Of a stretch of 24,000 nucleotides of DNA, positions 1 through 24,000 are shown piece by piece (positions within the stretch are counted from its first letter, which is position 1; each line of letters begins with the position of its first letter). Under the pieces are notes generated by a model that saw nothing but the letters and a program-made list of their open reading frames with translations, made no database searches and had not been told where the DNA came from. Position numbers and translations under genes: made by a program. Source of the DNA: Aquificaceae bacterium. Its GTDB lineage: Bacteria; Aquificota; Aquificia; Aquificales; Aquificaceae. Location: the NCBI GenBank assembly GCA_027079305.1, contig JALWVU010000030.1, forward strand, positions 23,922 through 47,921. The letters run 5' to 3'.

Positions 1-2
1 GG

Positions 3-524
3 ACTTCCGTTCCGGAAGGATCCAGAGTTATAGCTGTGGGCGAGAAAACGAAGAAAGCCCTCGAGGAAAAAGGTGTGCAAGTGGATTTTGTTCCAAAGGA
101 GCACTCCGCTGTAGGGTTGCTGAAGGAGCTTCCGGAGGGAAAGGGTGAGCTGGTGCTCATACCCCGTTCGGAGCAGGGGAGGGAGGAACTCCTTAAGGGA
201 CTCCCCGAAAAGGGATACAGGGTCTTTCCCCTGAACGTATACAGGACATCTATAGTTCTTTATCCGGAAGAGAAAATTATGAAAGCCCTGGGAGGAGGAG
301 GTTTTCTCGTCCTCGCCAGTCCGTCCGCGGTCAGAGGTCTTTTTGCAAATCTGCAAAGGAACTTTACAGCCAATCTACTCAAGGGTCTTGTCCTCGTTTC
401 GATTGGCAAAACTACAAAAATGGAGCTGGAAAAGTTCGGCTTCGTTCCGAATATAGTTCCCGTCAGGCCTTTGATGGAAGAGGTTGCGGGTAAAATTCAC
501 GAGTTCTGGCAAGAAAATTGCTAA
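3..524 (+). CDS. hemD: Uroporphyrinogen-III synthase (HemD), C-terminal part; 5' end lies outside the window
   Basis: The frame is open from base 3. The track's M at 36 is an internal GTG. The sequence VIAVGEKTKKALEEKGV...LVLIPRSEQGREEL...FLVLASPSAVRGLF...VSIGKTTKMELEKFG follows the two-lobed HemD pattern, recognised from memory of the family. Confidence 0.7.
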   Translation, partial: TSVPEGSRVIAVGEKTKKALEEKGVQVDFVPKEHSAVGLLKELPEGKGELVLIPRSEQGREELLKGLPEKGYRVFPLNVYRTSIVLYPEEKIMKALGGGGFLVLASPSAVRGLFANLQRNFTANLLKGLVLVSIGKTTKMELEKFGFVPNIVPVRPLMEEVAGKIHEFWQENC

Positions 525-536
525 TATTAGAACGGT

Positions 537-1352
537 ATGAAGCAAAGGACCTTAAAAGATAGGATAGATTTCGAGGGCGTGGGAATACACACTGGGGAGA
601 TATCTAAGATAATTCTGCATCCGGAACCGGAGAACACCGGTATACGCTTCTACAGAGAAGGTGTATACATACCCGCTTCTCCCGAGTTCGTGGTAAACAC
701 TTTCCACTCAACCGATTTGGGGAGTAATGGAGTCGTTGTAAAGACGGTGGAGCACCTGATGGCCACCCTCCATCTCCTCGGCGTCAGCAACCTGACGGTG
801 GAGGTTCAGGGAGGTAGCGAGATTCCCATCCTCGACGGGAGCGGGTATCTATACTACAGAGAACTCAAGAACAGGGTGGTGAAGCAGACGGAGGACGTTC
901 AGATCCTTAACTTAGAAGAGCCCGTGGTAGTGGAAAACGGAGATGCTTACATAAAAGCATTTCCGCACAACTGCTTTGAGATAACCTACGAGGGCGAGTT
1001 TGAGACCTACTTCGGCAGGCAAAGGTTCACCTTCAGGGGCAACGTCAGAGATATAATTCTGGCCAGGACCTTCTGCTTCGAGCACGAGATAGAGTTCATA
1101 AAGAGGAAAGGTCTCGGAAAGGGAGGTAGTCTGGAGAACACGCTCGTGATAGGCAGGGAAGGAGTATACAACGAGGGGGGGCTGAGATATCAGGACGAGC
1201 CCGTAAGGCACAAGGTCTTCGATCTAGTGGGCGATCTTTACCTTCTCGGGATGTCCGTAAGGGGTAAGTTCATCTCATACAAGGGCGGGCACACGCTGAA
1301 CTTCGAGCTTGTGAAGGCCCTCCACAGAAGGCTCGTTTCCTTGGAGGTTTGA
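537..1352 (+). CDS. lpxC: UDP-3-O-acyl-N-acetylglucosamine deacetylase (LpxC)
   Basis: Full-length 271-aa ORF with LpxC hallmarks: RTLKDRIDFEGVGIHTG, VEHLMATLHLLG, EIPILDGSG, HKVFDLVGDLYLLG. Confidence 0.95.
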   Translation: MKQRTLKDRIDFEGVGIHTGEISKIILHPEPENTGIRFYREGVYIPASPEFVVNTFHSTDLGSNGVVVKTVEHLMATLHLLGVSNLTVEVQGGSEIPILDGSGYLYYRELKNRVVKQTEDVQILNLEEPVVVENGDAYIKAFPHNCFEITYEGEFETYFGRQRFTFRGNVRDIILARTFCFEHEIEFIKRKGLGKGGSLENTLVIGREGVYNEGGLRYQDEPVRHKVFDLVGDLYLLGMSVRGKFISYKGGHTLNFELVKALHRRLVSLEV

Positions 1353-1357
1353 AAGGA

Positions 1358-1374
1358 GGCCCCGGGGAGGGGCC
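1358..1374. terminator. GC-rich hairpin between convergent lpxC and the peroxidase gene; possible bidirectional terminator
   Basis: GGCCCC (1358-1363), loop GGGGA, GGGGCC (1369-1374) form a perfect 6-bp GC stem in the 30-nt gap between two stop codons. No clear U-tract on either strand. Confidence 0.35.
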
Positions 1375-1382
1375 CAGAGAAA

Positions 1383-2459
1383 TCATCTTACGGGTTTGGG
1401 AGTCTTGGGTGTGGAGGGAGGAAGAACGGGAACTTCCAGAGCCTCCTTGGGTATCTCGCCTTCGAGGGCTTTGAGGAAGGCTACTATCTTCTTCACCTGA
1501 TCCTTGGTAAGCTCTTTCCCGAGCTGGACCTTGGCCATCACCTGCACCGCATCTTCCAGGTTCCACACGGAGCCGTCGTGGAAGTAGGGGTATGTTCTGG
1601 TTACGTTCCTGAGGGATGGAACTTTGAAGACGTAGAGGTCCTCCTCCTTGTGGGTTACCGCGAACCTGCCCACGTCCATGGGCATGGTGGGCTTTTCTAA
1701 GGTTACATACTCCCTTGTGGCGTTCCAGTAAGCCTCCACTATACCGAACCTGGTGAACATCTTTCCTCCGAGGGCGGGGCCGTTATGACAGCTGGCGCAT
1801 CCCACCTCTATGAAGGTCTTCAGGCCCTCCTTCTCCTCCTTGGTAAGGGCGTTCAGATCACCCTTGAGGAATCTGTCGAACCTGGAGGGTGTCATCAGGG
1901 TTCTCTCGAAGGCGGCTATGGCCTTTGCCACGTTGTCGTAGTTGAGGGGGTTCTTCTCGCCCGGGAAGGCCTCCCTGAAGAGTTTCACATACTCGGGTAT
2001 GGAGCTGAGGCGCTTGACCACCTCCTCGGGAGAGTCCATGGCCATCTCGATGGGGTTGAGGATGGGACCTTTTGCCTGCTCCTCCACGTCCTTAGCCCTG
2101 CCGTCCCAGAACTGGGCCACGTGCAGAGCTGCGTTCAGCGTTGTGGGGGCGTTCCTGGGACCTATCTGCCACCTGTGCCCAACGGAGGTGGGAAGGTTGT
2201 CCACTCCGTAGGTGGCCAGGTTGTGGCAGGTGTTGCAGGATATGAGCCCGCTCTTGGAGAGCCTGGGATCGTAGTAGAGCATCTTCCCCAGCTTGACCTT
2301 GGCGGGTGTTACAGGATTCTCCTTGCTTTCAGCTACCTTGGGAAGGGGCCGGAAATACTTCCTCGCCTCCTCGAGGAGCTTCATGTCCTCCGACTTGCCC
2401 GCGCTCATCAGGAGCGCACCGCCGACAGCCACCGCCACCACCGCTACCGCTTTTCTCAT
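1383..2459 (-). CDS. ccp: Di-haem cytochrome c peroxidase (CCP/MauG family), secreted
   Basis: Two CxxCH haem motifs (CNTCHN, CASCHNG) and family-typical PRNAPT and FWDGRA motifs. The start is moved to ATG 2459 (MRKAVAVVAVAVGGALLMSA signal peptide), preceded by GGAGGTGA. The track start at 2498 adds 13 unlikely residues. Confidence 0.9.
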   Translation of the reverse strand: MRKAVAVVAVAVGGALLMSAGKSEDMKLLEEARKYFRPLPKVAESKENPVTPAKVKLGKMLYYDPRLSKSGLISCNTCHNLATYGVDNLPTSVGHRWQIGPRNAPTTLNAALHVAQFWDGRAKDVEEQAKGPILNPIEMAMDSPEEVVKRLSSIPEYVKLFREAFPGEKNPLNYDNVAKAIAAFERTLMTPSRFDRFLKGDLNALTKEEKEGLKTFIEVGCASCHNGPALGGKMFTRFGIVEAYWNATREYVTLEKPTMPMDVGRFAVTHKEEDLYVFKVPSLRNVTRTYPYFHDGSVWNLEDAVQVMAKVQLGKELTKDQVKKIVAFLKALEGEIPKEALEVPVLPPSTPKTPKPVR

Positions 2460-2485
2460 CTCTCTCACCTCCTGTATGTTATTAA

Positions 2486-2538
2486 ATTGCAATATCATTA
2501 TATACTAATTTGCAAATAATTCGCAAGTAATTCGGTTT
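2486..2538. promoter_or_regulatory. AT-rich divergent control region with TTGCAA-type palindromes and three tandem 11-bp units
   Basis: ATTGCAAT (2486-2493) and ATTTGCAAAT (2508-2517) are perfect palindromes. TAATTTGCAAA / TAATTCGCAAG / TAATTCGGTTT (2506-2538) repeat head to tail with an 11-bp period. The region lies between the divergent ccp and ATPase starts. Confidence 0.3.
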
Positions 2539-2559
2539 TCACTATTTTAAAATATCCTC

Positions 2560-3741
2560 ATGCGGATCATACTCTTCTCCGGAAAGGGGGGCGTCGGAAA
2601 GACCACCATATCCGCCGCGACGGGATACAGGCTCTCGGAGCTGGGATACAGAACCATAGTGGTCTCTTTAGATCCTGCCCACTCCCTCGCGGACGCCTTC
2701 GACCTTCCCGAGGAGGAGAGACGCAGTGCAAAGGGACTTCCCGTGAAGATAAACGAGAGACTCCACATCCAGGAGATAGACATCCAGGAGGAAATAGACA
2801 GATACTGGGGAGACGTGTACAGGTTCCTGGAGATTCTCTTCAACACGACGGGGCTGGACGAGGTCCTCGCGGAGGAGCTGGCCATACTCCCTGGGATGGA
2901 GGAGGTCACGAGCCTCCTCTACGTGAACAAATACTACAGGGAGAAGGATTACGACGTTCTCGTTCTCGACCTCCCTCCCACGGGGGAGTCCCTGAGGTTC
3001 GTCTCCATGCCCACCGTCCTAAAGTGGTATATGAAGAAGATATTCAAGACGGAGCGCCTCGTGATGAAGGTGGCAAGACCCGTGGTGGGGAGGATCTCGG
3101 ACGTCCCCCTCCCCGACGAGTCCTACTTCAAGGCTCTGGAGAACTTCTACGAGAAGCTAAAGGGCGTGGACGAGATCCTCATAGATCCGGAGATAACCTC
3201 CGTAAGGCTCGTCTCCAATCCCGAGAAGATGGTGCTCAAAGAGAGCCAGAGGGCTTTCATGTACTTCAACCTCTTCGGGGTTAACGTGGACGCGGTCATA
3301 GTGAACAAGGTGATACCTCCCGAGGCGGGCGACTGCTCCTATCTCAGGAGCTGGATAGAGATCCAGAAGGGTTACGTGTCCGAGATAGAGAGCTACTTCT
3401 CGCCAGTTCCCGTCTTCAAGGTTCCCCTCCTTAAGGAGGAGGTCTTCGGTATCGAGAGGCTCAGGCTCCTTTCGGAGGTGATCTACGGAGAGAGGGATCC
3501 TTCCGAGGTCTTCTTCAGGGAGAGGCCCTACGAATTCATTCAGGAAGGGGAAGGGTATGTGATAAAGATAAGGGCGCCCTTTGTGAATAAGGAGAGCGTC
3601 TCCCTCCTGAAGGGTGAGGACGAGATAGTGGTGAGGGTGGGGAACTTCAAGAGCCACATAATGCTCCCGAGGAAGCTGAGGAACCTCGAGCCCGAGGGTG
3701 CGAGGATAGAGGGGGGATACATCTACGTCCGCCTAAGCTGA
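2560..3741 (+). CDS. ArsA/Get3-family P-loop ATPase (single ATPase domain) with a C-terminal HSP20/alpha-crystallin-like domain
   Basis: Deviant Walker A FSGKGGVGKTT and LDPAHSL. An LDLPPTGESLRF segment sits where ArsA has DTAPTGHTLRLL. The C-terminal ~75 aa (YVIKIRAPFVNKESVSLLKGEDEIVVRVGNFKSHIMLPRKL...ARIEGGYIYVRL) follow the small-HSP beta-sandwich pattern. Confidence 0.85.
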   Translation: MRIILFSGKGGVGKTTISAATGYRLSELGYRTIVVSLDPAHSLADAFDLPEEERRSAKGLPVKINERLHIQEIDIQEEIDRYWGDVYRFLEILFNTTGLDEVLAEELAILPGMEEVTSLLYVNKYYREKDYDVLVLDLPPTGESLRFVSMPTVLKWYMKKIFKTERLVMKVARPVVGRISDVPLPDESYFKALENFYEKLKGVDEILIDPEITSVRLVSNPEKMVLKESQRAFMYFNLFGVNVDAVIVNKVIPPEAGDCSYLRSWIEIQKGYVSEIESYFSPVPVFKVPLLKEEVFGIERLRLLSEVIYGERDPSEVFFRERPYEFIQEGEGYVIKIRAPFVNKESVSLLKGEDEIVVRVGNFKSHIMLPRKLRNLEPEGARIEGGYIYVRLS

Positions 3742-5442
3742 GAACTCCCTTATGGCCCTGCCTATGTCCGTCCTCGCTATTATCCCAACGAGCCTTCTGC
3801 TTCCCTTCTTGTCTACGACGGGTAGGCGTCCCACGCCCTTGGAGGTCATAAGCCTGAAGGCCTCCGCGAGGGTGGTCTCCGGGGTAACGGTGAGGAGATC
3901 GGTGCTCATGACCTCGTGAACCTTCCTGTCCTTTCTCTCGTGAGGAGGAACAGCCATCACGTCGCTCTTGGTTATTATCCCCACCAGCTTGCCTCCGTTC
4001 ACAACGGGCAGGCCCCCTATAAGGTTGTCCATCATCAATCTGTAGGCCTCCTCCACCGAGTCGTAGGGCCTGACGGTTATGGGCTCGCCCATGTAGTCTT
4101 TGACCTTCAGCTTCTCGAGGATCATAAGGCCCCACTCCTCCATGTGGGCGGGAGAGTCGAGACGGGTGTCCACCTGGCTGGGGAAGACACTTCTCTTACC
4201 GCTCAGGAAGTAGGAAATGGAGACGGAGACCATCGCGGGGACAAGAAGCTCGTAGCCTCCCGTCATCTCCGCTATGAGGATAAGGGTGGAGAGGGGAGCC
4301 TTGGCCGCCCCCGCAAAGAGGGAGACCATCCCCACTATGGTGAAGGAGGGCACGTGAAGGGAGAGGGAGTGGTGCTGATTCAGGGTCATGCTGTAGGCCG
4401 CTCCCACGAGCCCGCCTATCATCACCGAGGGACCGAAAACTCCTCCCGAGCCCCCCGATCCGAGGGTGAAGGAGACTCCCAGCATGACCGCAACTGCGCC
4501 GAGAACTATGAAGCCAAGATCCGTGAGCTTACCGTCCATTATGAGCTGGAGCCAGCCGTAGCCGTTCCCGATGGAAATGGGGATAAAGGCTCCCACGAGT
4601 CCGGCCAGAAAGCCTCCGAGGGCCGGCTTTATGTACTGGGGAACTCTGGGCTTTTTGAACTCCTCCTGCACCTTGAAGAAGAGGAAGGTGAAGACTCGGA
4701 CAACGAGGGCGCAGAGGAGGCCGAGCCCTGCGTAGGCCAGGAGGGAGGCAGGCTGGAGGTTCAAGAGCTTGGGTATCTCCGCGGAGAATATGGGCTGGAA
4801 GCCGAAGAACATTCCGAAGACGCTGTAGGAGGTAACGGAAGCTATGAAACCCGGGATCAGGGCTTCTATCTCGAAGTCCCTTTTGAAGAACACCTCCGCG
4901 CTGATTATGGCTCCCGCGAGGGGTGCCTTGAATATGGCCGCTATCCCCGCACCGAGGCCCACCGCGAGGGCGGTCCTCCTCTCCCTCCGGTCGAGTCTGA
5001 AGAGTTCTCCCACGGTCGAGCCTATCCCGGCACCTATGAGGGCTATGGGCCCTTCCCTTCCCGATGTTCCCCCCGTTCCTATGGTTATGGCGGAGGTTAT
5101 GAGCTTCACTATGGAGGATTTTATCGAGAGCTTATCCTTGCTGTGGTAAGCCCTTATGGCTGAGTCCGTCCCGACTCCCGCGGATTCGGGGGAGAGGAGG
5201 TATGTGAGAAGCCCTGAGATAAGTCCGCCGAGGGCAACGGTCAGGGGAAGGAGGTAGGGCCTCTCCGGGTAAAAGGTGAAGTTCTCCCTCGTGCCCTCCC
5301 CCGCGGGAAGGGGCTGGACGTATCCCACCGCAAGCTCCAGGACGTAGCGGGTTATTAGCTCTATGGCGTGGACGAAGAGGACAGCGGAGATTCCCGTGAG
5401 GACTCCTATGAGGATGGGCAGGAGGAGGTATCTTTTGAACAT
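3733..5442 (-). CDS. ClC-family chloride channel / H+-Cl- antiporter with a C-terminal CBS pair
   Basis: Selectivity-filter motifs GTSGREGP and GGVFGPS in a multi-TM hydrophobic body, plus two CBS-like repeats at the C-terminus (VRPYDSVEEAYRLM...GGLPVV, VTPETTLAEAFRLM...GRLPVV). The 3' end overlaps the ATPase gene by 9 nt. Confidence 0.92.
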   Translation of the reverse strand: MFKRYLLLPILIGVLTGISAVLFVHAIELITRYVLELAVGYVQPLPAGEGTRENFTFYPERPYLLPLTVALGGLISGLLTYLLSPESAGVGTDSAIRAYHSKDKLSIKSSIVKLITSAITIGTGGTSGREGPIALIGAGIGSTVGELFRLDRRERRTALAVGLGAGIAAIFKAPLAGAIISAEVFFKRDFEIEALIPGFIASVTSYSVFGMFFGFQPIFSAEIPKLLNLQPASLLAYAGLGLLCALVVRVFTFLFFKVQEEFKKPRVPQYIKPALGGFLAGLVGAFIPISIGNGYGWLQLIMDGKLTDLGFIVLGAVAVMLGVSFTLGSGGSGGVFGPSVMIGGLVGAAYSMTLNQHHSLSLHVPSFTIVGMVSLFAGAAKAPLSTLILIAEMTGGYELLVPAMVSVSISYFLSGKRSVFPSQVDTRLDSPAHMEEWGLMILEKLKVKDYMGEPITVRPYDSVEEAYRLMMDNLIGGLPVVNGGKLVGIITKSDVMAVPPHERKDRKVHEVMSTDLLTVTPETTLAEAFRLMTSKGVGRLPVVDKKGSRRLVGIIARTDIGRAIREFSA

Positions 5443-5460
5443 AAGTTAGAATTTTAACGG

Positions 5461-6531
5461 ATGCTGGAGATAGACGGCTCTCACGGAGAAGGCGGGGGCC
5501 AGGTGGTCAGAACCTGTCTGTTCCTCAGCACCGTTCTGAAGATCCCCGCGAGGATAAAGAATGTGAGGGTAAAGAGGGAGAGGCCCGGCCTCAGGAGACA
5601 GCACCTTCACATAATCAGGCTTCTCAAAAAGCTCGCCTCCGCGGAGGTCGAGGGGGACACCTTGGGCTCTACGGAGCTTACCTACGTTCCCGGTGAGCTG
5701 AGGCCGGGGAGCTACAGCGTTGACTTCGGAAGCGCGGGATCTATAAGCCTCTTCCTCCAGGCGGTTCTCCCCGTTTCCCTCTTCGTTCCCGGAAAGGTTG
5801 AGATAGAGATAGTGGGAGGGACGGAGGTTCCCATGAGTCCCACCGTAGACTGGGTCAGGTTCGTCTACCTTCCCCATATATCGGGGGTTGCCAGGTTCGT
5901 GAGGATAGAGGTGGTCAGAAGGGGCTACCGTCCCGCAGGAGGAGGTCTTGTAAGACTCACCGCGGAAGGCGGTCCTTCCGAAGAACTAAAGGATTTAAAA
6001 TCGGTGAGGGAGTTTTTAAAAGGGAGGCTAAGCCTTTTTAAAAGGAGGAGGGGGGAGATTAAAAGGCTCCACCTCCTCTCGGTGGCGGAGGAGAGGCTGA
6101 GGGAGAGGAGGGTTGTGGAGAGGCAGGTCAAAGGCGCTCTCGATCTCCTGAGGGAAAAGGGTCTTCCCGAGCCGGAGGTCTACAGGCAGTACGTGAAGAG
6201 CTTCTCCATAGGGACGAGCGTGACCATGTGGCTCGAGGACACGGAGGGGAACATAATGGGTGCGGACAGTCTGGGCGAGAAGGGAAAGCCCGCGGAGACC
6301 GTCGGAGGCGAGTGTGCCCAGAAGCTCTGGGAGGACTGGAGCTCTGGGGCGACGGTGGACAGACACCTGGCGGACCACCTCGTTCCCTGGCTGGGTCTTG
6401 CGGGAGGTTCTGTCAGGGTTCCCCTCTTTACGGGACATTTAGAGACGAACATCTGGGTCTGCGAGAGATTCCTGGGCGATGGGACCTTCAGGGTGGTGAG
6501 GGAGGAGGGGATCGTGGAGGCTGTGGTATAA
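5461..6531 (+). CDS. rtcA: RNA 3'-terminal phosphate cyclase (RtcA)
   Basis: N-terminal [31 protein letters not shown] and C-terminal [13 protein letters not shown] are characteristic of RtcA. The length of 356 aa fits. Confidence 0.92.
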
Positions 6532-6539
6532 TCTGGTAA

Positions 6540-9500
6540 ATGGAGATCATCGAAGTCCCCATAGAGGAAGAGGTAAAGCAGTCCTACATAGACTACGCCA
6601 TGTCCGTCATAGTGGGGAGGGCGATCCCCGACGTCAGAGACGGCCTCAAGCCCGTCCAGAGAAGGATACTCTACGCGATGTATGAGATGGGGCTCACTCC
6701 CGATAAGCCCTTCAAGAAGAGCGCGAGGATAGTGGGGGAGTGCTTCGTAAGGGGAACCAAGGTGGTTACCTCCGAAGGGATAAAGAACATAGAGGAGGTG
6801 GAGAGGGGCGATCTGGTTTACACTTCGAGAGGATTGAAGAGAGTTTCGGAGCTTTACGTTATGCCTCCCCAGCCCCTGAAGGAGGTGGTGGTCGATACGG
6901 GCCTGTCGGTAAGATGCACTCCTGGCCAGATGTTCAAGGTTCTGACTCCGGAAGGTGATCTGGTATGGAGGAGGGCCAAGGATCTTAAGGAGGGCGATTT
7001 CCTTCTGCTTAGGGGTGTCTTCCCTGAAGTGGAGAGCAGGATCAAGGTAGAAGGTGTGGAGATAGACGAGAGTCTTGCCTACCTGATAGGCCTGCTGGTC
7101 GGCGACGGCTGGGTTGAGAAAGACAGGCGTGGATACCACAGGGTGGGGCTGTTTATCTCGGACAAAAGGATGAGGGAGAGGGTAGAGAGTATACTTTCTT
7201 CGAAAGGCTTCAGCTTTTCGAGGTCCAAGGACGGCACCGTAAGACTCAACTCAAGAAACTCAAGGACCATCATCAGGATCCTCGAGGCGGATGAGAATCT
7301 AAGCGCAAAGACGAAAAGGATCCCGAGCTGGGTGTTTAAAGCTGATAGGGGGACGGTTCTGGCCTTTGTCTCCGGACTCATAGACTCAGACGGAAGCGTT
7401 CACAAGAGCAGGAACGTTATTACCTTCACTTCCGTCTCGAAGGAGCTTATCAGGGACCTTCAGATCCTCCTCTTCTACCTCGGCATCCCGGCCAGGGTCT
7501 ACACTCAGAGACCTAAGGGTAACAAGATCGGAGGAAGGGAAATAAGACCTAACTACGATACTCACACTCTCGAGATATCGGGACACTATGTGTTGAAGAT
7601 CTTCGCCTCTCCCGTATTGCCCGTTAAAGCGGAGCGCTTGTGCGGGGAAAGGATAACCAAGAGGGTTAAGGCGGATGTGGTGCCTTACATAGGAGGCCTG
7701 TTGCTGAAGGAGTTTTCAGAGAAACATATCGGAGGGGGCTGGTATCTTACGTCGGAAGGTAAAAAAGTTAGGTGCGGTATAAGGTATCCAACAGGAACGA
7801 AGATAAGGTATTCTGCGGATCTGAAGGAGAGGTTTATCCTCTACAAAACAGCTCTGGAAGACCTGAACATCTTAAATAAGGCCGAGCTCGTAGGCTCGAG
7901 GTATGCGAGGCTGCTGAAAGATACACTGGATAAGGGCTGGTTCTTCCTCAGGGTAAAGGAAGTTAAAGACGCTCCTCCCGAGGAGACCTACGACATACAG
8001 GTTGAGGAGGATCACGAGTTTCTGGCTAACGGCTTTGTAGTCCACAACTGCCTCGGAAAGTATCATCCCCACGGGGATCAGGCGGTCTACGACGCCCTCG
8101 TCAGGATGGCCCAGGATTTCTCCATGAGGTATCCCCTCATAATCGGGCAGGGGAACTACGGCTCGGTGGACGGGGACCCGCCGGCCCAGATGAGATACTG
8201 CGTAACGGAGGGCTCCCTCGTCCTGACGAAGAGGGGCCTAATCCCGATCGAGTCCATAGTTCCCGATTCTAAGGACTCCTCGGAGCACGAGATAGATCTG
8301 GAGGTTCTGTCTTTAAACGGGAAGATCAACAGAGCGGACAGATTCTTCAACTCGGGAAAGCATCCCACAATAAAGGTAAGGACCGCCACGGGTCTCGAGA
8401 TAGAGGGGAGCTACAACCATCCCCTTTTAACTCTCGTCAGAGGGGAAGGGGGCAGGCCCACCTACAGGTGGAAGACACTTGAGGAGCTACGGGAGGGGGA
8501 CTACATCGTTGTTGCCAGAGACTCTCAGCTCTTCCCCGATGAGGATCTCATAACGGAGGAGGAGGCCTTCCTTTTGGGAAGCTTCGTTAGTGAGGGATAC
8601 ATAAACGATGGAAGGGTTGGATTTTCTAATGTGAATACAGAGTTTGTGGAAGAGTTCGAAAGGTGTCTCTCGAAAGCTCATGCAGGTTCCTACTGCGCTT
8701 ACGAAAGAAAGCTAAGGAGCGGGAAAACGATAACCGAGTTCCAGATACACAGCAGAGAGTTTATAGAGCGCATAAAGGATCTTGGCTTCAACCACAAGGC
8801 TGGGGAGAAGGAGATCCCTCAGGTGGTCCTGAGATCCTCTAAAAGGGTCCAGAGGGCTTTCCTGAGGGCGCTCTTTGAAGGAGACGGGAGCGTAAGCAAG
8901 GTGGGCCAAACTGTTCTGGTCTTTTACCACTCCAAGAGCCTGAAGCTTATAAAACAGCTCCAGATAGTTCTCCTTAACTTCGGGATAGTGAGCAGGATCC
9001 ACAGGGACAGACATATATACAGGCTTCTGATAAGCGGTGCACACAACCTCAAGAAGTTCTCCGAAGAAATAGGCTTCGTAAGCGAGAAGCAGAAGAAGCT
9101 TGAAGAGTATCTGAAGGACTACGGAAAAGCCCTCAGCAGAACGGACAGGATACCTTTCCTATCGGAATACCTGAGAAGAAAATACAGGTTCAGGTTCAAC
9201 GAGTGGTTCGTAAAGCACAACCTCGACAGATACGAGAGCCTGGAAAGGTATATGCACGTCCTTGAAAAATACTTAGATGAAGAGGATCTAAGGCACGTAA
9301 AGGAGCTTCTCAGGAACAGGTACTTCTTCGATCAGGTTGTCTCCAAGGAGTTCGGGGGATACAAGACAGTCTACTCTATAAGGGTTCAGAGCAGGTGCCA
9401 CTCCTTCGTGGCTAACGGGATAATAAACCACAACACCGAAGCCAAGCTCTCCAAGATTGCGGTCGAGATGCTCGAGGACATAGACAAAGAAACGGTAGAC

Positions 9501-11426
9501 TTCGTCCCCAACTTCGACGAGTCCCTCACGGAGCCCACGGTCCTCCCCTCTAAGTTCCCCAACCTCCTCTGCAACGGGACCGCGGGTATAGCGGTGGGGC
9601 TGGCGACCTCCATACCACCCCATAACCTGAGGGAGGTGGGGAAGGCCCTGATAGAGCTTGCCAAGAACCCCAACATGACCACCGAGGAGATCCTCCAGAT
9701 CATAAAGGGCCCTGACTTCCCCACGGGAGGGGTTGTGGAGAACGCCAAGGACCTTAAGGAGATCTACGAGACGGGGAGGGGAACGATACAGGTCAAGGCC
9801 AAGGCCCACGTGGAGAAGGTCCAGGGGGGAAGGGAGCAGATCGTGGTCTCGGAGATCCCCTACCAGGTGAACAAGGCGGAGCTCATAAAGAAGATAGCGG
9901 ACAACGTGAGAAGCGGGAGGCTCAAGGAGATCTCGGACATAAGGGACGAGTCGGACAAGGAGGGGATAAGGATAGTCATAGAGCTCAAGAGGGAGGCAAA
10001 GGGGGAGAAGGTCCTGAAAAAACTCTTCAAATACACCCAGCTCAGGAAAGGCTTTCCCGTTAACCTTGTGGTCCTCGTGAACGGGGAGCCGAAGCTGGTG
10101 GGCATAAAGGAGCTTCTGAGGGAGTTCATAAGGCACAGGCTCGAGGTTATCCTGAGGAGAACCAGGTTCTTCCTGAGAAAGGCGGAGGACAGGCTCCACG
10201 TGGTTCAGGGGCTCCTGATAGCGATAAACAACCTGGACGAGGTGATAGAGGGGATAAGGAAATCAAAGGATCCCGCGGAAGCGAGGGATATGCTCCAGGC
10301 GCGCTTCGGTCTGACCGAGAGGCAGGCCCAGGCGGTTCTGGATCTCAGGCTCCACAGGCTCACCTCCCTCGAGAGGGACAGACTAAGGCAGGAGGAGGCG
10401 GATCTGCTCCAGAAGATCGATTACTACCGAAAGGTGATAGGTAGCGAGGAGGAGAGGATAAGGATCTTTATAGAGGAGACGCAGGAGCTTGTAAAGAAAT
10501 ACGGAGATCCCAGGAGGACTTTCATAGAGGGCCTCGAAGGAGAGCTGGAGGAGGGATCCCTTGTGGTCACCGTATTGGAGAACGGGAAGGTAATTCCCCT
10601 CGAAGAGATGCCCGAGGGCGAGGCTCCCGTTGTGGACATCCTCGACGTTCCCTTCACCGAAGGTCTTTTCCTGGTCTCCAACAGGGGAAGGGTCTACTGG
10701 CTGGCGGGCTCTCAGGCCCTGAGGGGTAGCAGGGTCCACTTCAAGGAGTCTGAAGAGAGGATAGTGGGGGCCTTCATAAGGGAGCAGTTCGCGGACAGGC
10801 TTCTCCTCGCCACCAGAAACGGGATGATAAAGAAGATCCCCCTCGTTGAGTTCGAATACAAGGCCCAGGGGATGAGGATAATAAAGCTGGCTGAGGACGA
10901 CGAGGTGGTGGGCATAGCCCAGTCCATAGATATGAGCGACGTCCTCGTCTTCACCAGAAGAGGTAAGGTGGCCAGGTTCAACGTGAGGGAGATACCTCCC
11001 GCCACCCCCGGGACCAAGGGGGCCCAGGGCATAAAGCTCGAGGAGAGCGACGAGGTGGTGGGGATAAGGATAATCAGGGAAGAGCCCTTCCTGATAGTGG
11101 TGACGCCCGACGGGAAGGCCAAGAGGATATACCAGGAAGAGGTTCCCGTCAGGAACAGGGGAGTAAAAGGGGTTGGTGTTCTCGGCTCTGCGAGGGAGAG
11201 GTTGATAGACCTGCTTCCCATAAAGGAAGAGCTCGAGGTGTTGGTGAGCACCAAGCTCGGTAAGGCCTTTTACGACAGGATAAGGGCCGGGGACGTCCCC
11301 CTCACCAAGAGGGACAGGCTCGCCAGGCCCAGGTGGGATCTGGAGGAGGGAGACGAGATCAGGAGGGTCGTTATAAAGTCCGAGGTAAAAGAGGATGAGG
11401 AGAGTCAGAATTCTGATCAAGCCTAA
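6540..11426 (+). CDS. gyrA: Type IIA topoisomerase subunit A (GyrA/ParC family) precursor interrupted by two inteins; predicted spliced product 780 aa
   Basis: Exteins match GyrA closely: [32 protein letters not shown], [10 protein letters not shown], [45 protein letters not shown]. The 1628-aa ORF is about twice normal GyrA length, and the excess is explained by two intein insertions. Confidence 0.95.
6741..8048 (+). mobile_element. Intein 1 (436 aa) with a LAGLIDADG homing-endonuclease domain, inserted just upstream of the GKYHPHGD helix
   Basis: Begins with Cys ([10 protein letters not shown]) right after ARIVGE. Ends in VVHN followed by +1 Cys ([10 protein letters not shown]). Two dodecapeptide motifs are present: [14 protein letters not shown] and [14 protein letters not shown]. 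Removing it restores a contiguous GyrA sequence. Confidence 0.9.
8199..9434 (+). mobile_element. Intein 2 (412 aa) with a LAGLIDADG endonuclease domain, inserted immediately after the catalytic Tyr (MRY|C...HN|TEA), the site used by mycobacterial GyrA inteins
   Basis: Starts [13 protein letters not shown] and ends [10 protein letters not shown] with +1 Thr. Block B is [10 protein letters not shown]. Dodecapeptide motifs are [12 protein letters not shown] and [12 protein letters not shown]. Long stretches resemble the M. xenopi GyrA intein as I recall it (IDLxVL...ADRxFxSGxHP...VRT..GL...G...NHPLL.LV). Confidence 0.93.
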
Positions 11427-11616
11427 GGAGGGTCTTCTCGATCCCCAGGGGAGGGCGGTCGAGGAGATGCTCAAGGACAACGGCTTTGAGGTCCGGCACG
11501 TTAAGGTGGGGAAGCTGGTAGAGATGGAAGTCGGAGAGGGGGAGGACGTAAAAAAGCTCGTGGAGAAGTTCATAATCAATCCCCTGATAGAGGATTACGA
11601 GATAGAGGAACTCTGA
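11395..11616 (+). CDS. purS: Phosphoribosylformylglycinamidine synthase subunit PurS
   Basis: 73-aa [34 protein letters not shown] is the typical PurS N-terminus. It lies directly upstream of purQ and overlaps the gyrA 3' end by 32 nt. Confidence 0.9.
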
Positions 11617-12299
11617 TGAGGTTTGCGGTATGCGTCTTCCCCGGATCCAACTGCGACTACGACACCTACTACGTTATAAGGGACGTTCTGGAAAAGGAGG
11701 TGGACTTCGTCTTCCACGACCAGAGGGATCTCTCCAAATACGACTGTGTGGTCCTTCCGGGAGGCTTCTCTTACGGAGATTATCTCAGACCCGGAGCCCT
11801 GGCATCTAAGAGTCCCCTCGCGGAGGCTGTGGCTGAGTTTGCGAGCAGGGGAAAACTCGTTCTGGGAATATGCAACGGTTTTCAGATCCTGACCGAGCTC
11901 CACCTACTCCCGGGCGCTCTCCTTCCGAACCTGAGCATGAGGTTCGTCTGCAAAGATGTCCACCTCAGAGTCGAGAACGGGAACACCCCTCTCACAAAGA
12001 AGCTCGAAGAGGGGGAGATCCTCAGGATTCCCATAGCCCACCACGACGGCAGATACTACGTTCCCAAAAAAGAGCTGAAGGATATGGAAGAAAGGGGCCA
12101 GATCCTCTTCAGATACGTGGACGGGGAGGGAAATCCTACCGATGAAGCCAATCCGAACGGGTCCGTTTCCAACATAGCAGGTGTTATGAACAGGGAGGGA
12201 AACGTCTTCGGTATGATGCCCCATCCGGAGAGGGCCTCCGAGGACATACTGGGAAGCCATGACGGCCTTATGCTGTGGTATTCTCTAATTAGTGATTGA
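11616..12299 (+). CDS. purQ: Phosphoribosylformylglycinamidine synthase glutaminase subunit PurQ
   Basis: FPGSNCDYD, the nucleophile elbow GICNGFQIL and MMPHPER (class I amidotransferase triad). The start overlaps the purS stop (TGATG). Confidence 0.95.
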   Translation: MRFAVCVFPGSNCDYDTYYVIRDVLEKEVDFVFHDQRDLSKYDCVVLPGGFSYGDYLRPGALASKSPLAEAVAEFASRGKLVLGICNGFQILTELHLLPGALLPNLSMRFVCKDVHLRVENGNTPLTKKLEEGEILRIPIAHHDGRYYVPKKELKDMEERGQILFRYVDGEGNPTDEANPNGSVSNIAGVMNREGNVFGMMPHPERASEDILGSHDGLMLWYSLISD

Positions 12300-13389
12300 G
12301 GTAAGCCTCGTAAAGGAAGCTGTAAAGCAGAGGAAGGCCCGCTCCGAGGAGTTCCTGGGGCTTGAATACCTGAGGTTTTCAGACGACTACAAAGACATTC
12401 CCAGAGGAACCGCCGTATTCCAGGACACGGTGGTGTGGGGATACCCCCACATAGGAAGGATATTCATGCTCGAGAAAGGAATCAGAGAGCAGTTCAAGAA
12501 TCCCTTCTGGGTTGAGGAGAAGGTGGACGGCTACAACGTGAGGATATTTAAGGTTGGGGACAGGGTGATCGCCCTGTCCAGGGGAGGATACCTCTGCCCC
12601 TTCACCATAGACAGGCTTCCCGAGTTCATAAACTTAGAGTTCTTTGAGGAGAACCCCGACTTCGTCCTCTGTGCGGAGGTGGCTGGCCCCGAGAACCCCT
12701 ACATAGAGGAGAGCCCCCCCTTCGTTAAGGAGGACATCAAGATCTTCGTCTTCGACATAATGAGGAAGAACGAGCAGGGCTTTTTAAGTCAGGAGGAGAA
12801 GCTGAAGCTCATAGAAAAGTACTCCCTTCCGAGCGTGGAGGTCTTCGGGAGGTTCACCCACGAGGATGTAGACAGGCTCAAGAAACTGCTTATAGAGCTG
12901 AACGAGGAGGGAAGGGAAGGGGTGGTTCTCAAGGAGGACTCGGAGGAGAACAGGAGGGCCAAGTATATCACCAGCTACGCCAACCTGAGCGACATAAAGG
13001 TTACCACCAAAAACATGCTCCAGCTACCTCCCGAATACTACACCAACAGGATACTCAGGCTCGTCCTCTTCATGGAGGAGGAGGGGATAGAGAGGACGGA
13101 GCACCTTTACGAGGAGCTGGGAAGGGCCTTCATAGACGGCCTCTTCGAAGCCATAGAGCAGTTCAAAAGGGAGCACAAGGTATACAGGACCTTCAGATGC
13201 AGGTTCAGGAAGAAAGAAAACGCCCTGGCTCTGATGGAGCTTCTCCACAGAACCTCCAGGCACATACAGGTGGTCCAGAGGGATCTGAGGGAGGAAAAGG
13301 GCTACTGGGTCCTTACCTTCGACAAGATCTTTCTCAACATGACGGGACTTCTGGGACACCTACTCGGTGGCGGGCTTGTGTTTGATTAG
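12292..13389 (+). CDS. ATP-dependent RNA ligase, Pab1020/Rnl3-type
   Basis: Nucleotidyltransferase motifs are in order: [10 protein letters not shown] (motif I, KxDG), ALSRGGY, CAEVAG, IFVFDI, EGVVLKE, RRAKYIT. The GTG start at 12292 overlaps the purQ stop by 8 nt. Family assignment is from recalled motif patterns. Confidence 0.85.
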
Positions 13390-13956
13390 GCCCTCCAGGA
13401 TCCCCTTGAAGTTCCTCGGATCTATAAGCTTTATCCCCACCTTGTCCGCCCACTTCCTGAGACCCTCGTCCGCGGTGACTATCACCCCGTCCAGCTCGTA
13501 GGCTAGAAGCAGAACGTCCACGTCCTCCCTGCTGTCTATTATCCCCTGCCTGAGTGCTTCTCTATACTTCTCCCTCAGTCTGCTCACCACCTTACCCACG
13601 TCCTCCTCCGCCAGCTTCCCCGCCTCCTTGGTGTGCTCCTCGGCGATCCTGAGGCCCTTGTTTATCCTCTGCCTTATCTCCTCTATAAGCTCGTAGAGGA
13701 TCTCGCTCGGTATCATTAGAGAGTATTTCCTCGGGGATCTGATCCTGACCACCATCTCGAACTCGGGAGCCAGGTGCCTGAGGTCCACCATCTTGAGCAT
13801 CTCGTCGTAGACGGAGGTGGGCATGTAGAAGCTTGCCCCAGAGTGTATGGCCAGATGTATGAAGTTCTCTATGGCCCCCAGCTGGTCCTTTTCACCGAAG
13901 GTCTGGTAAACGTCCGGGTTGGTGAATACGCTCGTGTCCAGAACGAAGCTCTCCAT
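13360..13956 (-). CDS. PIN-domain protein of the RNA-ligase-partner (MJ_0950-like) type
   Basis: PIN signatures: N-terminal FVLDTSVF and C-terminal [22 protein letters not shown]. It is adjacent and convergent to the Pab1020-type ligase, a pairing I recall from archaea and Aquifex. The 3' ends overlap by 30 nt. Confidence 0.8.
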
Positions 13957-14025
13957 AAGTCCTATTTTAGCTGAGGAAAGAAAGTCTTAATTGACCTTCT
14001 CCTCCCGTGTGCCAAAATTGACACT

Positions 14026-15393
14026 ATGGTCAGCATACTGGTTGTGGAGGACGACGAGAGCCTGAGTTCCCTCATAGGGAGAAAATTGAAGAGGAAGGGC
14101 TTCAGGGTTGATGCGGTCGGAAGCGGTGAGGAAGCCAAAGAGCTTATAGAAAAAGGAAACTACGACGTGGTCCTTCTGGATATAAAACTCTCGGATATGA
14201 ACGGCCTCGACCTTCTTAAAGAGATTTCGGGGAGGACCAATGCCAAGTTCATAGTGATAACGGGATATGGGGATGTAAGCACCGCGGTGGAGGCCATGAA
14301 AGCGGGAGCGTCAGACTTCATCCAGAAACCCTTCTCCTTCGACATCCTGGAGGTAAGCATAGAGAAGGCCCTTAAAGAGAAGCGTCTCGAGGAAGAGAAC
14401 AAAGCTCTCAAGAGCTTCCTCTTCGACAAGGAGCACGAGATAGTCCTCGAGACCAGAAGTCCCCTCTTTAAAAACATACTTCAGATGATAGAGGGAGCGG
14501 CCAGAAGTGACATAAACATACTTCTGAGAGGGGAGACGGGAACGGGTAAGGAGGTCCTCGCCAGATACATCCACAGGATATCTGACAGAAGGGATAAGCC
14601 CTTCATCGTGGTGGACTGCGGGGCCATACCCGAGCACCTCTTCGAGAGCGAGCTATTCGGCCACGAGAGAGGGGCCTACACGGGAGCCACGAGTAGGAAG
14701 CTGGGTCTGGTGGAGCTTGCGGACGGAGGGACGCTCTTTCTGGACGAGATAGGGGAGATACCCCTGCCCGTTCAGGCTAAACTCCTGAGGTTCGTGGAGA
14801 CGAGGAGGTTCAGGAGGGTGGGAGGCCTCAAGGAACACAGGGTGGACGTGAGGATAATCTCCGCCACCAACAGGGATCTTAAGGAGATGGTGAGGAAGGG
14901 AGAGTTCAGGAGCGATCTTCTTTACAGGATAAACACCTTTGAGGTGGAGATACCGCCCCTGAGGGAAAGGAAGGAGGACATTCCCCTTCTTGTAGAAACC
15001 TTTCTGAGGAGATACAGGAAGAGGATCAAAAAGGAGACACTCAAAAAGCTCACGGCCTACGACTGGCCGGGGAACGTAAGGGAGCTAAGAAACGCTATAG
15101 AGAGGGCTTCGCTCCTTTCTAAAGGAGAGTATATAGACGAGAACCTCTGCCTTCCTTCGGGGGAGAGCAAGGAAGCCTGCATGGAAAATATCTTCTCCGC
15201 TATGCCCTCCCTGAAAGATCTCGAACTTCTCTACACCGCCTACCTATACAGGAAGCTGGGAAGTGTGGACAAGGTTGCTAAGGTGCTGGGGTGTAGCAGG
15301 AGGACCGTTTTCAGAAAGCTCAGAGAACTAAGAGAGAGGAATGGAAACTTTGAAGGTAGCCCCTTCTCCCAACTTGGTGTCCACAGAGATTGA
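14026..15393 (+). CDS. Sigma-54-dependent two-component response regulator (NtrC family): receiver + AAA+ + Fis-type HTH
   Basis: Receiver domain (ILVVEDDE...VVLLDIKLSDMNG). AAA+ domain with Walker A GETGTGKE, the sigma-54 contact loop ESELFGHERGAYTGA (GAFTGA variant) and DEIGEIP. C-terminal HTH is VAKVLGCSRRTVFRKLRE. Confidence 0.93.
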   Translation: MVSILVVEDDESLSSLIGRKLKRKGFRVDAVGSGEEAKELIEKGNYDVVLLDIKLSDMNGLDLLKEISGRTNAKFIVITGYGDVSTAVEAMKAGASDFIQKPFSFDILEVSIEKALKEKRLEEENKALKSFLFDKEHEIVLETRSPLFKNILQMIEGAARSDINILLRGETGTGKEVLARYIHRISDRRDKPFIVVDCGAIPEHLFESELFGHERGAYTGATSRKLGLVELADGGTLFLDEIGEIPLPVQAKLLRFVETRRFRRVGGLKEHRVDVRIISATNRDLKEMVRKGEFRSDLLYRINTFEVEIPPLRERKEDIPLLVETFLRRYRKRIKKETLKKLTAYDWPGNVRELRNAIERASLLSKGEYIDENLCLPSGESKEACMENIFSAMPSLKDLELLYTAYLYRKLGSVDKVAKVLGCSRRTVFRKLRELRERNGNFEGSPFSQLGVHRD

Positions 15394-16347
15394 GCCACCG
15401 TACTCTCTCACTATACTGTCCACGATAGCAAGACCAAGGCCAGAGCCTTCTTTCTTGTTCTTTCCCTGATAGAAAGGTATGAATATCTTACTGAGCTCCT
15501 CCTGATCTATCCCCGGGCCCCTGTCACTCACCTCGAGAACCCACCTGCCCTCTTCGTTGTAAAGCTTGACCTCCACCTTCTCCCCCGGAGGAGAAGCCTG
15601 AACCGCGTTCAGGACGAGGTTGAGAACGAGGTGCCTTATGTCCGCTTCGTTCCCCATCTGGTAGCCCACCTCTTCGAGGTCCGTTTCTATCTTCACACCC
15701 TTCTCCTTCGCGTATATCCTTAAGATGTCTACCGAGTCTTCTACAGCCTTTCTCACGTTCACAAGATCTTTGGTGGAGTTTCTCTTGACGAGGAATAAGA
15801 GCTTATCCACATAGTCCCTGCAGGTTTTTACAGCGTTCCTTATGGTTTCTATCTCCTCAGAGCTCCCCACCTTCTCCTCCAGCTCCTCAAGAGCAAGCAG
15901 GATGGTGCTGAGGGGGGTGTTTATCTGATGGGCTACACCCAGAGCGAGAAATCCCACAGAACTTAGCCTCTGAGCCAGACTGAAGAGGTAGTACTTCTCC
16001 TTGTCGCTCTTTATATCCCTTATTATCTGAACTATCTTTTCCCCGTTCTCTATGGGAAAGGCGCATATCTCTACGGGAACTTCCCTGTTGTCGTGGGTGT
16101 AGTGGGTGTGAACCACGTTCACAGATCTTCCCGTCCTCTCTATCTCCTTCAAGGGACAGGGATGGCACTCCCCTTCACAGGGCTTTGTCTGATGATGGGA
16201 GACAACGTAGCAGAAGTTGCCTATGACCTCTTTGGGATCTTTGTATCCGAGATCCTTGGCGTACTTTTCGTTAGCGTAGACTATCCTGTAGTTTTTGTCT
16301 ATTATGACAACCTCTTCTTCAAACTGGTCGAATACGGAGAAGTCCAT
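15328..16347 (-). CDS. Soluble sensor histidine kinase with an N-terminal Cys-rich PAS domain
   Basis: No hydrophobic TM segment. PAS-like N-terminus (VVIIDKNYRIVYANEKYAKDLGY) carries C-x10-C-x3-C-x2-C. H-box is GVAHQINTPLS. The HATPase_c domain has N/G boxes (LVLNAVQA, DRGPGI, GSGLGLAIV). The 3' end overlaps the regulator gene by 66 nt. Confidence 0.9.
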   Translation of the reverse strand: MDFSVFDQFEEEVVIIDKNYRIVYANEKYAKDLGYKDPKEVIGNFCYVVSHHQTKPCEGECHPCPLKEIERTGRSVNVVHTHYTHDNREVPVEICAFPIENGEKIVQIIRDIKSDKEKYYLFSLAQRLSSVGFLALGVAHQINTPLSTILLALEELEEKVGSSEEIETIRNAVKTCRDYVDKLLFLVKRNSTKDLVNVRKAVEDSVDILRIYAKEKGVKIETDLEEVGYQMGNEADIRHLVLNLVLNAVQASPPGEKVEVKLYNEEGRWVLEVSDRGPGIDQEELSKIFIPFYQGKNKKEGSGLGLAIVDSIVREYGGSISVDTKLGEGATFKVSIPLS

Positions 16348-16384
16348 GGGGGTAAATTTACTGTTCCCTCTGGAAAATGGTAGC

Positions 16385-16420
16385 TGTCATAGATGTCTCT
16401 CGGGGTGTCAGATGTGTCAC
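16385..16420. promoter_or_regulatory. Tandem repeat pair, candidate enhancer (UAS) for the sigma-54 activator
   Basis: TGTCATAGATGTCTC (16385-16399) and TGTCAGATGTGTCAC (16406-16420). TGTC cores start at 16385, 16394, 16406 and 16415 (spacing 9/12/9, so the pairs are 21 bp apart). The repeats lie about 60-90 bp upstream of the sigma-54 -24 element, in the divergent intergenic region. Confidence 0.4.
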
Positions 16421-16476
16421 TGAAAATTAAAGTATGCCCCTTCCCGAGTTATTTGATATGTAGGAGTTTTGAGTTA

Positions 16477-16492
16477 TGGCATGAATTTTGCT
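16477..16492 (+). promoter_or_regulatory. Sigma-54 (-24/-12) promoter for the flavoprotein-Rieske-flavoprotein operon
   Basis: TGGCAT-GAATT-TTGCT matches the TGGCAC-N5-TTGCW consensus with exact spacing. It lies about 40 nt upstream of ATG 16533, next to a sigma-54 activator gene. Confidence 0.7.
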
Positions 16493-16532
16493 AAACATTG
16501 AAAACGAGAAAAACTCAATGGAGGGTGCAAAG

Positions 16533-17837
16533 ATGGAAGTGAGCAGGAGAGACCTGCTAAAGGTAGCGGGAGTGGGAGCGGCGGTAGCCGCAACAAGTGG
16601 AGCTACAAGCTTTACCTTTGCCAAAAGTGTGGATACCATCAACCTTCCCAAGCCCTCGAGAGGTTCCGCGAGGGTAGTTATAGTCGGAGGCGGATGGTCA
16701 GGATCCACGCTTGCCAAATACATTAAGAAGAAGGATCCAAACATAGACGTGGTCCTTATCGAAAAAAACAACGTGTTCATGTCCTGCCCGGTGAGTAACC
16801 TCTGGCTTGTTGACCTCGTAGATCTCGAGTTCCTCATTCATGACCACCTGAAAGCCGCGGACAAGTACGGATACCACTTCATCAACGCGGAGGTCCACGA
16901 CGTTGATAGAAAAAGAAGATACGTCTATACAAGCATAGGCAAGATACATTATGACTACCTCGTTCTCGCTACCGGAATAGACTACGACTACTCCCAGTGG
17001 GTGGGGGACGATCCGAAGGACATAGAGATAGCGATGAAGAAGTATCCCGCAGCCTTCAAACCCGGAGAGGAGCACTTCAGACTGAAAAGAAAGATACAGG
17101 ACTTCGAGGAAGGAAACTTCGTAATAACAGTTCCTCCCGGACTCGACTACAGATGTCTGCCAGGGCCTTACGAAAGGGCTACCATGATAGCCTGGTATTT
17201 CAAGCAGAACGAGATACCTGGAAAGGTTATCCTTCTCGATCCACACAACGATCCACCGGTCAAGGCGGAAGGCTTCCACAAGGCATGGGATGAGTTTGTT
17301 AAGGGATATGTGGAGTACTACCCTCAGACTCAGATAAAGCATGTGGATTTTGGAAAGAAAAGGATAGTTACCAATCTTGGAGACTTCGAGTTTGATGATC
17401 TCAACCTATACCCGAGATGTAAGTCCGCACCTCTCGTTTATAAACTCGGGCTGGTGCCCAAGGGGGACAGATGGCCCTCCCTCAAATGGCCCTGGTACAT
17501 GTCCACAGTGGACGAAAGGATATTCTGCACAGGGGATGCAAGGAACCATCCTTTCTCCAAGAGCGGAAACACCGCCAACTCGGAAGCTCACAACGTTGCG
17601 GAGCTTATCGTAACCTTGATACACGGAAAGAGCATGCCCTACAAACCTCCCAGAACCCTCTGTTACTCCGGGGTGGACAAAGGTAAGGCGGTCTGGGTAG
17701 ATCTGACCTACAAATACGATCCTAAAAAGAACAGCTTTGCCTTCCACAACGTTAAGATGGACAACAATCCTTCTTCTAAAAACTGGAAGGCTTACCTCGA
17801 ATGGGCCAAGGCTATGTACAGAGACATGTTCAGCTGA
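16533..17837 (+). CDS. Tat-exported FCSD/FccB-family FAD flavoprotein, paralog 1 (sulfide-dehydrogenase-like)
   Basis: Twin-arginine signal MEVSRRDLLKVAGVGAAVAA. Dinucleotide fold VVIVGGGWSGSTLAKY. FccB-type motifs MSCPVSN, YRCLPGPYERA and SKSGNTANSEA. Start chosen at ATG 16533 (GGAGGG 7 nt upstream) because the track's TTG 16488 lies inside the -12 promoter element. Confidence 0.85.
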   Translation: MEVSRRDLLKVAGVGAAVAATSGATSFTFAKSVDTINLPKPSRGSARVVIVGGGWSGSTLAKYIKKKDPNIDVVLIEKNNVFMSCPVSNLWLVDLVDLEFLIHDHLKAADKYGYHFINAEVHDVDRKRRYVYTSIGKIHYDYLVLATGIDYDYSQWVGDDPKDIEIAMKKYPAAFKPGEEHFRLKRKIQDFEEGNFVITVPPGLDYRCLPGPYERATMIAWYFKQNEIPGKVILLDPHNDPPVKAEGFHKAWDEFVKGYVEYYPQTQIKHVDFGKKRIVTNLGDFEFDDLNLYPRCKSAPLVYKLGLVPKGDRWPSLKWPWYMSTVDERIFCTGDARNHPFSKSGNTANSEAHNVAELIVTLIHGKSMPYKPPRTLCYSGVDKGKAVWVDLTYKYDPKKNSFAFHNVKMDNNPSSKNWKAYLEWAKAMYRDMFS

Positions 17838-17848
17838 CGGAGGAAAGT

Positions 17849-18565
17849 ATGGACAGGAGGGGTTTCATAAAGACGTGCACTGCCGTTGCCGCCGCTTCCC
17901 TCGCTTCCCCCTCCTTTTTTATAAGCTCCTTGAGGGCACAGGAGGTAGAGTTCAAAGCCTACAAAAAAGCTATCCTTCTGAAGAAGGACGGAACGCCTCT
18001 TAGACCTGAGGATATAGATCCGGGGAAGCAATACATTTTCTTTTATCCCCATAGGGCTACACCCTGCATACTGGCAAACCTTGGAAAGGAAGTTCCGCCC
18101 GCGGATGTAAAGCTATCCGATGGAACCACCTACAGATGGCCCGGGGGAGTTGGACCGAAAAAGAGCATAGTAGCCTACTGTGCAATATGTCCCCATCAGA
18201 TGAGTTATCCTACGCCGGAATACTCTTTCATCAATTACTATCCCGAGAATATCCTTTCCAAGATAGTCAAGAGAGGAGGGGTGATCCAGTGCTGTGCGCA
18301 CCTTTCTGTTTTCGATCCCGCAAAGGGAGGAGAGGTTATAGACGGACCTGCTCCCCAACCGCTCACCGCCATAGTCCTAAAATACGAAGGCGGTAAACTC
18401 TACGCTGTAGGGACACTGGGAAAGGAACTTTACGAGGACTTCTTCGATGTTTTTAAACCTGACCTCAGGAAACTTTACAAGTCCTCGAGGAAGGCTAAGA
18501 AGCTTGTGGACAAGTGTGAGGTTGTAGAGGTGGAAGAGTATGCAAAAGAGGTCATCAGGTGTTAG
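17849..18565 (+). CDS. Tat-exported Rieske-type [2Fe-2S] protein
   Basis: Twin-arginine signal MDRRGFIKTCTAVAAASLA. Rieske ligand boxes are CPH (in YCAICPHQ) and CCAH, followed by LSVFDPAKGGEVIDGPAPQPL, typical of the Rieske fold. Start moved to ATG 17849 (GGAGG 5 nt upstream). Confidence 0.8.
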   Translation: MDRRGFIKTCTAVAAASLASPSFFISSLRAQEVEFKAYKKAILLKKDGTPLRPEDIDPGKQYIFFYPHRATPCILANLGKEVPPADVKLSDGTTYRWPGGVGPKKSIVAYCAICPHQMSYPTPEYSFINYYPENILSKIVKRGGVIQCCAHLSVFDPAKGGEVIDGPAPQPLTAIVLKYEGGKLYAVGTLGKELYEDFFDVFKPDLRKLYKSSRKAKKLVDKCEVVEVEEYAKEVIRC

Positions 18566-19805
18566 CAGGAGAGGGCTTTTGGCCCTGGGAGGAGTTCTTC
18601 TCGCGAGCGGTGTAATAGCTAAAAGCACTTCAAGGTTGCTTCCTCCCTCTAAGGGGAACAGGGTAGTTATAGTAGGGGGAGGCTACGGAGGTGTTACCGC
18701 GGCCAAATACATAAAAAAGGAAAATTCAGACGCGGAAGTCGTGCTTATAGAGAAGAACCAGCTCTTCGTATCCTGCCCTCTGAGCAATCATTATCTTGTA
18801 GGGCTTATAGATTACGGTCAGTTATGCTTTCCCTACAACAGACTCCATACCAAATACGGTGTTAAGGTTATAAACGATGTGGTAGTAGATATAGATCTCC
18901 CCAAAAGGAGAGTATACCTATCGGACGGCTACGTTGATTACGATTACCTTATTCTTTCACCGGGTATAGAGTATGACACCGAGGAGTTTCCCTTCTACGA
19001 GGAAACCACCTGGTTCTTTCCGGGTGCCTTCAGGCCGGGGAGTGAACATCTATACCTGAGAAGACTTCTCGAGGAGTTCGAAGGTGAGAGCATAGTTATA
19101 ACGGTTCCCAGGATGCCCTACAGGTGTCCTCCCGCTCCTTACGAGAGGGCGTCTCTGATCCTCAGCTATATAAGGGAAAACGGCCTTAAAGCCCATATGT
19201 ATTTTCTTGACGCGAACGAGTATCCCCCCGTTCTTAGGGATGGCTTCATGAAGGCTTACGAGGACTTTTACAGGGGAATGGCCACCTACATAACCGGAGT
19301 TCGAATAAAGGATGTAGACGTAGCTTCGAGGAAGATAAAGACAAACAAAGGAGATGTAAGGTTTGATTTCGGATCGATAATACCGCCCATGAGAGCACCC
19401 AAACTCCTTGAGAGAATAGGCCTGATATACGGAAGGGAAAAGTGGGTAAGAGTAGATCCCATGACCTTTGAGACCAAGGTCAAAAACGTTTTTGTGATAG
19501 GGGACTCCTGTGAGTCCTATCTCCCCAAAAGCGGATACGCCGCTAACTCTCAGGCTAAGGTCGTCGCCAGGATAGTTTCAAGCAGAATAAAAGGTAAGGA
19601 ATTTGGGGGAGAGCTTATCCAGCACGGTGTCTGCTACGCCATGGTGAACTTAAAGTCCGCCATAATGCTCGAGGTGGAATACAAATACAATGTAAGAACT
19701 AAACAGATAAACAAGATCCTCAGGGAGGATAACACCTGGAAAGTTTCTACCGCCAAGAGATACTATGAGTGGGCGAGGGGTCTGTGGAGGGATATGTTCT
19801 TCTGA
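18540..19805 (+). CDS. Tat-exported FCSD/FccB-family FAD flavoprotein, paralog 2
   Basis: Twin-arginine signal SRRGLLALGGVLLASG. VVIVGGGYGGVTAAKY, VSCPLSN, YRCPPAPYERA, VIGDSCESYLPKSGYAANSQAKV. It aligns with paralog 1 along its whole length, including the shared C-terminal EWA+xx+RDMF motif. The start overlaps the Rieske gene by 26 nt, with GAGGTGG upstream. Confidence 0.88.
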   Translation: MQKRSSGVSRRGLLALGGVLLASGVIAKSTSRLLPPSKGNRVVIVGGGYGGVTAAKYIKKENSDAEVVLIEKNQLFVSCPLSNHYLVGLIDYGQLCFPYNRLHTKYGVKVINDVVVDIDLPKRRVYLSDGYVDYDYLILSPGIEYDTEEFPFYEETTWFFPGAFRPGSEHLYLRRLLEEFEGESIVITVPRMPYRCPPAPYERASLILSYIRENGLKAHMYFLDANEYPPVLRDGFMKAYEDFYRGMATYITGVRIKDVDVASRKIKTNKGDVRFDFGSIIPPMRAPKLLERIGLIYGREKWVRVDPMTFETKVKNVFVIGDSCESYLPKSGYAANSQAKVVARIVSSRIKGKEFGGELIQHGVCYAMVNLKSAIMLEVEYKYNVRTKQINKILREDNTWKVSTAKRYYEWARGLWRDMFF

Positions 19806-19821
19806 GTGTAAAATCTTCTTG

Positions 19822-20724
19822 ATGGAAACCCTCGTAGGAAAGGCTAAGGTCCTGCATGAGGCCCTCCCCTACATAAGGGAGTTCCACGGAAAGGTATTCG
19901 TTATCAAATACGGCGGTTCCGCCATGACCAGGGAGGAGCTCAGGGAGTCCTTTGCCAAGGATGTGGTCCTTCTCAAATACGTGGGCATAAACGTTGTCAT
20001 AGTCCACGGGGGAGGTCCCCAGATAAGCACCACCCTAGAAAGATTCGGGATAAAGCCCAGATTCGTCGGAGGTATGAGGAAGACCGATGAGGAAACTATG
20101 CACGTGGTAGAGATGGTCCTCTCCGGAGACGTGAACAAGGACATCGTAGCCCTTATAAACAGGCACAGCGGTGAGAAGGTCTACGCGGTGGGTATCTCGG
20201 GTAGGGACGGCAGGCTCCTACGAGCTGTGAAGCTCAATAAGGAAAGATACTTCAGAGAGATAGGTCTACCGCCTCCCAGCGAGGACGTAGGCTACGTGGG
20301 GGAGATCGTGGGCGTGAACGTAGATCTTATAAACTCTCTCATAGAAAGAAACTTTATTCCCGTGATAGCTCCCGTGGGTGTGGGAGAGCAGGGGGAAGCC
20401 TACAACATCAACGCGGACATTGCAGCATCCGAGATAGCAAGGTATATAAAAGCTGAAAAGCTCATCTTCCTGACGGACACCGAGGGAGTTAAGGACGAAA
20501 AGGGAGAGCTTATATCGAGTCTCTCTGAAAGCAAGGCAAGAGAGCTTATAGAGAAGGGCGTAATAAGGGAAGGTATGATTCCCAAAGTAAAATCCGCTCT
20601 GAAGGCTTTGGAGAGTGGTGTCAGGAAGGTTCACATAATAGACGGCAGGATCCAGCACTCGCTCCTGCTGGAGATATTCACTCAGGAGGGTATCGGAACG
20701 GAGATAGTTCACTTGCAGACCTGA
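19822..20724 (+). CDS. argB: N-acetylglutamate kinase (ArgB)
   Basis: LHEALPYIREFHGKVFVIKYGGSAM, VVIVHGGGPQI, NINADIAASEIA, EGMIPKV. The start at ATG 19822 (METLVGK) is preferred over the upstream track start at 19765. Confidence 0.95.
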   Translation: METLVGKAKVLHEALPYIREFHGKVFVIKYGGSAMTREELRESFAKDVVLLKYVGINVVIVHGGGPQISTTLERFGIKPRFVGGMRKTDEETMHVVEMVLSGDVNKDIVALINRHSGEKVYAVGISGRDGRLLRAVKLNKERYFREIGLPPPSEDVGYVGEIVGVNVDLINSLIERNFIPVIAPVGVGEQGEAYNINADIAASEIARYIKAEKLIFLTDTEGVKDEKGELISSLSESKARELIEKGVIREGMIPKVKSALKALESGVRKVHIIDGRIQHSLLLEIFTQEGIGTEIVHLQT

Positions 20725-22118
20725 CATCCCCCGAGGGTGAGCCTTCTGATCCTAACCGTGGGCTGGGCGTCGGTGACGGGAACGCCTTGGCCGTCCTTAC
20801 CGCAGGTTCCTATGGCCCACCCGAGGTCGTTTCCCACCGCGTCTATGTCCTGAAGAGCCTTCGGTCCATTCCCTATCAGCGTGGCACCCCTTATGGGGTA
20901 GGTTATCTCTCCGTTCTCGATCATGTAGCCCTCCATTATCTCGAAGACGAAGTCTCCCGTGACTGTGTTCACCTCTCCACCGCCCATCTTGACCACGTAG
21001 ACACCTTTTTTGGTGTCCCTGAGTATGTCCTCCGGATCGTCCTTTCCCTTGTCTATGTAAGTGTTGGTCATCCTCACTATGGGAACGTGAGCGTAGCTCT
21101 GGCGCCTTCCGTTTCCGGTGGACTCCCTTCCCTCCTTCATAGCCCTGAGCCTGTCATACATGTATCCCACCAGGTATCCGTCTTTTATCAATACTTTCCT
21201 CTGGGCGGGGACGCCCTCGTCGTCCACCGAGAAGGAGCCGTTGTGCTGGGGCAGGGTAGCATCGTCTATAACCGTGACGAGCTCACTCGCCACCTTCTCC
21301 CCGAGCTTACCCGCATAGACCGAAAGCCCCTTCTGGACGAGGTCCGCCTCCAGTCCGTGGCCGACCGCCTCGTGGATCATGGTTCCTCCCGCCTGAGAGG
21401 AGAGGACAACGGTGAAGGTTCCTGCGGGAGCAGGCTTTGCGGTCAGCATGAGGAGGGCCCTCTCCGCCGCCTTCTGGGCCACCGCCTCCGGAGGGGTCTC
21501 TTCAAATATCTCGAAGCCCTTTCTTCCCCCCAGAGACTCGTAACCTCTCTGGAGTATCTCTCCGTCGCTGGCAACCACCTCCACGAAGAAGACCACTCTC
21601 TTCTGGAGATCCTCCGCGGTCTCTCCGAGGGAGTTCACCACCAGTATCTCCCTCGTCTTGTCCATCAGGACAGAAAGAACCTGCTTTACTCTGTCTCCGT
21701 AGCTTCTGGCCTTCTCCTCCGCCCTTTTGAGGATCTCAGCCCTGAACTGGAGGTCCACCGAGTCGGGGTCTATCAGGGTGGGTGTCCATCCCTCTATGGA
21801 CCTCATACCAACCGCCACGGGACCGTAGCCCTCGCCCCTGGCGAGCGTCTTGGCTATCTGGAGCAAGTTCTCAAAGGTAGGTTCGCTCGTGTATCCGTAG
21901 AAGGTCCTGCCTTCCTTTATGAGCCTTATACCGACTCCCTCGTCGTATCCGTGGGATACCCTGCTGAGCTTTCTATCCTCGAGCTCCATCCTCGTGGTTC
22001 TGGAACGCTCATAGAAGATCTCACCATACTCTCCTCCCTGAGAGAGAAGGTTGGAGAGTATTATCCCCGCTTTATCCTTTATCATCTCCTTAACTTCGTT
22101 CAGCCTTGTTTCCACCAT
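20709..22118 (-). CDS. tldD: TldD-family metalloprotease
   Basis: 469 aa with the TldD HExxxH site (HEAVGHGLEAD) and a conserved C-terminal region (GDFVFEI, GATLIGNGPKAL). GGAGG lies upstream of the ATG. The 3' end overlaps argB by 16 nt. Confidence 0.93.
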   Translation of the reverse strand: MVETRLNEVKEMIKDKAGIILSNLLSQGGEYGEIFYERSRTTRMELEDRKLSRVSHGYDEGVGIRLIKEGRTFYGYTSEPTFENLLQIAKTLARGEGYGPVAVGMRSIEGWTPTLIDPDSVDLQFRAEILKRAEEKARSYGDRVKQVLSVLMDKTREILVVNSLGETAEDLQKRVVFFVEVVASDGEILQRGYESLGGRKGFEIFEETPPEAVAQKAAERALLMLTAKPAPAGTFTVVLSSQAGGTMIHEAVGHGLEADLVQKGLSVYAGKLGEKVASELVTVIDDATLPQHNGSFSVDDEGVPAQRKVLIKDGYLVGYMYDRLRAMKEGRESTGNGRRQSYAHVPIVRMTNTYIDKGKDDPEDILRDTKKGVYVVKMGGGEVNTVTGDFVFEIMEGYMIENGEITYPIRGATLIGNGPKALQDIDAVGNDLGWAIGTCGKDGQGVPVTDAQPTVRIRRLTLGGCQVCK

Positions 22119-22129
22119 CCTGAAACCTC

Positions 22130-22393
22130 CTAAAAGTCGAGATCTTCAAAGCTGGACTCTCCGAGAACCTCTAAACCTCTTACGTGCTTCCTGAAACCTT
22201 CTACTATCTCTTTAAGATCCTCAAACCTGTCCGGGGAGGCTATTATATCCACCACACCCTCTCCCTTCTTGCGGGTCCTCGTGAAGGCGACCCTGTCGAG
22301 GCCGTCCACGAGGGAGTTCAGAAAGCCCACCTCCTCCACTGGAACTCTGACGGTCAGTATCCGTGCCCTTATCTCCTTACTTCTTTCTGTCAT
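22130..22393 (-). CDS. Small conserved hypothetical protein (87 aa), DUF4911-like
   Basis: It has its own SD (AAGGTGG, 6 nt before the ATG) and is packed tightly between dnaX and tldD on the same strand. The pattern ILTVRVPVEEVGFLNSLVDGLDRVAFTRT...GVVDIIASPD resembles DUF4911 proteins as I remember them. Not verified. Confidence 0.6.
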   Translation of the reverse strand: MTERSKEIRARILTVRVPVEEVGFLNSLVDGLDRVAFTRTRKKGEGVVDIIASPDRFEDLKEIVEGFRKHVRGLEVLGESSFEDLDF

Positions 22394-22429
22394 ACCTGAC
22401 CACCTTGGCGTTGAAGAGTTCCATGACCT

Positions 22430-23794
22430 TCAAAACAGACTCGTCGTATCCTTTCTCTGGTCTTTTTTTTTCCGAGGCTCGAAAACTATCTGGGGAACTT
22501 GCCTCTTTAGCTTCTCGAATTCCTCTTTAAAGGTTTCGTAGTCCTTCTCCTCTATTTCGAAGATAACCTTACCGTCCTCCTCTCTCCTGCCGGCCCTCTC
22601 TATAGCCTTGTAAGCGAGGGGAGATAGACCTGACCTTATCTTTTCCTCTAAGCTCTCCTCCCTTTTGGGTTCACCGCTTAACTCTTGGGGAACTTTCGTC
22701 AGGGCCTTAGATACGGGAAGGATTTCCTTAACTATCAGGGTTTTGATCACCGCAAGTTCGTAAGCGTCGAGGGCCGGTCTTGTGCGTGCCTCCAGTCTTC
22801 CCCTGTTCACTATATTTTCAAGGTAGAGAAGTGCTTCCAGAGGGTAGTCTCTAAACTCCTCATAGCTCTCCGTGTTCTCTAATACACCTGTGGGATCCTT
22901 GAGACTTTTAAAGAGTAAAGCGTTCCTAACCTCTTCCTCGAGCATATCCCAGAATTTAGAGAGGTTATAGCCCTTGTTGTAAAGGTCTCTGAGCTCCTGG
23001 ATAGCTTCGTCCACCTTGGATTCCAGGAGGAGCTTCATGAATCCACTGACCTTGTCCACACTCAGTATACCCAGGAAGGACTCCACCACCTCTCGGTTTA
23101 CCTTACCCTCTCCGAATACGCTCGCCTGATCGAGCAATGAAGCTGCGTCCCTCATACACCCTTCCGAGGCCCTCGCTATTGCACTGAGGGCTTCCTCCTC
23201 ACACTCTAATTTCTCCTGATCGCAGATCTTCTTCAGGTAAGCCTTTATGTTCTCTTCCCTGACCCTGCCGAAGATTATTCTCTGACAACGGGAGAGGATC
23301 GTGGGAATGATCTTGTCGTATTCGGTCGTGCAGAGGATGAAGACCGTTCGCGGTGGAGGCTCCTCAAGTGTTTTCAAAAGGGCGTTGAAGGCCTCCTTGG
23401 TGAGCATGTGGGCCTCGTCTATTATGTAGACCTTGAAATTTCCCTTTATAGGAGTGTAGGAGACTGCTTCCTTTATGGCCCTGATGTCGTCTATCCCCCT
23501 GTTGGAGGCTGCGTCCATCTCTATAAGATCTGGAAAGTTCCCCCTGTCTATTTCAAGGCAGTTCTCACACTTCCCGCAGGGCTCCCCGTCCTTGGGATTG
23601 ATGCAGTTGAGGGCCTTAGCAAGTATCCTCGCAACGGTAGTTTTACCCACACCCCTCGGGCCTGCGAATATGTAGGCGTGGGCTACTTTCCCCGATCTGA
23701 CCGCGTTCTTGAGTATCCTTACCGGAACCTCCTGACCGATGACCTCCGAGAAGAACCTGGGCCTGTATTTGCGTGCGAAGGGAACGTAGGTCAT
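22430..23794 (-). CDS. dnaX: DNA polymerase III clamp-loader subunit DnaX (gamma/tau), frame-0 product 454 aa
   Basis: ARKYRPRFFSEVIGQE, Walker A GPRGVGKTT, zinc module CGKCENC, DEAHML, SRC motif (TILSRCQ). ATG 23794 is preferred over TTG 23797 because it overlaps the upstream gene's stop (ATGA coupling). See the finding on the A9 tract near the 3' end. Confidence 0.93.
   Translation of the reverse strand: MTYVPFARKYRPRFFSEVIGQEVPVRILKNAVRSGKVAHAYIFAGPRGVGKTTVARILAKALNCINPKDGEPCGKCENCLEIDRGNFPDLIEMDAASNRGIDDIRAIKEAVSYTPIKGNFKVYIIDEAHMLTKEAFNALLKTLEEPPPRTVFILCTTEYDKIIPTILSRCQRIIFGRVREENIKAYLKKICDQEKLECEEEALSAIARASEGCMRDAASLLDQASVFGEGKVNREVVESFLGILSVDKVSGFMKLLLESKVDEAIQELRDLYNKGYNLSKFWDMLEEEVRNALLFKSLKDPTGVLENTESYEEFRDYPLEALLYLENIVNRGRLEARTRPALDAYELAVIKTLIVKEILPVSKALTKVPQELSGEPKREESLEEKIRSGLSPLAYKAIERAGRREEDGKVIFEIEEKDYETFKEEFEKLKRQVPQIVFEPRKKKDQRKDTTSLF
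22463..22471 (-). other. A9 homopolymer (AAA AAA AAA) in dnaX, candidate slippage or -1 frameshift site
   Basis: Nine consecutive T on the + strand, read as Lys-Lys-Lys 11 codons before the frame-0 stop. The -1 frame stays open for 28 codons, to the stop at 22377-22379. Confidence 0.5.
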
Positions 23795-24000
23795 CAATGC
23801 CCTCTTTCCGCGTATTTGCTTATCTGCTCCTCCAGGAATACAAGTATAAGAGGAATCTGCTTCTTTATGTCATCGTCGCTTATGTTTTCCCCTTTAAGCT
23901 CGTCGGTTAGCTCTCCGAGTATCTTAAGCAGGCCGGCGTAGAACTCTTTTGGAGATATCTTTCCCTGTTTCCTTGACTCCTTCAGCTGTTCGAGCTCTTC
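23794..24000 (-). CDS. Hypothetical protein, C-terminal 68 aa only (gene continues beyond the window)
   Basis: My own translation of the minus strand is open from the window edge: EELEQLKESRKQGKISPKEFYAGLLKILGELTDELKGENISDDDIKKQIPLILVFLEEQISKYAERGH*. Its TGA overlaps the dnaX ATG. I recognise no family. Confidence 0.5.
   Translation of the reverse strand, partial: EELEQLKESRKQGKISPKEFYAGLLKILGELTDELKGENISDDDIKKQIPLILVFLEEQISKYAERGH

Follow-up and report, generated by a model that had tools for sequence, protein, structure and literature searches.

Genes with more than one intein, and inteins in GyrA, are textbook cases. Novikova et al. (2016) count 50 GyrA inteins, some of them in Aquificae. 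Among the described systems, the Mxe GyrA mini-intein (1am2; 198 aa) is inserted after the catalytic Tyr and before Thr+1. The splicing of such elements commonly involves a His at position B:10 of block B, described as the residue most conserved among inteins; in many of them it is called essential (PMC7765530, PMC6333167). In the reviews consulted, a single active intein is named that lacks it (PMC4031507, PMC7765530), and of two His-less inteins listed earlier, one is a pseudogene (PMC4031507). The His-less Tko intein, from work published in 2012 and summarised in PMC4031507 and PMC7765530, compensates by means of Lys58. In the Haloferax MCM-a/MCM-d inteins (Turgeman-Grott et al. 2023, PMC10643990), two endonuclease inteins occupy neighbouring sites of an essential replication-related gene, alleles with none, one or both are found, and gain and loss are frequent; the multi-intein genes of Thermococcales and Halobacteriales are grouped with them as similar cases.

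The locus studied here lies in a stretch of 24,000 nucleotides (the window) and consists of a single uninterrupted open reading frame for a gyrA-type precursor, in which two inteins enclose a short piece of the host protein. The features are as follows, all on the forward strand.

6540..11426 (+): gyrA-type precursor (type IIA topoisomerase A subunit), one uninterrupted reading frame of 1628 aa plus stop
6540..6740 (+): N-extein, 67 aa, ending in KSARIVGE, colinear with the intein-free Hydrogenivirga GyrA (P0130)
6741..8048 (+): intein 1, 436 aa, HINT plus LAGLIDADG homing endonuclease (Pfam/NCBIfam, AlphaFold model, PDB folds)
6918..6929 (+): intein 1 block B, T60-P-G-Q63, with Gln at the place of the conserved His (B:10) (translation)
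7083..7115 (+): intein 1 LAGLIDADG motif 1, 11 aa, catalytic Asp122 (Asp in 61 of 69 relatives)
7368..7400 (+): intein 1 LAGLIDADG motif 2, 11 aa, catalytic Asp217 (Asp in 63 of 69 relatives)
7986..8048 (+): intein 1 blocks F and G, 21 aa, with Asp418, His425, penultimate His435 and terminal Asn436
8049..8198 (+): extein island, 50 aa, equivalent to E. coli GyrA 73-122 (translation, E. coli alignment)
8199..9434 (+): intein 2, 412 aa, HINT plus LAGLIDADG, homologue of the Mxe GyrA intein (NF038098, 1am2)
8409..8420 (+): intein 2 block B, S71-Y-N-H74, with the canonical His (H74 in 81 of 81 relatives)
8571..8603 (+): intein 2 LAGLIDADG motif 1, 11 aa, catalytic Glu132
8862..8894 (+): intein 2 LAGLIDADG motif 2, 11 aa, catalytic Asp229
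9369..9434 (+): intein 2 blocks F and G, 22 aa, with His401, penultimate His411 and terminal Asn412
9435..11423 (+): C-extein, 663 aa, whose first residue is the +1 Thr (TEAKL...) (translation)

String matching on the translation places intein 1 at precursor residues 68-503 (CFVRG...VVHN, then Cys), the island at 504-553, and intein 2 at 554-965 (CVTEG...INHN, then Thr). The coordinates and sizes of the inteins and the island, and the island sequence, had been given in an earlier note on this DNA, and re-translation with string matching reproduces them exactly to the base. Its remark that the inteins outweigh their host also holds in the translation: they total 848 aa, and 780 aa of extein are left after in-silico removal.

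Judged by extein similarity, the precursor is encoded by a gyrA-type gene on the chromosome of a heat-loving member of the Aquificota that stands near Hydrogenivirga. The reading frame matches Pfam DNA_topoisoIV (E 5e-149) and DNA_gyraseA_C, and the in-silico spliced product is 88% identical to the intein-free Hydrogenivirga GyrA, without indels; the two have equal length and the same odd C-terminal domain. Against the gyrA models TIGR01063 and NF004043 the spliced extein scores 860 bits (cut-off 877) and 866 (cut-off 902), respectively, and it passes the subfamily model NF004044 with 753 against a cut-off of 654. The canonical GyrA box QRRGGKG was not found in the spliced extein, which has only RNRGVKG at residue 690. 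Aquifex aeolicus "GyrA" reportedly acts as a topo IV (Tretter et al. 2010). The host gene is best described as gyrA-type, probably encoding the A subunit of either gyrase or topo IV. Rfam and tRNA scans of the window gave no matches.

The insertion sites were located by alignment with an E. coli GyrA sequence in which S83, D87 and Y122 fall at their established numbers. Site 1 corresponds to the junction between E. coli residues 72 and 73 and site 2 to that between 122 and 123, the two being separated by 150 nt. The island thus defined begins with the +1 Cys of intein 1 and ends with the catalytic Tyr, which is the -1 residue of intein 2. The earlier note had assigned to it both the helix of Ser83/Asp87 and Tyr122; the quinolone-resistance (QRDR) helix, Asp87 and the catalytic Tyr are indeed there, but Gln occupies the Ser83 position. 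Given that the island with the helix and the Tyr is flanked on both sides, a functional subunit needs two splicing events, and translation together with the Pfam and NCBIfam matches bears out the note's reading of two splicings, with +1 Cys for intein 1 and +1 Thr for intein 2. The precursor is therefore a clean case in which partial enzyme activity would be impossible until both events are done, as the island holds both the QRDR and the Tyr.

Intein 2 is identified by its sequence and position, after the catalytic Tyr, as the classical Mxe/Mle-type GyrA allele. It matches Pfam Intein_splicing (E 2e-13) and, in two stretches, LAGLIDADG_3 (E 1.5e-26). The NCBIfam model NF038098, "intein-containing DNA gyrase subunit A", is matched at positions 117-537 with E 3e-84; the protein as a whole stays under the 1850 bits that this exception-type model requires, as expected for a non-mycobacterial host. 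The match to the Mxe GyrA intein structure has E 4e-28, and the N-terminal 110 aa are 44% identical to Mxe GyrA. The insertion MRY/C...HN/TEAK falls between the catalytic Tyr and Thr, the same point as in Mxe GyrA, with which intein 2 also shares Cys1, the block B pattern xxNH-P, a Ser in place of the block F Asp, and the terminal HN/T. Its ends, C1 and H411-N412 followed by T+1, are those of class 1 and are invariant in 81 relatives. In comparison with the Mxe mini-intein, intein 2 keeps a full LAGLIDADG endonuclease, and block B position 7 is Ser rather than Thr. In comparison with the mycobacterial GyrA inteins, it is found in Aquificota, with a second intein 50 residues upstream in the same gene.

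Intein 1 is a different allele. An origin of one intein by duplication of the other was considered and rejected, given that the two are only 23% identical and represent different alleles. Intein 1 matches Pfam Intein_splicing (E 7e-15) and LAGLIDADG_3 (E 5e-22, two stretches). The NCBIfam terminal motifs TIGR01443 and TIGR01445 were also detected in the inserts. From a single sequence, AlphaFold reached a pLDDT of 37 for intein 1; with an alignment of 65 sequences it gave a model whose intein region is mostly at pLDDT 85-97. The best PDB folds for this model are the TliVMA intein (7qss), PI-PfuI (1dq3), PI-TkoII (2cw7) and PI-SceI (1vde), which have the same two-domain layout of HINT plus LAGLIDADG, with Foldseek E values of 4e-22 to 1e-13, target-normalised TM scores of 0.47-0.69, and identities of 14-20%. 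These archaeal and yeast inteins reside in other host proteins.

The ends of intein 1, C1 and H435-N436 followed by C+1, provide the nucleophile, the Asn and the +1 residue of class 1. Across 69 relatives, C1, C+1, D418, H425 and N436 are invariant, and H435 is present in 68. In block B, where class 1 has TxxH with His at B:10, intein 1 has TPGQ, its sole non-canonical catalytic feature, which the earlier note overlooked. In a profile-to-PDB search, Q63 falls opposite the His that gp41-1 (6qaz) and the CDC21 intein of P. horikoshii (6rpq) have in block B; the solved inteins aligned over block B have His, whereas intein 1 has Gln.

The Gln is present in all 69 relatives of intein 1, from bacteria and archaea, and in the gyrA inteins of the cultured Desulfurobacterium thermolithotrophum and Thermovibrio guaymasensis. 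Among distant representatives of 50% clusters, 18 of 21 have Gln and three have His. When intein 1 alone was the query, the homologues obtained were no longer than 735 aa, being fragments and inteins of other hosts, and His-bearing controls were among them. Since relatives with His exist at the same site, the substitution would be a direct replacement of His by Gln. Intein 1 is treated here as a variant that is still an intein, because reviews accept His-less inteins (PMC4031507).

The Tko intein likewise lacks His B:10. As in Tko, intein 1 sits in an essential-type gene, is conserved, and is presumably active via a compensatory mechanism. The position of the compensating Lys58 of Tko is taken in intein 1 by the near-invariant Asp D86, 23 residues past B:10 (a linear count; loop lengths may differ), so the compensating mechanism is probably a different one. 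The Tko intein further differs in host protein and intein lineage, and the GyrA site-1 family is far wider, spanning many bacterial and archaeal phyla. Given that the Gln is invariant across phyla in an essential-type gene, cultured species included, the Gln-type intein would have to work; we infer efficient splicing of intein 1 from this conservation. The block B Gln is possibly a catalytic variant that is undescribed so far. No paper on a double-intein GyrA or on a block B Gln was found in the open-access literature, which is weak evidence of absence. We tentatively consider, as a serious possibility short of an even chance, that the GyrA site-1 inteins constitute a large, active, cross-phyla family in which the block B His has been directly replaced by an invariant Gln, with a route of N-junction activation that is yet to be described.

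The earlier note had presented the double-intein arrangement as singular, which it is not: it recurs in several lineages, with 28 distinct double-intein junction sequences among the best 120 matches together with cluster members. Within the window's Aquificota clade both sites are occupied, as they are in archaeal MAGs, in sequences that bear the labels Persephonella and Desulfurobacteriaceae, and in a group whose site-1 insert is a mini-intein. Site-1 mini-inteins of 160-170 aa occur, for example, in P0065 and P0102. In the sample, 39 sequences are occupied only at site 1 and 49 only at site 2. Elsewhere, two further insertion points lie inside the island, giving at least four in all, and one unrelated database sequence is a triple-intein GyrA. 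A contig profile scan with a junction alignment found an intein in 3 of 80 among the matches listed; it ran on the generic motifs GKYHPHGD and YDALVRMAQ, so that ordinary gyrA genes dominated.

The neighbourhood rtcA-gyrA-purS-purQ-RNA ligase(-PIN_5) is common to the window and the loci L081 and L082/L083. Among these syntenic orthologues, L081 has intein 2 only, with site 1 empty, and L082/L083 have both inteins; the Hydrogenivirga GyrA, compared as protein, has neither. The closest extein relatives (P0007/P0134, 92%) are without intein 1. The nearest relative of the window's intein 1 is in L082, that of its intein 2 in L081, and that of its C-extein in L081/L083. GC3 is 0.64-0.66 in the inteins against 0.79 in the exteins. 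The flank of site 1 reads IVGE/CL in 76 of 96 occupied alleles, and VVGE/VL and similar in empty ones. No co-conversion tract around site 1 was resolvable between the window and L081, where segments are short and dS is high.

The catalytic acids of both endonucleases (D122/D217 in intein 1, E132/D229 in intein 2) are those of the family majority. In both inteins, dN/dS is 0.04-0.16 in the HINT and endonuclease parts where dS could be estimated, two segments being saturated; extein values are about 0.003-0.15, in comparisons with partly saturated dS. Both endonuclease domains have thus kept their catalytic acids and are under purifying selection, and the pair looks like active selfish elements. 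Conservation of an endonuclease domain could instead reflect a structural need for splicing, as discussed for some inteins (PMC10643990).

These observations make it probable, with good confidence, that the locus carries two unrelated mobile inteins in a gyrA-type gene, each self-excising and persisting by homing, with no host benefit or regulation required. From the conserved residues and established chemistry, the 1628-aa precursor would fold into two independent intein modules, each excising itself. Intein 2 would follow the class 1 route: an N-S acyl shift at Cys1, aided by block B Ser71 and His74; transfer of the acyl group to Thr+1 by transesterification; cyclisation of Asn412, assisted by His411; and an O-N shift that finishes the ligation. 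Intein 1 would use Cys1, Cys+1, block F Asp418 and His425, and His435-Asn436, with Gln63 in the place of the block B His; this Gln, instead of protonating the scissile peptide, presumably forms a hydrogen bond with it and puts it under strain. The expected product is a 780-aa A subunit with the island joined on both sides. Since both endonucleases are intact and conserved, homing into empty alleles, accompanied by co-conversion of the flanks, would maintain the inteins and would lead to the alleles with zero, one or two inteins in the clade and to intein similarities at odds with extein similarities. The arrangement resembles that of Haloferax MCM, yet the host is a bacterial topoisomerase rather than MCM, and homing, tested in Haloferax, is deduced from sequence here.

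One alternative is that splicing is ordered or interdependent, the island being too short to fold alone so that one intein must go first, or that the pair homes as one 2.7-kb cassette. In 23 double-intein proteins the distances of intein 1 and intein 2 do correlate beyond extein distance (partial r 0.54, 0 of 2000 permutations), although matrix permutation tests are liberal on related sequences, and the island has a pLDDT of 34-57 in an AlphaFold model of N-extein, intein 1 and island. Yet the nearest relatives, L082 for intein 1 and L081, which lacks intein 1, for intein 2, indicate that the two differ in recent history. Either intein alone is also found in many genomes, as the single-occupancy counts show, and in Haloferax MCM the homing of double inteins into empty alleles was poor (PMC10643990). 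We therefore consider such coupling unlikely. Conditional splicing, in which one or both inteins act as a temperature or redox switch and gyrase or topo IV is active only under permissive conditions, is given a slightly smaller chance still. The candidate means would be a disulphide between Cys1 and Cys+1, or between Cys1 and Cys59 in intein 1, which has Cys at both junctions and another directly before block B Thr60; Cys59, however, is not conserved, and many family members have Val. There are reports of conditional splicing in other inteins, from thermophiles and from mycobacteria (cited in PMC10643990 and PMC7765530), and here the inserts lie in the catalytic core of the enzyme and both are retained under purifying selection. 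Such selection on a splicing domain in an essential gene is, however, expected of a purely selfish element too, and the lack of intein 1 in P0007 and of both inteins in Hydrogenivirga fits poorly with a fixed beneficial regulator. The conditional control raised in the earlier note is purely speculative: the sequence and the comparisons neither favour it nor decide against it, and nothing in them points to regulation.

On the evidence of the 24-kb window and its orthologues, it is very improbable that this gyrA copy is decaying or can be dispensed with as a paralogue, or that intein 1 is splicing-defective, although a second A subunit free of inteins may lie elsewhere in the genome. Such a reading would account for the missing block B His, given the pseudogene among the two listed His-less inteins (PMC4031507), and for extein scores just under the gyrA equivalog cut-offs; the intein-free Hydrogenivirga GyrA, however, has the same length and odd C-terminal domain. 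The 4.9-kb reading frame is uninterrupted with all other catalytic residues intact, dN/dS is low in exteins and inteins alike, synteny with the orthologues is conserved, and the Gln is fixed in all relatives, cultured isolates among them. The reading of two self-excising mobile inteins is therefore preferred.

As a double-intein gene, the gyrA of the window adds little, as the layout is already present, unremarked, in many database entries. GyrA residues 73-122 nevertheless emerge as a hot spot that inteins have entered at four or more points, and zero, one or two inteins occur within single Aquificota lineages; the Aquificota GyrA alleles offer a bacterial counterpart to Haloferax MCM for studying neighbouring homing endonucleases. 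In the window's precursor, moreover, an intein of the Gln type and one of the His type are neighbours within a single polypeptide. If the proposal for the site-1 family is true, these inteins would be a natural test bed for the N-S acyl shift without imidazole, and a source of thermostable inteins differing in pH and metal sensitivity. A widespread family with Gln for His in block B would be of direct relevance to how the first step of splicing works.

The region 6540-11426 on the forward strand of the window is a single uninterrupted open reading frame of 1628 codons. Segment boundaries were placed by string matching in the ORF translation, and the motifs were translated a second time; the coordinates that the earlier note had assigned to both inteins and to the extein island between them were reproduced exactly.

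Segments of the gyrA-type reading frame in the window
6540-6740, + strand: N-extein, 67 aa, ends ...KSARIVGE
6741-8048, + strand: intein 1, 436 aa, CFVRG...FVVHN
8049-8198, + strand: island, 50 aa, ends ...AQMRY
8199-9434, + strand: intein 2, 412 aa, CVTEG...IINHN
9435-11423, + strand: C-extein, 663 aa, starts TEAKL...

In total, the inteins account for 848 aa and the exteins (i.e., the host GyrA parts) for 780 aa. The spliced product was aligned with the E. coli GyrA sequence, in which S83, D87 and Y122 land on their established numbers. Site 1, the insertion point of intein 1, corresponds to E. coli 72/73, and site 2, that of intein 2, to 122/123; hence, the island is equivalent to E. coli 73-122, which comprises most of the QRDR and the catalytic Tyr. 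Translation and alignment thus bear out the layout of two inteins flanking a 50-aa extein with these elements. As to the Ser83/Asp87 helix the note had placed there, most of the QRDR is present and Asp87 is conserved, but the Ser83 position is occupied by Gln.

Both inserts are real, complete inteins. Pfam Intein_splicing matches intein 1 (E 7e-15) and intein 2 (E 2e-13), LAGLIDADG_3, the nested homing endonuclease, matches two stretches in each (E 5e-22 and 1.5e-26, respectively), and NCBIfam models detect the N- and C-terminal intein motifs. In all four LAGLIDADG motifs the catalytic acid is present: intein 1 has D122 and D217, and intein 2 has E132 and D229. The NCBIfam model NF038098, "intein-containing DNA gyrase subunit A", aligns with intein 2 over model positions 117-537 (E 3e-84). 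Intein 2 also matches the Mxe GyrA intein structure 1am2 (E 4e-28), and has 44% identity to Mxe GyrA across the N-terminal half of the splicing domain (HINT). Hence, intein 2 is the classical GyrA allele located after the catalytic Tyr; it shares this site with the Mxe GyrA intein, yet keeps its endonuclease.

The possibility that intein 1 is a duplicate of intein 2 was rejected, given their mutual identity is only 23%. An AlphaFold model of the N-extein, intein 1 and the island, built on a 65-sequence alignment, presents a pLDDT mostly of 85-97 over the intein and a pTM of 0.79, and the best PDB matches of intein 1 are the endonuclease-bearing inteins TliVMA (7qss), PI-PfuI (1dq3), PI-TkoII (2cw7) and PI-SceI.

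The block B motif of intein 1 is T60-P-G-Q63 (window 6918-6929), i.e., TxxQ instead of TxxH, and in the alignment of the family HINT profile Q63 falls in the same column as the block B His of gp41-1 (CSEEH) and that of the CDC21 intein from P. horikoshii (VTPTH). Site-1 relatives carrying block B or compared for it were the related proteins P0002-P0120, P0159-P0169 and P0189-P0269. Gln occupies this position in 69 of 69 distinct site-1 inteins from a first search and in 10 of 10 GyrA fragments from a second, one of them actinobacterial; in the second search, the same column is His in more distant inteins of other host proteins. In the 21 representatives of 50% clusters that have an intein at site 1, Gln is found in 18 and TxxH at the same position in three (P0210, P0216 and P0327); hence, Gln has directly replaced His among homologous inteins that share this site. 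The other assisting residues of intein 1 (T60, D418 and H425 of block F, H435 and N436) are invariant or nearly so.

The reviews consulted rank this histidine, His B:10, as the most conserved intein residue and name just two inteins that lack it, one being a pseudogene and the other Tko CDC21-1, in which Lys58 compensates for its absence (PMC4031507, PMC7765530, PMC6333167). We found no mention of the GyrA site-1 intein family in the open-access literature searched, and the Gln-type family is probably undescribed so far. That it would constitute an undescribed catalytic variant is a real possibility, though somewhat less likely than not. Two cultured isolates, Desulfurobacterium thermolithotrophum DSM 11699 and Thermovibrio guaymasensis, have a Gln-type intein in their gyrA, which argues for splicing in vivo. 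In Aquificota, Cys59 of intein 1 (6915-6917) directly precedes block B Thr60, and cysteines are also found at the junctions: Cys1 (6741-6743) and Cys+1 (8049-8051), the latter being the first extein residue after the intein. Cys59 is a conceivable disulphide partner, not conserved, as many other family members have Val.

The double layout is recurrent. When 158 sequences (the best 120 matches to the whole precursor plus cluster members, a sample biased because the query itself has both inteins) were mapped by motif, 39 had site 1 only occupied, 49 site 2 only, and 41 both, the latter with 28 distinct double-intein junction sequences. Both sites are widely used. Double occupancy is found in the window's own clade (P0002-P0006, 80-90% extein identity), in P0012-P0017 (labelled Persephonella sp. 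and Desulfurobacteriaceae), in archaeal MAGs labelled Lokiarchaeota and Nanoarchaeota together with unlabelled relatives, and in P0062, P0065, P0066 and P0102, which have a mini-intein of 160-200 aa at site 1. An exhaustive HMMER search of 1.84 billion cluster representatives with intein 1 yielded 58 matches at E <= 1e-30. The island itself is an intein hot spot: 5 of 21 examined representatives with a site-1 intein have a further intein inside it. The extra insertion points include one after HPHGD (E. coli 82/83), which holds a mini-intein in the triple-intein GyrA P0191 (1351 aa), and one after GQGNFG (E. coli 110/111) in P0199 (1004 aa).

Intein content varies among close relatives. The nearest extein relatives, P0007 and P0134 (92%), have intein 2 only, and the GyrA of Hydrogenivirga sp. 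128-5-R1-1 (P0130; 781 aa; 88%) has none and aligns without gaps to the spliced window protein over both junctions. For the loci compared, paralogy is rejected by gene order: the window and the loci L081 (P0007), L082 (P0003) and L083 (P0004) have rtcA-gyrA-purS-purQ-RNA ligase(-PIN_5) in common, and are alleles of one gene with differing intein content. The genes near gyrA are of ordinary chromosomal kinds. Around it and upstream lie hemD, lpxC, a di-haem peroxidase, an ArsA-like ATPase, a CLC channel and rtcA; purS, which overlaps the end of gyrA, is found downstream together with purQ, a Pab1020-type RNA ligase and a PIN_5 nuclease; and farther on there are an NtrC-type two-component pair, two FCSD-like flavoproteins, argB, pmbA/tldD and dnaX. 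Scans of the window for tRNA and Rfam families gave no matches, and no further intein was seen in its scanned ORFs.

Some features of this neighbourhood are reported for their own sake. purS (73 aa, 11395-11616) begins 32 nt ahead of the gyrA stop in a different frame, and both this overlap and the order rtcA to RNA ligase are kept in L081-L084. RNA-repair-type genes flank gyrA, namely rtcA (RNA 3'-phosphate cyclase, 5461-6531) upstream, and the RNA ligase (12292-13389) followed by the convergent PIN_5 ribonuclease (13360-13956) downstream; this order is conserved in relatives, and a connection to the inteins is not evident. At 16488-19805, paralogous FCSD/SQR-like flavoproteins (16488-17837 and 18540-19805) lie on either side of a 254-aa ORF (17801-18565) without a Pfam match.

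Codon comparison with L081, L082 and L083, in which dS is high and partly saturated, put dN/dS at 0.04-0.16 in the HINT domain and in the endonuclease of either intein where dS could be estimated, and at about 0.003-0.15 in the exteins. The inteins are under purifying selection. Their GC3 is 0.64-0.66 versus 0.79 in the exteins, which fits an evolutionary history of their own or weaker selection on codon use. Similarity forms a mosaic across the gene: intein 1 is nearest L082 (nucleotide identity 0.77-0.83, versus 0.60-0.67 to L083), intein 2 is nearest L081 (0.85-0.91), which has no intein 1, and the C-extein is nearest L081 and L083. The site-1 flank reads IVGE/CL in 76 of 96 occupied alleles, whereas empty alleles have VVGE/VL and similar, a pattern that co-conversion during homing would produce. 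Over 23 double-intein proteins, the distances of intein 1 track those of intein 2 more closely than extein distance accounts for (partial r 0.54; 0 of 2000 permutations). Distance-matrix tests of this kind tend to be liberal when the sequences are related, and the two inteins of the window differ in nearest relatives; hence, the correlation counts as weak evidence of a shared history and does not prove transfer of both inteins as a cassette. Among the matches listed, the intein-free gyrA of L016, L061, L067 and L073 has Cys instead of the usual Val/Ile at site-1 +1 (VGDC[LM]GK), which may be the trace of an intein since lost, or else natural variation pre-adapting the site.

Regarding the host enzyme, the spliced protein is short (780 aa). 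Its score lies slightly below the cut-offs of the gyrA equivalog models, and the only model it passes is the generic one for type IIA A subunits. It lacks the canonical GyrA box, presenting RNRGVKG alone near the C-terminus (extein residue 690), and the intein-free Hydrogenivirga GyrA is like it in these traits. The Aquifex aeolicus "GyrA" reportedly functions as topoisomerase IV (Tretter et al. 2010), and the A subunit encoded in the window may likewise be topoisomerase IV-like. Whichever of gyrase and topoisomerase IV it is has no bearing on the intein conclusions.

Each intein would splice on its own through the class 1 pathway; intein 2 would do so in the canonical way, and in intein 1 Gln63 would stand in for His. 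Only after both reactions would the winged-helix/Tyr segment form one unbroken covalent chain with the remainder of GyrA. The two endonucleases would drive homing into empty alleles. The analysis gave no sign of a regulatory role or of conditional control; close relatives have only one of the inteins or neither, a pattern that Turgeman-Grott et al. (PMC10643990) regard as the signature of selfish turnover. These authors also report that a neighbouring pair of endonucleases hampers invasion of empty alleles, which may apply here, with sites 150 nt apart. The double-intein GyrA is therefore a recurrent case of a known phenomenon, the clustering of inteins within the catalytic core of an enzyme connected with replication, to which this family adds a picture of a polymorphic hot spot and, in block B of intein 1, Gln in place of His.

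Follow-up and report, generated by a model that had tools for sequence, protein, structure and literature searches.

A sigma-54-linked flavoprotein-Rieske-flavoprotein locus as a probable Aquificaceae copy of the dhsU sulfide-oxidation operon

In vents, hot springs and sediments, genes for FccB-type enzymes serve as markers of sulfide oxidation, and the usual assumption is that these enzymes hand their electrons to a c-type cytochrome. A 24,000-nucleotide stretch of DNA from an Aquificaceae bacterium (the window) raises the question of what kind of system is formed when a Rieske gene, rather than a haem subunit gene, is found next to two such flavoproteins, and whether the Rieske protein is their electron partner. 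A preliminary description, made from the sequence, had proposed a candidate undescribed system. We conclude that the locus is probably an Aquificaceae copy of the 'dhsU' operon, a module for inducible sulfide oxidation in the periplasm that would include a route from sulfide through a flavoprotein to the Rieske protein.

Organization and predicted control of the locus

The module is set out in Table 1; all six of the elements originally proposed for it are present in the sequence, as domains, dyads, a promoter and three genes with Tat signals. The host is a hot-spring bacterium.

Table 1. Features of the locus, in positions of the window
Feature	Position	Strand	Basis
NtrC-type sigma-54 activator (response regulator)	14026-15393	+	Pfam domains, A. 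aeolicus orthologue
Soluble PAS histidine kinase	15328-16347	-	Pfam domains, no TM segment
Upstream activator site 1 (putative), TGTCATAGATGTCT	16385-16398		Dyad recurring in related loci
Upstream activator site 2 (putative), TGTCAGATGTGTCA	16406-16419		Dyad recurring in related loci
Sigma-54 (-24/-12) promoter, TGGCATGAATTTTGCT	16477-16492	+	Consensus match
Flavoprotein 1 (FP1), 434 aa	16533-17837	+	FCSD_central, TAT_signal, PDB FccB matches
Tat-signal Rieske [2Fe-2S] protein, 238 aa	17849-18565	+	Ligand motifs, AioB-like fold
Flavoprotein 2 (FP2), 421 aa	18540-19805	+	FCSD_central, PDB FccB matches

The regulator has the REC, sigma-54 AAA+ and Fis-type HTH_8 domains of an NtrC-type activator (Pfam Response_reg, 1.6e-27; Sigma54_activat, 2.5e-69; HTH_8, 4.5e-4), as had been claimed for it, and shares 63% identity with A. 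aeolicus O66596 across 447 aa. The kinase gene is convergent with the regulator gene, overlapping it by 66 nt, and encodes PAS_9, HisKA and HATPase_c domains (Pfam) with no hydrophobic or transmembrane segment (maximum KD19 1.43). Its PAS domain bears four cysteines (Cys46/57/61/64), which together with the lack of a hydrophobic segment bears out the earlier reading of a soluble Cys-rich PAS kinase. The Cys/His-rich motif runs C-x4-H-x5-C-x3-CH-x-C, then HTHYTH, and residues C45, H50, C56, C63, H79 and H81 are invariant among 18 homologues. Kinase orthologues with 57% identity or more all bear Aquificota names where the source gives a name; the next matches fall to 37%. The arrangement resembles NtrB/NtrC-type control in its REC-AAA+-HTH activator, adjoining HisKA/HATPase kinase, two upstream sites and -24/-12 promoter; it differs in that the kinase is soluble, with one PAS domain and a Cys/His motif peculiar to its Aquificaceae family, and in that the regulator loop (residue 216) reads GAYTGA instead of GAFTGA.

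The 24 kb contain no match to TGGCAY-N5-TTGCW other than the promoter TGGCATGAATTTTGCT (TGGCAT-GAATT-TTGCT), and none of 100 shuffles of the window contained a match, in line with the near-consensus -24/-12 promoter first reported. Upstream of the promoter lie two imperfect 14-bp dyads, TGTCATAGATGTCT and TGTCAGATGTGTCA; the centre of site 1 is ~110 bp 5' of the inferred start site, and the two sites are spaced by 21 bp, which would place both on one face of the helix. The preliminary description had tandem repeats here: two upstream sites are indeed present, but they are dyads and not simple tandem repeats, and a repeat finder alone returned just a weak 9-nt pair in this region. A TGTCA-N4-TGACA-like dyad pair occurs at the same place in about seven to eight related loci (L001, L002, L004, L005, L014, L018, L083 and L082), and the dyads are putative binding sites of the regulator.

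The start of FP1 is at 16533 and not at the TTG at 16488. FP1 is followed after 11 nt by the Rieske gene, with GGAGGA inside the gap, and the Rieske and FP2 reading frames overlap by 26 nt. Each product has its own twin-arginine motif (SRRDLL in FP1, DRRGFI in the Rieske protein and SRRGLL in FP2), so that co-export as a complex would not be required. No CxxCH ORF was found between 2504 and 24000 of the window; the only one in the window, at 1383-2498 (-), encodes a di-haem CCP_MauG peroxidase and lies 12 kb off, so the statement that the cluster has no cytochrome c gene stands. The window contains no sox genes.

The flavoproteins and the Rieske protein

FP1 and FP2 are 38% identical to one another and both match FCSD_central (PF21706; 7.2e-24 and 1.2e-21 respectively), in agreement with their initial assignment as paralogous FccB/FCSD-type proteins; their scores against PF09242 (25.0 and 23.3 bits) are just below the cut-off of 26. 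FP1 also has a TAT_signal match (Pfam, 5.2e-5). PDB FccB chains were matched with E values of 1e-41 to 1e-59 overall (FP1: 5N1T, 3.5e-49 and 1FCD, 8.6e-45; FP2: 5N1T, 1.5e-59 and 3VRD, 8e-51). Both proteins have cysteines aligned to Cys42, Cys161 and Cys337 of A. vinosum FccB, in the contexts msCpvsn/vsCplsn, yrClpgpyera/yrCppapyera and tlCys/gvCya (FP1/FP2), and on this alignment both are predicted to keep the covalent-FAD (8-alpha-S-cysteinyl) cysteine and the redox-active cysteine pair. They share with FccAB (A. vinosum 1FCD, Thermochromatium 3VRD and Thioalkalivibrio 5N1T) the flavoprotein fold and domains, the three cysteines and a periplasmic location. FccAB, however, has one flavoprotein and a haem c subunit, FccA, whereas the window has two paralogues and no adjoining haem gene, the neighbour position being occupied by the Rieske gene. 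SoxF-type monomeric flavoproteins are likewise FccB-like, Tat-exported and without a dedicated cytochrome subunit, but sit in sox clusters, a setting seen among the relatives of this locus only in Hydrogenothermaceae.

In the Rieske protein the ligand motifs read CPH...CCAH, with C114, H116 and C148 invariant and CxxH present. Its AlphaFold2 model (pLDDT 90.7) consists of an AioB-like domain and a ~45-residue C-terminal helical extension ending in a cysteine, which co-occurs with Cys149. Ligand motifs and fold together confirm gene 2 as Rieske-type [2Fe-2S]. The best PDB matches, with TMt of 0.76-0.82 and E values of about 1e-8 to 1e-9, are AioB and Sulfolobus SoxF (Rieske II, 1JM1), which are also Tat-signal Rieske proteins and the best sequence matches; AioB shares in addition the Ser/Thr-x-Phe pattern following the second histidine. 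The C-terminal extension sets the window protein apart from both, and while AioB adjoins the molybdopterin protein AioA, the window protein adjoins FccB-type flavoproteins without an AioA or cytochrome b partner. NCBIfam scores were well short of the family cut-offs (SoxL2, 92.9 against 582; AioB TIGR02694, 50.0 against 95.65). A bc1 Rieske identity was rejected: the QcrA model gave 20.6 bits where its cut-off is 275, and the window has no cytochrome b ORF.

Relationship to dhsU clusters of other Aquificota

Aquifex aeolicus VF5 has the same five genes as the window in the same order and orientation, the regulator and kinase being divergent from the flavoprotein-Rieske-flavoprotein operon in both. 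Identities span 62-67% for the regulator, the kinase (O66597, 62%), the Rieske protein (O66599, 'Rieske-I iron sulfur protein', 67%) and FP2 (O66600, 65%). The source databases name aq_232 (O66598) a flavocytochrome c sulfide dehydrogenase and O66600 a sulfide dehydrogenase flavoprotein subunit. Genes of the dhsU cluster have been catalogued since 1998.

Paired TGTCA-type dyads, resembling those of the window, and a sigma-54 promoter also lie in the A. aeolicus kinase/flavoprotein intergenic region. The A. aeolicus dhsU promoter (TGGCAC-GAAAA-TTGCA) has the same position and architecture as that of the window, and the published dhsU promoter oligonucleotide is an exact match to positions 7861-7888 of the A. 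aeolicus locus (L083), directly upstream of aq_232. This promoter has been a standard sigma-N model in cryo-EM and transcription studies (PMC10083551, PMC12322047), and its in vitro activity depends on sigma-N and a bEBP, as shown in assays that used E. coli holoenzyme and truncated NtrC1, another A. aeolicus activator (PMC10083551). Testable candidates for its native control are the Cys/His-rich PAS kinase and the dyads that recur in these loci. The window's system is an orthologue of a catalogued operon, and the Aquificaceae dhsU cluster type to which it belongs is known and partly characterized.

The first gene is less straightforward. FP1 is 60% identical to a lone FP1 of H. thermophilus, 47% to aq_232 and 34% to the DhsU1 that has been tested biochemically, and is an orthologue of neither of the latter two. 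The A. aeolicus gene belongs to a different paralogue lineage; in the closest MAG (L002) both FP1 lineages occur in a four-gene operon, in which the FP1' gene is 77% identical to aq_232.

A dhsU1-Rieske-dhsU2 arrangement was drawn and discussed in 2012 for the Sulfurihydrogenibium-like 'large sausage-shaped bacterium' (PMC3504083), and in situ transcription of both dhsU genes is on record (PMC4912159). This cluster (L021, L022 and L024) shares with the window the gene order, the Tat signals and the 26-nt Rieske/DhsU2 overlap, and its DhsU2 is 50% identical to FP2. It differs in having a mono-haem cytochrome c gene before dhsU1 and soxXYZAB after the triad, neither of which is in the window, a longer, non-orthologous kinase (518 aa, 25-27% identity) and a regulator 44% identical to that of the window. 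In Hydrogenothermaceae the mono-haem cytochrome gene precedes DhsU1 and the Rieske gene precedes DhsU2, an order that counts towards a partner role for the Rieske protein.

The Rieske protein as possible electron partner

The function first suggested, inducible periplasmic sulfide oxidation, holds up as the probable one on the sequence comparisons above. In the mechanism that we propose, the kinase would use its Cys/His-rich PAS domain to sense a redox or sulfur signal and would phosphorylate the activator, which would bind the dyads and open the sigma-54 complex. FP1, the Rieske protein and FP2 would be exported by the Tat pathway, folded and with their cofactors. Attack by sulfide on the flavoprotein active-site disulfide would yield reduced FAD and sulfane sulfur. 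The Rieske centre, which most likely works with FP2, would reoxidize the FAD one electron at a time and pass the electrons to a soluble c-type cytochrome and on to a terminal oxidase, both encoded elsewhere. Transfer from flavin to Rieske centre is the least certain of these steps. AioB offers a parallel, being a Rieske subunit that passes electrons to cytochrome c or azurin.

We hold only tentatively, as plausible and somewhat short of probable, that an FccB-type flavoprotein, most likely FP2, has the Rieske protein as its dedicated subunit for accepting single electrons. Such a 'flavo-Rieske' sulfide dehydrogenase would be conserved in Aquificota and also in Campylobacterota, there joined by a small cytochrome. 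Were the Rieske protein the real partner in both phyla, the path by which sulfide electrons enter the respiratory chain of these primary producers would need to be redrawn; an iron-sulfur centre would stand in place of the haem subunit of classical flavocytochrome c, and arsenite oxidase would be joined by a second redox enzyme with a soluble Rieske subunit.

The main alternative is that FP1 and FP2 are self-sufficient, SoxF-like monomers that reduce soluble c-type cytochromes, the Rieske protein being a co-expressed independent carrier or serving another enzyme. We consider this unlikely. Gene-neighbourhood surveys for FccB-Rieske-FccB triads, suggested in the preliminary description, covered 18 Aquificota loci with sufficient flank: an FccB-type gene adjoins the Rieske gene in 17 and lies on both sides of it in 12. 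The 26-nt Rieske/FP2 overlap is kept in nine other Aquificota loci spanning two families, and in Hydrogenobacter (L008) a separate sigma-54 promoter just before Rieske-FP2 makes these two genes a unit of their own. Conserved adjacency and overlap favour a partner role. That role is weakened by the activity of DhsU1 on its own and by the many stand-alone Rieske homologues. Sulfide:cytochrome c oxidoreductase activity has been measured only for recombinant DhsU1, a paralogue from another genus: the monomeric protein reduced horse-heart cytochrome c with sulfide and needed no partner (PMC3504083). That assay is artificial and silent on FP2, for which expression failed. The Rieske homologue lacks an FccB-like neighbour in 32 of the 46 loci outside Aquificota, so that it may be a general periplasmic carrier. 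Pointing towards a partner role instead, 12 Campylobacterota loci combine the Rieske gene and a small ORF containing CxxCH, and most of the 12 have an FccB-like gene as well. The H. thermophilus FP1 follows the same regulator, kinase and promoter with no Rieske gene alongside, and the separate Tat signals of the three proteins also speak for this alternative. In the full-text literature searched we found no published test of the Rieske protein accepting electrons from DhsU-type flavoproteins, and no characterized FCSD-Rieske complex, consistent with what had been stated at the outset.

It is far less probable that the substrate of the triad is some other reduced sulfur compound, or that the triad aids the Sox pathway in the manner of SoxF, in place of being a primary sulfide dehydrogenase. 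In Hydrogenothermaceae soxXYZAB comes immediately after the triad and soxX is preceded by a sigma-54 consensus, and SoxF-type flavoproteins stimulate thiosulfate oxidation in vitro, as cited in PMC3504083. Against this, sox genes are absent from the window and from beside the A. aeolicus and H. caldilitoris copies, all three FccB catalytic cysteines are kept, and DhsU1 oxidizes sulfide with a Km of ~17 uM (PMC3504083).

That the system is truly undescribed is scarcely credible: although the Rieske protein has no specific Pfam or NCBIfam family and the database names are generic, the proposal is refuted by the annotation of the identical module in A. aeolicus VF5, by the exact dhsU promoter match and by the published promoter and cluster (PMC10083551, PMC3504083).

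Organisation of the operon and its promoter

ORF listing and profile searches recovered the six-element anatomy claimed in the preliminary description, in which convergent genes for a response regulator (RR) and a histidine kinase (HK) are followed by an operon encoding two FccB-like flavoproteins (FP1 and FP2) with a Rieske protein between them. All three operon products carry twin-arginine motifs at the N-terminus and GGAGG-type ribosome sites precede their true starts; 11 nt separate FP1 from the Rieske gene, and the Rieske and FP2 genes overlap by 26 nt, an overlap shared by nine further Aquificota loci, drawn from the Aquificaceae as well as the Hydrogenothermaceae. The promoter, TGGCATGAATTTTGCT, is the sole sigma-54 consensus match in the 24 kb and none of 100 shuffles gave a match. 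The cluster was also said to lack a cytochrome c gene, and the only CxxCH ORF of the window does encode a di-haem peroxidase 12 kb away. The ORF, profile, promoter and CxxCH results thus confirm the original observation.

Features of the window, in window coordinates
Feature	Position	Strand	Description
Di-haem cytochrome c peroxidase	1383-2498	-	CCP_MauG, E 3.8e-61; sole c-type cytochrome gene of the window
RNA 3'-phosphate cyclase-like, Pab1020-type RNA ligase and PIN_5 ribonuclease genes	5461-6531, 12292-13389, 13360-13956		RNA_ligase + Lig_C in the ligase
GyrA	6540-11426	+	1628 aa
NtrC-type RR	14026-15393	+	REC, sigma-54 AAA+ domain, Fis-type HTH; GAYTGA loop at residue 216
HK	15328-16347	-	339 aa; one PAS, HisKA, HATPase_c; no membrane segment
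Cys/His motif of the HK PAS domain	16150-16215	-	Residues 45-64
Sigma-54 promoter	16477-16492		-24/-12 consensus match
FP1	16533-17837	+	FccB-like
Rieske protein	17849-18565	+	
Rieske Cys10	17876-17878		Within the signal peptide
Rieske Cys149	18293-18295		Adjoins a cluster ligand
Rieske Cys238	18560-18562		C-terminal
FP2	18540-19805	+	FccB-like
FP2-argB junction	19806-19830		

Downstream of FP2, argB starts 17 nt beyond the stop codon and the gap holds nothing resembling a terminator, so sigma-54 transcripts may run into this arginine-biosynthesis gene. The genes downstream of the module in H. caldilitoris, OmpA and ArgJ, are different.

Relationship to the dhsU operon of Aquifex aeolicus

The further claim, of a candidate undescribed system, did not hold. 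Orthologues of the kinase form a sharply bounded set, as the source-named matches at 57% identity or above are all from Aquificota and the next matches stand at 37%; homologue cluster P0241 contains a kinase 100% identical to that of the window. The set includes A. aeolicus O66597, which together with the regulator O66596 is divergent from three genes, namely aq_232 (O66598, source name 'Flavocytochrome C sulfide dehydrogenase'), O66599 ('Rieske-I iron sulfur protein') and O66600 ('Sulfide dehydrogenase, flavoprotein subunit'). Identity between this cluster and that of the window is 63% for the RR, 62% for the HK, 67% for the Rieske protein and 65% for FP2. The published 'dhsU' promoter oligonucleotide (PMC10083551) has an exact match in the A. 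aeolicus locus, immediately upstream of aq_232; none of the first 81 loci matched it, and the A. aeolicus locus was reached via the kinase homologue. The operon of the window is therefore an orthologue of one on record since the A. aeolicus genome, and both promoter and triad are already published. A full-text literature search with the locus tags aq_230 to aq_235 returned nothing relevant. In A. aeolicus VF5 (L083, 10724-12886) a gene for a Tat-signal molybdopterin-binding protein (MoCoBD_1/2) lies just past the regulator gene and is absent from the window.

The dhsU promoter is sigma-N dependent, giving transcripts only with a bEBP (PMC10083551), and was used again in later work (PMC12322047); it is a textbook-grade sigma-54 model. 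The window promoter has the same architecture, with two TGTCA-N4-TGACA-like dyads (16385-16419 in the window, ~7935-7975 in A. aeolicus L083) followed in turn by -24/-12 elements, GGAGG and ATG. Paired dyads were also found in six of the related loci (L001, L002, L004, L005, L014 and L018) and in H. thermophilus, and this recurrence marks the upstream repeats of the preliminary description as real, conserved candidate activator sites, although they form dyads and activator binding to them is putative.

The triad itself was described in a Sulfurihydrogenibium-like bacterium, where a Rieske iron-sulfur gene separates dhsU1 from dhsU2 and the row is flanked by a cytochrome gene and soxXYZAB (PMC3504083), and three of our loci (L021, L022 and L024) show this same layout. 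Recombinant DhsU1 was a yellow monomeric flavoprotein with which sulfide reduced horse-heart cytochrome c (Km ~17 uM); expression of DhsU2 failed (PMC3504083). Both dhsU1 and dhsU2 are transcribed in situ (PMC4912159). Loci L021, L022 and L024, from Hydrogenothermaceae, also have a sigma-54 consensus upstream of soxX (~8046-8077).

FP1 and FP2, which are 38% identical to one another, match the solved FccB chains 5N1T, 1FCD and 3VRD (E 1e-41 to 1e-59), and in the same alignments retain the covalent FAD-binding Cys and both active-site Cys of A. vinosum FccB. Identity comparison resolved three flavoprotein lineages in the family. The FP2 lineage is always positioned directly after the Rieske gene and keeps at least 50% identity across Aquificota; the two upstream lineages are of the aq_232 type and the window-FP1 type. 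FP1 of the window shares 60% identity with a lone H. thermophilus gene, ahead of which lie the same regulator, kinase, dyad and promoter. Both upstream lineages are present in the closest MAG (L002), the Rieske protein of which is 95% identical to that of the window; there (3287-7957) one sigma-54 promoter precedes a four-gene operon of aq_232-type flavoprotein, FP1 type, Rieske and FP2.

The Rieske protein and its distribution

The best database matches are from Hydrogenivirga and uncultured Aquificaceae, and H. caldilitoris carries all five genes of the module within the same chromosomal setting. Scanning one genome per species placed relatives of the Rieske protein in at least 591 genomes, and an exhaustive profile search gave 145 clusters (50% identity) at E<=1e-30. 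The preliminary description had called for a neighbourhood survey, and the neighbourhoods of 81 loci were compared by script. Among the 18 Aquificota loci with enough flank, an FccB-type gene adjoins the Rieske gene in 17 and does so on both sides in 12. In Campylobacterota the Rieske gene adjoins one FccB-like gene, and in 12 loci (L074, 6740-7171, and 11 others) it also adjoins a ~143-aa ORF that matches no Pfam family and has a single CxxCH, at its C-terminus; an FccB-like gene is present in most of these 12. This ORF may be an unnamed cytochrome of the same electron path.

In most Burkholderiales and Gammaproteobacteria (32/46 loci) the Rieske gene stands alone, and clustering of the proteobacterial neighbours brought out no shared partner, giving only local synteny groups and antisense ORFs of high GC content. 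One Burkholderiales group has the stand-alone gene near a hemN-like gene (L029, L032, L049, L050, L054, L056, L062, L068, L075 and L080), and in several of these loci there is also a gene for an HCxxMCGG-motif membrane protein, putatively the gene pair known from cbb3-oxidase assembly regions.

The AlphaFold2 model of the Rieske protein was confident (pLDDT 90.7) and its best solved matches were arsenite oxidase small subunits (TMt 0.76-0.82) and Sulfolobus Rieske II; against the SoxL2 and AioB family models the protein scored far under the curated thresholds. C114, H116 and C148 are invariant over 109 homologues and the CxxH box is present in the window protein. Eight of the 109, proteobacterial homologues such as P0088 and P0117, read CCSEKS at box II and are thus without the second His ligand, and in a further 19 the His is displaced by one residue (CCSEH; alignment A3).

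The protein ends in a C-terminal extension of ~45 residues, the last of which is Cys. Cys10, Cys149 and Cys238 each occur in 103/109 homologues; Cys149 and the C-terminal Cys are both present in 103 and both missing from six, exceptions that may be a single clade. This co-occurrence fits a plausible Cys149-Cys238 disulfide rather than a SoxY-like sulfur carrier, and the latter role for the C-terminal Cys was set aside.

Proposed electron path and sensing, and other genes of the window

The best-supported function is an inducible oxidation of sulfide in the periplasm by two enzymes of the FccB type, given the conserved catalytic residues and the activity of a paralogue. Electrons would leave flavin for the Rieske centre and then move on to a c-type cytochrome encoded elsewhere, as suggested by gene linkage and by the roles of AioB-type Rieske subunits. 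The case for the flavin-to-Rieske step is weakened by a DhsU1 that is self-sufficient as a monomer, by the separate Tat signals and by the many stand-alone Rieske homologues, and a full-text literature search found no paper testing the Rieske protein as flavoprotein partner. If true, what would be new is a Rieske protein replacing the haem subunit of flavocytochrome c.

FP2 is hinted at as the partner. In Hydrogenobacter (L008) a sigma-54 promoter with a different dyad lies immediately before Rieske-FP2, which thus behaves as a separable unit and provides the best comparative hint for this pairing. Such a site directly upstream of the Rieske gene (~5940-5957 in L008), with the palindrome TTGCAAC-N3-GTTGCAA, was seen in four Hydrogenobacter-type loci (L007, L008, L010 and L012). 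A reductive role, as a sulfur or polysulfide reductase, was rejected on general grounds, because the proteins are predicted to be exported to the periplasm, which is without NAD(P)H, and because the potential of this kind of Rieske centre is high.

The kinase PAS domain has an invariant C-x4-H-x5-C-x3-(C)H-x-C motif together with HTHYTH (residues 45-64 and 79-81), most of which is kept in homologues at 34-37% identity. This invariance suggests a sensor acting via a bound metal, a cluster or a reactive thiol.

Elsewhere in the window, two inteins bearing endonuclease domains of the LAGLIDADG type interrupt GyrA (Pfam Intein_splicing x2, LAGLIDADG_3 x3, Hom_end); its syntenic counterpart in H. 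caldilitoris is of 781 aa and has no intein. The RNA cyclase-like, RNA ligase and PIN_5 genes are grouped in the vicinity of gyrA and purQ, and this set is also found in H. caldilitoris.

Follow-up and report, generated by a model that had tools for sequence, protein, structure and literature searches.

To our knowledge, every biochemically described flavocytochrome c sulfide dehydrogenase (FCSD) either has a c-type cytochrome partner or is a lone flavoprotein. In FccAB (PDB 1fcd, 5n1t, and 3vrd), the small partner of the flavoprotein FccB is a mono- or diheme cytochrome c. In 2012, Tamazawa et al. described the monomeric flavoprotein DhsU1. The recombinant protein alone can use sulfide to reduce horse heart cytochrome c (PMC3504083), which means that no Rieske partner is strictly required in vitro. 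The authors also noted the gene arrangement dhsU1-Rieske-dhsU2 in a Sulfurihydrogenibium-like "large sausage-shaped bacterium," but the Rieske open reading frame (ORF) was only mentioned, without analysis or expression (PMC3504083). Our literature search found this arrangement mentioned only in the 2012 paper and found no study of the Rieske protein.

Two described Rieske proteins are closest to the one analyzed here. The first is AioB, the small subunit of arsenite oxidase (PDB 1g8k_B, 8rtl_B, and 4aay_B). Its partner is a Mo/[3Fe-4S] enzyme, and AioB relays electrons one by one from this larger catalytic subunit to cytochromes or cupredoxins in the periplasm. The second is SoxF, the Rieske protein II of Sulfolobus acidocaldarius (PDB 1jm1), which, like SoxL, belongs to the archaeal quinol-oxidizing cytochrome b complexes.

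The protein described here is encoded between two FCSD-like flavoproteins, referred to as FC1 and FC2. The features of the locus are given below, with positions counted from the first letter of the window, which is the whole 24-kb stretch of DNA that was analyzed.

14026..15393, + strand: sigma-54-dependent response regulator, with a receiver domain plus Sigma54_activat
15328..16347, - strand: PAS-domain histidine kinase that pairs with the regulator; a C-x10-C-x3-C-x2-C motif lies in its N-terminal PAS region
16477..16492, + strand: sigma-54 -24/-12 promoter-like element, TGGCATGAATTTTGCT, some 40 nt 5' of the FC1 start codon (ATG)
16533..17837, + strand: FC1, the upstream FCSD-like flavoprotein, with the Tat signal MEVSRRDLL and FCSD domains
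17849..18565, + strand: gene for the Rieske-type protein with a predicted [2Fe-2S] cluster, 238 amino acids plus stop
17849..17941, + strand: predicted Tat signal peptide, approximately residues 1 to 31 (MDRRGFIKTC...SSLRA)
17876-17878, + strand: codon of Cys10, a conserved position inside the Tat signal
18188..18196, + strand: box I, C114-P-H116, with ligand residues invariant in 234/234 full-length homologs
18197..18289, + strand: 31-residue spacer between the boxes, QMSYPTPEYSFINYYPENILSKIVKRGGVIQ, with a near-invariant P121...S126-F-I-x-Y130 motif
18290..18301, + strand: box II, C148-C149-A-H151, in which C149 is an extra cysteine
18419..18562, + strand: 48-amino-acid C-terminal extension, residues 191 to 238, ending in Cys238 (18560-18562)
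18540..19805, + strand: FC2, the downstream FCSD-like flavoprotein of the DhsU2-type clade, with the twin-arginine motif SRRGLL

The ORF at 17849-18565 is real. Its translation is the 238-residue protein quoted for it, GGAGG lies 6 nt 5' of its start, and only 11 nt separate that start from the stop of the upstream flavoprotein gene. An earlier note on this DNA, made from the sequence alone, had credited the protein with its own Tat signal, and this is borne out by a TIGR01409 match of 19.3 bits (cut-off, 16.7) and by R3 and R4, which are invariant in the family. An L-x-A motif near residues 28 to 30 is the likely signal peptidase site. Each of the three proteins carries a separate Tat signal, which gives no reason to assume that they are exported together as a complex.

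Evidence from sequence, profile, and fold places the Rieske assignment well above chance. AioB is the best match by both sequence and fold (E = 4e-9; target TM, 0.79), and SoxF is the second best by both, with E values for the AioB and SoxF chains ranging from 4e-9 to 1e-8. An AlphaFold model with a mean pLDDT of 90.2 superposes on AioB chains with target TM scores of 0.76 to 0.80, and SoxF and a Thermus Rieske protein match it too. Against PF00355, the profile that the earlier note had proposed searching with, the protein scores 20.8 bits, just above the gathering threshold of 20.3; the 31-residue insertion splits the match, hence the borderline score. In box II, C148 is invariant in 234/234 homologs, while H151 is invariant in 142/142 members of the CCxH subgroup and is found in all 154 members of the CCxH and CxxH subgroups taken together. 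The downstream motif read as canonical, H-x-S-x-F-D...GPAPxPL, is indeed present, and its G166, P167, P171, and L172 are invariant in the family. The protein is therefore built like AioB and SoxF, is predicted to be Tat exported and periplasmic, and probably binds a [2Fe-2S] cluster. As a separate observation, His151 is replaced by Glu in the proteobacterial branches of the family, which constitutes natural variation at a Rieske ligand position.

The spacing of the ligand boxes is a distinctive trait. Rieske domains of the bc1, b6f, and dioxygenase types have spacers of 15 to 17 residues. The earlier count of 31 residues between CPH and CCAH is exact, and its description as about twice the usual length is accurate relative to these values and to AioB (15 residues by alignment); its novelty, however, was overstated, since SoxF already has a long insertion at this position (27 residues by alignment), as well as sequence past the conserved core. 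The spacer is modeled at a pLDDT of 93 to 96, with strands at residues 128 to 131 and 145 to 148. Across the whole family, it ranges from 22 to 37 residues. The long spacer is thus a trait of the whole family, unusual but not unprecedented.

When the protein was compared with AioB-like and other Rieske families, as the earlier note had advised, AioB and SoxF emerged as its nearest relatives of solved structure, but it scored below the cut-offs of the AioB and SoxL2 families. TIGR02694, the AioB model, gave 50.4 bits against a cut-off of 95.65. SoxL2 (TIGR03171) is the best NCBIfam match, with E = 1.3e-25; its score of 90.1 bits, with residues 3 to 136 as the best-scoring stretch, compares with a cut-off of 582.1. 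Membership in the bc1/b6f type (PetA/QcrA) was likewise rejected on the basis of TIGR01416 (13.8 bits versus 97.4) and NF050121 (18.5 versus 275), the occupation of the canonical disulfide positions (box I +5 and box II +2) by Ser119 and Ala150, and a scan of window ORFs of at least 120 amino acids that detected no cytochrome b gene. SoxF, in contrast, retains the canonical CPCH/CxHxGC cysteines, and the protein here has no cytochrome b neighbor. AioB is a Tat-exported, soluble-type Rieske protein as well, and AioB from NT-26 also lacks the canonical disulfide. Nevertheless, AioB has neither the 48-residue C-terminal extension nor the C149/C238 pair found here. Moreover, the genes adjacent to the Rieske gene encode flavoproteins, and there is no adjacent AioA molybdopterin gene.

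The flanking genes are FCSD-like, as had been noted (FCSD_central, E = 7e-24 and 1e-21). Their products contain FCSD_central and FCSD-flav_bind domains and align with FccB over nearly their full length (E = 3e-49 to 1e-40). FC1 carries the three FccB cysteines in the motifs sCPvSN, yRClPGPYERA, and lCYS, as evidenced by alignment to 5n1t_A and 1fcd_A, and it probably starts at the ATG at 16533, where a GGAGG ribosome-binding site is present, and not at the mechanically chosen TTG at 16488. The corresponding motifs in FC2 are SCPLSN, RCPPAPYERA, and VCYAM. With FAD-binding and redox-active cysteines in both, FC1 and FC2 appear to be catalytically competent. The module here thus has in common with FccAB an FAD-binding cysteine, a redox-active cysteine pair, Tat export, a periplasmic location, and a gene for a small redox protein in the flavoprotein operon; the difference is that this small partner is a predicted Rieske [2Fe-2S] protein rather than a cytochrome c.

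Gene order is conserved well beyond this genome. Of 41 Aquificota loci, 39 have an FCSD-like gene directly beside the Rieske gene, and the other two lack an upstream flank. Each Rieske gene is accompanied by one to three flavoprotein paralogs, which fall into four clades, each at a fixed position relative to the Rieske gene. For instance, the ATG of FC2 falls within the 3' end of the Rieske gene, so that the two genes overlap by 26 nt, and a comparable overlap, typically of 22 nt, recurs in 22 of 23 members of the FC2 clade. In Thermocrinis albus, only a two-gene unit is present, in which a flavoprotein gene and a Rieske gene are separated by a 9-nt gap and surrounded by housekeeping genes. 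The link between Rieske and FCSD-like genes also recurs in Campylobacterota. Collectively, conserved gene order supports a tie between the Rieske protein and its flanking flavoproteins.

This tie does not extend to the family as a whole, which is not FCSD specific, since the 36 proteobacterial loci have no FCSD-like neighbor and instead have Mo-cofactor or Mo-enzyme genes and cytochrome genes nearby; ORF clustering is noisy in high-GC DNA, and these neighborhoods are therefore of qualitative use only. Some proteobacterial homologs lie beside moaA/fdhD/mobA and others near a molybdopterin oxidoreductase with cytochrome b. Together with the closeness of AioB among solved structures and the annotation of homologs by some sources as "arsenite oxidase small subunit," these neighborhoods favor a different reading, in which the protein serves as an AioB-type small subunit or as a general electron shuttle of the periplasm, its true partner (e.g., a molybdoenzyme or a membrane cytochrome b) is encoded elsewhere, and FCSD adjacency reflects co-regulation. 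We consider this reading unlikely, given the subthreshold TIGR02694 score, the very short gaps or overlaps that join the genes across the Aquificota loci and the four clades, and the isolated two-gene unit of T. albus. In addition, the scan of window ORFs of at least 120 amino acids turned up no molybdopterin-family or cytochrome b gene.

Further evidence comes from the distribution of cytochromes. A scan of the ORFs in the Rieske/FCSD cluster found no CxxCH or c-type cytochrome ORF, and the only heme protein in the window is a diheme peroxidase 14 kb away. In Aquificota other than Hydrogenothermaceae, a CxxCH ORF occurs within 4.5 kb in only two loci, and in both it is several kilobases off. 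The Hydrogenothermaceae layout is [cytochrome c - DhsU1-type flavoprotein][Rieske - DhsU2-type flavoprotein]. The Rieske gene therefore occupies the cytochrome's position relative to the downstream flavoprotein, and the earlier suggestion that it stands in the cytochrome subunit's place holds in this sense. The locus here matches the dhsU1-Rieske-dhsU2 arrangement, and FC2 belongs to the clade found at the dhsU2 position in Hydrogenothermaceae loci, with about 50% identity. DhsU1, the upstream flavoprotein of Sulfurihydrogenibium-type clusters, belongs to a clade related to the flavoproteins here, but FC1 falls in a clade different from that of the upstream flavoprotein in the dhsU cluster. 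In that cluster, dhsU1 is also preceded by a cytochrome c gene, and sox genes lie downstream (PMC3504083). We favor, with somewhat better than even confidence, the view that the Rieske protein is the dedicated one-electron acceptor of FC1 and FC2 and plays the part of FccA.

The cysteines of the protein merit separate consideration. The earlier note pointed to an extra cysteine before each ligand box (CAIC and CC) and to a possible stabilizing disulfide. Both cysteines are present in the sequence, but Cys111 is not conserved and is Ser in 165 of 234 homologs, which argues against such a disulfide; no pairing of C111 with C223 or with any other cysteine was found. At the canonical positions 119 and 150, Cys is not among the commonest residues in any subgroup. 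Instead, Cys149, Cys238, and Cys10 are nearly universally conserved in the family and are lost together in one clade. Among the 234 homologs, 220 have both Cys149 and Cys238 and 12 have neither, while the 2 apparent exceptions have a Cys 4 to 5 residues before the C-terminal end. We rejected a reading of this 12-versus-222 pattern as many independent events, because a neighbor-joining tree with Fitch parsimony places it in one clade with one change. The C149-C238 pair ranks 11th of all MI-APC pairs, a measure that clade structure may inflate.

Cys238 ends a C-terminal extension that had been described as about 70 residues long and rich in Lys and Glu. The charged character (48% K/R/E/D) and terminal Cys are correct, but the extension is 48 residues long. 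It is conserved across the family, with F199 invariant and Y231 nearly so, and its best covariation partners all lie in the box II region. An antiparallel register (386/387) ranks first of 151 by MI (z = 3.3), but a parallel one (offset 85) is equal, and so only the partner region of the tail is supported (box II, approximately residues 144 to 154). These patterns suggest that C149 and C238 most likely form a noncanonical disulfide in place of the absent canonical one.

The same residues might instead be redox active. C-terminal cysteines recur in sulfur-carrier proteins, such as SoxY and DsrC, and one could imagine that C149 and C238, possibly with C10, take up persulfide or sulfane sulfur handed over by the flavoprotein or use thiol/disulfide exchange to gate electron transfer, so that the Rieske protein would combine electron carriage with thiol-based sulfur chemistry. 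The setting of sulfide oxidation, the strict conservation of these cysteines at roughly 40 to 95% identity and their joint loss, and the covariation of the tail with box II, beside the ligand H151, are all consistent with this possibility. We nevertheless consider it improbable. The tail is modeled as ordered (pLDDT, 95 to 98) and not as a mobile arm, and a structural disulfide that replaces the missing canonical one is the simpler reading. Moreover, proteobacterial homologs without an FCSD-like neighbor retain this Cys pair, which is thus not confined to a sulfide dehydrogenase setting. A stricter form of the idea, in which C10, C149, and C238 make up a thiol device on the Rieske cluster, a combined sulfur and electron carrier, is more doubtful still; such a device would couple one-electron transfer with persulfide or sulfane-sulfur handling or with redox gating for FCSD-type enzymes, and we know of no described precedent among Rieske proteins.

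Cys10 also bears on how the protein is held in the cell. Of 222 CC-type sequences, 217 keep this residue, an unusual degree of conservation for a discarded segment, and bc1-type Rieske proteins are anchored by uncleaved Tat signals. If the Tat signal were likewise retained here, then Cys10 would belong to the mature protein, which could hold itself and, through it, the flavoproteins at the periplasmic side of the membrane as an adaptor that feeds a membrane complex, in line with the bridge raised in the earlier note. Residues 3 to 29 are modeled as helices, but confidence in the model is low across residues 1 to 30 (pLDDT, 49 to 63). The hydrophobic stretch is short, is broken by a conserved Pro, and is followed by the L-x-A typical of signal peptidase I, and a scan of the cluster ORFs found no membrane-complex gene; a membrane-tethered adaptor thus seems very unlikely to us. 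Cys10 was also rejected as a lipobox cysteine, because its context is I-K-T-C and it comes only 5 residues after the RR pair, ahead of the hydrophobic region.

Ribosome-binding sites, the 11-nt gap, and the 26-nt overlap are signs of an operon that comprises FC1, the Rieske gene, and FC2. Elements comparable to the sigma-54 promoter-like element occur in 13 related loci, 10 to 55 nt upstream of the first FCSD-like gene, and these are exactly the loci that have the kinase/activator pair. The response regulator at 14026..15393 is therefore the likely activator of the operon, and in this lineage, the three genes would form one sigma-54-dependent operon under the control of the adjacent pair. Simple scans for terminators and sigma-70 promoters around the operon gave results at chance level.

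In the electron-acceptor role that we favor, sulfide would reduce the Cys-Cys/FAD center of the flavoprotein, and FAD would then release electrons one at a time to a cluster whose ligands are C114, H116, C148, and H151. Once reduced, the Rieske protein would pass them on to a soluble acceptor in the periplasm, probably a cytochrome c encoded at another locus, and from there they would reach a terminal oxidase. The long insertion between the boxes and the ordered extension may pack around the cluster-binding loops, with the C149-C238 disulfide stapling the tail onto box II. As judged from sequence and predicted structure, the whole is a plausible "flavo-Rieske" variant of FCSD, although its electron-transfer role is an inference. 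This module is small and self-contained and has an obvious substrate, and the proposal is therefore directly testable.

The family to which the Rieske protein belongs is large and annotated only generically. A homolog search returned 1,265 matches, a scan of one genome per species found no fewer than 596 matching stretches, and clustering at 50% identity gives 145 clusters with E values below 1e-30. Both the His151-to-Glu variation and the noncanonical Cys pair of the cluster loop are relevant to the tuning of potential and stability in Rieske proteins. If our proposal is correct, then a Rieske-dependent FCSD would be a third architecture for periplasmic sulfide oxidation, one that would help explain how electrons from sulfide enter the respiratory chains of thermophilic Aquificota and some Campylobacterota.

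The 238-aa protein quoted in the earlier note is the product of the ORF at 17849-18565 (+), and a codon-level check placed its two ligand boxes as follows.

18188-18196, + strand, box I, C-P-H (C114 to H116)
18290-18301, + strand, box II, C-C-A-H (C148 to H151)

The same check showed that Cys is the final codon ahead of the TAG stop. Called mechanically, the ORF begins at ATG 17801, but the real start is 17849, because M-x-R-R opens all homologs; GGAGG lies 6 nt ahead of this ATG. The twin-arginine signal noted earlier scored 19.3 bits against an NCBIfam domain cut-off of 16.7, and the Pfam Rieske model was passed narrowly (20.8 versus 20.3 bits), since the long insertion between the boxes interrupts the match. 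A sequence search matched the protein to chains of the arsenite oxidase small subunit AioB and of the Sulfolobus Rieske protein SoxF (E = 4e-9 to 1e-8). Moreover, its AlphaFold model, which used 23 homologs as input, has a mean pLDDT of 90.2 (95-98 in the mature domain) and superimposes on AioB with a target TM of 0.76-0.80; SoxF and Thermus Rieske were matched too. It is a bona fide Rieske-fold protein. Membership in the AioB, SoxL2, and bc1-type families was considered and rejected: every curated cut-off is missed and the partner genes are absent among the window ORFs scanned (120 aa or more), which places the protein outside all three. Its own family is large and carries generic annotation only.

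The spacing of the ligand boxes was the first trait singled out in the earlier note. The count of 31 residues is exact and is indeed about twice the 15-17 residues of bc1, b6f, and dioxygenase Rieske domains, yet it is neither unprecedented nor peculiar to this protein. Measured from the box I His to the box II Cys in the search alignments, the spacer is 15 residues in AioB and 27 in SoxF. Among 234 full-length homologs it ranges from 22 to 37 residues, being 31 in most Aquificota and 29-30 or 36 in Proteobacteria. The insertion holds a near-invariant P121...S126-F-I-x-Y130 motif and is confidently modeled, with strands at 128-131 and 145-148, and we therefore regard it as a functional element rather than a loose loop.

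A second proposal, that the extra cysteines of CAIC and CC form a stabilizing disulfide, found no support, because C111 of CAIC is Ser in 165 of the 234 homologs (Cys in just 44) and Ser119 and Ala150 occupy the canonical disulfide positions (box I +5, box II +2); Cys is absent from the commonest residues at these two positions in every subgroup of the full-length set. A different pair is conserved. C149 (the latter Cys of CC) and C238 at the C terminus occur together in 220 sequences and are both missing from 12; two seeming exceptions have the Cys placed 4-5 residues before the end. The 12 sequences form one clade, and so the pattern reflects one loss and strict conservation elsewhere, not repeated covariation. 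Cys10, within the Tat signal peptide (RRGFIKTC, 17876-17878), is Cys in 217/222 CC-type sequences; each of the 12 in that clade has V, A, T, or I instead. It is strongly conserved although its segment is presumably cleaved off; a role as a lipobox cysteine was rejected.

Coevolution analysis (MI-APC, 133 effective sequences) ranked C149-C238 11th overall. For the final ten residues, every top-scoring partner falls in box II (Q147, C149, L152, V154), and H151 covaries with residues 203-208 of the C-terminal extension. When the tail was paired with the core in antiparallel orientation, registers 386 and 387 came out ahead among 151 (z = 3.3); an equal score is reached by a parallel register onto residues 144-153, and hence the data support the partner region of the tail but not its exact register. 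Charged (48%) and Cys-ended, as first described, the extension comprises 48 aa (residues 191-238) instead of about 70, and it is ordered in the AlphaFold model. The simplest reading is that C149-C238 would be a noncanonical disulfide, by which a C-terminal element integral to the protein is stapled to the loop that binds the cluster.

Both neighbors of the Rieske gene resemble flavocytochrome c sulfide dehydrogenase (FCSD; FccAB), as had been proposed; each has a twin-arginine signal in addition to the FCSD_central and FCSD-flav_bind domains. The upstream flavoprotein, FC1, aligns to solved FccB chains (E = 3e-49 to 1e-40) and retains the Cys that binds FAD and the two that are redox-active; inspection found the same three Cys motifs in the downstream one, FC2. 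Between the FC1 stop and the Rieske ATG are 11 nt, and the FC2 start precedes the Rieske stop by 26 nt.

A survey restricted to a single genome per species gave 80 loci; the matching stretches numbered at least 596 altogether. Of 41 Aquificota loci, 39 have an FCSD-like gene next to the Rieske gene; the other two begin at the Rieske gene and so show no upstream side. Position follows flavoprotein clade: members of the Thermocrinis-type clade (25 loci) invariably precede the Rieske gene, those of the FC1 clade (8 loci, the window among them) directly adjoin it on the upstream side, and those of the FC2/DhsU2 clade (23 loci) always follow it, starting inside the Rieske 3' end in 22/23 (typically by 22 nt, 26 nt in the window). 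Thermocrinis albus has just a flavoprotein and Rieske gene, 9 nt apart amid housekeeping genes, as a minimal unit. The window's closest relatives, L009 (4287-8954) and L010, whose Rieske proteins are 95% identical to it, have three FCSD-like paralogs arranged as Thermocrinis-type, FC1, Rieske, FC2, while in the window a histidine kinase lies directly upstream of FC1, where they have the Thermocrinis-type gene. Flavoprotein paralogs per Rieske gene therefore range from one to three among close relatives.

In the DhsU1-type clade (Hydrogenothermaceae), a genuine cytochrome c gene precedes the flavoprotein gene in 3/4 loci (Pfam-checked in two). Elsewhere in Aquificota, a CxxCH ORF occurs within 4.5 kb in only two loci, several kb distant in both. 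The FCSD-Rieske association recurs in Campylobacterota, where the clade without C10, C149, and C238 has a secreted 134-142-aa ORF with a single CxxCH directly after the Rieske gene in 3/4 loci.

L004, 8754-9158, secreted CxxCH ORF
L048, 7753-8181, secreted CxxCH ORF
L049, 1055-1483, secreted CxxCH ORF

In L048, the one read, CxxCH lies near the C terminus, reminiscent of class II cytochromes c. These ORFs have no Pfam match and are thus putative cytochrome genes; they may encode the next electron carrier. The sole heme protein in the window is a peroxidase 14 kb from the cluster. It and an ATPase are the window's only other redox- or metalloid-related genes, with no link to the cluster.

1383-2498, - strand, di-heme cytochrome c peroxidase (CCP_MauG), ~14 kb upstream of the cluster
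2560-3741, + strand, ArsA-type anion-transporting ATPase, ~14 kb upstream of the cluster
6540-11426, + strand, GyrA (1,628 aa; DNA_topoisoIV and gyrase C-terminal repeats)

The last is interrupted by intein splicing and LAGLIDADG homing-endonuclease domains, with two matched stretches each, which suggests that gyrA carries one or two inteins.

No FCSD-like neighbor was found in Beta- and Gammaproteobacteria (0/36 loci). In proteobacterial homologs (L001-L003, L005-L006, L050-L088), the box II His is replaced by Glu. Most Burkholderiales-labeled loci have CCSEH, with His shifted one residue later, and most Gammaproteobacteria-labeled loci have CCSE[K/R/N/G] without any His and a 36-residue spacer. 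These Glu-variant loci adjoin moaA/fdhD/mobA, or lie in the vicinity of a molybdopterin oxidoreductase with a cytochrome b. Such variants could signify noncanonical cluster ligation or cluster loss.

Regulatory elements also accompany the cluster.

14026-15393, sigma-54 activator, upstream of the cluster
15328-16347, - strand, PAS histidine kinase, upstream of the cluster
16477-16492, sigma-54 -24/-12 element TGGCATGAATTTTGCT, ~40 nt upstream of ATG 16533

As the FC1 start, ATG 16533 is preferable to the mechanically called TTG 16488 because it has a GGAGG ribosome-binding site and the TTG falls within the promoter element. By itself, the sigma-54 motif count across the window is at chance level. 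In 13 related loci, comparable elements precede the first FCSD-like gene by 10-55 nt, and orthologs of the activator and PAS kinase are immediately upstream in exactly these 13. The PAS region in the N-terminal ~70 residues of the kinase holds a cysteine-rich C-x10-C-x3-C-x2-C motif (CYVVSHHQTKPCEGECHPC), a possible site for binding a metal or cluster or for sensing sulfide or redox state.

The best explanation of the Rieske protein makes it a "flavo-Rieske" equivalent of flavocytochrome c, resembling AioB and FccA in its role as a small periplasmic redox subunit. It would serve as a dedicated one-electron acceptor for FCSD-type sulfide dehydrogenases and would in turn reduce an acceptor in the periplasm whose gene lies elsewhere. 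Ser153, equivalent to bc1 Ser163, is present, and the bc1 Tyr165 equivalent is replaced by Phe155. Analogy with mutants of bc1 and AioB described in the literature suggests an intermediate potential, well above that of a flavin. The acceptor role, proposed in the earlier note, is one that we infer, because the only related biochemistry concerns DhsU1 alone and because the Rieske protein, FC1, and FC2 each have their own Tat signal. Recombinant DhsU1, on its own, reduces horse cytochrome c with sulfide, while dhsU2 expression failed and the Rieske ORF of that cluster was only mentioned (Tamazawa et al. 2012, PMC3504083). We found no other treatment of this protein in the literature.

The gene order is already published (PMC3504083) and the components are familiar; the uncharacterized parts are the pairing of a Rieske protein with FCSD flavoproteins, the triad of cysteines, and the C-terminal element integral to the protein. 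The finding is less a deep surprise than a clear gap in sulfide-oxidation bioenergetics, and one that can be tested.

Follow-up and report, generated by a model that had tools for sequence, protein, structure and literature searches.

A conserved run of nine adenines near the end of Aquificaceae dnaX as a candidate recoding site for a C-terminal tail

Nine consecutive adenines near the end of dnaX in a 24-kb stretch of Aquificaceae DNA (24,000 nucleotides, hereafter the window) are, with a probability of roughly 0.7 as judged from sequence, a conserved programmed recoding site. The run lies at the junction between a globular C-terminal domain and a flexible end peptide, and both a short and a long DnaX would be made there, mostly by transcriptional slippage. 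The annotated protein thus appears as the truncated form, with a conserved tail of ~28 residues that the gene, as written, makes reachable only via a one-base slip at the A9 run. A faithful A9 mRNA read in frame 0 would yield a 454-aa short DnaX ending 10 residues past a Lys-Lys-Lys sequence (KKK), and a shift into the -1 frame would yield a long DnaX of 472 aa that includes the conserved tail (...DESVLKVMELFNAKVV...). The most likely shift would be RNA-polymerase slippage that adds one A to give an A10 mRNA, as on the A9 run of Thermus thermophilus dnaX, with -1 ribosomal slippage on A_AAA_AAA or A_AAA_AAG as a possible contributor. By analogy to E. coli tau, the long form would be the true polymerase-tethering tau, and the short form a gamma-like protomer that fits the clamp loader and cannot hold the polymerase tightly. 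We infer that both products are made, in some ratio of long to short, and act as a tau/gamma-like switch.

The annotated dnaX frame-0 ORF occupies positions 22430-23794 of the minus strand (ATG at 23794, TGA at 22432-22430) and encodes 454 residues, identical to the called protein P0001. Its product comprises, in order, AAA+ domains I-III, a short linker, a small alpha/beta C-terminal domain, KKK and ten out-of-frame residues, DQRKDTTSLF. The proposed recoding site at 22463-22471 reads T9 on the plus strand and A9 on the coding (minus) strand, in the register AAA AAA AAA that encodes KKK. It is the sole homopolymer of eight or more nucleotides in the 24-kb window. Past the run, frame 0 reads ...EPRKKKDQRKDTTSLF over 10 sense codons to the TGA, so that the early stop noticed in the first-pass annotation is borne out by translation of the window. 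The -1 frame encodes the tail RPEKGYDESVLKVMELFNAKVVRYDRKK (22377-22463, minus strand; 28 codons plus TAA at 22379-22377). The tail includes the motif ESVLKVMELFNAKVV (22398-22442, minus strand), which is better conserved than any other block in the C-terminal half of DnaX and is a candidate peptide for binding the Pol III alpha subunit. The frame-0 TGA (22430-22432, minus strand) is composed of positions 2-3 of a tail Leu codon and position 1 of the following Lys codon (V-L-K). Downstream lies a gene for an 87-aa DUF4911 protein (22130-22393, minus strand; PF16256, E=4e-8), which shares frame 0 with dnaX. The window letters confirm that the -1 tail ends at 22377 and overlaps this gene by 17 nt, as had been stated. 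The DUF4911 gene adjoins dnaX in nearly all Aquificaceae loci examined, locus L024 being an exception.

Exactly nine adenines with the tail in the -1 frame were found in at least 17 distinct lineages of the thermophilic Aquificaceae (the window, L001-L007, L010/L011, L015, L016 and L022-L028). The pair L010/L011 represents Aquifex aeolicus VF5, as the finished genome and an independent read assembly. Among the best 120 homolog clusters, 68 are short-form calls ending in KK[KN]x(5-12)LF and 49 are in-frame relatives with a homologous tail, as are P0130 and P0132. Thermocrinis and Hydrogenobacter carry in frame the same tail that the A9 lineages carry in the -1 frame. A scan of metagenome loci contributed only 8 loci, several of them redundant. 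These results bear on the trivial alternative raised in the first-pass annotation, a one-base assembly error concealing a genomic A10 and a single ordinary tau. Errors are frequent in homopolymers, and A10 is indeed found in a few assemblies. However, this view requires the identical error in all of these lineages and in 68 clusters, across many projects and platforms, in a Sanger-finished genome as well as in its independent read assembly, and it leaves the maintained frame-0 stop (see below) senseless. The recurrence of A9 refutes the claim, and this explanation retains a negligible probability.

The run is also far from a chance feature, since the 133 kb of Aquificaceae DNA retrieved hold 28 A/T runs of eight or more, 27 of them at the dnaX site. 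A-runs elsewhere in the dnaX genes of the A9 lineages reach a maximum of 7. The run comprises nine A's in both codon registers seen across these lineages (phase 0 and phase 2), and the Lys codons wholly within it are 100% AAA, versus 41% elsewhere in the same dnaX genes (naive joint P~1e-19). This pattern indicates that the run is selected at the nucleotide level, beyond any protein or codon-usage need and regardless of register.

The -1 frame, rather than the annotated one, encodes the conserved C-terminus of DnaX, as had been proposed. Alignment of both predicted C-termini with orthologs, a check suggested at the same time, showed that in-frame relatives match the -1 tail and not the frame-0 tail, and that the A run is widespread rather than absent. 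PRK14953, a curated model of Aquificae DnaX, scores 681 bits against the frame-0 protein in an alignment ending at profile position 458 of 488; 19 further bits, and an alignment reaching position 482 of 488, are gained only when the -1 tail is added. Within the A9 lineages the tail has a pN/pS of 0.28 in the -1 frame; the other two frames give 0.91 and 2.6. Its entropy at codon positions 1, 2 and 3 of the -1 frame is 0.61, 0.30 and 1.08, respectively (3>1>2). The residues E.VLKV.ELFNAK are invariant in the tail in alignment A1, and F, A and K of the tail vary little or not at all in 21-27 Aquificaceae sequences. Linker lengths are 23, 24, 26 or 27 nt, and the -1 relation is kept in every A9 lineage despite indels and the two registers. 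The substitution pattern indicates that the -1 tail is under purifying selection within the A9 lineages.

It may still be asked whether the tail is the decaying remnant of a fixed frameshift, with the short frame-0 protein alone made and sufficient. In vitro replication has reportedly been supported by the recombinant frame-0 protein of A. aeolicus (cited in PMC3290774 and PMC4320859). Against this stand the low pN/pS of the -1 frame over deep divergence, where synonymous sites are saturated (pS 0.66), the consistent restoration of the -1 relation by indels, the invariant motif, and a run kept against codon usage; decay is a very improbable account. A separate candidate, an independent small ORF starting at the tail Met, was ruled out: conservation starts upstream of this residue, and the Met itself is variable (VKELF, VLELF, MIELF).

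The frame-0 stop shows a corresponding constraint. The tail Leu codon that overlaps it is TTA, TTG, CTA or CTG (NTR) in 17 of 17 lineages, and CTC and CTT, which elsewhere account for 55% of Leu codons, are found there in 0 of 17 (naive P~1e-6). Without the TGA, frame 0 of dnaX would read into the DUF4911 ORF in many lineages. The codon choice at this Leu indicates that the stop after A9 is itself maintained.

The frame relation between run and tail changes by single bases in a few sequences. The A. pyrophilus gene has A9 followed by an additional T, which places the tail in frame with the run retained, and two A10 variants likewise have the tail in frame and keep the run. Such free flips of polarity by one-base changes (A9 to A10 and back, or +T) would be expected if slippage were near 50%. 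The A10 variants L031-L034 are otherwise nucleotide-identical to the A9 twins L035-L044, and for L034 the run is the sole difference from its A9 twins P0033 and P0161. Within the ERR16623xx series, three of ten runs read A10. Variation of this kind at the DNA level, through replication slippage (phase variation or polymorphism), might by itself supply an in-frame tau without recoding by RNA polymerase or ribosome, and the coexistence of A9 and A10 forms of otherwise identical genes in public assemblies favors that explanation. However, every lineage is assembled with A9, as are almost all members of the clusters (about 55 short versus 2 long), among them the clonal genomes of A. aeolicus VF5 and Hydrogenivirga 128-5-R1-1, and the A10 calls could be homopolymer miscalls. 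The tail is under purifying selection inside the A9 lineages themselves, and dnaX is essential in studied bacteria, so that the A9 majority, if not recoded, would lose a conserved C-terminus. DNA-level variation as the source of tau is therefore improbable, though slightly less so than decay. The identical contig starts of the ERR16623xx assemblies were considered as transcription starts, which would have made the series RNA-seq. This reading was rejected: upstream of dnaX, the start falls within the conserved gene for SRP RNA and is likely a break in the assembly graph; a literature search on the ERR1662 series returned nothing relevant.

Recoding at A9 could act on the transcript or on the ribosome. 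A purely ribosomal mechanism, with both products made by -1 programmed frameshifting on A_AAA_AAA or A_AAA_AAG in a uniform A9 mRNA, has several features in its favor. An X_XXY_YYZ heptamer stands in the zero frame in every register, as A_AAA_AAA in the window and A_AAA_AAG in several lineages, including the phase-2 loci L024 and L028, where it equals the E. coli shift site (PMC5009743). The A9 lineages show the -1 relation alone, and a single ubiquitous direction is a criterion of Antonov et al. in favor of the ribosomal mode (PMC3711429). However, in E. coli A_AAA_AAA reportedly shifts far less readily than A_AAA_AAG (PMC5009743), nine A's are conserved where seven would be enough, and the run is retained in variants whose tail is in frame. 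A/T runs of eight or more are otherwise nearly absent, which suggests that the RNA polymerases of these genomes slip on them. Neither stimulator of the ribosomal mode was conserved. A search for a conserved downstream hairpin gave an RNAalifold consensus of -1.34 kcal/mol with a single compensatory change, and single-sequence folding upstream and downstream of the run gave z-scores of -1.4 to +1.1 (downstream +0.5 to +1.1) and nothing conserved. Shine-Dalgarno-like (SD-like) elements, where present, lie at variable positions (-7 to -22), and in the search for a conserved upstream one the best anti-SD duplexes were -2.2 kcal/mol (window), -0.9 (L016) and -2.8 (L004); the window itself has no such element. 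Because conserved hairpins and SD-like elements are lacking and the A9 run exceeds the heptamer that a ribosomal shift needs, slippage is probably transcriptional, and a purely ribosomal mechanism is unlikely, while clearly a stronger contender than assembly error, decay or DNA-level variation.

AlphaFold2 (AF2) modeling predicts a confident alpha/beta domain (pLDDT 83-88) that ends at KKK. The globular C-terminal domain would thus be encoded upstream of the run, and the tail past KKK is modeled at low confidence as flexible, with a helical segment. A Foldseek search placed 2AYA, domain V of E. coli tau, first and second among 350,542 chains, as weak matches (E=0.039 and 0.044, TM 0.28-0.38). 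The unstructured last ~18-26 residues of E. coli tau form the binding site for Pol III alpha. The first-pass annotation had likened the tail to the end of that protein, ...TLRRFFDAELDEESIRPI, a sequence that translation from NC_000913.3 confirmed. The likeness itself holds at the motif level and not in profile comparison. Aligned with residues I624-L635 of E. coli tau (IQTLRRFFDAEL), the tail segment VLKVMELFNAKV shares F and A with tau and is hydrophobic at positions 624, 627, 630 and 635; the alpha-binding residues L627, F631, A633 and L635 align with V, F, A and V of the tail, a motif-level correspondence that carries no statistical support. Seven residues follow the motif to the C-terminus in the window DnaX versus 8 in E. 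coli tau. The fused protein did not match the Pfam family PF12170 (DNA_pol3_tau_5), nor did any of 21 relatives at E<=10, and hhalign, run with an Aquificaceae profile against E. coli tauC16, aligned an irrelevant region (E=0.14). An hmmsearch of the PDB with the C-terminal module gave chance matches only. An exhaustive search of 1.84 billion representatives with the HMM of the C-terminal part returned only 17 matches, all Aquificota-like and many of them fragments, with no bridge to other phyla. By analogy to tau, the tail would bind Pol III alpha, and at the motif level it resembles the alpha-binding C-terminus of that protein. In E. coli, the tauC14 and tauC16-delta-18 deletions abolish isolable alpha binding: the KD of ~260 pM climbs into the uM-mM range (Jergic et al. 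2007, PMC1888804). The predicted short DnaX would be a natural parallel to these proteins, a globular domain V that lacks the unstructured C-terminal peptide. The E. coli truncations are engineered rather than natural isoforms, and homology of the Aquificaceae tail to tau extends to motif and architecture only.

The closest parallel is T. thermophilus dnaX, for which transcriptional slippage on an A9 run is described (Larsen et al. 2000, as related in PMC1088944 and PMC5009743). As far as those accounts go, the two systems share the gene, nine A's late in the ORF, a thermophilic host, stops nearby in the alternative frames and two DnaX products with different C-termini, which are predicted here. 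In Thermus, by the same accounts, the template frame encodes the long tau, slipped transcripts give a gamma lacking a sizeable C-terminal region, and the run lies ~7/8 through the gene. In Aquificaceae, in contrast, the template frame encodes the short form and slippage is needed for the long one, the run sits ~94% of the way through the gene, and the products would differ by ~28 residues. The suggestion that polarity is reversed relative to E. coli and Thermus was correct; the polarity of Thermus is seen in A. pyrophilus and in the A10 variants. Reversed polarity is already known in other phyla from the two-ORF dnaX genes that Antonov et al. (2013, PMC3711429) described in Chlorobi, Bacteroidetes and Coraliomargarita. 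These genes too have two frames in a -1 relation at the DNA level, a poly-A junction, recoding for a longer tau, and recoding unannotated in RefSeq (PMC3711429). Their runs are mostly A10, with A7-A9 in some Chlorobi, and they were found as two adjacent ORFs (PMC3711429). Unlike these, the second frame in Aquificaceae spans 28 codons with no substantial tau-specific ORF, so that the extreme C-terminal peptide alone is affected. The literature search found no report of a recoded dnaX in Aquificae or of a split so near the C-terminus.

The E. coli dnaX frameshift resembles the Aquificaceae site in its A-rich slippery heptamer within Lys codons, its -1 direction, and the tau/gamma-type products of one gene. 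There the shift truncates the protein to a gamma without domains IV and V, the site lies about two-thirds into the gene, and it is flanked by two conserved stimulators, an SD-like element upstream and a stem-loop downstream, neither of which is conserved in Aquificaceae. Slippage of RNA polymerase on a homopolymer, needed there to fuse two frames into a longer functional protein, is known from the transcriptional frameshifting of Shigella flexneri mxiE (PMC1088944) and Citrobacter rodentium tssM (PMC4256274). These are other genes, without deep conservation across a family-level clade and outside the essential replication machinery.

According to reviews, the A. aeolicus gene gave a single product, tau, in recombinant E. 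coli (PMC3290774), and the species is listed among bacteria without a second DnaX form. A second form could have been hidden by a difference of ~2 kDa, or by a clone that ends at the annotated stop. The A9 site also corrects the gene model of this model hyperthermophile: the true long form would be about 491 aa, not 473, and at least 68 database protein clusters are truncated DnaX calls. Biochemistry on the frame-0 A. aeolicus protein may have used a tail-less tau.

The gene dnaX is the textbook case of one gene recoded into two replisome subunits, and the reason for keeping gamma is still debated. We tentatively propose, at somewhat less than even odds, that Aquificaceae tune the number of polymerase-binding protomers in the clamp loader by RNA-polymerase slippage that toggles an alpha-binding peptide of ~28 residues, a minimal tau/gamma switch. 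If so, the frame-0 protein of 473 aa used as recombinant A. aeolicus "tau", a model thermophilic clamp-loader subunit, would be the short, tail-less form. Bruck and colleagues are said to have found in 2002 that the A. aeolicus alpha-tau contact is weaker than that in E. coli, and a tail-less recombinant tau could account for such weakness. The slippage rate might also vary with temperature, tying replisome stoichiometry to growth temperature. The clade would then constitute a natural experiment, with forms that differ in the extreme C-terminal peptide alone and thereby isolate polymerase tethering from the rest of tau. The 2013 scan by Antonov et al. covered seven Aquificae genomes and reported no Aquificae member (PMC3711429). 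The omission of the dnaX site suggests that short recoded extensions evade such surveys: those of fewer than 30 codons escape ab initio frameshift finders, and the dnaX tail has 28.

The frame-0 dnaX open reading frame lies on the minus strand of the window, from ATG 23794 to a TGA stop at 22432-22430, and encodes 454 residues (the short form). A run of nine adenines (A9; T9 on the plus strand) in the register AAA AAA AAA occupies positions 22463-22471 of its coding strand and is the sole homopolymer of eight or more nucleotides in the window. Past the run, frame 0 reads DQRKDTTSLF and stops, the third frame adds an unrelated 23-residue extension, and the -1 frame encodes a tail, RPEKGYDESVLKVMELFNAKVVRYDRKK, ending with TAA at 22379-22377. 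The first-pass annotation had pointed out the run and the -1 tail, and every detail is borne out by the window sequence.

PRK14953, the NCBIfam equivalog model for Aquificae DnaX (488 positions), scored the frame-0 protein at 681.2 bits with an alignment reaching position 458 only, the third-frame fusion at 680.0 bits (to position 456) and the -1 fusion at 700.5 bits (to position 482). Among the best 120 homolog clusters, 68 show a short-form ending like that of the window's frame-0 product (KK[KN], 5-12 residues, then LF and a stop), and 49, with proteins of 470-500 residues from Thermocrinis, Hydrogenobacter and relatives, carry ...LPxFxxKVKDLFxAKVIxHE... in frame. The -1 tail matches the end of these in-frame relatives in alignment, with F, A and K invariant or nearly so. 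Both the model scores and the alignment agree with the earlier claim that the -1 frame carries a tau-like C-terminus, and the tail is most probably the real, ancestral C-terminus of DnaX. The tail and the Lys-rich linker both appear to be ancestral because more distant in-frame relatives, such as the homologous protein P0132, end in ...KKKSKKRDESVDKVLDLFQGKLISYKEE.

The A9/-1 architecture was judged from the DNA of orthologous dnaX loci. A run of exactly nine adenines at the corresponding position, followed by a tail in the -1 frame, is present in the window and in loci L001-L007, L010, L011, L015, L016 and L022-L028 (L014 is redundant with L004, and L017 with L007), including Aquifex aeolicus VF5, represented by the finished genome AE000657.1 and an independent read assembly (L010/L011), and Hydrogenivirga sp. 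128-5-R1-1 (L022). The run occurs in two codon registers (AAA AAA AAA N and xxA AAA AAA AAN) and the run-to-tail linker spans 23, 24, 26 or 27 nt; the -1 relation is kept in every combination of register and length. A one-base homopolymer error, the alternative raised in the first-pass annotation, is in effect refuted by this recurrence across loci that include a finished genome, and the site is most probably a conserved recoding site. Across 16 A9 lineages, the tail block (18-19 codons) gave pS 0.66, pN 0.19 and pN/pS 0.28 in the -1 frame, and pN/pS of 0.91 and 2.6 in the other two frames of the same nucleotides; tail entropy by codon position was 0.61/0.30/1.08. These values show selection on the tail in the -1 frame. 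Elsewhere in the dnaX genes of A9 lineages AAA accounts for 41% of Lys codons (30% in the window, 11% in Hydrogenivirga) and the longest other A-run is at most 7; the naive joint probability of an all-AAA run is ~1e-19, treating lineages as independent, which they are not. The dnaX site accounts for 27 of the 28 A/T runs of at least eight nucleotides in 133 kb of Aquificaceae DNA. The run, too, is under selection at the nucleotide level.

The frame-0 stop takes its first two nucleotides from positions 2-3 of the tail Leu codon and its third from position 1 of the next Lys codon (V-L-K). This Leu codon is TTA, TTG, CTA or CTG in 17 of 17 lineages and never CTC or CTT, two codons that together encode 55% of the Leu residues in the rest of these dnaX genes (naive P ~1e-6 for their absence). 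In the lone lineage with Arg at the Leu position, the frame-0 stop falls two codons later. Without this stop, frame 0 would in many lineages run directly into the downstream DUF4911 ORF. That the stop is maintained points to substantial translation in frame 0, which would thus be expressed as well.

Transcriptional slippage adding one A is, with a probability of roughly 60-65%, the main route to the long form, and slippage and ribosomal frameshifting could both contribute. Ribosomal -1 frameshifting is possible because a slippery heptamer lies in the correct frame in both registers (A_AAA_AAG in some lineages); as the sole mechanism it is unlikely. Conserved RNA structure around the run was not found (alifold consensus -1.34 kcal/mol; single-sequence z-scores -1.4 to +1.1), and no SD-like element is conserved across the compared loci, the window having none; both points favor transcriptional slippage. 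So do the conservation of all nine adenines though seven suffice, the retention of the run in in-frame variants, the avoidance of A/T runs of such length elsewhere in Aquificaceae genomes, and the precedent of T. thermophilus dnaX, in which ~50% of the transcripts have slipped on an A9 run (PMC1088944).

In A. pyrophilus (L012/L013 2844-2856, probably from one dataset) the A9 run is kept and one extra T brings the tail in frame, the sequence at the run being AAAAAAAAATTCC versus AAAAAAAAATCC in L007, a close relative. The genus thereby holds a natural case of flipped polarity. Two short-form protein clusters (>90% identity) also contain long-form members, P0154 and P0165, whose DNA (L031-L034) has ten adenines. 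These A10 loci are nucleotide-identical outside the run to their A9 twins L035-L044, and in the ENA run series ERR16623xx dnaX of the same strain has A9 in seven assemblies and A10 in three (L031-L033). The A10 calls may represent real polymorphism, RNA-derived sequence or homopolymer miscalls. That the run persists whichever polarity the gene has agrees with a remark by Atkins et al. in their 2016 review.

In AlphaFold2 models of the fused C-terminus, a small α/β domain predicted with confidence (pLDDT 83-88) ends at the run-encoded KKK; a flexible linker and the tail follow, with ESVLKVMELF modelled as a helix (confidence 76 in one model, <50 in the other). A Foldseek search of the PDB placed 2AYA, the E. 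coli tau C-terminal domain V, first and second among 350,542 chains (E=0.039/0.044, TM 0.28-0.38), a predicted likeness that is suggestive rather than conclusive. The alpha-binding site of E. coli tau is the unstructured C-terminal peptide that follows globular domain V; loss of the 18 C-terminal residues abolishes isolable alpha binding, and the residues noted as conserved or important are L627, F631, A633 and L635 (PMC1888804, PMC4703070). The true E. coli end, ...NNIQTLRRFFDAELDEESIRPI, aligns with VLKVMELFNAKV on F-[DN]-A, and the tail is hydrophobic at every E. coli key position, with a comparable distance left to the C-terminus. Sequence-profile methods give no support for homology of the tail region to E. 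coli tau. The architecture, the motif and the extreme conservation of the tail point to a putative alpha-binding peptide.

The two-ORF dnaX genes described by Antonov et al. (2013) number 17, in 12 genera, and the poly-A runs listed for Chlorobi, Bacteroidetes and Coraliomargarita are mostly A10; Aquificae are absent from the text and supplements, though 7 Aquificae genomes were scanned (PMC3711429). The accessible sections of the Atkins et al. review do not mention Aquifex, and reviews and a 2022 preprint place A. aeolicus among bacteria whose dnaX yields only tau or no gamma. The short proteins carry a plain RefSeq-type name, 'DNA polymerase III subunit gamma/tau', and no report of the Aquificaceae dnaX site was found in the literature. 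The alpha-tau contact of A. aeolicus was reportedly found by Bruck and colleagues in 2002 to be weaker than that of E. coli, which would fit a tail-less recombinant tau. Poly-A-mediated dnaX recoding with reversed polarity is of a known kind; this variant differs in lying so near the C-terminal end that the putative alpha-binding peptide alone would be switched. The first-pass interpretation is upheld in its essentials. The site is conserved in a deep clade to which a model organism belongs, and for that organism it would revise both the gene model and the biochemistry.

An 87-residue DUF4911 gene (PF16256; Pfam E=4e-8) on the minus strand at 22130-22393 starts 17 nt ahead of the -1 stop, in the dnaX 0 frame. 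With L024 as an exception, almost every Aquificaceae locus examined has it after dnaX (L010 2941-3204, L022 2008-2271, L023 1993-2256 and others), and its overlap with the -1 tail is 17 nt in the window and ~44 nt in A. pyrophilus. The overlap, the frame and the conserved adjacency suggest that its translation is coupled to that of dnaX and that it may have a role connected with the replisome. Further downstream is a 469-residue ORF (minus strand, 20709-22118) whose counterpart in L022, L025 and L027 belongs to the PmbA/TldD family; the dnaX-DUF4911-tldD synteny is therefore common to the window and Hydrogenivirga-like genomes. Aquifex has uvrB in place of tldD.

Upstream, a small minus-strand ORF (23795-24000) runs off the window end and overlaps the start of dnaX (ATGA type), its product ending in ERGH. 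Its position is conserved in several Aquificaceae (75 residues in L013 1274-1501, L024 374-601, L025 374-601 and L027 100-327), and the contig tables list no Pfam domain for it. The bacterial small SRP RNA gene (RF00169; 53-56 bits) lies directly upstream of dnaX in A. aeolicus (L010 1391-1476) and Hydrogenivirga (L022 510-595), and eight independent Logan contigs break at one identical base inside its conserved motif. This common contig start was rejected as a transcript end, since it falls in a conserved RNA gene. In the MAG scaffold L025, an N-run and a duplicated stretch directly after the dnaX A-run (~1990-2010) look like an assembly artefact near the homopolymer and give the called protein, P0086, an aberrant end.
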